The notes beneath the pieces were generated by a model. The model did not search any database. It saw only the letters and a list, made by a program, of their open reading frames with translations, and was not told the DNA's origin. Shown here one piece after another: positions 1 to 64,000 of a stretch of 64,000 nucleotides of DNA. Numbering within the stretch: the stretch's first letter is position 1; every line of letters starts with the position of its first letter. The stretch is from positions 18,262,912-18,326,911 of the forward strand of contig NC_092675.1 of assembly GCF_964355755.1 (NCBI RefSeq), given 5' to 3'. This DNA comes from Antedon mediterranea (taxonomy: Eukaryota > Animalia > Echinodermata). The translations under genes were made by a program, and so were the position numbers.

Positions 1-1381
1 TAGGGCTTGTACACTATTAAGTCATCATTTTCAGAAGCATGTCTTTTCACACTGACCGATCAAAACTAATTATTAACATTGTTCCAACTTTCAATACTTT
101 AGTTTTCAGCCAGTACTTACTCTGGATTGGATTAACCTCTCTGGACTGGTCATAAACAATTAAATTTGACAAAAAGTACATGTATATTATGTGAATAGTC
201 TAAATGGTTTTCAGTTTGTTTGTATTCAATTTGATAATATATTTCATATGTAATAATTTGCTAAGGAAAATGTGGAGTGATTATAACTGTCAACATTTTG
301 TACTTAACTGGACTTGACCTAAAAAAACGAACTGATATTTGATATCTATTTTTGACATTAATTAATTATATTAATAATAATATTATATTATTTCTCCCCC
401 ATTAAAAAATCCTGGATCCTCCCCTGATATTGTGAATATTCAAAAATATATTTAACATGAAAAAGTCTTTATGTAATTATACAATGGAGATTCAGAGATT
501 AGCACATGCTAGAATATGTGTAGTTTGATTGAAATAACTTGAATGGACTCCTAACTCCTTCACCCTCCCCTCCTCCTAAAACCACATCCATGCCTAAAAC
601 AAATATCTGTAATTTAGTATGAAGAGATGCTGCACTATTTTAAAATCATATAAAAATATTGATGTATCTATGATACACATAATCAGTAGACATCTATGAT
701 TAATGTTTAGAATGTAGGCTTATTAGATCAATGTAATATCAACATAAAACTGATTAAAAATGTTATGACACATCTCCTATAATGCTGCAGTGTAAATTAA
801 GAAAATCTAGTTCACATACAACATTGAATTTAGCACATTAAATTTACAGCAAAGTTGTCTTATATTTTACTGCTCTTCAAATTAGGACATACTGTATTAG
901 ATGACCCATTATTTTCAATGACGTAATTATGTAAATTGGTAGGATCTAGTTTTATGCCCCAGGACAATTAACTTATTTCGAGATTTGAAAATTGACACAA
1001 TAGTTTTATTCTGGCTACACTATGACCAGCGAAAAATGATGTTAAATTCAATGGTTTATTTATGATTTTAAAAATGATGTACCGGGTATCCATGTATAAT
1101 ACAAAATATATAGTAAAATTATAAAACAAGCATTTAAATTTGCATGTAAAGTGATTAAAGTGGGAATTCAAACTATTAAATGGTCTTGAGATATACATTT
1201 GTCTAAAGCACCAACCCTAACCCAATTGTGGTTTTACGAAAGAAAAGTGGACATGTATTGAAGTTACAATTATAATTATGATGACAGACAGTTACACTAA
1301 AAATAGTAAATCAAACAATTAAATATTTAGATATTATTTTAAGAATAAATTATAAATGTTTGTTTATCTTATATTTTACAG

Positions 1382-1480
1382 GTCCCAAAGGTCCTAAAGG
1401 TGATACGGGAAATATTGGTAAACCAGGAGATCCAGGTGTAAAGGGAAGAAGAGGGAAAAAAGGAGCATCTGGCATACCAG
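1382..1480 (+). CDS. Collagen exon (G)[32 protein letters not shown], phase 1-1
   Basis: ttttacag|...ataccag|gtgag; 99 bp. Confidence 0.9.
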
Positions 1481-4400
1481 GTGAGATATTAATATTTTAC
1501 ATTAAATCAGTGGTGGATTTTTAAATTAGCAGGGCCTAAAGTTGTGAAATAAAGTGCTGAATTTAAGCTTAAACTTAATCAAATTTTATGTGACAAAACA
1601 AATGTGATGTGCCATATTTAATGGGCATGTCAATACCATATTTAAGCAAATCACACTAGTTTGATAGTGTAGACAGAGCTTTAAGCTATGTTCTATCATT
1701 TACATTGTATTGATGCTATGCTATTAACTAGATAATTCTCAGCAAAATACATGGGACAGATCCAGGATTTTAGGCGAGTAGATTAGTATATCATCAAAAT
1801 ATCATTTTATCTGTCAAAAGGGAGAACAAATGGCCGAAGTGCTCTCCCATGAACTGCCTTTGTAAACATAACATCTAGCATAACAGAAAATAGTAAAAAT
1901 AATAATAAAAATTCTTATCGCTGTTTACTCTCTTTTGTCTTTCAGGATTGAAAGGAGATGGAGGTGTTCCGGTATACAATATTTTTTATTATATTTTTGC
2001 ACAATTGATTTTAATTGTTTCATATGTAAAAGCATCAGAAACCAATGCACTGTTTATCTTTTAGATTTAGTTATATATATTATATTTTTACAATCTATGT
2101 ACTGCAAGCAAGCCATTGTAAAACATTGCATTGTTAAATAGTCAGCGACAACAGCAAGAGCATTCAGCTGTTCATTTTGAGTAATTAAATCATTTTCACA
2201 CCACAAATTACAAAATTGATGAATGGTCTTTTGATTTAAAGCTGCAGAATTCATTAAGAACGAACAATTGCAAATTATATGACAAATGTAGGCAGTGTGT
2301 TCATAATAGCCAAAATGTTGACACAATGTGAACAAACTGCGCAAAAAAAAACTTATATGAACTTTTGTGGTACATGGATTGTAAAATGACACACTTTCTT
2401 TCTACAATTAATATGTAAATGCATCATACAATATTTGCACTTTTTTTTCTAACATATAATGAGACAGTTCTTTTACTAGCTCTAATTATATCAAAGGTAT
2501 GCTTATTTTTGTCCATATGATATATTTTATGGAAATAGTATCATTCATTGTTGTTTTATAAAAATATGGCAGATAGATGCAAAAGGTTTAGGAGTAATGT
2601 AATAGATGAGGTTAAAACAAGGCTTAGGGATATCGTAGGTGAAACTACATTAGACATGAGAAATTTAAGCTTGCCACTTTATCCTAACCCAGCAAAACTA
2701 CAAATTAATATTGAATTAAAAACAAATTAATTTTTAATTATTATTTTTTCATACAAAATAAACAAGTGTAATAATAAAAAGCAATGCTAAGCTTTGTCTG
2801 TAGACATTTTATCGCATTTTGATATTTTAATATGTTGCTTCTTAAAGCAAGTCCTCCAGAGGGATTAACGGTAAGTAAGGGCATTTACGAGATAAAAAAT
2901 TCTTAATTTTATGATGCAACTGAACTTTATCAGAAAATCTTTTAGACACAGGTAACAACAATTGTGAAACTAGTGTTTAAGTCATATATATGAATATATT
3001 ATTTTATTTCATTGTAAACTAATTCAATTGTGGTACGACGGTTTATACGTTTTTCTACTAGCTTGATCGTTCTCACTAGGATGAATGTAAGAATGTAGTG
3101 TTCAACATGTTTGACATCTCTAAATACTAGATCCTTTTCTTTGTGATGCCCATATTCAGAGGACACCCCTATTAGGGGACACTTTCCCATTGAACGTACA
3201 AGGGAGAATATATATGACCAAGATCTATTTAGGAATTAAAAGAACACTTTAATGGGTTCCGGAGGTGTTCCCACAATAGGGGTTGGCTTTGTTTTCCTAA
3301 ATACATTTACTATATTCAAATAAAAAATGAAATGCTGATTATATCACACTTTTGTTATCGCTGCAAATAAAAAAAAAAGAAAGTAGCTTTCCCATCAAGT
3401 ATATAATTCAGTAATGCTGTTATCTTCCACCAAAATAATAAGTAACAGCTTAAAAATTATTTCTTTAGATTGTATTGCATAGACTAAAGTATAGAGCAAT
3501 ATGATGAATGTTACTATTTTCAGATCTATTAATAAATGAACAAATTGGTTTATAATTTAATTAGGTCACCCTGAACTTTCTAGTTTCTTACTAGGAACTG
3601 ACAAATTATAACTAAAGCAATATTAGTGTAGTTTTTAAAACATTATTAATTTTCTAATCTTGTTAGGTAATCTAATTACAATTTCTGGTTTTTATTAGAA
3701 TTGACATAACTCTTTCTACCAACTAGGACACGGCTTTCCCACCACCTTGTGTTTTTAGATTAGACTGGTGTTTGGACTACTTGGCACTGAATATTCCACA
3801 GGACACAATGGTTGGAAACAAATTTTTAGGGAAAAACTGTACAAATAATGTATTAAAATATACCCATATATCCATTTTTAATAAGGGGAAATTTATTATT
3901 TTATTTTAGGAACAGTGATGATAATTCAGCATTTTTTCCTTTCTTACCGCCTAAACAATTGATATATATTAGCAATCACGAAGCACTTTCAGGACCAAAA
4001 AATGTCCCCCTAAATAGGAGTTACGCACGAAAGCAGCAATGTTCCTTTTGTTGATAACAAAAAATGGACTGTTTTAAGTTGTTTCATTTTAAAAAACATT
4101 ATTTTCTGAATAGTTTGCAAATGAGAGGGGTATTTTATTAGTTAATTATAATAAAGTAGGGCAGATTTATTACACCCTGATCTTTCACACCAGCTTGAGT
4201 AGGTAATTTTACTCAGAAACAAAACAAATTGTGATTAATTTCATAGATATATACAAGGTTATTGTCATGTTTTCATAATCCTAGGGAGAACACGTAAGCA
4301 CAAAGAGGGCTTACAGCCCCCTGGGGTGGAACATACCGATTAATTTCACCGCACTTGATTAAATTCATACGTCCTTTTCAAATTGCCCGTAAAATCCGGA

Positions 4401-7400
4401 AATTTGTGAAAGAAGTGATCATAGTAGACAATCTGACACCTTGACCCTTCAAATTAGATCTACTTTGCACTATATGTGTTGTTGATAGTTTACTACTAGA
4501 ATCAATCAAATAATCATCTTACAGGATGCAACCAAATTTAAATATTGTTTGGAATAATTCTTTGAAATTTGGCAAGTACAGTAATATAAATCATTTCTAT
4601 ACTATTGGCATTGTCAGATGGTTGAGAAGAATATCAGTTTATGATATTTTTAATTATATTTTATTTATATATAATTATTAATATTTGAATTGTTAATTGT
4701 TGCCTTAGTTGTTGAGATAATGAAAAGGTTTAGTAAGTAATTTTGACTTGGTAGGAGACCTGCTAGTACCATCTTGTGTCAAGATGTTTTACACTTTGCT
4801 TCTTTCTGTGTACATATATAAATGCACATGTATGAAAAAAAGACTGTGTACTACAAAGATTAGGAAATATAGAATATTAATTTCTGTTTTATGGTGATTG
4901 GTTCAGAACTTTAATCAGTTTCCAAAAAACAAAAATAAAAAAACCTTCCTTTTTACATTAATTGTGATCATTGATTATTAATTAATATAATATTTTATGT
5001 ATTTCATAATTTTGTCATTGTTACACTTGTGTTTCATGAATCATTTAAATGTATGTGACCATTGTAATGTATATTCTTTATGCACTGGTCATTGTCCACT
5101 TTTTACACTCTTCCTGATTCTTCAACTGCTTTCCAAATGGACATTTATATTCTACTGTCAGGTTAGTTATTTTCTTCTCTTTTTGTGTGTTGTCATGCTT
5201 AACCACTGCTATTTCTATGTGGGACTTTTCATTGACACGACACAGCACCAAAGACTATAAAACATAACACGTGTGGTAACTTTTGTGACTACCCTGGCAT
5301 TTTAGAACTGGTGTTGTCGCTGAAGTTATCACAACGCTGATTTTCAAGCCTGTATAGTTATTGTTATACTCTACTGTTATAACTTTAGAGTAGGTGGCTT
5401 GTCATGATCCAATGGAAAAGTCTGCATTTATGTTTTGGTGTTTGTTCAGTATTCACATTTGTATCTTAACAACATACATTACTAATGCAATTGCATGTTG
5501 CTGTTTAAGGTTAATTTTGTGTTGTTTTATATTGTGACTAATACAATGTTTGTTGTGTATAATGAAAACTCTATGCAAATGAATAAGAATAGCCTCCTTT
5601 GCTAAGATTTCCTGAACTTATGATTTCTGATATATTTTCAGATTTGCTGTATGATTGTTATTTCTAAGAATGAATATATAAATGAAAATGAAATAATAAT
5701 TTAAAAAAAAATAAATATCTGAAAATTAATTTTTTATCATAACATATGGTTATTACTTCAAAGATACAATCACATAATTTGTTTAATTAATTTATTTTCT
5801 GATAAAAGATTGTGATTTGGCTTTGATTATGTTATTACTACTTATCATAATGATATAAAAGTAATGGAATTATTATTTTTTCTTCTATCTTACATGAAAA
5901 GAGAATTGTTTGACCTAGATGAAATACCTGGCATTTCCTGATAGGTGTTAATTCAAAAGTATTTTTTCTTGTCATGTGGATGTGTAATATGTCTGTTTAA
6001 AGGGCTTTAGTGACTACCTTTAGGAAAGCCCTAAGGGTGTGGTTCTATCCTTCTATATCATACTAGTTTCTTCCGATATGTCTGTTAAGTTGATTCTACC
6101 TAATTCTCAATACTCGCAGGCAGGCTTCCTATCAAATTTATCTGCCGATATTTTGGTCAATAGGGTACGTAGAACATGAGCTTCCTATTGTGTTTCTAGG
6201 TCATTCCTTTTCTCAATGGTTCCGAAATTATAATATCATTTTGAGATAGGCCTATTTACATTAAACCTTTGCAATATAGATTCATATTAAGATTTTAGGA
6301 TTATAAATTGAAAGTAAATTGAAAATGAACAAATTGATTAGTCAAGTATATGCTAAGGATTTGAGGTTAAGATTTTTGAAAGGTATGGTACACAGAACGA
6401 AGCCATATAAGCTTCATGTGTTTATGAATAAATATTGTTATTTATACCATTTGGTAATCATAATAAGATGGAAAGTTTAAAAAAGACAGGATTTGAACCC
6501 TGGAGATTAGTAAATGCAGGAAGCAGTATATGTGACCTTGATGGAATTATTTTTCTGTAACAGTTACAATATTTTGATGTCATTAACATTTTGGCATAAG
6601 ATACATTGACCGTAATAATTTCATGCTAAACCTAATGGCACTACCATTTACATAGCATAGCAAACTGTTATAGGCTAGGTCACTGATGAATAATATCCCA
6701 CTTTTGAAACACATCAGATCTTACATTCCCCTGGGCCCCTATCTGCCCCTCTTTTCTTTCCTTTAGGCTAACAATCTCATAATACAGGTCAAATAGTTTT
6801 TGAGTTCCTTTGAAAAATAAAAAAAGAAATCATCTGTTTTTAGTCTTTTGTTTAGAATGACATATTCTGCAAGGAGTTTTGTCAAGTCTTTTGAGACAAA
6901 CAAAAAATTGGAACAATTTTGTTTTTAGTCATTCTTTGAAATGATGTAGTCTGAAAGAGAGTTTTGTAAACTGTAACAAATCAAAAACAAAAAGAGTTAA
7001 CTTTCTTTTCTAAAGTTTTACTCATTGTAATACCAACCTGTTTCCTAGTAAACGCAGTTGTTTCAAATCTGATATTGATCATTGTTTTTCCCTTATACCA
7101 CTTAATGCCACATGTGACTCTTTAGGTGTGGTTGTTGAAACCAACTGTCTAAATATATTTCCGATATACAATTCAAATTTATTATTTATTAAACTTGTTG
7201 AACGGTATGATTAGTTTATGAATAGATTGAAAATAGAACGCATGTTACTACTTTAATCTGTGGAATTGGTAGATGATTCACTTCACCAGTAAATTATTAT
7301 TTTTTCATTACATTTCATATCTTACATAAGAATAAATTTATGTTAAAAATCTCTATTAAAATTCTTAAATAAAAGCTGATAAATAAAATTATTAGATTAA

Positions 7401-10400
7401 AAATCAATATTAATAGGCACAAGTTGAAATAGTTAATATAAAGTTATTAAATCATCTGGCTGTTTTGTGAATATGCTAACATTGTATTGAAATGAATTGT
7501 GTAAAAATAAAGTAAGTCCATGTTTTTTCTTCTTGGTACAGATTACTGATATGCGATAAATCTAATCTGCTACATTTCTCATGACATTTTTTTATTCTGT
7601 TTGATTCATATTGAGACTTTGGCAAGATTGACAACTCATAAAATGTCTCCTCATTCAACAATATGAAACATTCACAGTCACTTCCATCCAAAGGCTAGAC
7701 CATGCAAACATTTGGCACTCAGATTTTGGCTGAGAAAGCAGTTTAGACAGCACACTGTACTACACATTCCCATCATGTTGCACGACTGTGCAATAGTACC
7801 TTAATGAGAGATAGTAATGCATGGCATGTGATACAATGTAAGCCAATCAAATGGCAAGGGATACGGATATTTACCTAGATATTAGTATATGTGAAAGAAC
7901 ACAATTTAAGTATACTGTACAGTGTAAAGAATACCATATTAATCTTTTTTTTTTTATTTCATAATTGGTGTCAAGCTTATCCTTTGATAACACACAAGAT
8001 GGAACAATGATTCAATAAAAAAAATCATCAGCTAATTGATAAGAGAAATATAGCCCTCTCTTTTTTGAGAATGAAACTTATGTCTGTGTTTTATTAATAC
8101 CTCCTTGGTAATTATAGTAATGCTAAAATGTAATTAATTTATTAAAGTTCTTATTATACACAGTCCATCCTTTAATGCCATGTTTAATTATATATTAATA
8201 ATCTAGATTTGTTAAAACAAAGAAAAGGAAATGCTATCAAATTAATAACTAAATGCAAACATCAAAGTTATTTCTGGGTTGCCTTGATAAATCTCTCTTT
8301 TTATTATTATTATAAATGAATTGCTTTGAACGTAAACCTAATTGTTTCTGATGTGCCCATGCTTACTGTGAGTCATAAAGGATTTTGTAAAATAATTTGT
8401 AACACACATGCATACATGTTGATTAAGATTGACGTATGAGAGTACTCTATACATATTAAATGAAAAAAAAGAACATTTTTATTTGATCTGTGAGGTTATT
8501 TCCAAACTATTAGCATTAAAATTAAAGAGTGAAAAACTAAACTATAATAGTTAAATCGCCCACACAAATATTTGTTTTATTGTAATAGTGATATATTAAT
8601 TATTTCAATGGTTTTTAAAGGTTTTCCATCCAGCTAATTATAAGAGATCCTAACATAAAATACAAGACAATTACATTAAAATAGACTAATAACTTATATG
8701 CAAATTTTAACTAATGTATATACTACATTAGTTATAATTTACAGAAAAAGACCATTTACGTTTAAGGAATTGTATTTATTTTGAAAAAAAATATTTGTAT
8801 AGTATATAATACCAATAATATTAATATTATATCTATTCTTTTTATTTTCAGATTAGAATTGTTGAAGAAATTAGGATCTCACAGGTAAGTTGAATTTTCT
8901 TTTTCACCCCTTTTTAAAAAAGAAGCGAGAAAGTCTTCCCACACCCACTCTGTAAGATATTCTACAGCATTCCGTAATTCAAAAGTTAATATAGCTTTAT
9001 TGAGCCAGAGAACTCAAATAAGCATTTGAATAAGTACCATACTAATATACATTTAAAGTGCACTTGTTCAATCACAAACACAGTATTTGTATAATAAGAA
9101 GTTATGTATTTTAATAAATAATTATAAGGAGACCAAGCTTTGTAGTTGAAAGCACCGTACTATTTAAGGTGCGCTTTTGTTTGATCACATACACGGTATT
9201 TGTAATATAACAAGACATAATAAAATGATTATGAAATAAAATCTTTTTATGTGTTGGAACAGGGTACCTACTCTTGGGATTACTCATATGGGTAGCATTT
9301 TTATTGAATAATTAGCTATGAAAATGAAGCGAATCTACAAAGAAAGTTGCGTGCATCTTTCAATTTTAATAAGGACAGTGACAAGACTGTAGGAGTACAG
9401 GTTGGAATGAGGCCAAATATGAGTCGCATTCATGGTTACATTGACTACACGTGGTACATGTCTGCAGGACGTAGGAAATGCATTCATAGAAGACACTATA
9501 CTGTAGGGTATTTAGCCTAATTTATGATCCTGTACTGGCTTTTAATTCTTTTAATTGTTATTATGTCATAATATTACTTTAACTTGTTAACTTTGAAGTT
9601 AAAACTTTTTTTTTTATTTAAGTGTTCATTGAAAATCAATTTAAATACATAAAATTTAAACCATATCCACTTATATCGAATTAAACCAGCTGTTTTTAAA
9701 AACTGTTATGTCCTTCTTAAAGGGGGATTCTGGGTTTAAAATTGCTTTTAAATATCGTTTATTTATTAAATAAAAAATATTATAACAATATAGACATGTC
9801 AGAATGAAGAAGTAATAACGAGAAATTAAAAAAATTAAATTTCATATACATTTTAGGGTAAATTCATGGAAAGTCTGTTTTTCAGCAGCTTAGGGAAGCT
9901 CATTAATATTCATGAGATATTCACAAAATCACGTCATCAGTGGATTCCAAACTCGCGACGTCAAGCTTGTACGTTGTGTTCTCTCTCCTCTGTCAAACGA
10001 CGACCACCCGATCATTGTGAAATACATTTTTTGTAGATTTGCTAAGAAGCTAGGCCTAAAGTGTAATAATAACAGTAGCATATATTTATTTGACATTTAA
10101 TGAAATACAAAATTTAGTACAGATTACGGAGTCATAAATTATACTATTTTTATAACTCGAATTAATAGTAACAGATCGTATATCGGCTTCACGTACTAGG
10201 CTAGGCCTAGACTAAATCATTTTATTCATGCCGGGGTGAGAGCCATTTCTGACTAGGGATTCCATGCCACGATGGCCATCATTCATGGGCCTAGCTAGCC
10301 TATTACTAAACGATTGGCCCATAAATAACAAAACTCAGTGGATTCCAAACCCATCCTATCAACCAAACTCCTAAACAATCTAAACCTAAAACGTTCTACA

Positions 10401-13400
10401 AAAATCGGCTGTAAATATTGAGGCAAAACAAGGTCCGATCGCCGTCCGCACGTATGGTCTAATAAGTAGGCCTAGTTTACTCTCCAAAAAATTGTATACT
10501 GCATCAAGCAAGTAGACCGGTAGTAGGAAGGAGACCTAGCCTAGCCTAGCCGATCCGGCCCAGTTAAAAATTGAGCTAGCTAGTGTAGTAGACCCTATGC
10601 GAATTGATACTACCAGGCCTTTTACTATAGGCTACACTTGTTAAAATTAGCAATACTGTACTTATGTTTACAAATATTCCAACTCTCTCATTCGAGCTAT
10701 ATTATCTATACCATTCCGGTAGGTTGAGTCGACCTTCAATCAAATACTGTACATCGTTCATGTTGTGATATAGACGGGGTATACTCGACCCGACCAGTTT
10801 GGTATTGTATACTGTATCTGCTTATCACGTGACGATGCCAGGCATGGGCAGAGAGAGCACGTGTATCGTCGTCTCGCTCTCCTCGCTCAGCAGGAATGTA
10901 TACGTTACGCTTCATTGATTTTGAAGGCTTTCCCTAAGTCAGTGCGAAAATCGGCAAACGTAAAGTGCAAACTTATCTAATTTTTCACTGTTTTGATGGA
11001 TTTTCATAGAAAATTGATTTTATAAATGGGAAGACCGACTAAAATTACATCAGATAAGTATAATTTTACAAAAGTAATTGATATGGTTATTGATAACGAG
11101 TCGTCGGAAGATTGACCATTTCACGAATTTCGTATTCTGTAACCACAGTGTGATTTTGCCGTAGCTGCACTTGTAATCTGGCCTCATTTCACAGCCTTCG
11201 TTCTGCTTCACTGGGCGCTTATATAAATTGAAACTTTTACCGTTCAAGAGACAAACAAATATATTTTACATTTTTTACTATTCATTTTAAACCCGGAACC
11301 CCCCTTTAAAAGACACATTTATCTGAAGATGCAAGGTTTTTTTGGGGGCTTTAAAAAAATTGTTTTCATAAATTGTTGTATTATAATACTAGTAATAATG
11401 TAATCACTATTATGATTTGGAGGAGGTTTTTACAAGGCTTTTGTAGGTTTACGCAGAATACTGTACTAATTAAAATATTGGAAAAATAATTGTACTAAAC
11501 AATGTTGATTAATATTAGTTTGTATTAAATGTCATACTAACTTTAATAAGTTGTAAGATATTGACATATTCCATCAACATGAAAATGTCTATGTCTTCAT
11601 TTTGAGCCTAATTTTCTCCATACTAACAATTCTGACATAAATTCAAAAACTTCACATCACAAGCTAGAATCTTTGACACGGGACAAGGCACTAGTTGTTG
11701 TAATCATGCCCATGTGTTATTATAAATGTTCTGTCCACTAATACTAGGTCAGTGCATATTAATTAACAACATTACGTTTTTATCATAAACCCAGGAAATG
11801 TGATAGAATTAGTGCACATAACACAATGGTACAGATGGAGGAATAATCATTACACATGTCTTAATTTAAAAAGAAAATTAACAGATATTATTAAATGTGA
11901 CAATTGATTTTTTAATGATTTTCAACAAGATTATTAAAAGAAAATAATGAGTGGTATTTATTCAAATAAACTTTGTACATACTAGAAAATATTTAGTGAA
12001 GCTATAAACCTAACATAAATTTTTCAACAAAAAATGTTATATTGGTAGATTGAAAATTAAATATGTTCATAATTTATATAATTTTCATCCATATAATTTA
12101 GTGTTTAGGTTTACCCAAATACTATTATTTGCCTGATTAAAAATTAAATATTCATGTTTTTTTATTTCCAAGCATTTAAGTTAGTGTTATACTACCAAAT
12201 ACTATACTTTGTAGTTTTAGCAAACCTCAGGAATTACTCAAATAATTCCTGTTTAAAAATTGTTTTTTCATAGCACTTAGGCATGATTGACTCCATTTCC
12301 AATAAAAAGGGTAAAGTGGCGTCAGAAGTACATATTTAAGATGGGTACTTGCAATTTTGGAGGTTTCTAAATTAACTAAGATGTCATCTTTATCTGTATT
12401 AACCCTAATCAAACACAACCCAGTTTATTTTGTACACATATACAGTAGTAGCATTTATATTCCATAGGGTGTACAATGTACAGTATGACTTGCCTATATT
12501 TTTAGATATAATTTGAAGTACAGTAGTATACAGTACTTCTAGTTGCCATTTCTAATCTAATATCTTGCTTTAATATAGTTTAAATCTTGAGGTAGTTGGA
12601 TAAAATTTGATGACTAGAAGGTTGTATGTTAATTAAGTTAATTAATACATATTATATGAAAAACAATTAAAGTAGGAGCTTTAAAACAGTTAGTTTTTAT
12701 GCATAGACTTTTTACTTTTTTTAGGTTTTTAGGAATCCAAAAATTACGATTATTTTCTAGCAATTAAAAACAAAAAAACAATTTTAAATGCATTAGTTTC
12801 TGTGCTCAAAATGTGTTTTAATTTTCAAAATATCCAATATTTGTTCATTTCCACCAGTCACATGCAATAATGTTCTAACCATTATAGACCCTTTGATCAA
12901 TAATTGATCACTTAAATTTTCGTTTATCTCAACTTACCACAAAGTGTCATCCAATAAATTTATAATCGCCAAGTTTTAAAAAAGATAATAATCTAACGAA
13001 GAAAGTTTATTTAAAAGAATTATGCCAATTTACCTGTTATTTTTGCGGTAGCCCCATCATGAATTGAGCATTACCTTTGGGATTTCAGATATTAACTGTG
13101 GACATATGTTTAGATGTGAAGGGGCATTCAACTTCCCCTTTTTATATGAAGCAGGTGTCTTTGTCAGATTTCTTGGCCTGATATTTTGCTGTTTGAATTC
13201 AACGCATTTTTGACCTCTGTTTTTAAAATTGAAATATTAAAAAGAAATTGTAATATATAATTTTTTTTTATGAATCTTTTTTTTTACAAGAAAGAAATTA
13301 TCTGTTTTTTTTTTTTTTCAAATTTGTCACTGTATTCTTATACCATTAATTACACAATGAGAAGCATAAAAACCTGCTTTATTATATAACTACTGTATAT

Positions 13401-16400
13401 ATTATTTATTTTACTTGATCAACATCATTTTTCTTTTATTTTTGGTGTTTATAATCAAATTATGCTGTCGTTTGTCCTGTGTTTGCTTGTTTGCTTGTTT
13501 GTTTGTTTGCTTGGGTATAAGCCTGGAAATTTGATCCTTTAATTTTAAATTGGCCAGTTAAAATATGAATGTCCTTGTGTTGCTAAATCTTGCAAAAAGA
13601 TCTGTCCATGTTTATAAAAAATATGACATCACTAAGGAAAAGATAATATTCTTGTTTTTTATTTGCCGTTTAAAAGGAAATAATTGCGCATGATTTGGTA
13701 ATTACAAATTTGATAATTTAATGTTTTTAAATGATAGCAATGCATATTAATGTTATCAATAATGCAATATTCCAATAATTTTCGTTAAAACTATTTTTTT
13801 TACAGCTTTAAAGTGTAAATTAGAAATACTCGCTTTAAACATCAACAAATCATTATTTTATTAGTAAAAAGGTTCATCTGGATCACTGTATAGTATATTA
13901 AATAGTAAATTTTCTTTTGGATGATCCAAAGTCGAATAAAATTCGTAAACTTACGTTTTTTACTCTAGCTTTCGCTGGTCAATGACGCAGCTAAATCATG
14001 AGTGATTCTCTGTGACTTGGACTTGTTACCATTAGATCTCGTATATGATATAGCGCCAAAAGGTATGTTGACGACATATTAGCTCTCATTCCAGAAGGAT
14101 CAGCGGAACCTCTTAACTCACACTTAAACACAATTGACAAAACAGGTAACTGAGCATATGTCTAACAATACATTACCTTTCTTAGACATCATAATTACAC
14201 TGAACAATGGAGACCTGACGACGACAGTTTACAGAAAAAAGACCCACACAGACCAATAATTAAATTTTCACTCCTGCCATCCATTGGAACATAAGTTAAG
14301 TGTGGTTAACACTCTGGTTGACAGATGTGAAAAAGTTGTCACGAAAAAGCATATATAGGAGAAACAGCCAGAACCTTATCCACAAGGATAAAAGAACACA
14401 AAGCAGATTTCACTTCACATTGTACAGGGATCCTAACACGTTCAGCCAGAAATTCAGCTTCAGAAATTGTTCACAACTCAGCCATCACCGATCACATGAC
14501 CACTCACACTCATTTACCAAATTGGAACGTAAAAATACTGGGCACAGAATCGTCATGGAAAGACAGGAAAATAAAAGAATCAATAAAAATAAGAAAACAT
14601 GGTAACACTATGAACAGAGACGACGGTGGTTTGGAACTCCCAAAATTGTACAACAACTTACTAAAGAGGAGGCACCGACAATCCCATTTGGGAAAACCTG
14701 AACGATCTATAGATGGCGCTATACCATATACGAGATCTAATGGTAACAAGTCCAAGTCACAGAGACTCACTCATGATTAAGCTGCGTCGTTGACCAGCGA
14801 AAGCTAAAGTAAAAAACGTAGGTTTACGAATTTTATTCGACTTTGGATCATCCAAAAGAAAATTTACTATTTAATATACAAATCATTATTATCGGAGTTT
14901 ATATTGTTTTATTTATTTGTTTTATTTCACCCATCAGCGAGTAACTCGCCAATTACAGGATGGATTTAATAATTGCTTATTAAAACTAAGTCTCATTTGA
15001 GGCTTTGGGAGTGGAGTTGAAAGTGTTACAACTCTGGCATTAGGTCAGGATTGAACCCCAGATCTCGGATCTTGCCAGATTACAAGGCAAGTTGTAGCAA
15101 GTTTCAAGTTTCAATTTATTTATCAAACACAAAAAGTAAAACAGGTGATAAAATAAGAAGCATTGTAAACGAAAAGAAGACCAATAAGAGCATAGCTTGT
15201 AACAGATGGTCACTACACGCTGTTACACCATCAAACTTTATGTGACAAAAAAATGTGATGTGCCCATACATAGATATGATGATGTCATATCACTACCATC
15301 TTTGGTCATATCACTACCATATTTGGGTACATCACACTTTTTTGTCAAACTGGTTTGATAGTGTAGACAGAGCTTTATATTCCTCATTTGACAGATTCTG
15401 AAGTGAAAAACAGTCACACACAGTCACACACAGTCAACACAGATTCCCTGCAGAATAAATGATGTGTTTATTAATTTAATATATGTCAATAATAATAATT
15501 TGTCAGTAGAAACAAAGAAGTAAATGCAACATGTTAAATTGTAAGATTAAGCGAACCATTACAATTGAATTAAATATGGGTTTCAATGAACTTATTTAAA
15601 CTATTAAAATAACATTATTTGAACATTTTTTTAAATAGGAAAAGGAAAAAATATAGTATGAATGACAAATCATTTTATTACTTCAAGTTCAAGTTCATTC
15701 ATGAAGATTTTGAAAGGAGATAAAAACATTATGGTCAGAAATCATTCCTAAAAATGGCATTGACTTGTCCTACTAATAGCACCTGCTGTGGCTATCTTCA
15801 TCAATTGCTTCTTTTATTTGATTCCCATGGTACTTCACAGCCCTTTCTATCTTTTTTCGTTTGTATTGTGACACAAATCCGAACCCTTTGAGACGCCTGT
15901 CTATTTCGTAGCACAAGAAACTCCTCGTGAATGACAACTCATTAACCAAATTAAACCCTTCTCCCTTCTATAGAAGCATTCAAAAACATAATTTAATTAT
16001 TACATTTTTAAAAATGTAATCCTATTTGTTTAGACATTTAATTTTTTAGTTATCTGTCAAATTAGATAATTGTGGTAAGTGTTTAAATTCGACAGTAGTT
16101 TGACTGCAGTGTTCAAACCTGTTTTGAAAATGTTTCAACATGTTCACAGGTCGCAATGTCAACTGAAGTATTTTCAATCATAATTGTATTGTTTTTAGCT
16201 AGTGACAAGTTGTTCTTGTGTAGCATCTTGCTGTCTACCCAAAGGATTCGCTATTCCCGTGATTCACAGGGTAACTTGATGCTACCAGAAGGGGGTTACT
16301 TCCCAGGAGATCTTGCCGGAACCTTTCTGTAAAAAAAATCTGAAATGACTCCTTTGGCGCTATTCTGTTGACAGAAACACTAATTATTTCTGTGAATTAA

Positions 16401-19400
16401 TTGAAAATTTGTTTGACTTGAAGTGTGTTATAGGCATGCATCTGTTGTAGTAATTATGTTAGAAAAAGAAGCATTTAATGAGACATACTATTTCAGAAGA
16501 AAAGTTTGTTAAACTTTGTTACATGCCAGCATTTTTATTATACTTAGGATTTAAAGCCCTATGTCTATTATGATGATATTTAATTGTGTACTTTAAAGTA
16601 GCCAAGTTTAGTACTAAATGTCATTTAGCCCTGCATCAATAAATTTAACCAATGGTTTTTATCCTGGTGGATATATATGTATGTCTTTTTCTATGTCTAC
16701 ATGTTGTACATTAGCAAAATGAAAGTTGATTGTCATATCTTTATTACTCTCTTGAAGTACTTCTATTGTGGAGAAAACTGTTATAATCTCATTTTCACTA
16801 TTTAAAAAAGATGTTTTTGGTCTTTTTTGTTTCAGTTTCTTTTACTTTGTGATTTCATTGAACTGAAAAAAAACTATGAAATGAAAGAGGATGCTTTTAA
16901 TAGCTTTTAGAAAGTTCATATTAGAGACAGGAATTTGTAGATTTGTGATGACTATTTTAAATGTCTTTATAACTTGAGTTATTAATTTAGTATCTGCACT
17001 ATACTTACTACTGCACATCCGCGTAAAAAAATCTTGACAAAGTTAGCAGAAATTTACAAGATGACAAGGACAAGATGTAATAATTGTTACTCATAGATCC
17101 AAAAGAATTAATGTAATTATATAAAAACGCATTTCTATGTTTAAAAGTAGAATATTTTAATCTTTTGATCTTGCCCTCACTCCATGAATTAGTGATACCC
17201 GTGTTTAGTGCATGTTTTTCTAATCTCTCTACTGATTTGTCGATGTACTATTCCCTTGGTTTACCCGCTTGCTAATTTTAGCAGATTATTGGGAAATCTC
17301 CTAGTTATAAGAGAGTCTAATCTTCTCCATTACATGTAACATATATCCTGACAAACATGGAAAACTTTCCTGATATTTCAATATCTAAGATAATAATTTT
17401 CGTATCTTGTAACACTCTTTGTCAATCACGAACGCATAATTTTACATGGAAATATTTAGGTTACAAACATTTTTCACTAATTGTATATTTCACTCTATTC
17501 AATATATATTTCTGTCAATCATACATTAATACATACAAACTGTGCTGCATTTTAAAATAAATTAACCATTGATCTTCTTGAGTCACAAGTTGTGTAAATG
17601 CTAGATGATCTGTAGGAACCAGACGGAGAAACATCCTCAGTCTAAACTTTATGTGGAAAAAAATGATATGACCATATATGGACATGATGATGTCATATCA
17701 CTACCATATTTGGCCATATCACTACCATATTTGGACACATGACACTTTTTTTGTCAAACTAGTTTGATAGAGTAAGCAGAGCAACATTATGCAAAGTAGC
17801 CCAGGTGGAGTGTTCAAACAAACCTCCCTTTTTTTACTGAAGCACCATTTTCAAACTAGCAGCAGATGTGATTGTAAATACAGTAGGCCTTGCTTGTGAA
17901 GATTTTATCCCCTTTTGTGGCAGCATGAACTGCCTGTAAAAACCTTGGTGACAAGTTTCTTGTGCTACATATTGTTTTGTTGGTGTTTGCGCATGTTATA
18001 TTGATATTTAGAAAAAAAATTATAATGAATCTTAATCTTTTAAAAAATTATGCCAAGTAGGCAAGTGGCATTTAAAAAGCAAAACAAACATTTGAATATA
18101 TTACATTACTGTTAAAGATAAAGACCTTGAAGTATCTTCCATGATTACGAAGTGATATGCCATTCCTATGGGAATATACATAGGAAGGGAATAATTTAAA
18201 AGGAAAATCGATGTTGGCCTATTGTTGAGTCATTTTAACACTATTGGATATTTTCTGTCATGAGGGGTTTAATTTTAAACAATTTTGATCGTAAGATCAA
18301 ATCTCTTTGCACATTTTATTTGTATCATCAAGTTTGGAAGTAACTATAATAGGCATTGAGAAGACAGTTATAAAGTTGGGGTGAAACTACAACAGACATT
18401 AGCGAAGACAGAATTATAGCGAATCATTTCCAAATTGAGTTAACTAGTGGCCATGGAATTTCAATGATTAAATTAAACAACCACAGCTCTGCCAAATATT
18501 TGTTTTTTGTAATATATAAATTTACAACAAAAGCATAATACACCCATCTGTATGAAAATATTGATTTTTGAAAAAAAAAAATTGGAAAAGGATAGCCACA
18601 AATCAACACTTCTGTGTATAATTAACATTAATATTACCTCTGACATGTCACTTGAATAATATGAATTTTTTTCAACCAAGGTTTATACTTCAAGTTGTAA
18701 TTTCATCAAATCATAACCAAATTGAGAAATACAAAATGACATGATAATTTTCTACTACTGTAATTCTAAAAAATTTTAGCAAAAAATAACGTCCTGATCA
18801 ATTCAATATCTGTCCAAAAATAAAACTTTTTTTCCTTGGTATATTCCCTACAGATTTCAAATCTGCAGGGTTTTCATGATTCATTTGTCTGCGGTTCCGC
18901 ATGGATTAATTTGTGCAGGCCTCTGTAAAACATGGCTTCAATCCATGTGACTGGCTCGAGAAATTTTGTTGGAACCTGATGGAGGCCTAGTTTTGATATG
19001 TTTTAACAGTAGGTCTGTGTGCTACTGTTCTTTTCCTAGCTGTTATAGTGACCATGTGCAAACTAAATAACACCATATCCTAAGAGCAACTGTTCAATGA
19101 AAGGAACTAAATTATGTTTTTTGTCTTTTTTTTTTTGAATAAAATATGTTGTGACACAGTACAGTAATGAAACAATGAAAGAAAATCAAACCTACTCGTT
19201 AAAAAAATATATTATATTTTCGACAAATCTTCTGTAGAAAATAATTAGTAATGTTATAAATGTTAATAATTTGTGAAGAAAATCATTTGAACCATTGATA
19301 TCACACACTGTTTATTCCTAGTTTTCATAAAGTTAATAATAATTGGATCAATGGAGACCTGGAAAGATCGGTGTTGTATAGACTAGAGAGTGAAAGTGAA

Positions 19401-22400
19401 AAGGAAACCGAACTAGCATGCTATAGGCATGGGTTCGATCCAGTCTACTATATTGATTGTATCCTAGGTAAGATGCTTTATCCTCATCGTCCATTGGATG
19501 GGATTTAAAGCAGTTGGTCTTGTGTAGATACATTGAATGTTCGTTCAAAGAACCTACACTATTCGGAAAGAGCAGGAGATCGTCTCTTGGTGTGATAATC
19601 ATATGAGTATGCGCTGCACTGTTAACTGTCATTGGTTCGTAGAGGGCCTAATCCGGATTTCCTCAGTTTTCAGTTAAACTTGAGGATGATAATAATACCT
19701 TTATCTAATATTTTTAGCTGTAAAACCATGACAGTTTTTATCTGTTCAAATTTCAGGGGAGAATTCAAGAGCGTTCCAGCTGACCCAGACCCCTTTTAAA
19801 TTTCACAAATTTTAATGCAAAAAATAGGATATAAAATTAAGTTCAGCACTTCATTTCTCTACTTCTGGACTTTAGACACTCCCCCTGCTATTTCAACATC
19901 CTGGATCTGCCACTGAATGTTTTAATGTACATTCCTTTTCCCTAAAATGTTTTGCAAAACATTCTTTCACTAAACATTGATAATAGCTTGCATTATATTT
20001 CATACCCAATTTCATAGTCAATTAGGTAAAGGTAGACGTACCCTGTCTCAGAGACACTTGGGTCCTGCTTTGACAGAGCTTTTGTTAAATGGTTGAAGGC
20101 TGTTCATGTTCTAGTCAAATTAATGTCAAACTGTCATTCCCCATGAGCCCAGTTTGTGGCAAGTTCACTGAATAGTAATGTTCTACAAATTTGTTTATCT
20201 TTTTACATACCAGGTACACATTTTTACACACCTTTTAGTCACTGTGGAATTAAAGATATATTGTCTTCCTGAAAAAATAATTTAAAAAAAACGTTATTTG
20301 TTGAATTGGCCATTTTTAAGAATCATTCACTTTGAACAATAATTTGATTTTAAAAATCTGATTCTCCTCAATTCTGTTGAAGTACTGGTTATTTGATAGA
20401 AATGTGTTTTTAAAATGCTCTTTAACAATTTACCAGACTTTATTTATACTTAGTAAATAATATATAACACCTAACTAAACTACTATATATTTAAGTAATA
20501 TTGGATACCGGTTTATCTTTTTATTGGCAGAAAGCTCAGTGCAATAGGACAGTACAATGCATAGGTTTACCAGGAGCACCAGGCAAACCTGGTATGGTTG
20601 TAAGTATAGCTTTATGAATGATCTTTTTATATTAAGAAAATTATTGTTAAAATTGTTTGAGATTTTAATGTACTAAAGAGGTTGTAAAGCATGATAATTA
20701 GGCATATTGGACATTATGTATACTAAAAAGAAAGAGAGAAAACTAATAATAAATAAAAAAAAAATCTCTATTTAATGATGTCTTTAACTTTCCTTCTTTT
20801 AGGGTTCAAGAGGTTCCAGAGGATTCCCAGGTTTTCCGGTTTGTGCATCCTTCCAGACATTCTCAATCATACGCAGCAAACTTTTTACTATATACTACCC
20901 TTTTTTGACTTGCATGTCGTTCTTTATAAATTCTATTTAGTATGTATGAAATATAGTACCCATAAAAATGTTCCAGGTGTTTAATTCAGAGAGAGTTTTA
21001 AATAAATAAATATAAGTGTTGACTGATCTCTTAAAATGAAACACGATTCTGCTTTTGTTGTTTAAAGAAATGTTGAACTGATTTTAAGTGTTTGCATTAG
21101 ATAGCATTTATCATCTATATGTATTTTAAGTTGTTGGTTTTCTGATGCCTTTACATTTAAAATCTTTAACATGTGTTGTATTCTTTTATTTATTGTTCAT
21201 TATAAAATTATTTATTGTTTTTTTGTCTTTTTTCAGGGTCCAATAGGCGGAGATGTAAGTAAATATTTCTAGATATTTTATTTAAAATTCGAGTAGCCTC
21301 TTCATTCAAAAGTGAGGAAAGTGACAAAAATAGAGAGTAAAACTGTGATATTTGTTGATGTATGACTAGGCACTGCTGTGACTATTTGTTTGAGATTAAG
21401 CTCAGATTGTGTTGAGTCCAATTCATGAACATATCCACCATGTATTCAGTACAAAATTATGTGAAAATCTTCTATATGATTTACAGTAGTAGCCTACTCC
21501 TACTTGAATGCAAATACAAATAATTTATTGTTATTAACTGCTATTTATTATATCCATTCCTAATAACTTGTTTTTCTTTTATCTTGTAGGGTCCTCCAGG
21601 ATTTCCAGGGTCTATCGGATTACCAGTAAGTACAGTATTTAACATTCATTTTATATTTATGTATTTATATTTTCTAATTCTTAATTAACTAATTAATTTT
21701 GTAATTTTTATGTTAAATTGGATCTATCAATTAAGCCAATTTTATGTTACCAAACAATACTCACAGTAGTTATATTAACTTTGTAAAAAGAAACATTATA
21801 GAACAAAATTATTGGTATACATTCAAATACTAATTGAATGATTGTTAAATCTATTAACCTGCCCTGAAGTAAAAAAATGATTTCAATAATAGATTGTGTG
21901 ATTAGATGTTTAGTTTAAATAGTTTGTATACTATTTGAAATGTACTGATATTTGTGTGTAGAGCCAGGGCCGCTAACTAGATGTTTGGAGAGGACGTTTC
22001 TTATTTCTTGTCTTATTTCCCTCGTGATCAAAGCTGTCATGAATATAGACCTTAATAATCTCTGTATGATGACAAGTAACATAAACCAATGCCCTAACTG
22101 TTTTCAGAAATTGAACAAAACATGCTTGGGAAAATTGAAATAATCTGCTGATTTCCACTACAAAACGTTGAATAATAGAACAGGACACAAATGAAAAAGT
22201 AATGACATAGGATTAAATAAAATTTGAAAAAAAATAAAAAAAGTATCTTGTTGTTGATCATTTTACTATTTCTGTTTCTCCTCCTCACAGGGAAAAGATG
22301 GTATAAATGGATCGGCTGGTGAAATGGGTGAAAAGGGTCCAAAGGTAAATTTATATTTTTATCTGTAGGCCAGAAATACCTTGAATATACCTTGAACCGT

Positions 22401-25400
22401 AGGACTTTGAGAACTTTGGCCCTCCATTGTCATCAATGAGAACTCCTCAGTAGCATATGGGCGAAACTTGAGATGGTGGTCAGACCATAACTTTGCAATG
22501 CCGGTTTTGAACTTGTTAATCGTTGGTTCCGTCACAATATGGTTTGGTAGCGAGTTCCAATCATTTATAACTCTAACTGCATATGCTCTTTTTCTAATGT
22601 TTTTATTATATTTGGATTTCGATACCTTAAAAACATTCCCCCTGGTTTGCTGGTATTTAGATCTTTGAAATAATTTTCCTGCCTCGATATTATCAAATTT
22701 ATGAAAGATTTTAAAAGTTTGAATTAAATCCATTCTTTTCTTTCTAAAGGCTAAGATAGGCAAATCCAATAACTTCAATCTCTCTGCATATGGCTTACTC
22801 CTCAATTCAGACACTAACCTTGTGGATCTCTGTTGGACTTTTTCTAAAGGATTGTAATCTTTCTGACACAGTGGTGTCCATAAACTACCACCATATTCCA
22901 ATATAGGTCTGATCATAGATTTGTACAGATACATATAACTCATACTATCAAGAAATGTATCTTCACAGATTTTTAAACGAAAAGAAAGATTAAAATACAT
23001 GTTATTAATCTGGATTTTTTATGATTTTATGGTATTCTATTTCATATTATATCTTTTTAAGATTATATATTTTAACAATTAAGTTTTATTTACCATAGGG
23101 AGACAAAGGAGAAGATGGAAAATCAGGTCCTATGGTAAGCATAACACTACAATATAATAGAACTCTTAGCAGGCAATATCTGTATAAAAATAATAATGGT
23201 TGACATTTATATAGCCTTACAAATGTTTCTGAACACTTTACATCATACTTATATAGCTCTTTATACAAGTGTCAAAGTTCAGTTGACTAAATATATAATA
23301 ACTTTCATCACCCTTAATAATAAGATGATAGAAAAAAATTAGTGTTATAAAACTTACTTTAAAATGAATCAAAAGAGGTTGAAAGTTTGACAAATTGTTG
23401 GAGATCTTTCCAAAAAGAGGATAAAAAAATAGCAATGATTTGACAAGAAGATGGAACACATCGAGGCACAAGTTGGGTGATATTAGATGTATGAGAAAAG
23501 AATAAAGCATTAAATCAAAGAATCTCTACATGTCGAACTGCCACCAAGAGGCGCACATTTGTCTGTCAACAACAATAATAAATAATAAATGGTTTTGTTT
23601 TTACAAGTGATGATTAACATTTACATCATTTACATTAATAGGGACCTCCTGGCTCACTTGAGCTTCAGTTAAAGGGTGAACCTGGTGAGCCTGGCCTACC
23701 TGGACTCAAGGGAGACCTAGGTATTGGAAAGATGGGCCCACCTGGAAAACCAGGTGCACCAGGATTACAAGTAAGTATTATTTAATTTCCTAGGATCTGT
23801 ATTATCATTAAATCATGTAATGCTTTTCTAGGTTCAATGTGTTTACATTACAGAGTAGCTTTTGCTGTTCTTTCCTACTTCTGTTTCTATAAATAATATT
23901 TATATTTAATGATCCAGCACTCGGAAACAAATAGAAGAATTGGAAATAATGCTAATATATAATAATAAATGATTAGTTTTGCCTCAGCTGATATTTTGAT
24001 ATTATGTACCAAACATTTCTATGTTGATGTGTGCCTATATGATGTTGTGGTTTGTGGATTAGTCCATTATTGTAAAAGAATATGCAAAGAACTTTTTGTA
24101 TTATACAAGTGAGAGCTAGGAGAGCACAGATTGTTGTCGGTTTATCCAGGTAAATATTCTGTATCTTTAGTTTATATGCTAAAATTTAAATAAATAAATA
24201 TAATATCCTTAATAACTATTAAAATTCTATTTTACAGGGATCAGATGGAGCACCAGGAAAGCCAGTAAGTGTAGAATATTTTAGACTTATTAAATATCAT
24301 TGCATGTAATACTAGTGATATGCTAGGAAGAAAAGAATCATTATCAAAAGACAGTAATATAAAATAAATATCTTGGATTGACCATAGAAAGCACCTCAAT
24401 CTCAACACGTTTCTCCCTCCCCCATGCATTTAAACATTTAGAAGAAAAATAGACCTAAAATATCAATTTATTTATTATTGTATAAATATATAAATAATAA
24501 ATGCGGTACATTTCATTTCGAAATCTGAGCTGCACTGACGAGATCTAATACGATCGAAACAGTACTGTCTGCAGATTGGATAAATAATAAATGTATAAAT
24601 TTAACCAGGGCCCGGGTATACTCGATCTCATTGGCATGTATGAAGTAAGGATTTAATTAGCACCATTTCAACAGAACTAATTGTTCTTTATTTGGATTGT
24701 TAATTGATAACTTATTAAATACATCAATTATCAATTTGTAATATTAATGAATCATATTAACTTTAATTAACATCCTTCCTTATTGTATAGAACTTTTGAG
24801 GAGGTCACCACACAGGGCTCTCTCCTTTTTTCAAAGATTAGATTTAATATGTTGAAAGTGGTCATTATCACCCTTTAGTTCAATTATATTGTTTGTTAGA
24901 TCCAGATGTATTACTGTCTTATTTTAATGCTACTTATGATATGCACATGATGATTGAAAGTGAATGATACTATCTGCATTATCTTGTTGAAATGCTACAA
25001 TTTCTGCTTGTTGTCAAATTCATTAGCATTATTTTTTTTGCACGTTATACACATGCTTTATATGCTTGTAGCAAAAGGCAAATCTTTATAATTATACTTG
25101 GAGTATTGGGTCTCATTGGCATATAAAGGTTTTCTGATGCTTATGAGATATTTTATGATGATATAATATTCAAGCAATATTGGTACTATTAAAAAGTTGT
25201 GATTGGTAAATTACTTGCGGTGCACTTACGTTGCATTCAAGTAGTCCAATCAAGCTTTTAACTCCAGTTAAATTAATTTGTAATTTGCTCCAAGAGTCAC
25301 TATACAAAATAGTACTGCTATTTTACATTACATTAGTCACAAAGTCACGTTTGAAAAAGTTCACCATAGCATGATGCAAAGTTTGCTTAGAAACTGCATT

Positions 25401-26867
25401 TCTATATTGCTGCATGTGTGTTATATTTTTTATTGCACCATTCTCTACAGGGTGTTATAGGGCAACCAGGCCTCAATGGTAGTCCGGGTGTTTCCGGTCC
25501 AAAAGGAGAGCAAGGCTCTGTTGGTTTTATTGGTTATCCAGGCCCACAGGGACAACCCGGTCAAAAAGGGGATGTTGGTCTACCAGGTGAAGGTTTACCT
25601 GGTGTTCAAGGACCACCAGGAGGACAAGGACCACCAGGAGAGCAAGGGCCACAAGGAGAGAAAGGGCTGCAAGGAGATCAAGGATATGTTGGCAAACCAG
25701 GTCCATCTGGAGGTTTACCTGGCCCGATGGGTCCACCTGGAGAACAAGGATTACCTGGTGAGCAAGGATTACCTGGAATCAGTGGTCCACCTGGTGATAG
25801 AGGGCTGCCTGGTATGGGAGAAGCAGGTCCGGCTGGAGAACCTGGATTGTCTGGTGAACCTGGCCTACCAGGAATGATAGGTACACCTGGAGAACAGGGC
25901 TTACCTGGACCACAAGGACCAGCTGGTGACATAGGACCACAAGGACCAGCTGGTGAAATAGGTCAAACTGGACCCCAAGGTGATGCTGGCCAACCAGGTT
26001 TGAAAGGAGAACCGGGAATAAAGGGTGAAGTGGGCCAAACAGGGGAGGTGGGAGTTCCAGGAGAAAATGGAGAAAAGGTAGGGATTGGGCCAAGAGCTTG
26101 TTAGATTGATTTAAATATACCTTTCATCACCTGCACATGCATGGTTTTACAGCACTCAATTTAAAGCTGATAAATTTATTTAAAAAAAGTTTGTAATTTG
26201 CTCGTAACTTGAAGCATGCTTTCCATGTTATTTTTTTTTTTCAAAACAAATTATTCATATCTTTGTAAATTCTGAATGTTATGGAGTTATGTAGAAAATT
26301 ACAATAATAATAACTTACAGAATGCACTTAAAGATGTATTGTCCCCCAAAAACATGAAAAATGAAGATTAATTAAATCAGACTTTGAATATGTTATTTTG
26401 TAGTTTGAATAAAGTTAATCACTTCCATAGAAAAAAAAAAAAAAATGTTTTTACCTATAAATTGAGAAAATAAATAGTTAAATTCAACCAAAAACCCACT
26501 GGCTGGCAGCCAATTGGGCCATTTTTTGCTTTAAATTACAGTTTTTTCAGGTAAATACATTTTTTGGTCAAAGTGGATAACTATTATGTTACATTAAAAT
26601 GGCATATTCAACAAAAATGTTGTTAAGAATTATTTTTTCAGGGGGACAATACATCTTTAAATTAAATGAACATTTTAATACATAAAATTTATGAATACTA
26701 AACCACTTTTAATTTTCTACACAACTGCGTATATATTTATATTATTGGAGGATAAATAATATTAATTTTAGTTTTATTTTATAATTCTTATATTATGGAA
26801 TATGCATCACTATGTGTGTGTCCACAAATACTTTATTTATTGATTTCCTGCATACACTGTTTTGATA

Positions 26868-26905
<38 letters not shown>

Positions 26906-29900
26906 ATTTATTTACCTAGGGTAGCCCAAACAGGTAAAAACTGGTTTCCATTGGGGCTCTGCATTTTACGTTATTTGAGGGTAACGTAGCGCCTCTCATT
27001 CCAATTTTAAATTGATTATCTATGTGCAGACATATATAAAAAACAAATGAAACAAAGATCTATTTCTTAAAATATTTAACTATTGAAGCCATTCACACAA
27101 TGTAATTTGTATATATTTTTGTTTGCAATTTTCTACAGGGAGAACCAGGACCACCAGGAGATCAGGTATTATTTCATTCATATTTTGTTTTGTATGTATT
27201 TAAATGATCCATTATGTAGTAATATTCAAAGGAATCATGCCAACAAACTTCCAATTAATAAGCCAAATCTCAATATTTGTATTTGTATATAATAAAATGT
27301 AATTTATTTAAAAAACAAAAAAATACTAACAAACCACATTTCACTTTTTACACAATATTAATATTGTAGACTATCATCTAAATTAACTATAGTTTATCAC
27401 TTAATTCGCTGTACAGTATCTCCAAATATGGAACACATTTTCCAGTATCATATGTAGGTAATACAGTGTTGCATCATATGTGGAGCCTGTATTATGTTAA
27501 AGCCCCCTTCCCTACGTTTTTTAGATCTAATTTAAGATCACAAACTGTATTTAATGTAAAAATAATACTATATGGTCCTATTGCGATAACTTTTTTCGTC
27601 TTTAAACGGTTGAAAATGTGAAAAATAAGTTGATTCTAATAATTATAGCGGCCCGCTATAAATCCCAAAATGCATTGCGCGCGGATTGATATTTTTGTTT
27701 TTCACCTGTAATTCGCCCACTTTTCGATCGATCCTGAGGCCAAAACAAATGGAAGACTCCTAACTTTTCAGCGAAAATACCGGGTTTTCCCCAATTTGTA
27801 TCAACAGAGTCTGGCAAAAATAGAAAGACAATTAATGCAGCAACTATACAACGTCAGGCTAGGTATATAGCTACCGTACGATGTTCGTACGTTATCGATG
27901 TTTACCAGCTAGGCCTACAAAACTAAGCTAGGCTAGGCCTAAGACCGTCCACGAGAGGTCGATCGCCGCGAGCTACTTAGGTAGTGCATTGGTTCTCACT
28001 TTTTATCATAATTTACCATAAAACGTACATTTAAGTCAAGGAATGACATGGTTTAATGTTTTTAAAGTGATAAATATGTATTATTTTCCAAAAAACGTCC
28101 AAAATTGCAGGGAAGGGGTCTTTAAGGTCAAGTTTATGGCCTTTGCCATCACATTTGATACATATGTGACACTGTGTTGCAGAATTTGCATGATTCTGTA
28201 CAAATTATATACAGTACTAAAAATCAGCTAAATATATAGATGTAGTTTCTAACCTTCATTTTCTAATCATTTCATTTATTTTTCCTTTTTCACATTTCTG
28301 TTAATCTCAGCAAATCACTGAATTAATTAGTTTACGCCAGGTAAGTTTACATAACTAAATTTTACCTAAACAATTACTAATACTAGATCAAAGCACTTAA
28401 CATGTAATTTTTGTATTTGTTCACAAAATATGCTGTTTTACGACCATAGACTGGTCACTAGATACGATCCTTGGCACCCAATAGTGTTTGGATTTTTTTT
28501 CTTGTCGGGCGGACAATAAAACAATATCAAATGTAATGCCTAACTAATGTTAATCATAATATAAAAATGCTACAATAGAATTAAGAAATAAATTATACAC
28601 TAATGTAGTAGAACGTCTATTAAGGGGACATTTTCAGGAACCCAACAAACATTTTCAAGGAGTGGGATTGGCAGTAGTGTTAAAACATATATTGCCCATC
28701 ATTTGTTTCTAACGAAGTGTCCTAAATTACAGGTTCTACTGAAATTCTGAATTCATTACACTAATGTACACATACTACACCTGTACTACTATGTAAATAT
28801 ATAAACATTGATGTTAATAGTAAATTGTATTTTGTTGTTGAAGGGTTTACCAGGACCGCCAGGAATACAGGGACAACCTGGATTAAAGGTAAGTACAATT
28901 GGATTAACATTAATAAGTGACAAATCTATGCAAAAAGTAGGATTTATAGGATAACAATTAAAAAGCTATCTATTGGCATAAAATTTAATTTTATAATTTT
29001 GTAAAATATAGAAACAATAAAGAATTTAATGTATTATACTATTTGTATTAAATGAATATAAATGCTAAAATGAAGATGTTAAATAGACAAAATTGATAAA
29101 TCGGCATTGGAGCTTTTATTACGATATAGTCTGTACTGTATTTAAAATTGTTTGATAGATTTAAATGCATGGCAAATTGTTAACACAATTGTATGCTTGC
29201 ATACAGTACCACCCAGCAGTTCAAACACCTTTGTTAAAACCTATTAAATAATATTAATAGTATTTATAATGCTGTGTTGGGTGTTTGAAATTAGCTTAAA
29301 ATATTATATTAGTGACTATATTGTGTTTTACTAAAGCTTGGTAAGTAATTAGGCCTACTGTGCACTGCTGACTTTCTGCACAGCACAGCATACAAACACA
29401 TTTTTTGCTGCTGTCTTTTTTTGTATTAGCCTTGGTGCTCAGCAAAGCAGGTTAGATGCACTTGTGTCAAGAAGCTTGCCTACTTTTGATTTGTGTATAG
29501 GAAATCAAGTTGTATTATTACTAATCACTTGCAGAACTTGAAAAAAATAGAAAGGACTACTGAGTTTCATAATAGGGTACCTCAATGCTATATTGCAGTG
29601 TGTCATACAAACATCCAAAGATATGACAATGGAAATGGTATACTTTGTTGAAGACAATCACAGTGATTATGATGGTAAAGAGAACTATGTGGTGTTGATG
29701 ATGTAGCGTGTGATGATATTAATATGGAAAATAGAATGATGACAGAAGATTGTGAAAGCAGTGGTGATGTAATATCTAGTTTTCTTTGTTAGTCTCTTTT
29801 GCACATCTAGAAATGCTATAAATAGGAAATTAGAATGCTTTGTGCACAATATAGAAGTTAAAAAAATGATAGTGGTGTAGGTAAAACTTGTACTGCTGAC

Positions 29901-32900
29901 AGTCAAGTTTAGAAGTGTGTACAGATGTTATAATGGAACGTAATTGCTGAGTGTGGTCAAAAAGCTGATGTAGTATACAGTATACAAATGTCATTTGACA
30001 TTTCAATATTTATAAAAGAAAAGCAGTTCAATAAACCTATGCCACCAGTAGGATGCTAAGACATTCACATTACCTAAGGCAACCTTATCAAAACAGGTGC
30101 ATATGTAAACCTAATCACAAAATGGACAACTCATTGTTTTCATTAACATCTATCTTTCAAATAACCTTTATTTCAACATTTTAAATAGATTAAATACACA
30201 TTATTTTGCACGCAGCACAATGCACTCACTATATTATACACACAATTGCATTCCAAAAACTCTATGCATGAAAATGTTTTTATTTTCTCATTTCAATTTT
30301 GCCAGAGTTAGACTTATGAATTATTTCTGAAAGAAAATAATTCATAGAAAATGTATTAATTAACAAAACAAAATTATTCTACTATAAAACTATTTTACTT
30401 TAATAAAACAAAACTATTGTTTTCTTTGAAAAGATTATATTTATTTTTAAACTTGTCTATCTAATTGGGCATTGCATAAAATTTGTACCATCTCATTTGA
30501 AAACTTTTGTAGGCTTAAAAAATTGGCATTCTTTCTATATCACTTATGAATTCAAATAAAAAATTGTTTAAACCCTGACTTTATTATTACAATCATGGAT
30601 TTTAATATTCCTTTTAAGGAACTTACATTTTATTTCACCAAATTTATAAGAAAAAATAATAATTAACTATAAAAAACATAAAATAAAATATCTAATTGTT
30701 AAAATATAGGTCTGTCTCTGGCATATAGTATTCATTTTTCATTTTTAACTGCCTTAGGGTCAAAGGGGAGTACCAGGTCGTCCAGGAGGACCAGGTCAAA
30801 TAGGCCGCAGAGGAAGACGGGTATGTCATGTAAAAAAGGGAGGGAAAGATTCATAATATTTTTGTTCATTTTTTTCATTTAATTCATATTCGCTTTGAAT
30901 GAGTGGATTGCAATCTCATATTGACAATCAACACACGCATTGATATTAGAATTCATATTTTGTTGCATTTCATATACATTGATGTACAGTACTATGTTTA
31001 TTCACATAAAGATATACATCTTTGTTATTGTTTAACACAACACATTATCTTATACTATGGTTCTGATCACCTTTTAAACTAAGATTAGGAATAATTAACC
31101 AATATGATTCCTGCTTTAAGGAATGTTCTCCTTCCTTGATATACTGTTTTTTTATGTGTGTGGCTGTTGTCCTATTCTGAAATTGTGTGTGTGTTTTAGA
31201 GTTTTTTGAGTTAAATTATTGTGATGTTTTGATGTAAGAGATAAAATAAGGTACCGGGTGTCGTGTATCGTCGTAGACAAATTAATAAGTACGTTGAGAT
31301 GAGTATAATAATGAACGTATTTAATGAAACCAACTAGTAGTCATGAACAATAGTATAGAACGTTTTGTAGGCTAAACCTCGTCAGAGCATATGCGCAGTA
31401 CGCATATATATATGTGCGCGTGCATATACTACACTCCTCCTTTCTTATTTTAACGTTAACATTATATCAATAAGCACAATAAACTTTCGTTAATTATTTT
31501 GTTAATCAAATAGGTTAATCATCGTGATTAAATTACTGCTTCTATAGTTCCAGATAGTTCTTATTTGGTTCCTCATAATAATTAACAAATGTGAGTAATT
31601 CTCACCATTATAATTTTGTGTAAAAACATGAACAACATAACTTTAACGTTCATAATAATAACATTGTTCACAAGTTCTATATCTCTTCGATAAGTCGTGT
31701 TGGCTTCCTTCGAAGTCGCGTGGAGCGTCGTGGAATAACCTCAGGCGATGAAGACAATCTATGTTCCTCTTCAACCGGTTGGTTGGTGGATGTTTGCTCT
31801 TTGTTCGCAATCGTTTCGCTCGCAATCGTTATTGGTACTGTCTGTTTAATCTTGTGTTCCAACTCGCTATGTGAAGTAGGGGTTTTACTCGCGTAAGCGT
31901 CCGCGTCTGTCGCTTTCAACTGGTCAATGTGTCTTTTCCACACTCGGCCATCCTCAACACTAATTACGTATGATTTTGGTGCGGTACGTTCTATCACGGT
32001 ACCTGGCCACCACTTTCCCTCTTGTCGGAAATCTTTCACTAATACCATTTCACCTGGGTAAAATTCTCGTAGATCTTTCGTTTTGTCGTGATGAAGCTTC
32101 TGATCACTCTGCTTGTTAAGTACCTTGTTTTCTGTACTGGGATGTAAAAGTGATACTCGCGTTCTTAACTCACGGCCCATGAATAACTTCGCTGGCGTTT
32201 GTCCCGTAGTTGCGTGTTTTGTTGTGCGATACGATAAAAGAAATCTGTCCAAACATTGTTGGAAATCCTTCCCATTAGCTCGGCTTGCCGCTAACGATCT
32301 TTTGAAAGATTGAACCATTCGTTCTGCTGCTCCGTTGCTTGCGGCGTGATAAGGTGCAACCTTTACATGTTTCACCCCGTTTTGCTTTAAGAAGAATTCA
32401 AATTCGTCGCTAACAAACTGAGGTCCATTATCGCTTACAAGTTGAACAGGCAATCCGTATCTACTGAACAACTCTCTCATCGCTTTGATGGTCGCTGCAC
32501 TCGTCGTACTGTTCATCTGAACGACTTCTGGCCATTTCGAATATGAGTCAACCACTACTAGATAATCTCGTTTATCTTTCTGCGCATAGTCAATATGTAT
32601 TCGTGTCCAAGGCTGATTTGGCCAGATCCAGGGCATCATTGGTGCTACGCTTGGTCGACTTTGTGTTTGGTGACATGCTTGACATTGCTTCACCAATCGT
32701 TCAATGTCGGAATCTATCTGGGGCCACCAGACATGACTTCGCGCAATCTCTTTCATACGCACGATTCCGGGGTGAGCACAATGAAGCTCCTCCAGAACTG
32801 CCCCTCTGAGTTTCGGTGGAATCACTACCCTGTATCCCCACAGCAAACAGTCCTGTTCTACACTCAATTCGTCTCTTCGGTGTAGGAATGGTTTTAGATC

Positions 32901-35900
32901 GTCGTCGTTTTCTGACTGCCATAAACCTGTCTGTACCATGTATAACACTTTGCTCAATAGCGGGTCTTTCCTGGTATGCTGTTGTACGTTCGTACTCGTG
33001 ACTGGCAAATTGTCTAATGTATGCCCCGCTATGTTATATACTGCATCGTCTTCCCGTCCTTCGTATGGCATTGGGAGACGTGAGAGTGCGTCGGCAATTA
33101 CGTTCTGTTTTCCAGGAATGAACTTTAAATCGTATTCGAACGCTGACAGCACGATTGCCCATCGCTGTAATCTCTGTTCTAAACCTTTGAAGTCCAAACA
33201 TGATGCTTAGGGCTTCCTTGTCTAGTTGTGCATAACCCTTTTCGTGTTTATGCAGGCTTCGCGATGCGTACGCGATCGGTGTTTTGATATTGTTCTCGTT
33301 TACGTGGCAAATGACTGCGCCAACTCCGTATGGTGATGCGTCCGTGTATAGTTCCAGTGGTTTTAATGGGTCATAATGCGTCAACATCATGTCTTCGCTA
33401 ATAATTCGCTTTACCGCGTTAAACGCTTTACTACAGTCGACAGTCCATGACCATGGTTTGCTTCCCAACAGCTCATTCAAAGGATGTATCATCGTCGATA
33501 ATCGTGGAATAAATGACGCGTGATAGTTAACTAGTCCTAGCCAGGATCTTAGTTCTGTTGCATTCTGTGGTGCTCGTGCATCCTTGATGGCTTTCACTTT
33601 ATCGTTTGTCGGTTGAATTCCTGCTGCTGATAGCTTACGTCCCATGTAGACTACTTCCTTTTGTACAAACGCGCATTTCTCAGCTTTCACTCTGAGACCA
33701 TACTTGTTAAATCTCTCAAATAGTTTCTCAAGATTACTAATATGCTCTTTATCAGACGCACCTGTAACAAGAACATCGTCCATGATCGCACATGTTCCTT
33801 TAAGTCCTGCTATCACCTGTTCTATGAATCGCTGCCATATGGCTGGACTGGACGAAATACCAAACGGTAACCTCGTGTATCGATATAATCCGCGATGCGT
33901 GTTGATCGTTACCAACTCTTGCGCCTCGTCTTCCAGTACTAACTGCTGGTACGCACATTTCAAATCAATCTTAGAGAATCGCTTTCCACCTCCCAACTTG
34001 GTGAAAACTTCCTCTGGGGTCGGAATTGGATATTGGTCGCAATTTAAACTCGGGTTGACTGTTACTTTATAATCTCCGCAGACACGTACCCTGCCATCGG
34101 CCTTTGGAATACATACCAATGGGGTTGCCCACTGACTAAAGTCTACCGGATAAATAACTCCTTCGTTTTGCATTCTGTCTAACTCTACCTCAACTGCGGA
34201 GCGTAGCGCAAATGGAACATTTCGAGCTTTGCAGAATTTTGGGATTGCGTTCACTTTTAGATGTAATGTCGCTTTGTGTCCCTGAACCGTACCTAATTCC
34301 GTTCGGAAAACTTCTGGGAACTTCCGTTTGAATGACTGACCGACATCGTTATCTATTTCTACCGAATTCTGAGCAAGCGATGGTGGAAATAATGACTTCC
34401 AGTCCAACTTAATCACTTCTAACCAGGTTCTTCCAAGCAAGGGTGGTGAGTTTCGTCGCTGTGTTCTCACTACTATCAGTGGGAGAACGTTACTCTGGCC
34501 CCTATAGTTCACGGTGACTTTAATTTCTCCTGCTATATCGAGCTTAGTACCTGTGTATGCGTGAAGTGTACGTTTTACTGACTTTAATGGTAGATGGCTA
34601 AGCTTGCTTTCGTAATCGTCAAAGCTAATTATCGATACTGCTGCGCCCGTATCTACTTCAAAATCAATATCTATATCATCAACTCGCATCTGTACCGTTA
34701 TTGGTGGTACCGAATTGTCCTGCTTAATGCCTACGCAAAACATTGTATCTACAAAATCGTCATTACCTTCGTCGTAATCCGGTGCTTCTACTTGCTTGAT
34801 GGATTTAGGTTTATATTGTTTTGTTGATTTACTCGACTGCCTGCATTCTGATTTTAGGTGTCCTTGTTTGTTGCATTTAAAGCATGTAGCGTTTTTGTAT
34901 TTACACGTATCTCTTGTATGATTGTTCATACCACAGCGGTCACATTTCTGCGTTCGTGTTTGTTTTGACGCTTGATACGTTTTCGTAGACTTCCTGCTGT
35001 TAGACGTAACGTGGTTGATTGGCTTGTCCACATCGTGCGACATACTTTTCATATTCGCTGTTGCTGCCTCCGAGGCTATGGCTATGTCTGTTGCTTCCTT
35101 GAACGTATGGTTCTTTGTCAATAATTTCTTTTGGATGCTCTGACTTATTAGTCCACATACGAACTGATCACGCAGTGCGTTTTCCAATGCCTCTCCTTCA
35201 AAACCACAATGTATCGCCTTTTTCTTTAGATGGGATACAAATTGAGAAATAGTCTGTCCCGGTGTCTGTTTTACATTTCTGAATATAAATCGTTCAGAAA
35301 TCGTTATTCGAGTAGGTTTGTAATGCTCTTTGAGCTTGGTTGTGAGCGTATCGTACGATTTTGTACTTGGTTTATCAGGAAAACACAAATCTCGTATCGT
35401 TGTGTATCCAGTCTCTCCTAAACTACTCAATAATATCGCTCTTTTCTTACCTCCGTCATTGATATCTAATGCCACAAAATATTGTTCCAGCCTGTCCACA
35501 TACGTATCTATGTCTCCATCCTGGACGTTGAATTCCTCGAATAGAATTCTGGTATTAGCCGCTGCCATTACCGCGCTTCGCTCTGTACGTTCAGGGCGCT
35601 CAGAATCGTTATTAGCCTGTGCGGTTCCTTGGTTACGGTTGCCGTTGTTGGAAAATCAAAAACTGCTAGCCTAGGCTTTAGTTTTATAATATTATTATAC
35701 TAACTTCCGTTTCTCTCTATGTAAATGTGCCTGTATCCTCGTCGCCAGTGTCGTGTATCGTCGTAGACAAATTAATAAGTACGTTGAGATGAGTATAATA
35801 ATGAACGTATTTAATGAAACCAACTAGTAGTCATGAACAATAGTATAGAACGTTTTGTAGGCTAAACCTCGTCAGAGCATATGCGCAGTACGCATATATA

Positions 35901-38900
35901 TATGTGCGCGTGCATATACTACACTGAAAGTGGTGGCCATCAAGGATGCACGAGCACCACAGAATGCAACAGAACTAAGATCCTGGCTAGGACTAGTTAA
36001 CTATCACGCGTCATTTATTCCACGATTATCGACGATGATACATCCTTTGAATGAAACCAACTAGTAGTCATGAACAATAGTATAGAACGTTTTGTAGGCT
36101 AAACCTCGTCAGAGCATATGCGCAGTACGCATATATATATGTGCGCGTGCATATACTACACTGGGAGTAGTGATTATATAAAGAATGATTTATCGTATAT
36201 TAAAACGGTTTCTGTAGTCATACAGCTCAAAATAAATCATTTAGCAAAACTTAATTTTGTTTAAATTAAGTCAGTTTCAAAATGCTCTGAGAAAAAAGAA
36301 GTGCTTGATAAATAAAGCTAAAGTTTTTCTGAACTATCTTGACTTAAGCAGAAAGTAAATGCCAACTCAGATGCTGTTAGTTCTGATCATTTTGTCATAA
36401 TAGATATTTTCTGGTTTAGATTTCTGTATATATTTAAAAAGTGTATGATATGGATTTAAATTTACTAGAAAAAAGTTATATTATTTAAAAGTTTGAATCA
36501 AAATTTATCAAAATGTTTGTCCAATTTGTATAGGGTGATAAAGGTGAACAAGGCATACAGGGTGAATCTGGACCAGAAGGCAGACCAGGTGTAGTTGGTC
36601 CACCTGGAATGGGGTTGAAGGGTCAACAAGGAGATAGAGTAAGTTGGATTTCTTCATAGCAATTTATTTCTAAATTTATTATTTATCAACAATCAGTTTT
36701 GGTAGATTTACATGTTTTTATTTCTATTTGAAGGGATTACCAGGTGACATGGGAGTTCCAGGACAAGCAGGACAACAGGTGAGATTTTAATTATGTAAAA
36801 TATTTCCAATTAAATATTCAAATTATTCAGCTTGTTTTTATGTTAAAAATCAAAACGGGAAATCAAATTTACATAAGACCTACTAATTAAAAGTAATTTA
36901 AATGTATTCTTATTTTTTTAGGGTGAAAAGGGTGAAGTTGGACCAAAGGGTTTTACAGTAAGTATATGACTTTTTTTACTGCTTCAGTTATTTTCACTCC
37001 TTTAGTTTTTTCACTCCTTTCTTTTAAGTCTAATTAGTATCTGTAGTATAAACATACCAACACACATTCATAGTGTGGGTATAGATCAGAAGGTCTTTTA
37101 CTGCAGTAATTGCATACCAACATGCATCAATAGTCCATGTTAGTGTGGGTATAGATCAGAAGGTCTTTTACTGCAGTAATTGCATACCAACACGCATCAA
37201 TAGTCCATGTTAGTGTGGGTATAGACAAGAAGGTCTGTTGCTGCAGTAATTACATACCAACACGCATCTATAGTCCATTTTAGTGTGGGTATAGACAAGA
37301 AGGTCTGTTGCTGCAGTACTTACATACCAACACGCATCAATAGTCCATTTTAGTGTGGGTATAGACAAGGAGGTCTGTTGCTGCAGTAATTACATACCAA
37401 CACGCATCAATAGTCCATTTTAGTGTGGGTATAGACAAGGAGGTCTGTTGCTGCAGTAATTACATACCAACACGCATCAATAGTCCATTTTAGTGTGGGT
37501 ATAGACAAGGAGGTCTGTTGCTGCAGTGATACCTTGTGCATGTAGTAGAATTCAGTGACAATCATGTGCAGCACTGCATTTTGCTCATTACTGTATTCCA
37601 ATTACACCACACCTGAGAAGAATGCTGTGCACAAATGCATGCCTAGTCACAATGTTAGGCAATCTAGTTTACGTGTAAACTCGCCTTGAATCACCTTACT
37701 TATCAAAGTAGTGTTCACATACAACAAAACGTCATCTGCGATGAAAAACTCAATTTTAAATTTATTATTTATATGTACTGCTCTAAAATATAAACAGCAG
37801 AAAACATTTATAACAAGTGGTCATATGATATATACTGTTATTTCTTAATAAAGATTACCTTATTTGGTTTAGAATTACCTTATTTGATCCAATTTAGCCA
37901 TGATACCAGTTTCAATTATCATTTTCAAAACAAATTATTGAAGAATACCATTTGTATTTGTTTCATCACATGAATTGCTACATGGAAACTGCTTTAAAAC
38001 CAATATTTGAGAATGAGACCGAAATTGATTGGAGTTTTAAAACCATGTATAAAAATCGGTTCTTATGTGGACCAGTTCTGCTGGCAAAATGAAAATACCT
38101 TTCAAAATACGGTATTTAAATCCGATTCTGTATTCTTTTTGCTCAGCAGAAACAGGCCTTAAAGCTCTGTCTACACTATCAAACTTTATGTGACAACAAA
38201 ATGTGATGTGCCCAAATATGGATATGATGATGTCCTATCAATACCATATTTGGGCACATCACACTTGTTTTGATAGTGTAGACAGAGCTTTATAGTTTAT
38301 ATGAGACAATAGACATAGATTTGTGCATGTTGCAGTTTCTATTTTTCACCACTTTGCTTGTTGTGTTCACCTTCTTTTAGGGAGAAATAGTGACGTCAAT
38401 GGGCAAGGAAGTAAGTCATTTTACTAGATCTCTTTATATCTTTTCTTTATGTTATTGTGGTTCTTTCACTATTGTTTTCTGTGAAATACACTTTTATAAA
38501 TTGTTACCTTATGTTTGCTATACTTGAACAACTTTTTGCCCGTTTTTACTAAAAATAAATATTACTGGTTAATGATGTTTATCCATTCATCATGATTTAT
38601 TATAAAATAGTTGTTTTAGCATGTCTTAATTTGAAATTTAATCAATAATAATATACTGTATATATTTAATGATAATTTTTAAGATTAATTTTTTATGGCA
38701 GTATCATTCAACTATTCAGATAATTAATTGTGGCTATCAAGTGTGGTGTTTTTTTAAAAGAATTATAGATAGTAATATGGACCTACCATTAATAGTAGCA
38801 AAACATTAGTTAGCCTTTCAACCTCAGTAGTTCCATAATTGCATATCTACCCCTGTATTAAAGAAAGTAAAGGCCTTTTGATGCATAGTTGCGTATACAA

Positions 38901-41900
38901 ATTCATAGGGCTTTACAAGTTCATTAGAGCCTTCCAATCAGTGATGTAGCCACAAGAAATAAAGTGGTCCGGTTTTCGCAAGAAAAGGAAACAATCTCTC
39001 TTCAAGCCACTGGGTTGTCAAAGGCCTCTGTGAAAAGTGGCCAGGTTGAAACTTTACCAACCATACTGGTGGCTATAGCCCTGTCAATCGGTCTTCCAAT
39101 AGGTAGCTTTTTGATCCAATAGCATCATCCCTGAGGGATGTTAAATGACAGTAGGGGGAACTTTTTAGATAAAATAAAATATTGGTAGGACTTTATAGTT
39201 TATTTGTGATTTACAGTAGCTTTCATTTACAACAATGTTATGCTATATAAAATTGTTATATAGAAATGTTACTGCATTTTGCTCACAAAGCATGTTTTAG
39301 TTTGAGCAGTTATGATGCAATGGCTCTGCACACTACACTTGCACCAGTATACATCCAATTTTTTATTTTAAAAATGCCTTTACAAATTTTAATCGTATTT
39401 ATTTAATAAGTGGATTTATTAATTAATTGGAAATATTTTGTATTTGTTAAACAGATACCTGGTCCAAGAGGCCCACCTGGCATACCTGTGAGTATTATTT
39501 CATTTAAATTAATTAATATATATATTATTATTACTATCTACACCCTCTATTCACCACGCCTTATGCCTCTAATGTTTTATTTCTTTTATTCCTGTCCACT
39601 CAGGCAGCGCTTGCCTGATATCTATCTATCTTTGTCCAAGTACCTTCACTTGCACTAATGAAGGACTAGTGTTGCCCGAAAGCTCTGGTAACTTTTCTGG
39701 CTGTTTTACTTTATCGTTTGATTTAGCTTTTCGCTTTTTTTGTATCTCCATTGAGATCCAGCCACTGATACCCACAACATTGTTATTTTTTCACTATTTT
39801 GCCTTTGGATTTATATATATATTATTAAATACAATTTACAATTTACAAATTAATTTACATTTTATTTCTTTATAATCTAATATATTGTAACAAGGATATT
39901 TTAAACAAAAACATAATATTTTGCATTGTTTTGTTTATCTAGGGTCCACCAGGTCCCAAGGGAGATGCAGGAAGCCAAGGCCTTATTGGTCCTCAGGTGA
40001 GAAAGATTACTGTATAATGATAATGTATGATAATAAATAATAATATCTTAGATTTATAAAGCGCCTAATGTGTGAAACCTCTATAAGTGCTGTACATATT
40101 ATTACCCCGGTCATTTTTGATCAAGTGATAGAGATATCAATTCCTTTGCTCTTCTATACTTACTAACAATCTAAAAGATAATCATTGAAAATGAATTATA
40201 GTATCTTTTACATAAACATTATGTTGACTTTATTTTGTTTGTGTTTAGGGGTATGGAGTAAAAGGTGACAAGGGTGACATTGGTCCACAAGGGTATAAGG
40301 TAAAGTCAATTATTTTGTTTTCCTCTTTAATTCACCATTCTTTAATATAATTGATTGATTTGATTCTACAACCACATTTCTCACATGCAGTAGAGTAAAT
40401 GGTTAACAAAATGACTCTTTGTTCCAACAGGGTCAGATTGGAGTCCGTGGACTTACAGGTATTCAGGGCAAAGACGGAGAACTAGGAAAACCGGTAATTA
40501 ACATGGATTGACATTATGTTTTTGGGCTGTAGCTAAAATAAAAAAAATTAATTTTTAAAAGTTATATTGTCCAAGATTAATACAGAGAGAATAAAATACT
40601 ACATATTGCCCAGTGTCTATATTCACCATTCACACTTAGGCTAAAGAAAACATGTGCCGTTAACATTTAAACATTCTCCTATTTAAATGAGTAGCACTTA
40701 AATGAAATCGATAAATATTTATTGACTTAAGTGAAATATTTAAGGGAATTTTAGGTGTTTATGCTATATTGTTTGCATAAGAAATGTTCACCATGTGAGA
40801 TTAGAGTGAATTCTTCCAATCAAAGAAAAGATATTTTATTCACGTTACTTGTATCTTTAGGGTGTACCAGGACCAAGGGGTCCTGAAGGACCACCTGGAA
40901 TGGACGGAATCCAGGGTGAAAAAGGAATGAAAGTAAGTTTGTTTATTAAAATTCAATTCAATAATTCAAACATTTAAGTAAATCTGTCTCACTACTACAC
41001 ATTCACTTTGTTGTTTTTCTGATACACCAATATTTCAACAGTTTCAACTTAACTGAGTGATCAATAATTTGTAATGGTTGATTAATAATTTACCTTCTTA
41101 GTAAGATAAATAAATAACTTAACTACAGTAGCATTTAGTGCATTGCCAAAAGAACAGTTATTATGTTGAAAAAGTTTCAAGCTAAAAGGAAAAAGAATGT
41201 AGCAATATTGAGGGCAGTCATATAATATCTTCAGTATTTTAAAAATGGGTATAATTTACTTTATTCCAACAGGGGGGAGAAGGCTTTGTGGGGAAACCGG
41301 TAAGCACTTTACTACATTTACATGCTAACAAACAAAATATAATATTATTAGTGCATGTGAGATGTATTACTTAACTAAAAACTATTGTTTAGTATCTATT
41401 ATTATAACTAAACTTAAAATATTGTAAATATTGAACTAACAATTATATCTTACAGTTTTATATAGATATGAATAAAATAATATAAATCTCATAGTTTTGC
41501 TTACTATAATAATACTGTAATAATAATATTGTAATATTAAAAGCATAGTAAACAATGTGTATGACTGAATGATTTTCAAGATTTCTTGAATAATTATGTT
41601 AAACATTACTGAGAATAGAGAGGTTTCGCAATCTTACGAATACGATAACGAAAACGGATACGTCATGCACTCGTATTCGTTTTCGTAAGCCATAAAAAAA
41701 TCTGTTTCGCATGGCAACGAAATATCGAGGCACGTCCAAAATATGACTGCGGTAAATTTGAGCGAAGCGCAGGTACGTGTTGCTTGGTGCTTGGCTGCCT
41801 AGGGTAACATCAAAGCTAGTGAGGACTTTAAAAACTGCTATTTATCTAAATTGACCTGGCATTTTAGTAAATTACTTTAGTAAATTACTTTCAATAAATC

Positions 41901-44035
41901 TATAATTATATTATAATCATGAATCATTCCTAATTCAAATGCAAAATGTGCAAAATAGATGAAAAACTACACTCGTTTTGTAGTAATACGAATATGACTG
42001 GTGATATTCGTCAACACGAATACGCTTTACGGTTATGAAATAGGGATCCCAGCTCAAAAGTTTCACAAATGTATGACGTATCCGTTTTCGTTATCGTATT
42101 CGTAAGGTTGCGAAACCTCCCTATTAACTAGCAACTAGCACGTATGCAACAATTTGAGACCCTGAGGTTACATCTTATATTATTGAATTCAATACAATAA
42201 TTTTTACTTGCTGTACAGTGTTTGTAGAATATAAGGTCTTCAATAGAAAAAAATTTGTTAAAGATAAATTGAAATACAGTAGGCCTTCCATGGATGTAAT
42301 TGTGCTAGGTGGAGGTGGGCATTAGCACCCATTTTCAAAGTCTTCCACTCAGCCTAAAGCTTATTTTAACGCCTTCTTAACACAGCCTAATTTCAATACA
42401 GCACCCTCCCAAGAATCTTTTGGTCACCTGTTTTATGTTTGTCCCACCCGCAACTTATCTAACTACTGTACATCAATGAGTACTAAATAATAGATTTATT
42501 ATATTTGTTATAATATTGTAAAATAAATTCTTGTTGTCATTGCTTGTTTTAAGCTGTGATATTTTAGAGTAAGTATTTTGAAATGATGTAAACAAAATTT
42601 AAGTAAAATAAATGAATGTATGTGTCCTGAAAAATGTATGCAAGCGAGTAATGTAATGTTTGCATGTGTTGGAAGATCAGAAATGTTGTAGTAGAACTGC
42701 ATAATGTTTATGTATAAAAGCATATAGATTACAAGTCAATGTTTTCTCTTATTGCAGGGAACACCTGGTTTACCTGGAGAAAAGGTAAGTGTTTATATAT
42801 AATCTGTATTTCCATTCTTCAAAAAAATAAAATTATTTTTTGCTCCACTTTATATTAAAAATACGAAAAGTGTACATTTATTGGTAATATATTGTGTTGC
42901 TACTAGCATCAACATTAATATCGGCATATAAATACACCTTTTACTAATGTTAAAATACATTTTGGTTCTTTTTTGTAGGGAGACAAAGGTAGGCGTGGTA
43001 AGAAGGGTATGAAAGGTGAGAGAGGAAATGCCGGTGTTCCTGGCTTGGATGCTCCCTGTCCTGTTGTAAGTTTATCTATTACAGTTGGGTATTTGCTAAG
43101 CTCTGTCTACACTATCAAACTTTATGTGACAATATAATGTGATGCGCCCATATATGGACATGATGATATCACTACCATATTTGGGCATATCACTACCATA
43201 TTTTGGCACATCACACTTTTTTTGTCAAACTAGTTTGATAGTGTACACAGAGCATTAGGTCTGTTACTAGTCAGTTGACATGATTATATTTTATCCTAAT
43301 TTTGTTACCTTGTTGATCAGCAATGATTTTAATTTAAATAAATGCTTTTTTGTAGCCTGGTAGATCTTGACTTCCAATCCCAAGGTCCTAGCTCTAGCTC
43401 AGGGTTGTAAATTTAAAGGACAACTTGACCGAGGACCATATTTTAACAACGTCTTAGGGATGTACATATGATTTCAGAACAATCGCGAGATTAAGGATAT
43501 CGCCAGACGCAAATATAAATGTTGACATTTTTTCCTGTTTCTTTTGCCTATCTGGATATTGAAGTGTTTCTTTAAAATACCAGACTAAACATTCTGGCAA
43601 ATTTAAGCCTAATACAGGTTAAATTAGCAATTGAAGTGATGGTACCTATCTCATTGAAAACTCATTAAGTAGATTTTGCAATGCACCATTGACGTCACAG
43701 CAATTGACGGCGACGGCTGTACGGCGAGCGCGTGCGACGATAAAAATATGGTCCTCGGTCAAGATGCCCTTTAAGCTCTGTCTACAATATAAACCCTGTC
43801 TACACTATAAACCAAGTTTGACAAAAAAAGTGCCCAAATATGGTCTATATTCAAATATGGTAGTGATATAATATTTCCATATTATATGGGCACATCACAT
43901 TTTTTGTCACATAAAGTTTGATAGTGTAAACAGAGCTTTTATGAGATTAATAAAAATAAAATGATTACTATTATTATTTTCTCAAAGGGTGAGGATGGCT
44001 TACCGATCAAAGGATGTTTCCCAGGAAGAAGATAG
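1382..44035 (+). CDS. MACIT-family transmembrane collagen (collagen XIII/XXIII/XXV / col-99-like), 5'-incomplete; 29 coding exons, about 677 aa in window
   Basis: Chain of AG..GT-bounded Gly-X-Y exons that join in frame. Contains GFPGFPGPIGGDG (cf. COL13A1 GFPGFPGPIGLDG) and C-terminal GLDAPCPV|[15 protein letters not shown] (cf. COL13A1 [21 protein letters not shown]), with short non-collagenous interruptions. Confidence 0.93.
1946..1971 (+). CDS. Collagen exon (G)LKGDGGVP, phase 1-0
   Basis: tctttcag|gattg...gttccg|gtata; 26 bp. Confidence 0.82.
8852..8884 (+). CDS. Collagen non-collagenous micro-exon [11 protein letters not shown]
   Basis: Long pyrimidine tract ttttcag|, strong donor cag|gtaagt, 33 bp, phase 0-0 fits neighbours. 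Confidence 0.65.
9721..11305. mobile_element. Non-autonomous Kolobok-type DNA transposon (~1.6 kb)
   Basis: TTAA at 9717-9720 and 11306-11309; 22-bp TIR agggggattctgggtttaaaat / attttaaacccggaacccccct (2 mismatches); AG...CT termini. Confidence 0.8.
13858..14879 (+). mobile_element. Penelope-like retroelement (Poseidon-type), 5'-truncated and internally deleted, with inverted pseudo-LTR
   Basis: RT remnants [32 protein letters not shown]; GIY-YIG C-terminus RIKEH...SAITDH...[21 protein letters not shown]. 13893-14058 is the reverse complement of 14714-14879; flanking acaaatcattatt is duplicated. Confidence 0.9.
14930..15090 (-). mobile_element. Degenerate tRNA-derived SINE fragment
   Basis: Minus-strand B-box-like gggttcaatcc at ~15048-15058; boundaries approximate. 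Confidence 0.35.
19351..19715 (+). mobile_element. Degenerate Meta/Deu-type SINE with 5S-like plus tRNA-like head
   Basis: ggagacctggaaagatcggtgttgta (5S 3' end-like), B box gggttcgatcc, central ggatgggatttaaagcagttggtc...aaagaacc...ggaaagagcagg resembling the Meta domain. Confidence 0.6.
20531..20599 (+). CDS. Collagen exon [23 protein letters not shown]
   Basis: ggcag|...|gtaagt; 69 bp. Confidence 0.85.
20803..20838 (+). CDS. Collagen exon [12 protein letters not shown]
   Basis: ttttag|...ccg|gtttgt; 36 bp. Confidence 0.88.
21237..21254 (+). CDS. Collagen micro-exon GPIGGD
   Basis: tttcag|...|gtaagt; 18 bp. Confidence 0.88.
21590..21625 (+). CDS. Collagen exon [12 protein letters not shown]
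   Basis: ttgtag|...|gtaagt; 36 bp. Confidence 0.9.
22291..22344 (+). CDS. Collagen exon [18 protein letters not shown]
   Basis: cacag|...aag|gtaaat; 54 bp. Confidence 0.9.
22400..22950 (-). mobile_element. 5'-truncated CR1/L2-clade LINE (ORF2 C-terminal region)
   Basis: ORF 22359-23000: [15 protein letters not shown]...[12 protein letters not shown]...[11 protein letters not shown]...DLIQTFKI...TRGN...[10 protein letters not shown]. Confidence 0.9.
23099..23134 (+). CDS. Collagen exon [12 protein letters not shown]
   Basis: catag|...|gtaagc; 36 bp. Confidence 0.9.
23642..23770 (+). CDS. Collagen exon [17 protein letters not shown]...GAPGLQ
   Basis: aatag|...|gtaagt; 129 bp. Confidence 0.9.
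24238..24264 (+). CDS. Collagen exon GSDGAPGKP
   Basis: ttacag|...|gtaagt; 27 bp. Confidence 0.9.
24522..24577 (+). ncRNA. Type I hammerhead ribozyme with intact core
   Basis: aatc-tgagc-TGCA / CTGACGA / GATC-taatac-GATC / GAAA / CAG-ta-CTG / TC^ / TGCA-gatt. All core nucleotides are present and stems I-III pair. Confidence 0.9.
25451..26077 (+). CDS. Large collagen exon, 209 aa Gly-X-Y (GVIGQP...GENGEK)
   Basis: ctacag|...aag|gtaggg; 627 bp; core of ORF 25418-26104. Confidence 0.95.
26332..26656. mobile_element. Kolobok-type MITE (325 bp)
   Basis: TTAA flanks; perfect 16-bp TIR agatgtattgtccccc / gggggacaatacatct. Confidence 0.85.
26868..26903. repeat. (TTA)n microsatellite
   Basis: About 12 ttA units. 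Confidence 0.9.
27139..27165 (+). CDS. Collagen exon GEPGPPGDQ
   Basis: ctacag|...cag|gtatta; 27 bp. Confidence 0.88.
27501..28121. mobile_element. Kolobok-type non-autonomous element (621 bp)
   Basis: TTAA at 27497-27500 and 28122-28125; TIR agcccccttccct / agggaaggggtct. Confidence 0.78.
28311..28340 (+). CDS. Collagen non-collagenous micro-exon [10 protein letters not shown]
   Basis: Pyrimidine tract, ctcag|...cag|gtaagt; 30 bp, phase 0-0. Confidence 0.72.
28606..28741. mobile_element. Degenerate Tc1/mariner-pogo-like MITE (related fragment at ~3155-3285)
   Basis: agtagaac-tctattaaggggaca ... tgtcc-aaattacaggttctactg imperfect terminal inverted repeats. Confidence 0.45.
28844..28888 (+). 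CDS. Collagen exon [15 protein letters not shown]
   Basis: gaag|...aag|gtaagt; 45 bp. Confidence 0.9.
30758..30820 (+). CDS. Collagen exon [21 protein letters not shown]
   Basis: cttag|...|gtatgt; 63 bp. Confidence 0.9.
31677..33175 (-). CDS. Gypsy RNase H C-terminus and integrase (frameshifted from upstream ORF)
   Basis: RLQRWAIVL...[12 protein letters not shown] zinc finger (LHCAHPG...CQAC), DDE core (HIDY, SDNGPQF, AERMV). Confidence 0.93.
33034..35568 (-). CDS. Gypsy Gag-protease-RT-partial RNase H
   Basis: Two CCHC knuckles ([28 protein letters not shown]), VDTGAA protease, [10 protein letters not shown] / IMDDVLV RT, TDASPYG RNase H start; frameshift near 33178. Confidence 0.93.
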   Translation of the reverse strand: MAAANTRILFEEFNVQDGDIDTYVDRLEQYFVALDINDGGKKRAILLSSLGETGYTTIRDLCFPDKPSTKSYDTLTTKLKEHYKPTRITISERFIFRNVKQTPGQTISQFVSHLKKKAIHCGFEGEALENALRDQFVCGLISQSIQKKLLTKNHTFKEATDIAIASEAATANMKSMSHDVDKPINHVTSNSRKSTKTYQASKQTRTQKCDRCGMNNHTRDTCKYKNATCFKCNKQGHLKSECRQSSKSTKQYKPKSIKQVEAPDYDEGNDDFVDTMFCVGIKQDNSVPPITVQMRVDDIDIDFEVDTGAAVSIISFDDYESKLSHLPLKSVKRTLHAYTGTKLDIAGEIKVTVNYRGQSNVLPLIVVRTQRRNSPPLLGRTWLEVIKLDWKSLFPPSLAQNSVEIDNDVGQSFKRKFPEVFRTELGTVQGHKATLHLKVNAIPKFCKARNVPFALRSAVEVELDRMQNEGVIYPVDFSQWATPLVCIPKADGRVRVCGDYKVTVNPSLNCDQYPIPTPEEVFTKLGGGKRFSKIDLKCAYQQLVLEDEAQELVTINTHRGLYRYTRLPFGISSSPAIWQRFIEQVIAGLKGTCAIMDDVLVTGASDKEHISNLEKLFERFNKYGLRVKAEKCAFVQKEVVYMGRKLSAAGIQPTNDKVKAIKDARAPQNATELRSWLGLVNYHASFIPRLSTMIHPLNELLGSKPWSWTVDCSKAFNAVKRIISEDMMLTHYDPLKPLELYTDASPYGVGAVICHVNENNIKTPIAYASRSLHKHEKGYAQLDKEALSIMFGLQRFRTEITAMGNRAVSVRIRFKVHSWKTERNCRRTLTSPNAIRRTGRRCSI
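36534..36638 (+). CDS. Collagen exon GDKGEQ...GQQGDR
   Basis: tatag|...|gtaagt; 105 bp. Confidence 0.9.
36734..36778 (+). CDS. Collagen exon [15 protein letters not shown]
   Basis: gaag|...|gtgaga; 45 bp. Confidence 0.9.
36922..36957 (+). CDS. Collagen exon [12 protein letters not shown]
   Basis: tttag|...|gtaagt; 36 bp. Confidence 0.9.
37052..37527. repeat. 70-bp minisatellite, ~7 copies
   Basis: tagtgtgggt recurs at 37071, 37141, 37211, 37281, 37351, 37421, 37491. Confidence 0.95.
38162..38290. mobile_element. PIF/Harbinger-like MITE family member (other copies ~1575-1682, 15216-15376, 17640-17782, 43098-43254, 43773-43938, 62018-62100)
   Basis: TIR agctctgtctacactatcaaact / agtttgatagtgtagacagagct, TAA/TTA flanks, internal atatcactaccatatttggg repeats. 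Confidence 0.8.
38381..38410 (+). CDS. Collagen interruption exon [10 protein letters not shown]
   Basis: ttttag|...|gtaagt; 30 bp. Confidence 0.8.
39455..39487 (+). CDS. Collagen exon [11 protein letters not shown]
   Basis: aacag|...|gtgagt; 33 bp. Confidence 0.88.
39531..39822 (+). mobile_element. Penelope-like pLTR/retrozyme remnant with decayed hammerhead (copy 1)
   Basis: tgca-ctaatga-aggactagtgttgccc-gaaa-gctc at 39651-39685; ~170 bp shared with 44192-44361; ends in (TA)n. Confidence 0.65.
39943..39996 (+). CDS. Collagen exon [18 protein letters not shown]
   Basis: tctag|...|gtgaga; 54 bp. Confidence 0.9.
40249..40299 (+). CDS. Collagen exon [17 protein letters not shown]
   Basis: tttag|...|gtaaag; 51 bp. 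Confidence 0.9.
40431..40493 (+). CDS. Collagen exon [21 protein letters not shown]
   Basis: aacag|...|gtaatt; 63 bp. Confidence 0.9.
40861..40932 (+). CDS. Collagen exon [24 protein letters not shown]
   Basis: tttag|...|gtaagt; 72 bp. Confidence 0.9.
41273..41299 (+). CDS. Collagen exon GGEGFVGKP
   Basis: aacag|...|gtaagc; 27 bp. Confidence 0.88.
41614..42125. mobile_element. MITE with ~50-bp TIRs (Harbinger/ISL2EU-like)
   Basis: aatagagaggtttcgcaatcttacgaatacgataacgaaaacggatacgtcat is near-perfectly inverted at 42073-42125. Confidence 0.85.
42758..42784 (+). CDS. Collagen exon GTPGLPGEK
   Basis: tgcag|...|gtaagt; 27 bp. Confidence 0.9.
42979..43065 (+). CDS. Collagen exon [29 protein letters not shown]
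   Basis: tgtag|...|gtaagt; 87 bp; start of MACIT C-terminal NC domain. Confidence 0.93.
43417..43770. mobile_element. Kolobok-type MITE (354 bp)
   Basis: TTAA flanks; TIR aggacaacttgaccgaggaccatatttt / aaaatatggtcctcggtcaagatgccct. Confidence 0.82.
43988..44035 (+). CDS. Last coding collagen exon [15 protein letters not shown]
   Basis: caaag|...TAG. A donor gtaagt at 44045 follows 9 nt after the stop; probable 3'UTR exon acceptor ttttag at 44882-44887. Confidence 0.92.
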   Translation, partial: GEDGLPIKGCFPGRR

Positions 44036-44191
44036 TGATTACTGGTAAGTATTTTGTACAGTAGTAAATATATTTGTTTATTAGGTATACAGGTCTCTCT
44101 CCAAAGAAAGATGTTTAGGCAGATGTTATTGTTAGTTGATTGTTAACATTGATTGATCTAAATGTTTGTTAGGACCATACATATATATATA

Positions 44192-44361
44192 TGCACTGAA
44201 GAGCTAGTGTTGCCCGAAAGCTCTGCTAACTTTCCTGGCTGTTTTACTTTATCGTTTTGATTTAGCTTTTTTAGCTTTTTTTTTCGTACAGTATTTCCAT
44301 TGAGATCCAGCCACTGATACCAACAGCATTGTCATTTTTTCAGTAATTTGCCTTTGGATTT
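44192..44361 (+). mobile_element. Penelope-like pLTR/retrozyme remnant with minimal hammerhead motif (copy 2), between (TA)n tracts
   Basis: tgca-ctgaaga-gctagtgttgccc-gaaa-gctc-tgc at 44192-44227. Confidence 0.68.
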
Positions 44362-44466
44362 ATATATATATATATATATATATATACAGGACTAGTGCTG
44401 TTCCGCCGTACCACGCTGAGAATGTTAAAGAGTCGCTATCCAATCGAGTTTGAACAATACCATGAA

Positions 44467-44520
44467 GGCCCCAGTGGTCTAATGGTTAGGACATCTGCAT
44501 ATCAAGCAGGCGGTTGGGGC
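44467..44520 (+). pseudogene. tRNA-derived fragment (tRNA-Arg-like 5' half) in a (TA)n-flanked repeat
   Basis: gccccagtggtctaatggttaggaca-tctgc-atatcaa-gcagg: A box and anticodon-like stem; T arm missing. Confidence 0.5.
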
Positions 44521-46339
44521 GATTTTTTCTCATTCTCACAGATTTCTTCATCTTTATCGTTTCAAATTAATTAATTAAATTTTAGTATTTAACCGGGTGG
44601 TTTAGAATTAATGTTCTTTACCTGATTTGTTTATATATATATATATACATATATACGTAATATGGTTTCTTAATTAGATTTGGAGTACCATGATTAAAGG
44701 TGTTTGCATTAAATGCAGGTTTTGTTTTTACTGTGGAAATCAATAATCAATCAATTAAAACAGCTATTATCTATTGTTCTTATTTTGTATGTACTAGTCC
44801 TTATATTCCATCTACTTTTGTGGTAATTATTTGGGAATATTGTAGCATAATTAAAATAGTTATTAATATCTATTGTTCTTATTTTAGATTGTCAGACAAT
44901 ATTGTACATAAAGAAGAGTGATGACAGAGTTTATTTTTATTGCAAGCATAACCACCATTCTTGTATATACATTCAGCTTTAAGTTTGTAAAGTTTGAAAT
45001 TATAAAGGAATTGCCAGAATACTAATTGCTCTGTTGAATGGGTATGTGCTAACTATCATGACGCTAAAATAGGAGGAAACCTGGCAATTAAAAAAAAACA
45101 GAAATTGGCAAACAATTAAGAAGATGGTGTCTTGTCACGATGAAGCGCAGTATTAATTATTGAACAATCTGAGACTAAGATTAAGATTGTGGTATACTGC
45201 TTATAATAGCATGCCATCAGACTATCCTCTGGTAAGGTTTTCTTAACGTAAGCAAATACAAAACCTACAACAGCAGAGGATGTAAGCAGATAATTTGCAT
45301 ATGCAAGAGTTATCATATGACACCAGTGTATTAAGAATATAAGAAGACTATATGAAGTATTAATACATTATAGATGGTATATTATTATCAGTTATATAGA
45401 GAATGTAAACGAGTGGTACATAAAAATGATGCTAAATATTTGTGATATATATATTCTGTATATAATATATAAAGTATTTCTTGAAGCCCTGATCATGTGT
45501 TGATTTACTTTAAACAACATTAAATCTATGCAAACATATTTAGGAATTTAAAAAATACAGCAAAAAGGCACAAATGTATTTTGAGATGAGCAAAAACATT
45601 GTAAAGCATTCAAATTGTTTTCAAATAGTATTTATTGAATAATTGTTAAATTGGTTCATAAAAAGTGCTAAAATGTCTTATTTTAAAGTATACCATATTT
45701 TATTCAGGGGAAAGCCCCCATTGTGAAATTTAATTATAATGATAACATTAAATGCCTGCCTTCATTAAAAAAATTATAAACATTTTAGAAATATTTATTA
45801 TAGAATTTTTAACCATATAAAAGTCAAGTAATTGTTATGGGTAATGTTAACTTAGGAATTTAATCACATTTTATGAATATTTATTATAAACAACTCGCCA
45901 CATCTTGCACCTAAACAAATCATGTATACAGATCCGTGGAGATCTAATGTTTATAGTAATGTTATTATTAATGTTGTTGGATATGGAATTCAATTAGTGT
46001 TTCAGTATTATTGTTTATAAATTTTTTTGCAAAGCCAAAATATATGATAAAAATTGTAAATAAAGCTGTACAGTATTTTATTAAGTTTTAGGTAAATTTT
46101 AGACAAGTATTTCCATTTTTAATTATTTCTTTATTTTTTATATATTTTTTTTAAATGGTGTCAGTATGTTGGATTGTTGGCAATCTACACAGTGAAGCTG
46201 AAGAACATGTGTATATATATTATTGGTGTTAAAAATACCAAATTTTAACATTAAAAGTGAAATTAAACTTAAGTAGTATTTATTATAAATATAAAATGTG
46301 TATATTTAAGTTTTATTTACAAATTAACGAAACACCTAA

Positions 46340-46646
46340 AATATACATTTGTTAAAGTTTAATTCACCTACTAAATTGCTATGTTAATGATCAATATTTT
46401 AATATACATTTGTTAAAGTTTAATTCACCTACTAAATTACTATGTTAATGATCAATATTTTAATATACATTTGTTAAAGTTTAATTCACCTACTAAATTA
46501 CTATGTTAATGATCAATATTTTAATATACATTTTTTAAAGTTTAATTCACCTACTAAATTACTATGTTAATGATCAATATTTTAATATACATTTTTTAAA
46601 GTTTAATTCACCTACTAAATTGCTATGTTAATGATCAATATTTTAA
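46340..46646. repeat. 61-bp minisatellite, 5 copies, in probable collagen 3'UTR
   Basis: aatatacatt recurs at 46340, 46401, 46462, 46523, 46584. Confidence 0.95.
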
Positions 46647-49600
46647 TGTTTGTACAGAAAATTCCTGAACACAAAATACTGTAGATAATAAACAAGTTAA
46701 TATAATGTTTTTGACTTCCAAATGTAGGATATATTGTAATTAGTTTTGGATAGGCCTATTGTTTTGTTTATTCCAAATATGTGCACCTTATGTGTAATCA
46801 ACTGGGCCGTTTTGAGCAGATAAGCCATATTTGACTGGGATGTTTTGAGCAAATCTAGCCCCCCTTGCTGTTCATATGCAAGCAGTGGGAGTAGCTCAAT
46901 GCGAGGTGCTTGCGAGTGATCAGTTGAATACGCCTCCTATTGTCTTTGACATAATTTGCTATTTTATTATTAAAATGTATTTTCAATATATTGGTTCATT
47001 GCTGTTTATAAAACAGTGTTGTAAGTTAAAGTGGATCATGTGCACATCATAGTATAGTTGACAAAATATGAATGTTTATAGCTATAGAATGATGTTTATT
47101 AACAGATAATGGCTGAAAGTTGTGACTACACAATACCATATTTATGTGCATACATGTTCATTGTTGTATAAATACCTGTTATGGTTTGTTGTTTGTTTAC
47201 ATTTGTTAATTAATCATCCATTATAGAATAGTATTAATATGGTCGATTTACCAAATTTTGTAATTACACAGAAGATGTGTAATATATAGTATTTTAACTT
47301 CTTCTAACAAGCTTGCTATTGATTTCATTGTGTAATTGTTTTAAAGTAATATAAACTTGTTGTAGTAATGCAATCATATATGGTAATTAAAAATCATCAC
47401 TAACACATTTAGTTATAACTACATCATTACTAACACATTTGTCCTGATATTTTCTCAATTCAATTTTAAGTGTGTAAATTTGTTAGTGCTACAGTATTAC
47501 TATAAAGTGTCTAATAGCTAATTAGCTCTCAGCAGTAAAATTATAGATCTGCAAACCATGTAAATGTATTCAAAATAAATGCCTCTTTTCTGTGCATAAG
47601 TTTAAATGCAGTTGGTTTTATAAATGTCATCAATGTTATTACACGTTTATAGTTCTAATGGTTGAAAAGTGCTGTATTTGCCCATTACAACCTTCTCATA
47701 ATGCCTGTAGTACTAATCATGTTTCTTTACCAAATCCCCTTGGAACAATTGATCCAAAAAAGTTTAATTATTGGGGAGTGAAATACTATGGTTCTAAATC
47801 AATTAATGTCACTAGTTATTTTTATAATTATTTAATGAAAATGATGTTATTTTTACATAATGTATATTTATTATTTATAAACCAATAATCTAATTATAAA
47901 TTTTAAAGTAGTGGTCTATTATTGTTTTTTGAAGTAGAATATTTACAAAGGAAGGTTGTTTTAGCTTTCTAAGAAAAGGACACTGTTGATTATATGTGTT
48001 GGTGCTGTTAATGTTAAATTAAATAAAAACATTAAACAAATTTGAACTTCCAATATAATTTTTAATTATCTAAAACTTGTAATACACTTAATACATAAAA
48101 ACCTTGTTTACATAAAATCTGTTTTGAACATAAAACACTTTTATTAATTGATATCCTTTTATATTGAATCTAATTTAGACTGATCTGTGATATACATTTA
48201 AAAAATAGCATACAAATGACATTGTTCAGATAAAGCATACTTATATAAACATCTTTGATCTTATTGCATAACCATACTTATTAATAATAACATCCAATTG
48301 TTATTGTAGCCATTTGATTGAATCCGATTTATAAAGATGTTTGTTGTTATACATACTTAAACAAAATTAAAATGATATTGTTCAGTTAAAGTATCAATTT
48401 ATATTAAATCTGATTTTGGAAACATCTTTGATAGATGTTATTAATTAGTGCTTGTTATGTTTTTTGTTATAATACAAGCAGTGTGTCAACCCATGTATAG
48501 TGAATGTTCAACAGAACTTTCCAATATTAATAAAACAAGAATGTTAACAGAAACTGTCTAGTTAATTGTTTTAATTTTAGAAGAAAAATTACAATCATTA
48601 TATTTACAATCATTTCATTAAAACCAACACAATGATCAAATGTTTTTACACATTTTAAACATTCACTAAAAACTAAAAAACCTAAATAAATATACTGTAA
48701 TATCATTTTTATTTGATTTTTTATTAATTAAAGTAGAAAGAATTAATCTATTCTAGTAATCACCTGTTTGCAGAAATTAATTAATTAAAAATTAATTGAA
48801 TACTAAAAACAACCATACAAAAATGGTTTTAAATTATTTACATATTTCTATTCTAGTTAATCATTTAAACATTTCATTTGGCACCATATAAAAAAAGAAC
48901 CCATTTTAATACGTTCCTATACAATTTTTACGTAGACCACCAAGTTAAAATCTTATGTTATTATACATAAGCAAGAATACATTTTATTTCCATTAAACTA
49001 ATTAACTAAAAAAGGAATAGGAAAAAAATAGAATTTCTCTTTTTACTATTAATTTAAACCATCCTGCATTTTTCATAAATTTTAACAAGATAATTCATCT
49101 TCTCAACAAAAACATTTTTCTTAACAAAGCACATGACTACTTTTTTGTACAGTATTCTCTGTTTACATTAAAATACTTTGAAATGATTTTGCAACATTTA
49201 AAGTCTTAACTTTTTTGGATAAATATTTACAGGATTGCTATTGTACACTTGAAATGTGCATCAGTAGGCCAACTACAAACATGTTGATTGGTTTCTAATA
49301 CTGACCTTTCTTCATCAGCAACTACAGTGTTTAATACCATGTCACATAGTTCTTGATGGGCTAATGGGTCTTTTGATTTATCTAGAAAATAAATGTAAAT
49401 AAAAAATGATTCCATAATCTAGTAAAATAAGTTAAAAACACTATCAAGAATTGTAACCTAATTCTCTATTCTCAGATCTTCATTACATTATAGAGTAACG
49501 CTTATAGTCCAAAATATAGGATATAAGATGAATTCATTAGAAAAGTTGCCACATGGATGGATGGAAAACAGGGATAGAGAATCATCAATTCAAAGTACTG

Positions 49601-49762
49601 TACCAACAACATTGCTGATGTAATTTTTGCTTCAATTAAAAAAATACAGGGGAGAAGAAAGAGGATGCAATGTTCCTACAGTTGGCTGAAATGGTGTCTC
49701 TGTAATTGAGGCATAATTGAGGGCACATATAATGACGTCAATCCTTACTGTAATAATCCAGG

Positions 49763-52700
49763 TCATAACTGTTCTGTTGCTGGTTGTGTCTTGTTGACAA
49801 TTTCAGTTGGCTGTGTCGCATTATCTGATGAAGTATGTTGACAATCAATAATCTTTGGTGTAACTTGTGGCTGAAGAGAGCAAGACTCTTGGTTGTTGGG
49901 TGGAATACTTTCATTTGGTTGTCTTTCTATCAAAGACTGATTGGTGGATGATGCTGATGATGGTTCATCTTTTCTTTTATCAGAATCTTGCACAACATAA
50001 GCACAAGTTGAGGAGCTGACAGCAGTAGGCATTGTTTCAGATTCAGGTTTTTGCTGCACCTTCTGCATGCCATCATTGTCATGGTGAATGTACGGACAAA
50101 GTCCTAGTGGCTGTGGAGCAATCTGTGCTGGCGACACAATGTGGTTGTGTTTCTTCATTGGATTTTCAGCAGCTTTCATTTGCTCCATGAATGAAATGTT
50201 CATACCCTGGTTTTGGTAGTTGCCACCAAACTGCCCAAAATGCGCCATGTTGCCATTGTTGGCGACATTGCCAAACGGAGGGACCATCATAGGCTGGGGC
50301 TGCATAATATTTAATGCTGGATGCTGCTGGTTGCCACCATCCCCAAATGAATGTGCATTATTGTTTTGGGGCATAATATAAGCTGGCATCACATTACCTG
50401 GCATCATTGAACTAAAAGCAGTTGCGTTCTGCGGCCCCATCATTTGTTCATTTGACATCGCCATTGGCATCATCATGTATTGAACCTGCTGATTGTTGGA
50501 ATAATTTACTTTACGCTGTACCTTGCGTCGGCGTCTTGGAAGTGGAGCTTGTGGATTGTAATTGTCATTGATAGACCAGAAACACCCCTTTCGATGGCTT
50601 TCGTTTTTATTTTCATCAGCTCTTCTGGATTTGAAAGCTGGATGAGTTAATGCATGTCTAACAGAGCTCTGTAGTAGATCAAAATATTGTACATAAGCTT
50701 TTATTGTGTAATTTATTTTATTTGAACCATATTTAATGATGGTGATCCTTCCAGCAATTGCTGATCATTTGGGACCCTCAGAACAGATACAATACACAAA
50801 ATACAACAGTTAAAGTTACAGTACAAATCCTATAAATAAAATAAATTACATGAGAATTAATTAAGTAATTAGGTAGTTATTTTTGTTACTATTTAATATT
50901 GAACATTCCACAAATAATTAATAGTGAATCTGGAATTGTTCTTCCTGTTCAAAAGCTTGGTGGCTCATGACCTAAAGTTTGCCAGCAAACTTATGTTGGC
51001 CTCCTTACAAACAAACATCCTTATGTGAAATTCATTACTTACACTTTGCAAACAAACAAAGTTGTAATAAATTATTTTTTAATCTCTGTTGCTTATTCTA
51101 CAATCTTTCAAATATAAGAAAAGCATGTTTCTCACCATCCAACTTTTCTTCTTCTGACCATGATATGTTGTATATAATGGATAGAGTTTTCTGTTTGATA
51201 AAAAAGAAATCCAGTAACACAGTAACAAATTATACATGTACTTATTATATAATTTTGATATGGAATTATTATATATTGGTGTAAAATGGAGTTTTAAAAC
51301 TTTTACTTCCAAGGTATTTTAATATAACATTAGAATCAAAAAGAAGTTATGTTAATGATATCTTTCTCAGACATGAACATTGCAGTAAAGAAATTATTGT
51401 AAAAAAAATTTACGTTAATTCATGGTAGACTTCACATGGTTGCATTTCTGTCTTTTTGCATATTTTAAAAACATGTAAAACTTGCTGTACAAGACCCTGT
51501 GATGGCCGACCATCCATTCTGTACAAAGGTGACACGCTTTGTTCTTCTCCACTTGATATGGGATCATTATTTTGAATTACCAAGTCTAATTGAAAAAAGA
51601 AATGAAATATTAGATTAAAGCACACATTTTTGGGATAAATATTTGTATTATAAAGGTTAGAAAAAGTATTCATGAATAGGCAAATTATCAAGAATTCAAG
51701 AAAAATATGAATGCAAGACCAACCTGTTTTCAATGGTGAAATGGTTGTCATTATTGGTGCCTTCATCATGTACTGATTGTAATTATGTTCACTCTTGACT
51801 GGTGATGAATAAATTACTGTATCCCCACTACCACCAGCAATGATACTTGTCTGCGGATGAACGGTACTATTCATAGGAGGATGACTTAATGTCTGATTTT
51901 CAACTGCACCTGGTTGCAATGTAGAGATTGGTGGCAATTGACCATAATTTTGCATTGTCAACCCGCTGTTAAAATGAACTTGGTTTTGTGGCATATGTAT
52001 TACACTATTAATATTAGGGTATGTTGCTCGGTTAGACAGAGCATGGCTAGAGTATGGGACTGACTGTGTACTCATCTGTTGTCGGTTCCCTCTTCTTGGA
52101 GAAGAAAAGTGATGATGAAGAGGCATGGAAGGATTGTATTGGTTATGCACTGGTAATTGAGATGTTTGATCAGGATCAGTCTGTCCTTGATGAAAGTTCA
52201 TCATCATTGCATTTTGTTCTTGATGAAATCTTGTTGGGTGACCAAGACTGTCATGTTTTGTTAATGTTATTGTTGGCATTGCTGTTTGAACTGCTGGTGC
52301 TTCTTGTTTAATTTGTTGAAAATGATTCTCCATTTGATGAGGTTGAGATCTTCTTGCATCATCAATCAAGTGCCCACTATCTTCAATTTCATTTTCCTGC
52401 TTTGGTGTCAAAATTACTCTTGTATCTGATGTTGCTCGCATAAGGATATCCTCTTCCACTTGTTCAGCTGGAATAAACACACAATGTTCTCCATTTTCGG
52501 ACATTGCAATGTATCCTTCTTGTTGAACAAGGTCATTTTCTTTGGCATCATTTATTTTTTCATTTAGACCTACTACTTTATCTTGGTTATCGCATATCGG
52601 ATTTACACCTGACTCTGTGTCCCAACACTTTTCTTCAATGAGTAAAGATGATCTCTCATTGTTGATAGAATTCTCTGTGAGAGTGGGCGAATATTGGTCC

Positions 52701-52861
52701 GCTCCCTTCGTGGAAGGCTTCTCTTCCGTCGGCGGTAGGGCTAAATCAGGTTCAGGCTTACGAGAATTTTCACCATACACATTTGAATGTACTACAACGC
52801 TCTGTTCTTCATTTATTGAAGAACATGCCGTGGTACTATTAGTCTCCATTGTTTCATTCAA
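49763..52861 (-). CDS. Divergent forkhead-box (winged-helix) transcription factor, ~756 aa; exons 52861-51724, 51585-51414, 51190-51136, 50668-49763
   Basis: Phase-compatible GT-AG junctions assemble RPSQGLVQQVLHVFKICKKTEMQPCEVYHELT|KLYPLYTTYHGQKKKSWM|SSVRHALTHPAFKSRRADENKNESHRKGCFWSIND, followed by basic PRRRRKVQRK. This matches forkhead landmarks (P..Y, W.NSIRHNLS, F, KG.YW) and is flanked by Q/M/S-rich low-complexity regions. Confidence 0.8.
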
Positions 52862-53013
52862 TTAGGCCTAATTTATAGGTTTATTTCGTCGACATTTTGT
52901 CGCGGTTTTCTAAACAGATCGAAAGTTGATGTGTATGCCTGCTGTCTGCGTACAGTGCGTGTCGTCACGCAGAATTGACCAACAGCGCGGTGTGTGATGT
53001 GAACCGTAGTTCG

Positions 53014-53071
53014 ATTTGAATTATCTGTTAATCTGATTGGTTGAAAGTATAAAACCGATTTGCACATGCGT
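53014..53071 (-). promoter_or_regulatory. Putative proximal promoter of the Fox-like gene (CCAAT box, CHR-like TTTGAA, NRF1-like TGCACATGCG)
   Basis: CpG-richer patch just upstream of the ATG; ctgattggtt at ~53033-53042, tttgaa at ~53015-53020. Confidence 0.4.
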
Positions 53072-53590
53072 ATTATGTAAGTATGATGCGCTGCAAGATC
53101 CGACGTTTTTATGAAACTGTGTCCTGAAAAAGTTGTTGAATGGGCCTCTAGGCGCGCCTATCCATTTTTATGTCATATAATCATTATACAAATTGATTCA
53201 TATTCATTTGATCAAAACAAAAAAATTAATCGTAATTAAAGTTCAACCGAAAATTGTCTAGAATTAAGTCAGTCAATGATGGGTTATTCAATTGTTTATT
53301 TTGTCTAAAGCGAAATGATTATTAATAACTTTCAAAATGGCCTATGGTTTCATTACATTATAATAGGCTTTGTGCTGCCTTTGCCCCATCATTTTTTATT
53401 GTTATACTTGTATTACATTTTGATATAGGACCGATCTATGATACGATGATAATATTGACATTATAACAAAATAATAACAATTTAATTGTGATTGGTTGAA
53501 TATAGACATACAAATACAATATATATATTATAAAAGAATCATAAACCAGTTCTAATTGTGATCGTTCAAATTTAGGCCTACCTTTCTTAA

Positions 53591-56500
53591 TCTATATCTA
53601 TATATAAATTTACGTAAGGGCAAAATTCGGTAAATCGCGCCTTACTTCTAGAATTTTTACTCGATGGTATATAAAGTTGGTTCGTACTTTCGGTACTGAT
53701 TTTAACCACCTGATTTAACCCTGTTTACTAATTAAATTATGTTAGATAATTAGTTATTGACGATTAAAACGAATTTAGGTTCAACGAATAGGGGTGTTTT
53801 CCGATCGTGGTATACACTGTCTAATGGATGTCCATCTTGAAAAATACCCGCCACAAAAATGCGAGGAGGCTTCGCATTTTCCTATCTCCTCCTACGATAA
53901 TTGTTTTTAATAGCTGAAAACCGGTTGAACAGCTAGAGTACAGCATCATAATGTTGAAGACAGGCCGATTTTCTTTAAAAAATACTATTTTGATAGATTT
54001 GATATACGATTATACAAATGTACTGATTTGCGATGAATGGAACATTCCAATCTCTGTTCCTCAAGTGTCTATTCCCTCAGGCGTCGTAAAGGCAAGTACT
54101 GTATACTCATAACAGAAATTCGATCCATTTTTTTTTTCAATCTGTGCTGCAGTGGTTGGATATACATTTTTTTTAACGGATAATGAGCTAGAGTTTTCAC
54201 TCGCCGTATATTATGTACAAATCTTTATTATTGCAATTAAACCACCCACATCATCACCCTTCTCTCACTGGCATGAGTAGCGTTGTAAAACCAGTAGAGG
54301 ATAGGCCTACGGTACATCACATGCCCTAAACGCAGAACAACTTTGGTGGGTAGGGTAGGAACCAACTTAAGTATGAATTGGCTCTAAGAAACAATTGAAA
54401 ACCATTAGGCCTACTAATTAAGTTGAGTTAGATAATTTAATATTTATTGACGCAAGCGCAGGGCGATGTAAACAAAACAACTCAGGTCAACCAAAAACTT
54501 CCGGAATTTGAATTGCGTTGTGGGTAATGATGACGTGATTTTAAAAACCGATTACCCGAATAACCGATTAAAGTAGTAGCAATTTTCAATTGCAACGCGA
54601 TTATTTTTGTGGTTTGCGGTGACTGGAAAAAATCGATTATTTTGATTTTTTCAGCAGAAACAGACCCTAAGAAACAATTGAAAACCATTAGACCTACTTA
54701 TTAAGTTGAGTTAGATAGTTTAATATTTATTGACGATTAAATCGAATTTATGATTTTCCCCGAATAGAGGTGGTTTTCACAAATTGTTTTACATTATATA
54801 GGGCTAAACATATACACGTCGTAGTGATGTATCGTTACATGTACTGTACTATTTCAATCGACTTGGACGGTGATAGTTTCAACAAAGTATTACATCGCAA
54901 TGTTTTACTGTGTTTAGTGGTATATTATTTGTAAAACATGAAAACAATTAATATTTCGTTACTAAATAGATAAAGAATATATTTAAAAATTGTTCCTCTT
55001 TGCACCCATCCTCTTCCCCATCCCTCAACCCTAATGTTACATACAAAACACAAATTAAGTTTGTTTAAATTTGACTTAAACAATTGGTCTCATTTTGTGA
55101 CAAGTTTCTCTTTCGGAAGTAATTCCCAGGGTGCTAATTTTAGTTGAGTACATAAATCACATTGTCTATTTATTCGTTCCTGTAAACGACATGTATTTGT
55201 CCTGCGGTACGTACATTTGAAATCACCAGTTTTTTAACGCTGAAATTATTATGTATTCGAGAACCATCTGTGGGCACGACCTAGATGGTACGCGAGCGAA
55301 GCGAGCGTACCATCTAGTTATAATAAGTGAGAGAGTTTGTACGTTTGTTTGTTCGTTATACAAATTGTTGTTACTGCATATAACCTTACTACTCTAGTAG
55401 CTAGATCAACTTTCGTATGCACTTTGAGGTCCAGAGAATTTGACTTCAGAAATTGGTTTAGGGTGGTCAAACAATCATTTTTGGCTTGGTTACACATTTT
55501 GAAAATGTGGCGAAAGGTCAAAAGGTCAGGGTGAAAGGTCATAAGACCAAACACCAATATGTCCTTAAATCTCAACAACCACTGGTCACAGCGAAGTAAT
55601 TTTGGTCTCAAATTGATCAGAAGGTATACATTTATATTCAGTCTAATGGGACATTTTAGTCAAAAATGACCGGAAATGCCATTTCTGACCTTTGACCCAC
55701 ACCTCAGGGCATGTATGTATCTCCGTAACTACTGATCGTAGACACTTAAATTTGGTCTTAAATTGTTTGAAATAAATATTTATTATTTGTAGCACATTTT
55801 TTAAAATGTTACAAAAGGTCAAAGGGTCAAGGTCAAAGGTTATATGAACAAATAAAAATAGATACTTGTATCTCGGCAACCACTCGTCGCAGCAAGTCAA
55901 TTTTAGTTTCAAAATGTTCAGAAGGCATGCTTTCATATTCAATCTAATGAGACATTTTAGTCAAAAATTATCAGAAATGCCATTTCTGACCTTTGACCCA
56001 CATATCATGGCATCTTCATATCTCTGTAAGTACTGGTCGTAGAAACTTAAATTTGGTATCAAATTGTTCGAAATATACATATTTACATTCATTGTAATAG
56101 AAAATGTGGTTAAAAGATGAACAGAAATACTATTACTAATGTTTCAAACAAAAAACATATCTCTACATAACTTATCCTTAGACAGTAATGTTATGCAATA
56201 ACTGATACTTTAAATTGTTTCAATTTCAAGTACTAGTTATTGCTGACCCCAAGAACATTTTGATAGAAACGTCAAGCTCAACAGTTCTTTTCAGAATGCT
56301 AGAAGTAACTTTCCATGTGTATCCGATTAAACTCCCCGGGCATTTAAGGGTTTTTAGGGGCAGGGGAGGCATCTTTATTTGTGGTATAATATGGTAATAT
56401 GTATAATCAAATAAATACCACCTAGATGTAAAAAAAAATACAGCACAATTAATATCAAAAAGTGAAAAAAATGCTTGGTAAATTGTAGATTATGGTAGTT

Positions 56501-59049
56501 AATGTGTTGTGATACAATTATTGTGTAAATGCATGTGGCGGGCGTATTCCACGGTGTTCTATTAGAGGGAATGGTGGCGTTTATTTGAGAGAGGCTTTTA
56601 TTCAAAGCGGGTGTTAATTCGAATAAATACTCTAATTTTAATAATTATAATTCGTTTCTCAACTGATAAAAGGTACTTTACATGATTCGTTTTCTTCTTT
56701 ATGCTTTTTAACGAAATGTTTCTGTCTTTTAGAATAAAAGTGACACTGTCATAGATAACATTAAATGGATCTTCTCTTCCAGGTGCCAGTATAATGATAT
56801 AAAACAATGACACATCATTATCCTGAAACAATTGCACTCATAATGGATCTTCATTCTATCATCTGTTTGTTTGTGACTACAATTTGACAACAATCTTTTG
56901 CATATTTTTAAATGCCAATACATAGCTTCATTACTATTGTACAATATGTCCAGCTTTCCTGAAAACACCCTTGTGTACTGTAGTACAGTGTTGTAGTATG
57001 ATTTTATCATGATAACTTCTGATGCTTTTATTGTCAATGAATTCAGTACCTAAAACATGTCAAAGTTTCTAGTGGTATTGATAATAAATCTCCAGAAACA
57101 TATATTGTTTTATTATCTACACTGGGAACAGACGTGTATAATATATACCGACAAAACTTATACATATTATGTATAAGTTTTGTCGGTAACATTCAAAAAT
57201 ATTATGCAACAGTGTTACGGAATAATGACAATGAATTGGTCTATTATAGTTGTCTGTGATACCTTTTATTACATGATTGTACTTGCAACAGGATAGAATG
57301 AGGTTTAATCCAGTTATTATTCTTATTATATTAATTTTTTTTTTTATCTGGGGTGTATTTATTTGATTATACATGTTACCATTATTACACCCAAACAAAA
57401 TAAACGCCTTCCCTGAATAACTAAATGCCCGGACCTTTTATTCGGGTAACTATAGTAAGTTACTTCTAGCATTCTTAACTGTTGAGCTCGAGTATTTATT
57501 CGAATTAACACCCGCTTTGAATAAAAGCCTCCATTCCCTCCAATAGAACATCATGTGGAATAAACGCTCCGCCACATGCATTTACAAAATAATTGTATCA
57601 CAACACATTTCATTAATTACCATAATCTACAATTTACCAAGCATTTTGACATAATGTTATCATTTTTTTATATTAATTGTGCTGTATTTTTTTACATCTA
57701 GGTGGTATTTATTTGATTATACATGTTACCATATTATACCCCAAATAAAGATGCCTCCCCTCCCCCTAAAAACCCTTTTGAACAATAAATGCCCGGGGCG
57801 TTTAATCGGATACACATGGCAAGTTACTTCTAGCATTCTGAAAAGAACTGTTGAGCCTGACGTTTATATCAAAATGTTCTCGTGGACAGCAATAACTAGT
57901 AGGCCTACTTGAAATTGAAACAATTTAAAGTATCATATTGCATAACATTACTGTCTAAGGATAGGCCTAAGTTGTGTAGAGATATGTTTTTTGTTTGAAA
58001 CATTAGTAATAGTATTTTCTGTTCATCTTTTAACCACATTTTCTATTACAATGAATGTAAATATGTATATTTCGAACAATTTGATACCAAATTTAAGTTT
58101 CTACGACCAGTACTTACAGAGATATGAAGATGCCCTGGTATGTAGGTCAAAGGTCAGAAATGGCATTTCTGATCATTTTTTACTAAAATGCCCCATTAGA
58201 TGGAATATAAATGCATGCCTTCTGAACATTTTGAGACCAAAATTGACTTGCTGCGACCAGTGGTTGCCGAGATACAAGTACCTTTATTTATTTGTTTATA
58301 TAACCCTTGACCCTGACCCTTTGACGTTTTGTAACATTTTTCAAAATGTTTTTCATATAACAAAATATATATTTCGAACAATTTAAAACCAAATTCAAGT
58401 GTCTACGACCAGTAGTTACGGAGATAAATACAATTATCTCTGGGAAGGGGATGGTTTGGGGTGAGGTCGTAGGCCTTTCAACATGACGGAGACTGAAACT
58501 GTACTGGGAGTGTAATGTACAAACTACGTTTGAAAACTGGCACTGAGGGGTTATGAGTTGGGAGTAATTGCGTAACACGCGTCTTAAACACATCACCAAG
58601 AACGGGGTGTGTTGGGAGGGGGAAGGGTGGAGATATTACTGGAATTTGGAGGTAATAGAAGTACAACATAATTGTAATTGTACTGTACTTACTACATTTG
58701 TTCACTGTCCTAGAGAGTAGTTAAGGTTTGGTGATTGTGGTGTAATGGGGAGAGGAGAAAAATAGGGGGAAGATGTAATAGCGGTATCCAAATTAGATAT
58801 TTAATCCATTGCCAATATACACATTCATAGCAGCTATAGGGGTACCCCTCTCATTTTGAAGCTAAAGTTGAATAATTTATCCTGGGAAGAATTTGTTTTT
58901 AAAAAAGAGTGTGGGGTGTTTTTGAAGAGGGGTGGAGGTTTGTGAGAGATAGTGGGAGATACTGGCGCCAGGTCTTATGTACTACTGAGAAGGCTTTAAA
59001 CTAATTTTGAAACCCGCCCTGTTGGGGCGGGCCTAAGCCTAATTGCTAG
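53591..59049 (+). mobile_element. Non-autonomous composite Helitron (~5.5 kb)
   Basis: a|TCTATATCTATATATAAA 5' end; 3' hairpin cccgccc-tgttg-gggcggg (59013-59031) followed 14 nt later by CTAG|t; second internal hairpin+CTAG at 55281-55317; no TSD. Confidence 0.72.
55718..58426. repeat. Long inverted repeat: arms ~55718-56632 and ~57490-58426, ~860-bp spacer
   Basis: Arms are reverse complements along their length, e.g. ttattcaaagcgggtgttaattcgaataaatactc vs gagtatttattcgaattaacacccgctttgaataa; paralogous ORFs on opposite strands. Confidence 0.92.
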
Positions 59050-59469
59050 TTATTAATATTAGGCTCTTGTACTTTACTTTGTTACTATTTATTTAATTAC
59101 TTTATTACTATTCATTAAATAAGTGTTACTTTACTTAATTGTTGTATGTACAAAATAATTTTACACCAAGCAGGCAAGTCACAACACGGTTGAGAATAAA
59201 TCGGCATTATTAATATTAATTATATTTATAGATAAAAATAGATGGCGCAATGCAACTTTTTGGAGTGATGAGGGGGAGAAAAATACTTCAGAACTAAACA
59301 CAACCCCGACTACAGTAATCTTTAAAAAAAAAATGTGCACGATTGTGTATTTTTTAATATAATTATTAAAGAGCAATGTTTATATAAACAAACGTTATTT
59401 AATATACGAATGCATCATGTACATTTTTAATTTATTATACGTACTTAAATAATAGGTGGTTGTTGCAAC

Positions 59470-59574
59470 GTCAACTTCCTGTTACGCATGCGCATGTGTG
59501 TATGGAAATGTCACATTTGCTGTGTTGGCTAATTTTTTGTCGGCAGAATAAGTGAAAAAATATTATAAATTTCT
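59470..59574 (+). promoter_or_regulatory. GBF1: GBF1 promoter and probable non-coding first exon
   Basis: ETS/GABP acttcctg and NRF1 cgcatgcgca at ~59474-59494, YY1-like agatggcg at ~59240, donor gtaagt at 59575. Confidence 0.6.
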
Positions 59575-60791
59575 GTAAGTTAGATATTTAAAAGTAGATC
59601 AATACGGACATTTCCTAGAAGTAGACGGTAATTCTTATCTTAAATTTTGTAGCGCTTATAATAGTTATTTTAGGCTTAGGCCTAGCCTAGCCTTCCTTTT
59701 TTATTAGCTTGATGAGGGGGGAACGTGTCTGTGATCGATCGTGCCGCCTAGCCTATATATTGGCCTACTACTAGGCCTAGGCCTAGCTAGAGTGACGTGT
59801 GGACTCGACACTGTTAATGTTAGTGCGGTGGTGGTGAGGGCGGTGCTCTTTGTGTTTGAACGGTTCTGTCTCAGACGTTCCAACCCTCAAGTTAACTATT
59901 TTACTTAGGAGGTTTACAAATTAAGTTGTTAAAAAAGTGGACGGTTTTAAATAAATTTGACTACTAAACTACTCAGCGCAATCGGTAAATGTCAATGTTA
60001 AACAGGTGTGTCACACATTCTAGGCTAGCGACTAGGCCCTAGGCCTAATCCATTTCCAATTAAATACAGAAATAACCTTTTAAAAACTTCAAAATGTGTG
60101 AAGGAACCATGGCGATACGGTAACTTTCATATTTTCTAGGCCTCCAACAAAGTATGATTGCAACGAACCACATATAATATCGTGACCAGAAAGTGCTAGG
60201 CCCTAAACATTCCATTTGCGTGGTGAATTTCCGCATCTTCCATTGTCGCTAAGACGTGATGTAGTTCAAGTCCGACTTGCCGCGAAGAAGATAATGTCAT
60301 TATATACGGTTGTAAATAACCATTAGCAGCATTATTATAACACCTAGCAATGGATATCGAATTAAGCTAAAAAAATAGATATTTCATTCTTCAAACTGGC
60401 CAATATAACAACTCAGTAATATTGGCTCAGTAACCATTTAGTCGCCGATTTAGCCTGCCCCCTCGAGGACTAAAACAATTGATCAATATTCGTCTTGATT
60501 TATTTTAGGTAGATCTGATTTAGTTGCCGATTTAGTTGAAGTTTGGTTTTATCAATTAAAATGACATCATTTTTAAAGTTTTAGCTCGAACTACGACTAA
60601 GTCCGGTTTAAGAATACGGCCGTAAGATTTGTAGTTCTTCATGGTATTCTAATACTTAATCGTTGGTTAATTAAATTACAATTTCTTCTCTCTTTAGAAA
60701 CATGGATGGTATTATAAAAGCAGATTCTGTTTGAAAACAAAGAATTTTCTGAAGTGAAATTGAATGAAGTGAATACACATACAACTTTAAA

Positions 60792-60905
60792 ATGAGTGAC
60801 AAAATAATGCAACCAAAAAATGGAGTTTATATTATTCAAGGCGAAATGTTATTGGTTGTCACTGCAATGCGTAGGACCTCAAGATGGAACACCCATATTC
60901 CACAG
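60792..60905 (+). CDS. GBF1: GBF1 (Golgi brefeldin A-resistant Arf-GEF) first coding exon MSDKIMQPKNGVYIIQGEMLLVVTAMRRTSRWNTHIPQ
   Basis: Matches the human GBF1 N-terminus (KNIYIIQGEINIVVGAIKRNARWSTHTPL); acceptor at 60697, donor gtaaat at 60906. Confidence 0.9.
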
Positions 60906-61089
60906 GTAAATAATAAAAATTATATAATTAGATATATCACAATACTATATCTACTGTAGACACAGTACATTCAATTTTCCTGGTATTTGCAATGTAAAAT
61001 GTGTAATAAAAGTACATTCATTATATAATATACTGTAGTTAAATTGTATATTATATAATGAATTTACTTTTATAATATATAGTATTTAG

Positions 61090-61468
61090 ATTGAAAAGTA
61101 CTGCTTTACCAAGTTGAAGCTAGGCAACGTTAGGCCTGGTTGAGGCTTGGATTGGAGACCATCTGGGAATATTGAGTGCTGTATATTGAGCTGGGGTCAT
61201 GTTAGGCATTTGAAATCAGCACTGCTGACTTTTAAGGCAGCCCTTGCATCTAGTATATACCTCTGAAGTATTGGCCATTGCCTTTTCTCTGGTAAAAGTG
61301 GGCACTGGACGAGAGAAGCCCTTGATCAATGTTGGGATCAATCAAGGTGCTTTAAACAATCCTGGCTTAGTCATCATTCAGATAAATGTAAGACTAAAAA
61401 TGACACCGTTGTTCGTGACAGACGTCATATGCATAGTCTATTAAGACTGACACAAGCCAAAAGAAAAG
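61090..61468 (+). mobile_element. 5S rRNA-derived SINE (SINE3-type) in GBF1 intron
   Basis: gaagctaggcaacgttaggcctggttgaggcttggattggagaccatctgggaatattgagtgctgta aligns to 5S rRNA (A box, IE, C box), followed by ~280 bp of non-5S body and an A-rich end. Confidence 0.8.
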
Positions 61469-61511
61469 TAGTTAAATTGAAGTTGCAGTTAGAACACATT
61501 TTTTTTTATAG

Positions 61512-61578
61512 GAGGAAGAACAAGATCCATTGATAGCTGGCTTCTCACAACTAAAAGATCTACTCAACTCCATTTCAG
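61512..61578 (+). CDS. GBF1: GBF1 second coding exon EEEQDPLIAGFSQLKDLLNSIS; gene continues beyond window
   Basis: Matches human GBF1 DEERDPLLHSFGHLKEVLNSIT; tatag|...cag|gtatgc. Confidence 0.9.
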
Positions 61579-64000
61579 GTATGCTTACCTTATGTTTATT
61601 TGTATTCATTTGTTTCAAATAGCCCTATACGTGTAAACCATGGGTTAATATCGCTTTATATAAGGAGAAAATGGTTTTGCCAGGTTTATCCAGGTAACTA
61701 TTGAGTGAATTAAATTCTATGAATTTATCATTTGAAGTAAATATTTTATAAATTGAAAATGCAGTGAATTTCTTCGGTGCAAAGAGAATAATATATGTTG
61801 TTGTTCATCAGTTTGATAATTGTGATATTGTAATTCTTCCATACAGCCTCATGGATGATTGTTGTGAACAAGCCTCCGTTTTAAAATATTAAGATTTTAT
61901 TATTGATTTTTGATTGATGTTTTAATAAAGTATATGAATTAGAATTCCTCATAGAATTTGAATGACCAAAAAAGCTTTGCTACTGTGTCTACAATAAACA
62001 ATGAAATGAACGATTCTAAAGCTCTGTCTACACTATCAAATATAGTAGTGATATGATTGTGTCCACATGTTTTTTGCATATAGTTTGATAGTGTAGACAT
62101 ATCTTAAGTATATATTGTGGTAAAATAGAAATTGACCACTTTATGTGCCTTAAAAGACAATGATGTGAAATATTGATATTATTATCACAGTTGCTAGGTC
62201 AAACATTTTGTCAATCTGTTTATATTGTCATGGTTCAGTGAATAATGCAGTTAAGGATACTAATTATCGATATCATTTGCTTGAAGTGTTTTCTCATTTA
62301 AATCTAGTGGTTGTCATTTAACAATTTATCCTCTCATACCAAATGTTACAATTTACATAGCAATCAGTGCCTTTTTCTGAGGGTATTGTTACTTTGGACT
62401 TACGGTATGTATTATAGTTATATGGTACTGTACATACTCAGGAATGCATTTTGAACAAAAATGTAGAATAGGTAAAGAATTCGTTTGAATTGGATGATGG
62501 GTTTGTTTGAATGTTTTTATGGAATCTTCTTATGGGCTGTTTAAGAAAAATAATAATATTACAGTATTAACCTGGAACCAAATCTTCTAGATTGAAAATA
62601 ATGATTACAGTAGTTTAGAAAAACTAACATTTCATCATATTACATCCATTATTGTGTAAACAGTAAATATATGATATCCAATCAGTCGGTTAAGTAATAG
62701 AAATCTTTAATTTATTCAAGATCAAGTCTGACCTAAAACTCAGTAAGACGGACTAAATGACTTGCTAAGAATGAAGTAAACTAACTCTAGAATACAATTT
62801 TTTTTAATTGGCCACAAATATCAAATTCTAATTTTGTAGACGGATGCTTAATTTACAAAAGACAGTAGAGAAAATTTAAAATGTTTTGTTAATGACATTG
62901 TCACTAATGACTGCCGAGCACTGACTGCAGAGCACTGAGCTAGTGCAATTAGGTTCATTTAAATGTAATGACCTTTGCTATTTCCAGCTTTGGTTGTTCA
63001 TTCAGCATGAAACCGATGTAAATAAATTAAAAGCAAACAGTAGGAATCTGTTTGAATTACTAGCTACTATAACGTACTAGGGTTTTGCATTGTGTGAAAT
63101 AATTTGGTTAAAAACAATAATATAGAAAATATTGTTTTAAACCTTTTATATTTGCTTAAATTTATTATTTTTTAAATTTGACTCTATGCATGTGTATACA
63201 CCTTTAAATGTCACTTAGCATACACAGTGTAGTTTAATTTGCTTTTGATAAATCAAGCAATTAAAATCATATTTATAAATATTAATAATCTGTGTGTTTA
63301 ACTTGATGCAATGAATGAACACAAGTACTTGATACAACAGCAGAGCAAAATAGATTTAATTTAAATGTATTATCTAATTAAATATTAAATTTAATTCTAT
63401 CAATAATAATGCGCTGCTCTCACAGCATTTATTTGGTCCAATAAAACATATCGGAAATTCATTTTTTCACTATTTAAACAACGAATAATATAAGAACATA
63501 CACTATACAAAATTACACATAAACGTTATACACAATAAATTACTTAAATGGAACCAAATTAGAGAGATAATAAATATTTTATAAAGTTAAATTTGACCTT
63601 AGCGTGTGTGTAGTATTGAATAGTTGAAAAAACTCCCTCTTTATTTAGTTAGTTAACATAATATTATTGATTCAAGAAATTGTATAGAATCACTCAATAA
63701 ACTTAAATAAAAAGAAAAATGATTACTAGGTTATTTAATTTCATGAAGTCAATGCGATTATAAAATTCTACAGGAGATACATTGTATGTAAGAATAAGCT
63801 ATTTGGTGAAAATTATTTTTTCGTATTGATTTCTAATATTTAAATAATGGAAATGGTTTTGAATACAAATTTATTTGTATTGATTTCAGTGTCTTATTTT
63901 CTGATATTACAGTACATCATCCATAAATTTTCAGAAATACAATACCTCATGATTGAAATGTTGATAATAAATGATTAAGCTAAAGTGTGTTTAAATGTGT

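Follow-up and report, generated by a model that had tools for sequence, protein, structure and literature searches.

How did a complete hammerhead ribozyme motif come to lie, in sense orientation, in the intron of a collagen gene, and does it affect that gene? The window, i.e. the whole 64,000-nucleotide stretch of DNA analyzed here, contains such a motif between two copies of a 14-bp direct repeat, and a preliminary description of it offered two readings: either a minimal mobile ribozyme unit with a target-site duplication (TSD), or a retained intronic ribozyme that would cut the collagen pre-mRNA. By combining the window with assembled public sequencing runs and with related metagenome loci, we arrive at another reading, to which we give a probability of roughly 0.78, namely that the 76-bp insert with its 14-bp TSD is the truncated 3' end of a likely non-LTR retrozyme, likely inserted by target-primed reverse transcription (TPRT) of the Penelope type.

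The hammerhead motif

Judged by its sequence, the motif at 24523-24581 is a complete type I hammerhead, predicted to be a self-cutting RNA. All hammerhead parts and both repeat copies in the preliminary description were recovered at their coordinates (Table 1); the numbering used for them, e.g. C3, A9 and U1.7, is that of hammerheads in general. The core CUGANGA, the GAAA, an NUH triplet, three helices and an open helix I are all present, as in type I hammerheads, and a strict type I descriptor matched once in the window, compared to zero matches in 150 order-3 Markov windows. The best Rfam alignment, to Hammerhead_HH9, reached 25.9 bits (E 6.9e-4, for 1.2 kb) but stayed under the gathering score of 52, and the scan of the window gave no match at gathering level. 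The relatives described below also fell under their gathering scores: among three loci scanned only L015 matched, at 26.5 against 34. The Rfam gathering threshold is insensitive for this hammerhead lineage.

Table 1. Features of the insert, the host intron and a Penelope-like remnant, in window coordinates
Feature	Position	Strand	Remarks
Left TSD copy	24490..24503	+	14 bp; present once at the empty site
Insert, 3' end of the high-copy element with the hammerhead	24504..24579	+	76 bp; 43% GC
Element-body remnant 5' of the hammerhead	24504..24522	+	
Stem I, 5' strand	24523..24534	+	core CTGCA at 24530-34; distal part with uncertain register
Stem I, TGCA/TGCA pairing	24531-34/24570-73	+	
Catalytic core CUGACGA	24535..24541	+	C3-A9
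Stem II	24542..24555	+	GAUC/GAUC (24542-45/24552-55) with 6-nt loop UAAUAC
Core GAAA	24556..24559	+	G12-A15.1
Stem III palindrome	24559..24568	+	ACAGTACTGT = ACAGUACUGU
GUC triplet	24567..24569	+	predicted cut 3' of 24569, placed by hammerhead consensus
Stem I, 3' strand	24570..24581	+	includes U1.7 (24576); fixed 3' end of the element here
Right TSD copy	24580..24593	+	first 3-7 bases matched by many other element copies too
Exon before the host intron	24238-24264	+	27 bp
Host intron	24265..25450	+	1,186 nt; GT..AG joint 24264 to 25451 in X6
Exon after the host intron	25451-26077	+	627 bp
Penelope-like remnant	13893-14879		broken RT end and GIY-YIG-like frame (14331-14780, +)

The insertion and its empty site

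The sequence of the 14-mer is in itself weak evidence for a TSD, and a call made from it alone was rejected: the 14-mer is AT-rich, has a third exact copy at 23578 and five one-mismatch copies elsewhere, and chance alone produces an average of 0.25 cases of a 14-mer repeated within 200 nt in each simulated window. The question was decided by orthologous sequence. The region is present in ten public runs, four of which (X1, X5, X6 and X8) were compared. X5 and X8 are two samples, from one study, of organism B, the sister of organism A. X1 is probably the source sample of the window and hence not independent, and X6 is an organism A sample from another study. One contig each in X5 and X8 joins 24489 to 24580, thereby skipping 90 nt, with 14 letters fitting both sides and a shorter side of 255 letters. 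The orthologous intron of organism B (33 substitutions in 957 aligned positions in the X5 record, ~3.4%) is empty and has the 14-mer once, which makes the 76 bp an insertion and the repeat its TSD, as the first of the two initial readings had held.

Both junctions are present in X1, where no empty-site joint was found, and the 3' junction is present in X6 (24538-24663). The locus is a filled/empty pair with exact junctions. Parsimony favors a gain in organism A over a precise loss in organism B; recombination between the repeats could conceivably have removed the insert there, which would alter the date of the insertion, not its origin. Insert and target overlap by TG at the 5' junction and by ATA at the 3' junction. 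The TG (24502-24503), the last two bases of the TSD, also fits the element and makes a 2-nt microhomology at the truncated 5' end, and the right-hand TSD bases common to other copies likely reflect priming microhomology or target preference.

A high-copy family with a fixed 3' end

The motif belongs to a highly repeated element. Summed contig depth in the bin 24524-24607, which is not a copy number, was 61,043 against 52 in X1, 44,531 against 55 in X5 and 92,670 against 130 in X8, i.e. 700-1,200 times the flanks. X6, whose identity as RNA is a guess, had a summed depth of 4,878 over the motif in its assembled contigs, a sign of presence and no more. The element is abundant in both organisms, including organism B, which lacks this copy. 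Both high copy number and tandem arrays had been raised in the preliminary description; the former is in line with the very high repeat depth of the assembled runs, while the conserved downstream continuation expected of a tandem array was not seen among the 24 of 236 loose-end rows covered.

Other copies match from 24502 onwards and continue upstream with a shared consensus, which includes a TATATA motif, ends in ..TATTGTGCCAGTTC and spans the 30 nt over which the family is known in that direction. The loose ends before 24502 agree at 0.77-0.88 in all four runs, and further copies begin at 24505, 24510, 24515 and 24521. Downstream, the copies stop at 24582-24586, with loose ends behind 24582, 24583 and 24586, and are followed by unrelated AT-rich DNA, with an agreement of 0.52-0.64 in multi-read rows. 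Since other copies share sequence upstream of 24502 and end near 24582-24586, the copy in the collagen intron is what truncation from the 5' side has left of a longer high-copy element, i.e. its 3' end. Neither a second copy of the element nor its upstream motif was found within the window (two three-mismatch matches, against 1.08 expected), and a scan of viral contigs gave no match. A smaller repeat peak lies in the preceding intron, at 24088-24154, with depths of 678-3,274 and shared loose ends before 24119.

Related metagenome loci

A pattern scan of metagenome contigs returned at least 119 related loci. Stems I and III are common to them, the invariance of the stem I core and stem III columns being by construction as the pattern fixed these, whereas stem II differs yet stays paired. 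In an alignment of 17 rows, including 16 of the at least 119 loci picked for variety, 96% of the cells pair and three pairs change on both sides, with the caveat that related sequences can beat a shuffle control without structure. One stem II pair is GC in eight rows, UA in six and AU in one.

Among the loci listed, 108 of 119 form one family with a tandem period of 241-243 nt. Tandem units within the 150-450 bp expected of metazoan retrozymes, carrying a hammerhead each, were observed in the listed relatives L017 (apparently the same locus as L030 and L091) and L101; the insert's own family is known over the 30 nt upstream. When duplicates and loci with less than 30 nt of flank are excluded, 77 of 82 listed members of the main family end 6-17 nt past the cut site, and the next 20 nt after those ends are 87% AT, against a background of 62%. 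The 5' extents of 41 evaluable loci are spread between 40 and 302 nt; they were measured with one copy as reference and are hence underestimates for variant subfamilies. Direct repeats of at least 8 nt were found at 11 of 37 junctions, compared to 7 of 135 shifted controls, several of the 11 being microsatellite. Short-read assemblies break in arrays, so that isolated ends are over-represented in these counts. Two further configurations were noted. In L026, L038, L064, L065 and L105, short repeats with GTTA, TATG or TAGA units start inside the element's last bases, and such repeat-ended insertions suggest slippage or microsatellite targeting at priming. In L056 (188-350) and L094, two hammerhead copies lie tail to tail, about 80 nt apart.

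The remaining 11 listed loci include L015 and L116, which agree with the window at 47 and 48 of 53 positions in the hammerhead, respectively. In their family the body extends for 270 nt or more and shows homology to the tandem family (68% over 62 nt, E 2e-5). Similarity between 24502-24525 and the closest listed relatives is marginal, as 33 and 60 of 1,000 shuffles were as good (seven loci tried). Lastly, four hammerhead sequence strings were absent from the running text of full-text articles, a search that leaves aside figures and supplements.

Comparison with known elements

Like metazoan non-LTR retrozymes, the insert's family has a canonical type I hammerhead, a GC content below 50% and a high copy number, with PLEs (Penelope-like elements) in the same genome. 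The 14-bp TSD of the insert also agrees with the TSDs of more than 4 bp described for these elements (PMC7229834; 10.64898/2026.07.22.740005). Coral retrozymes are described as canonical type I hammerheads in 220-245-bp repeats with TSDs of more than 4 bp (PMC7229834), and the 241-243-bp tandem units of the relatives fall within this size range; by unit length, the 241-bp family may correspond to a published coral retrozyme. The copy in the window differs from metazoan retrozymes in its extent, a truncated end of 76 bp with a single ribozyme and neither monomer nor array, and in a stem II and loop II of its own. Retrozymes of this group are further characterized by a full element that lacks ORF, LTR, PBS and PPT, and by expression as linear and circular RNAs of unit length. 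The insert's family probably works like the metazoan non-LTR retrozymes and belongs there, and the best reading of the source element is a new family of this group. The kind of element is already known, and there is no sign of a host function.

The main rival to the retrozyme reading is that the insert is the clipped 3' pseudo-LTR (pLTR) of an autonomous PLE with a canonical hammerhead, which we regard as unlikely. Similarities to endonuclease-positive (EN+) PLEs are numerous (PMC4209133, PMC8557442, PMC3846280): their pLTR hammerheads are of type I, lie near the 3' end and have a palindromic helix III, and the elements themselves show 5' truncation, microhomology junctions, short TSDs and AT-rich or microsatellite targets. 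The signature predicted for a PLE end, i.e. an AT-rich target, a TSD of about 8-14 bp and 5' truncation, is common to retrozymes and therefore not diagnostic; PLE TSDs of 8-10 bp are on record (PMC3846280). Canonical hammerheads do occur in Hydra and other PLEs (PMC8557442), but metazoan PLE hammerheads are described as mostly minimal and without a real helix III (PMC4209133, PMC8557442, PMC3846280), unlike the motif studied here with its three to four pairs. The PLE-type hammerheads in the window itself (44196, 39655 and 14770) are likewise minimal, with a 2-nt stem III. The TATATA in the upstream consensus would suit a pLTR, as pLTRs carry TATA-like boxes (PMC3846280), and so would the missing tandem continuation in the loose-end rows covered. 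Against this, the family body of the closest listed relatives is homologous to the 241-243-bp tandem repeat, tblastn with the PLE protein of the window found no PLE protein in the 119 loci listed, and a search for an ORF or pLTR match in the insert's family, over the 76-bp copy and the 30 nt upstream, was negative. Retrozymes have been argued to derive from pLTRs (10.64898/2026.07.22.740005), and the two readings therefore grade into each other.

It is far less probable that a minimal mobile ribozyme of 76-90 nt spreads on its own as a self-contained unit. Copies starting near 24505, 24510, 24515 and 24521 do indicate that very short inserts are common, and the TSD is clean, but the upstream consensus is one and the same in all four runs, the 5' starts are scattered, and related families among the loci listed grade in the same way up to full units. 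This reading is largely refuted: of the minimal mobile unit proposed initially, the mobility stands and the minimality does not.

Predicted fold and activity

Stem I had been drawn as a TGCA/TGCA helix extended by AATC/GATT around a TGAGC bulge. The TGCA/TGCA core holds, but the bulged form is one among several; ViennaRNA assigned it -4.4 kcal/mol, compared to -11.9 when the stem is extended with a single G.A mismatch, and a fifth pair, C24530-G24574, competes with the AATC/GATT helix. Stem II was predicted with a pair probability of 0.99. The fold had a z of -2.0 and its preferred form was without stem III, likewise in four out of four relatives; since stem III goes unpredicted in these too, ViennaRNA folding does not discriminate and was rejected as evidence either way.

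The contact between loop I and loop II is described as one of U1.7 with the terminal A of loop II (PMC11875169). U1.7 is present here and in 13 of 16 aligned relatives. Loop II, on the other hand, terminates in C, in contrast to the A of 14 of 16 aligned relatives, and stem I has five pairs plus G.A where six are canonical, which makes the fast, tertiary-stabilized layout suggested for this motif doubtful. The palindromic stem III could dimerize according to the model (self-dimer at -13.4 kcal/mol), with no second element copy nearby, within the window, as a partner, but its three to four pairs exceed the one to two of dimer-dependent hammerheads (PMC4209133). Owing to this pairing, and because a coral hammerhead cleaved as a monomer at a rate of about 0.8 per minute (PMC7229834), putative cleavage as a monomer appears plausible by analogy.

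Proposed mechanism of insertion

In the proposed course of events, a GIY-YIG endonuclease would nick AT-rich DNA, the nick would anneal via a few bases (ATA) to the element RNA some 10-13 nt downstream of the scissile bond, and reverse transcription would run back across the whole hammerhead. As the 3' junction is situated 3' of the scissile bond, a linear monomer ending at GUC would not have served as template; the template would rather carry an intact scissile bond, being either a re-ligated circle or an uncut multimer, and such a template fits the circular-RNA model. Synthesis would have stopped after 76 nt and been joined through the TG microhomology, and a staggered second cut of 14 bp would have given the duplication. 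With one ribozyme and no body, the resulting copy would not yield a monomer or circle.

PLEs are the likely donors of the insertion enzymes, a role that we infer, as the intron had no match to the PLE remnant of the window and no sequence link between the two was found, while remnants that we take to be LINE-like are also present there. TPRT is marked by a fixed 3' end, a ragged 5' end, microhomologies, an AT-rich target and a duplication. PLE examples of these marks are described in PMC3846280 and PMC8557442.

Furthermore, the insertions of three families that differ in stem II and body stop where stem I ends, ~6-17 nt beyond the scissile bond. We tentatively suggest, at somewhat less than even odds, that the hammerhead fold itself is the priming signal, such that the ribozyme determines where the PLE RT starts on ligated (circular) retrozyme RNA. 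If this is true, even the shortest truncated copy would deliver a whole sense-strand ribozyme into genes. The locus, filled and empty in sister organisms, is a natural pair for the host cost of such a new intronic ribozyme. The mobility of retrozymes has so far been deduced mostly from copy number and co-occurrence with PLEs; its mechanism is described as still open in 10.64898/2026.07.22.740005, and the main text of PMC7229834 mentions the TSD twice and truncation never.

The collagen gene

A collagen gene (Pfam PF01391, E 1.6e-33) hosts the hammerhead, and the two share their orientation; from the motif, the 5' splice site lies 305 nt upstream and the 627-bp exon 881 nt downstream. X6 contains a spliced joint across the host intron and also one contig that spans the cut site and reaches unique flank (32 and 94 letters, depth 4.6), which together give a weak hint that the insertion is tolerated, the reading of X6 as RNA being a guess, as none of the runs is listed as RNA, and sample S3 possibly heterozygous. 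Intron bins of X6 that lack coverage were disregarded. In human cells, introns cut by a hammerhead were spliced, whereas the faster HDV ribozyme blocked splicing (PMC2995048). Within the collagen pre-mRNA the insert is likely a passenger, whose putatively slow or partial cutting would mostly be tolerated by splicing.

As a single type I hammerhead in an intron, and by its best Rfam alignment, the motif resembles amniote HH9/HH10 (Rfam RF02275), which sit in introns of RECK and C10orf118 (PMC10761166) and are described as ultraconserved (PMC7761336). It differs from them in its 25.9 bits against the gathering score of 52, in being missing from the sister organism, and in being high-copy and TSD-flanked. 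The idea that it is, like these, a ribozyme retained by the host to regulate collagen through cutting of the pre-mRNA is the least credible of the readings: the sense orientation, the intact core, the HH9 match and the presence in two organism A samples (X1 and X6) speak for it, but the motif is one of very many copies, is missing from the orthologous intron at ~3.4% divergence, lies in an intron with an observed spliced product, and occupies an unremarkable site, given that ~44% of Xenopus tropicalis retrozyme copies overlap introns (10.64898/2026.07.22.740005) and that hammerhead-cut introns can still be spliced, as in the human cells mentioned above. Many copies together with an empty orthologous intron, here seen in two of two organism B samples (one study), is the combination that the preliminary description had set in advance as speaking against a host role, and the retained ribozyme is accordingly given up. 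The locus also allows a simple test of whether young sense-strand intronic hammerheads lower host mRNA.

Other elements in the window

The Penelope-like remnant, 10 kb from the insert, has 166-bp inverted ends (96%) and a 13-bp AT-rich flanking repeat, ACAAATCATTATT. Its GIY-YIG-like frame obtained an Atlas score of 0.95 with a family share of 11-17%, which we treat as a lead, and had no Pfam match. A minimal hammerhead-like motif occurs in both end copies, near 14770 (+) and 14000 (-), with A3/U8 in place of C3/G8, a possible core swap. Two short-repeat copies, at 44190-44371 and 39650-39822, are 87% alike and have a minimal PLE-type hammerhead at their start. Both are in sense orientation in collagen introns, the first inside a TA microsatellite, and both cores look damaged.

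An LTR element, which we take to be Ty3/gypsy-like, lies inside the collagen gene at 31258-35925 (-), with two identical 178-bp LTRs, an extra LTR piece at 35927-36172, and a pol that is split between two frames near 33034-33206. A collagen intron holds the remnant of an RT C-terminus, presumably LINE-like, at 22359-23018 (-), for which no Pfam match was found. Large exons at 49763-50764 (-) and 51410-52861 (-) probably belong to a forkhead gene (PF00250, partial, at E 6e-4 and below the cut-off), for which a protein search gave no homologue at near length. Upstream of the first collagen exons found, a GC-richer stretch at 19348-19700 bears what we presume to be a resemblance to a SINE. Tandem arrays with periods of 70 bp and 61 bp are located at 37071-37530 and 46340-46647, respectively.

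Follow-up and report, generated by a model that had tools for sequence, protein, structure and literature searches.

A Fox gene on the minus strand

The window analyzed here, a 64,000-nucleotide stretch of the genome of the echinoderm Antedon mediterranea, contains on its minus strand a Fox gene with four exons (52849–51724, 51585–51414, 51190–51136, and 50668–49763), all boundaries of which have GT donors and AG acceptors. The spliced frame is open over 752 amino acids and identical to RefSeq XP_071953328.1, which is named only 'uncharacterized protein' and carries a precomputed hit to Pfam PF00250. Since RefSeq has both the model and the hit and lacks only a name, the forkhead domain that an earlier note on this DNA had called hidden is not hidden from annotation. 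As that note had stated, the domain is contained in no single open reading frame: Pfam gives no match for the exon 2 piece and 20 bits against PF00250 for that of exon 4, below the cut-off of 27.

Coding exon 1 (51724–52849, minus strand, as are the other exons), identical to the corresponding part of XP_071953328.1, begins with an ATG at 52849, encodes residues 1–375, a low-complexity N-terminal region with no Pfam match, and ends in a phase-1 GT donor. The forkhead domain starts in exon 2 (51414–51585) with R-P-S-Q-G-L (residues 402–407, from position 51508), followed by helices 1 and 2, and the next intron (junction 51414/51190) is in phase 2; unnamed exon fragments of the echinoderm type have the same end codon as exon 2. 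Exon 3, only 55 nucleotides long (51136–51190), encodes the helix 2–3 loop, which has a four-residue insert, and extends up to W450-M451, after which a phase-0 intron follows (junction 51136/50668). Residues 450–459 read W-M/S-S-V-R-H-A-L-T, the slash marking this intron. The recognition helix within them, S452-S-V-R-H-A457-L-T459 (50645–50668, minus strand), has serine in place of the base-reading asparagine and alanine in place of the second asparagine, keeps the arginine and the histidine, and is one residue shorter than the canonical sequence before the next phenylalanine.

Exon 4 of isoform X1 (49763–50668) encodes helix 3, wing 1, a K-G-C-F-W strand, a basic stretch, a tail rich in Q, M, P, and N, and the stop codon; the basic stretch (residues 496–504, near 50536–50510) is likely to be a DNA-backbone contact or a nuclear signal. 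Isoform X2 (RefSeq XP_071953329.1, 592 amino acids) has an alternative last exon (49227–49381, minus strand), to which splicing proceeds from a donor inside exon 4, after 50398. Intron 3 contains a short high-copy repeat at 50711–50808, with a contig depth in the thousands and many loose ends, and one allele lacks 34 bases of the same intron (50956–50989).

This gene is real. Both junctions proved exact as the earlier note had given them (GT/AG ends, an open frame, identity with RefSeq), and the R-P-S-Q-G-L and W-M/S-S-V-R-H-A-L-T motifs are present as described there. Support for the junctions comes from the RefSeq model and from a gap-free alignment with orthologues; no read covers either of them. 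In sequencing run X1, RNA only by guess, exon 4 contains two contigs, both short and of low depth, and none crosses a junction; the introns are covered as DNA in runs X2, X3, and X5. An intact frame of 752 amino acids, orthologues conserved in five classes, and two RefSeq isoforms leave a negligible probability that the locus is a decayed pseudogene or owes its reading frame to a chance splice.

Predicted fold of the forkhead domain

A profile comparison and a structure prediction, both of which the earlier note had proposed as checks, agree with a forkhead assignment. The spliced protein matches PF00250 with 33.3–33.8 bits, above the curated cut-off of 27. The domain model obtained with AlphaFold2 from a four-row alignment (mean pLDDT 79) has the predicted winged-helix forkhead fold: Foldseek returned forkhead domains in every row listed, and among the 48,161 chains compared by VIA-align, the top 10 are all forkhead domains (Z 8.5–10.9). 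Forkhead clusters in the ESM Atlas, at 0.76–0.88, were treated as leads only. As modelled, then, the domain folds as a forkhead winged helix.

Two introns lie inside this domain. An intron at W-x is common to other Fox classes, and sharing it with them therefore shows an affinity to clade II, not membership of FoxZ. The possession of one or more introns inside the forkhead domain is the mark of clade II Fox genes (PMC9539403, PMC8918179), and the Antedon gene has this mark. The core of the earlier note, namely that a real and very divergent forkhead domain with a W-x/ intron and a changed recognition helix, plausibly of altered DNA specificity, lies outside the standard classes, is borne out.

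Orthologues in echinoderms and a hemichordate

A search with residues 397–505 singled out four of 17 candidate proteins, namely the query itself and its orthologues from Patiria, Amphiura, and Diadema (51–55% identity), and W-M-S-S-V-R-H-A-L is invariant in all four aligned rows. A profile search covering 1.84 billion representatives yielded 207 matches to E 0.001; the best 150 of these were used, and among them were further orthologues from S. purpuratus (LOC100889230), Apostichopus, and the hemichordate Ptychodera flava. The sea urchin and sea star orthologues are annotated and unnamed, and a full-text search for the accessions of the urchin, sea star, and sea cucumber orthologues returned no papers. 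The seven ambulacrarian species used in trees form one clade (95–100% bootstrap). Helix 3 reads S-S-[VI]-R-H-A-L in orthologues of all five echinoderm classes and of Ptychodera; judged from these alignments, the changed helix is conserved, not decayed, and the term 'lineage-specific' used in the earlier note is too narrow for a gene found in all five classes and an acorn worm.

Two sea urchin genes, SpFoxX (DQ286743) and SpFoxY (AF517552), resemble the Antedon gene as long-branch echinoderm Fox genes that are not assignable to a class (PMC4077281). However, their published domains keep N-S-[VI]-R-H-N-L (PMC4077281, compared by eye) and the canonical spacing, and the S. purpuratus orthologue is a separate protein, LOC100889230, whose motif is absent from the nine supplements of that paper; we therefore rejected an identity with FoxX or FoxY. 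Because both keep the canonical asparagines, the Antedon-type gene is a third gene. FoxT resembles the Antedon gene in having once been taken for an orphan; this invertebrate class received its name recently. It was rejected too, helix 3 of Owenia OFUSG26073.1 being W-Q-N-G-I-R-H-R-L-S with canonical spacing (by eye; the trees have no FoxT row).

Characters shared with protostome FoxZ

Among the best 150 of the 207 profile matches, the ambulacrarian rows are followed by a group with an identical helix. Potamilus KAK3581527.1, which shares a 90% cluster with the FoxZ-type match P0035 of this set, is listed as Fox-OG16/NA, the group containing oyster Fox-Z (PMC12530298, Table S6). The FoxZ of Yang et al. 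2014 and Wu et al. 2020 (via PMC12530298), Fox-OG16/NA, and Owenia Orphan-2 are one and the same; the last, from the PMC9539403 supplement, is a member of the FoxZ group with the same domain as row P0062. In PMC12530298, Fox-OG16/NA is called mollusc-specific, and Wu et al. are credited with reports of Fox-Z from one species each of brachiopod, annelid, scorpion, and centipede, which later studies are said not to have recovered; elsewhere FoxZ is described as protostome-specific (PMC9716669).

A combined profile of both groups detected 73 proteins among 4,706 candidates. Named members of the FoxZ group come from bivalves, gastropods, a chiton, an octopus, Capitella, Lingula, Strigamia, Centruroides, and ticks, which have many paralogues; Strigamia, Centruroides, Lingula, and Capitella are also the genera from which, by the account in PMC12530298, Wu et al. 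had described Fox-Z. Among the 73, none is named as a protein of amphioxus, a tunicate, a vertebrate, an insect, a cnidarian, or Saccoglossus, which is weak evidence of absence, this having been a search by name words in which several rows are unnamed. In hard ticks (Dermacentor, Rhipicephalus; rows P0017–P0205) the paralogues are numerous, with over a dozen models, some partial, in D. silvarum alone. Tick gene models and fragments of the FoxZ group break at W-x/S, the position of Antedon intron 3.

From helix 1 to the phenylalanine after helix 3, the alignment of the ambulacrarian with the FoxZ group is free of gaps, and in helix 3 each of 14 rows drawn from both has Ser, Ser, Arg, His, and Ala. 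Protostome FoxZ and the Antedon gene have in common the S-S-[IV]-R-H-A-L helix, the four-residue insert in the helix 2–3 loop, the one-residue deletion after helix 3, the loss of the canonical N-terminal motif, and (in tick models) the W-x/S intron. For character counts, helix 3 was parsable in 193 of 215 proteins, which we split at 90 bits into 69 rows at or above this score and 124 below it; the 69 are not independent, as they include isoforms and tick paralogues, and the scoring profile was built from the two groups. The serine is present in all 69, the alanine in 67, and the deletion and the insert in 68 each; 65 combine all four. The canonical base-reading motif N-[SA]-[IV]-R-H is thus absent, Ser standing for Asn in every one of these rows, with His kept in 68 of the 69. 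Among the 124 lower rows, the serine is found in 18, the alanine in 22, the deletion in three, and the insert spacing in 29; the single row that has all four characters is a FoxZ-type fragment, and two of the three with the deletion are fragments of the FoxZ or ambulacrarian group. A P-Y-S-Y-type domain start is present in none of the 69 high rows and in 88 of the 124 lower ones. The one-residue deletion was seen in no row of the part of the reference Fox alignment examined (the second of two parts, by eye). The shared helix 3 residues and the two indels, which we take as defining FoxZ from this alignment and not from print, are all present in the ambulacrarian gene. A helix with Ser and Ala at canonical spacing also occurs in Mortierella and Haplosporangium (P0036, P0039) and in the fungal or FoxQ2-like rows P0206–P0210, a case of repeated convergence; in all, the pair is convergent in 13 other rows (Mortierella-type, FoxQ2-like).

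The Antedon gene differs from FoxZ in having only about 29% identity with it and in lacking both the Q-K-W-F segment and the motif found upstream in FoxZ. Mean identity of the ambulacrarian rows is 28.8% to FoxZ, barely more than the 26.4% to other rows. With a FoxZ-only profile, eight ambulacrarian rows scored 52–63 bits, not higher than the best outsiders (57–63 bits), although with an ambulacrarian profile, 8 of 23 FoxZ rows scored above every outsider. For the motif conserved upstream of the domain in protostome FoxZ, nine of nine ambulacrarian proteins gave less than 2 bits or no match with a profile that also misses two of nine held-out FoxZ rows. This weak reciprocal profile result, the missing upstream motif, and the independent evolution of the Ser+Ala pair in fungal and FoxQ2-like rows would all suit an orphan Fox class specific to Ambulacraria and unrelated to FoxZ, with a convergent helix, convergent indels, and a tree grouping produced by long-branch attraction. 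Such a class is unlikely in our estimation, as two indels, two substitutions, and the loss of the P-Y-S-Y-type start would need to have arisen twice.

Phylogenetic placement

Tree rows were hand-picked subsets of the matches, with outgroup class labels assigned by eye and with FoxO, P, M, N2/3, H, and T not represented among the outgroups. In careful trees the clade of ambulacrarian and FoxZ proteins received a support of 94/87 (60 rows), 97/93 (38 rows), and, with five convergent Ser-bearing rows added, 95/85 (45 rows), and after removal of the Ser, Ala, and loop columns it retained an SH-aLRT of 86 in a quick tree. Its persistence both beside other Ser-bearing long branches and, in the quick tree, without the diagnostic columns argues against a class confined to Ambulacraria. 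A first quick tree (144 of 153 rows, nine fragments or duplicates having been dropped) had the long row P0098 inside the ambulacrarian group; in the careful tree it lies outside.

AU tests rejected neither the union of the ambulacrarian group with FoxN1/4 (p 0.156) nor that with the Mortierella orphans (p 0.404). When extracted, the ambulacrarian group alone falls beside Mortierella rows and FoxZ alone among FoxN1/4 rows. The lack of significance in the former tests and the differing positions in the latter are what the Ambulacraria-specific class would lead one to expect, and since each group is placed elsewhere when alone, long-branch attraction is possible. Both branches are long.

The same results bear on a second alternative, that the gene is not an ancient class of its own but a fast-evolving FoxN1/4 paralogue, alone or together with FoxZ, in which case GACGC binding would have been inherited from FoxN1/4. 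Beyond the AU value of 0.156 and the position of FoxZ alone, FoxN1/4 rows are the nearest ones, and human FOXN1 (PDB 5ocn/6el8) is the best sequence match of solved structure, including the R-K-G-C-x-W wing. However, identity to FoxN1 is only 24–26%, FOXN1 keeps Asn317 and P-D-G-W and has neither the insert nor the deletion, and the Antedon protein has kept neither the P-D-G-W loop nor the N-S-V-R-H-N-L-S helix. Furthermore, in the 60- and 45-row trees the FoxN1/4 rows form a supported clade of their own, away from the group, and we consider this paralogy decidedly unlikely.

We therefore prefer the reading in which the Antedon gene is the deuterostome orthologue of protostome FoxZ, which the alignments and trees make probable. 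Because the AU tests do not reject the alternatives and both branches are long, the probability is no more than fair, and it rests mostly on the joint indels. The phylogeny that the earlier note had called for places the gene outside the standard classes in the best trees, in union with FoxZ, with partial outgroups and with the AU alternatives standing; the note's 'lineage-specific Fox orphan' says too little of a gene that most likely groups with protostome FoxZ.

Predicted DNA recognition and function

Direct bonds to bases are made, in solved Fox–DNA complexes, by no residues of N-[SA]-I-R-H other than the Asn and the His (PMC8501956). The earlier note had attributed base contacts to NxxRHxxS as a whole: among the residues changed here, the first Asn alone is documented as a direct contact, and the His is kept. 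The canonical Asn forms a bidentate bond with an invariant adenine of RYAAAYA, which it reads in this way, and in GACGC it flips and reads guanine (PMC7062188). Yeast Fhl1, specific for FHL (GACGC), has Ser at this position, and the authors suggest that Ser can reach the guanine and not read the adenine (PMC7062188). The P-D-G-W loop has been linked to GACGC binding by Newman et al. (PMC7062188), and the helix 2–3 loop, which is where the four-residue insert of the ambulacrarian/FoxZ group sits, tunes the choice between RYAAAYA and GACGC (PMC12795473).

On this background, helix 3, with its Arg, its His, and the basic wing kept, would still enter the major groove. Ser452 would not be able to make the two-point adenine contact of the canonical Asn, and with this contact removed, binding would be expected to shift away from RYAAAYA, either to a GACGC-type site as in Fhl1 or to a new or partner-dependent one; the long low-complexity arms may act as regulatory regions. 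As far as its residues can tell, the protein is probably a nuclear DNA-binding factor with a reduced reading of RYAAAYA. By analogy with Fhl1, a GACGC-type preference is tentatively put forward as the single most likely site, a proposal limited by the absence of the P-D-G-W loop. Fhl1 shares the Ser and may serve as a functional analogue; however, it is fungal, and the rows taken as Fhl1-like (one with an FHA domain) keep the second Asn and the canonical spacing and lie outside the clade. Human FOXR2 also has Ser at the base-reading position (reference alignment), and the flatworm FoxA(P) genes have the Ala and keep the first Asn in the supplement rows displayed (PMC7859237).

A domain that is retained but has lost sequence-specific DNA binding, acting as a cofactor, a chromatin binder, or a competitor of other Fox proteins, would account for the missing Asn, otherwise nearly invariant, for the loss of the canonical N-terminal motif, and for the low Pfam scores (33–55 bits across the group). 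We find this improbable: the Ser, Ser, Arg, His, and Ala of helix 3 are as invariant over the 14 rows as expected of a reading surface, the basic wing is kept, and in Fhl1 the same Ser goes together with binding to a specific site. The gene is more plausibly, and with reasonable probability as a whole, a conserved forkhead gene of echinoderms and a hemichordate, likely the deuterostome FoxZ, that encodes a predicted factor not reading RYAAAYA in the usual way. Concerning its role, FOXZ of the surfclam Mulinia is a testis-specific hub gene (PMC9716669), and by analogy with bivalve FoxZ a function in testis or germ line is our best guess, though a tentative one.

Implications for Fox gene evolution

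If the orthology holds, the origin of FoxZ, described in print as specific to protostomes or to molluscs, goes back to the ancestor of protostomes and deuterostomes. The list of Fox genes in the bilaterian ancestor is widely used as a reference, and for echinoderms the sea urchin set has been the standard since 2006; a conserved echinoderm and hemichordate Fox gene that these lists lack and that is connected with the disputed FoxZ group would add a class to the bilaterian ancestor and settle whether FoxZ is real. Neither this gene nor a deuterostome FoxZ is reported in the open full texts on FoxX/FoxY, on FoxZ, and on the Fox families of bivalves and echinoderms, a scope mostly outside subscription journals, so that a prior mention is possible. 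The literature covered includes PMC9269926, PMC5638244, PMC13666137, PMC5090362, and PMC11202624, and the motif of the gene has no match in six searched supplements of PMC8918179.

In a more far-reaching scenario, speculative and in its entirety rather unlikely, FoxZ would be an unrecognized Fox class of the bilaterian ancestor that echinoderms, hemichordates, molluscs, annelids, brachiopods, myriapods, and chelicerates have retained and that has apparently disappeared from chordates and insects; its helix would have been rewritten for a non-canonical site before protostomes and deuterostomes split, and its function in male germ cells would be conserved. As a natural and long-conserved Asn-to-Ser variant, the helix offers a test case for the switching between RYAAAYA and GACGC, called unresolved in recent work (PMC12795473).

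Sequences flanking the gene

Upstream of the gene, positions 53400–58700 of the window are occupied by dense high-copy repeats with repeated short frames. On the downstream side (45000–49000), long contigs of run X1 lie over non-coding DNA, possibly the 3′ end of a neighbouring gene. Broken frames of a gag-pol-like LTR retrotransposon are found at 31680–35655 (minus strand), with zinc knuckle, protease, and integrase-like motifs recognized by eye, and frames resembling, also by eye, the ends of non-LTR or Penelope-type retroelements at 22362–23018 (minus strand) and 14331–14777 (plus strand). A collagen triple-helix exon (25391–26101, plus strand; PF01391, 114.7 bits) is part of a neighbouring collagen gene.
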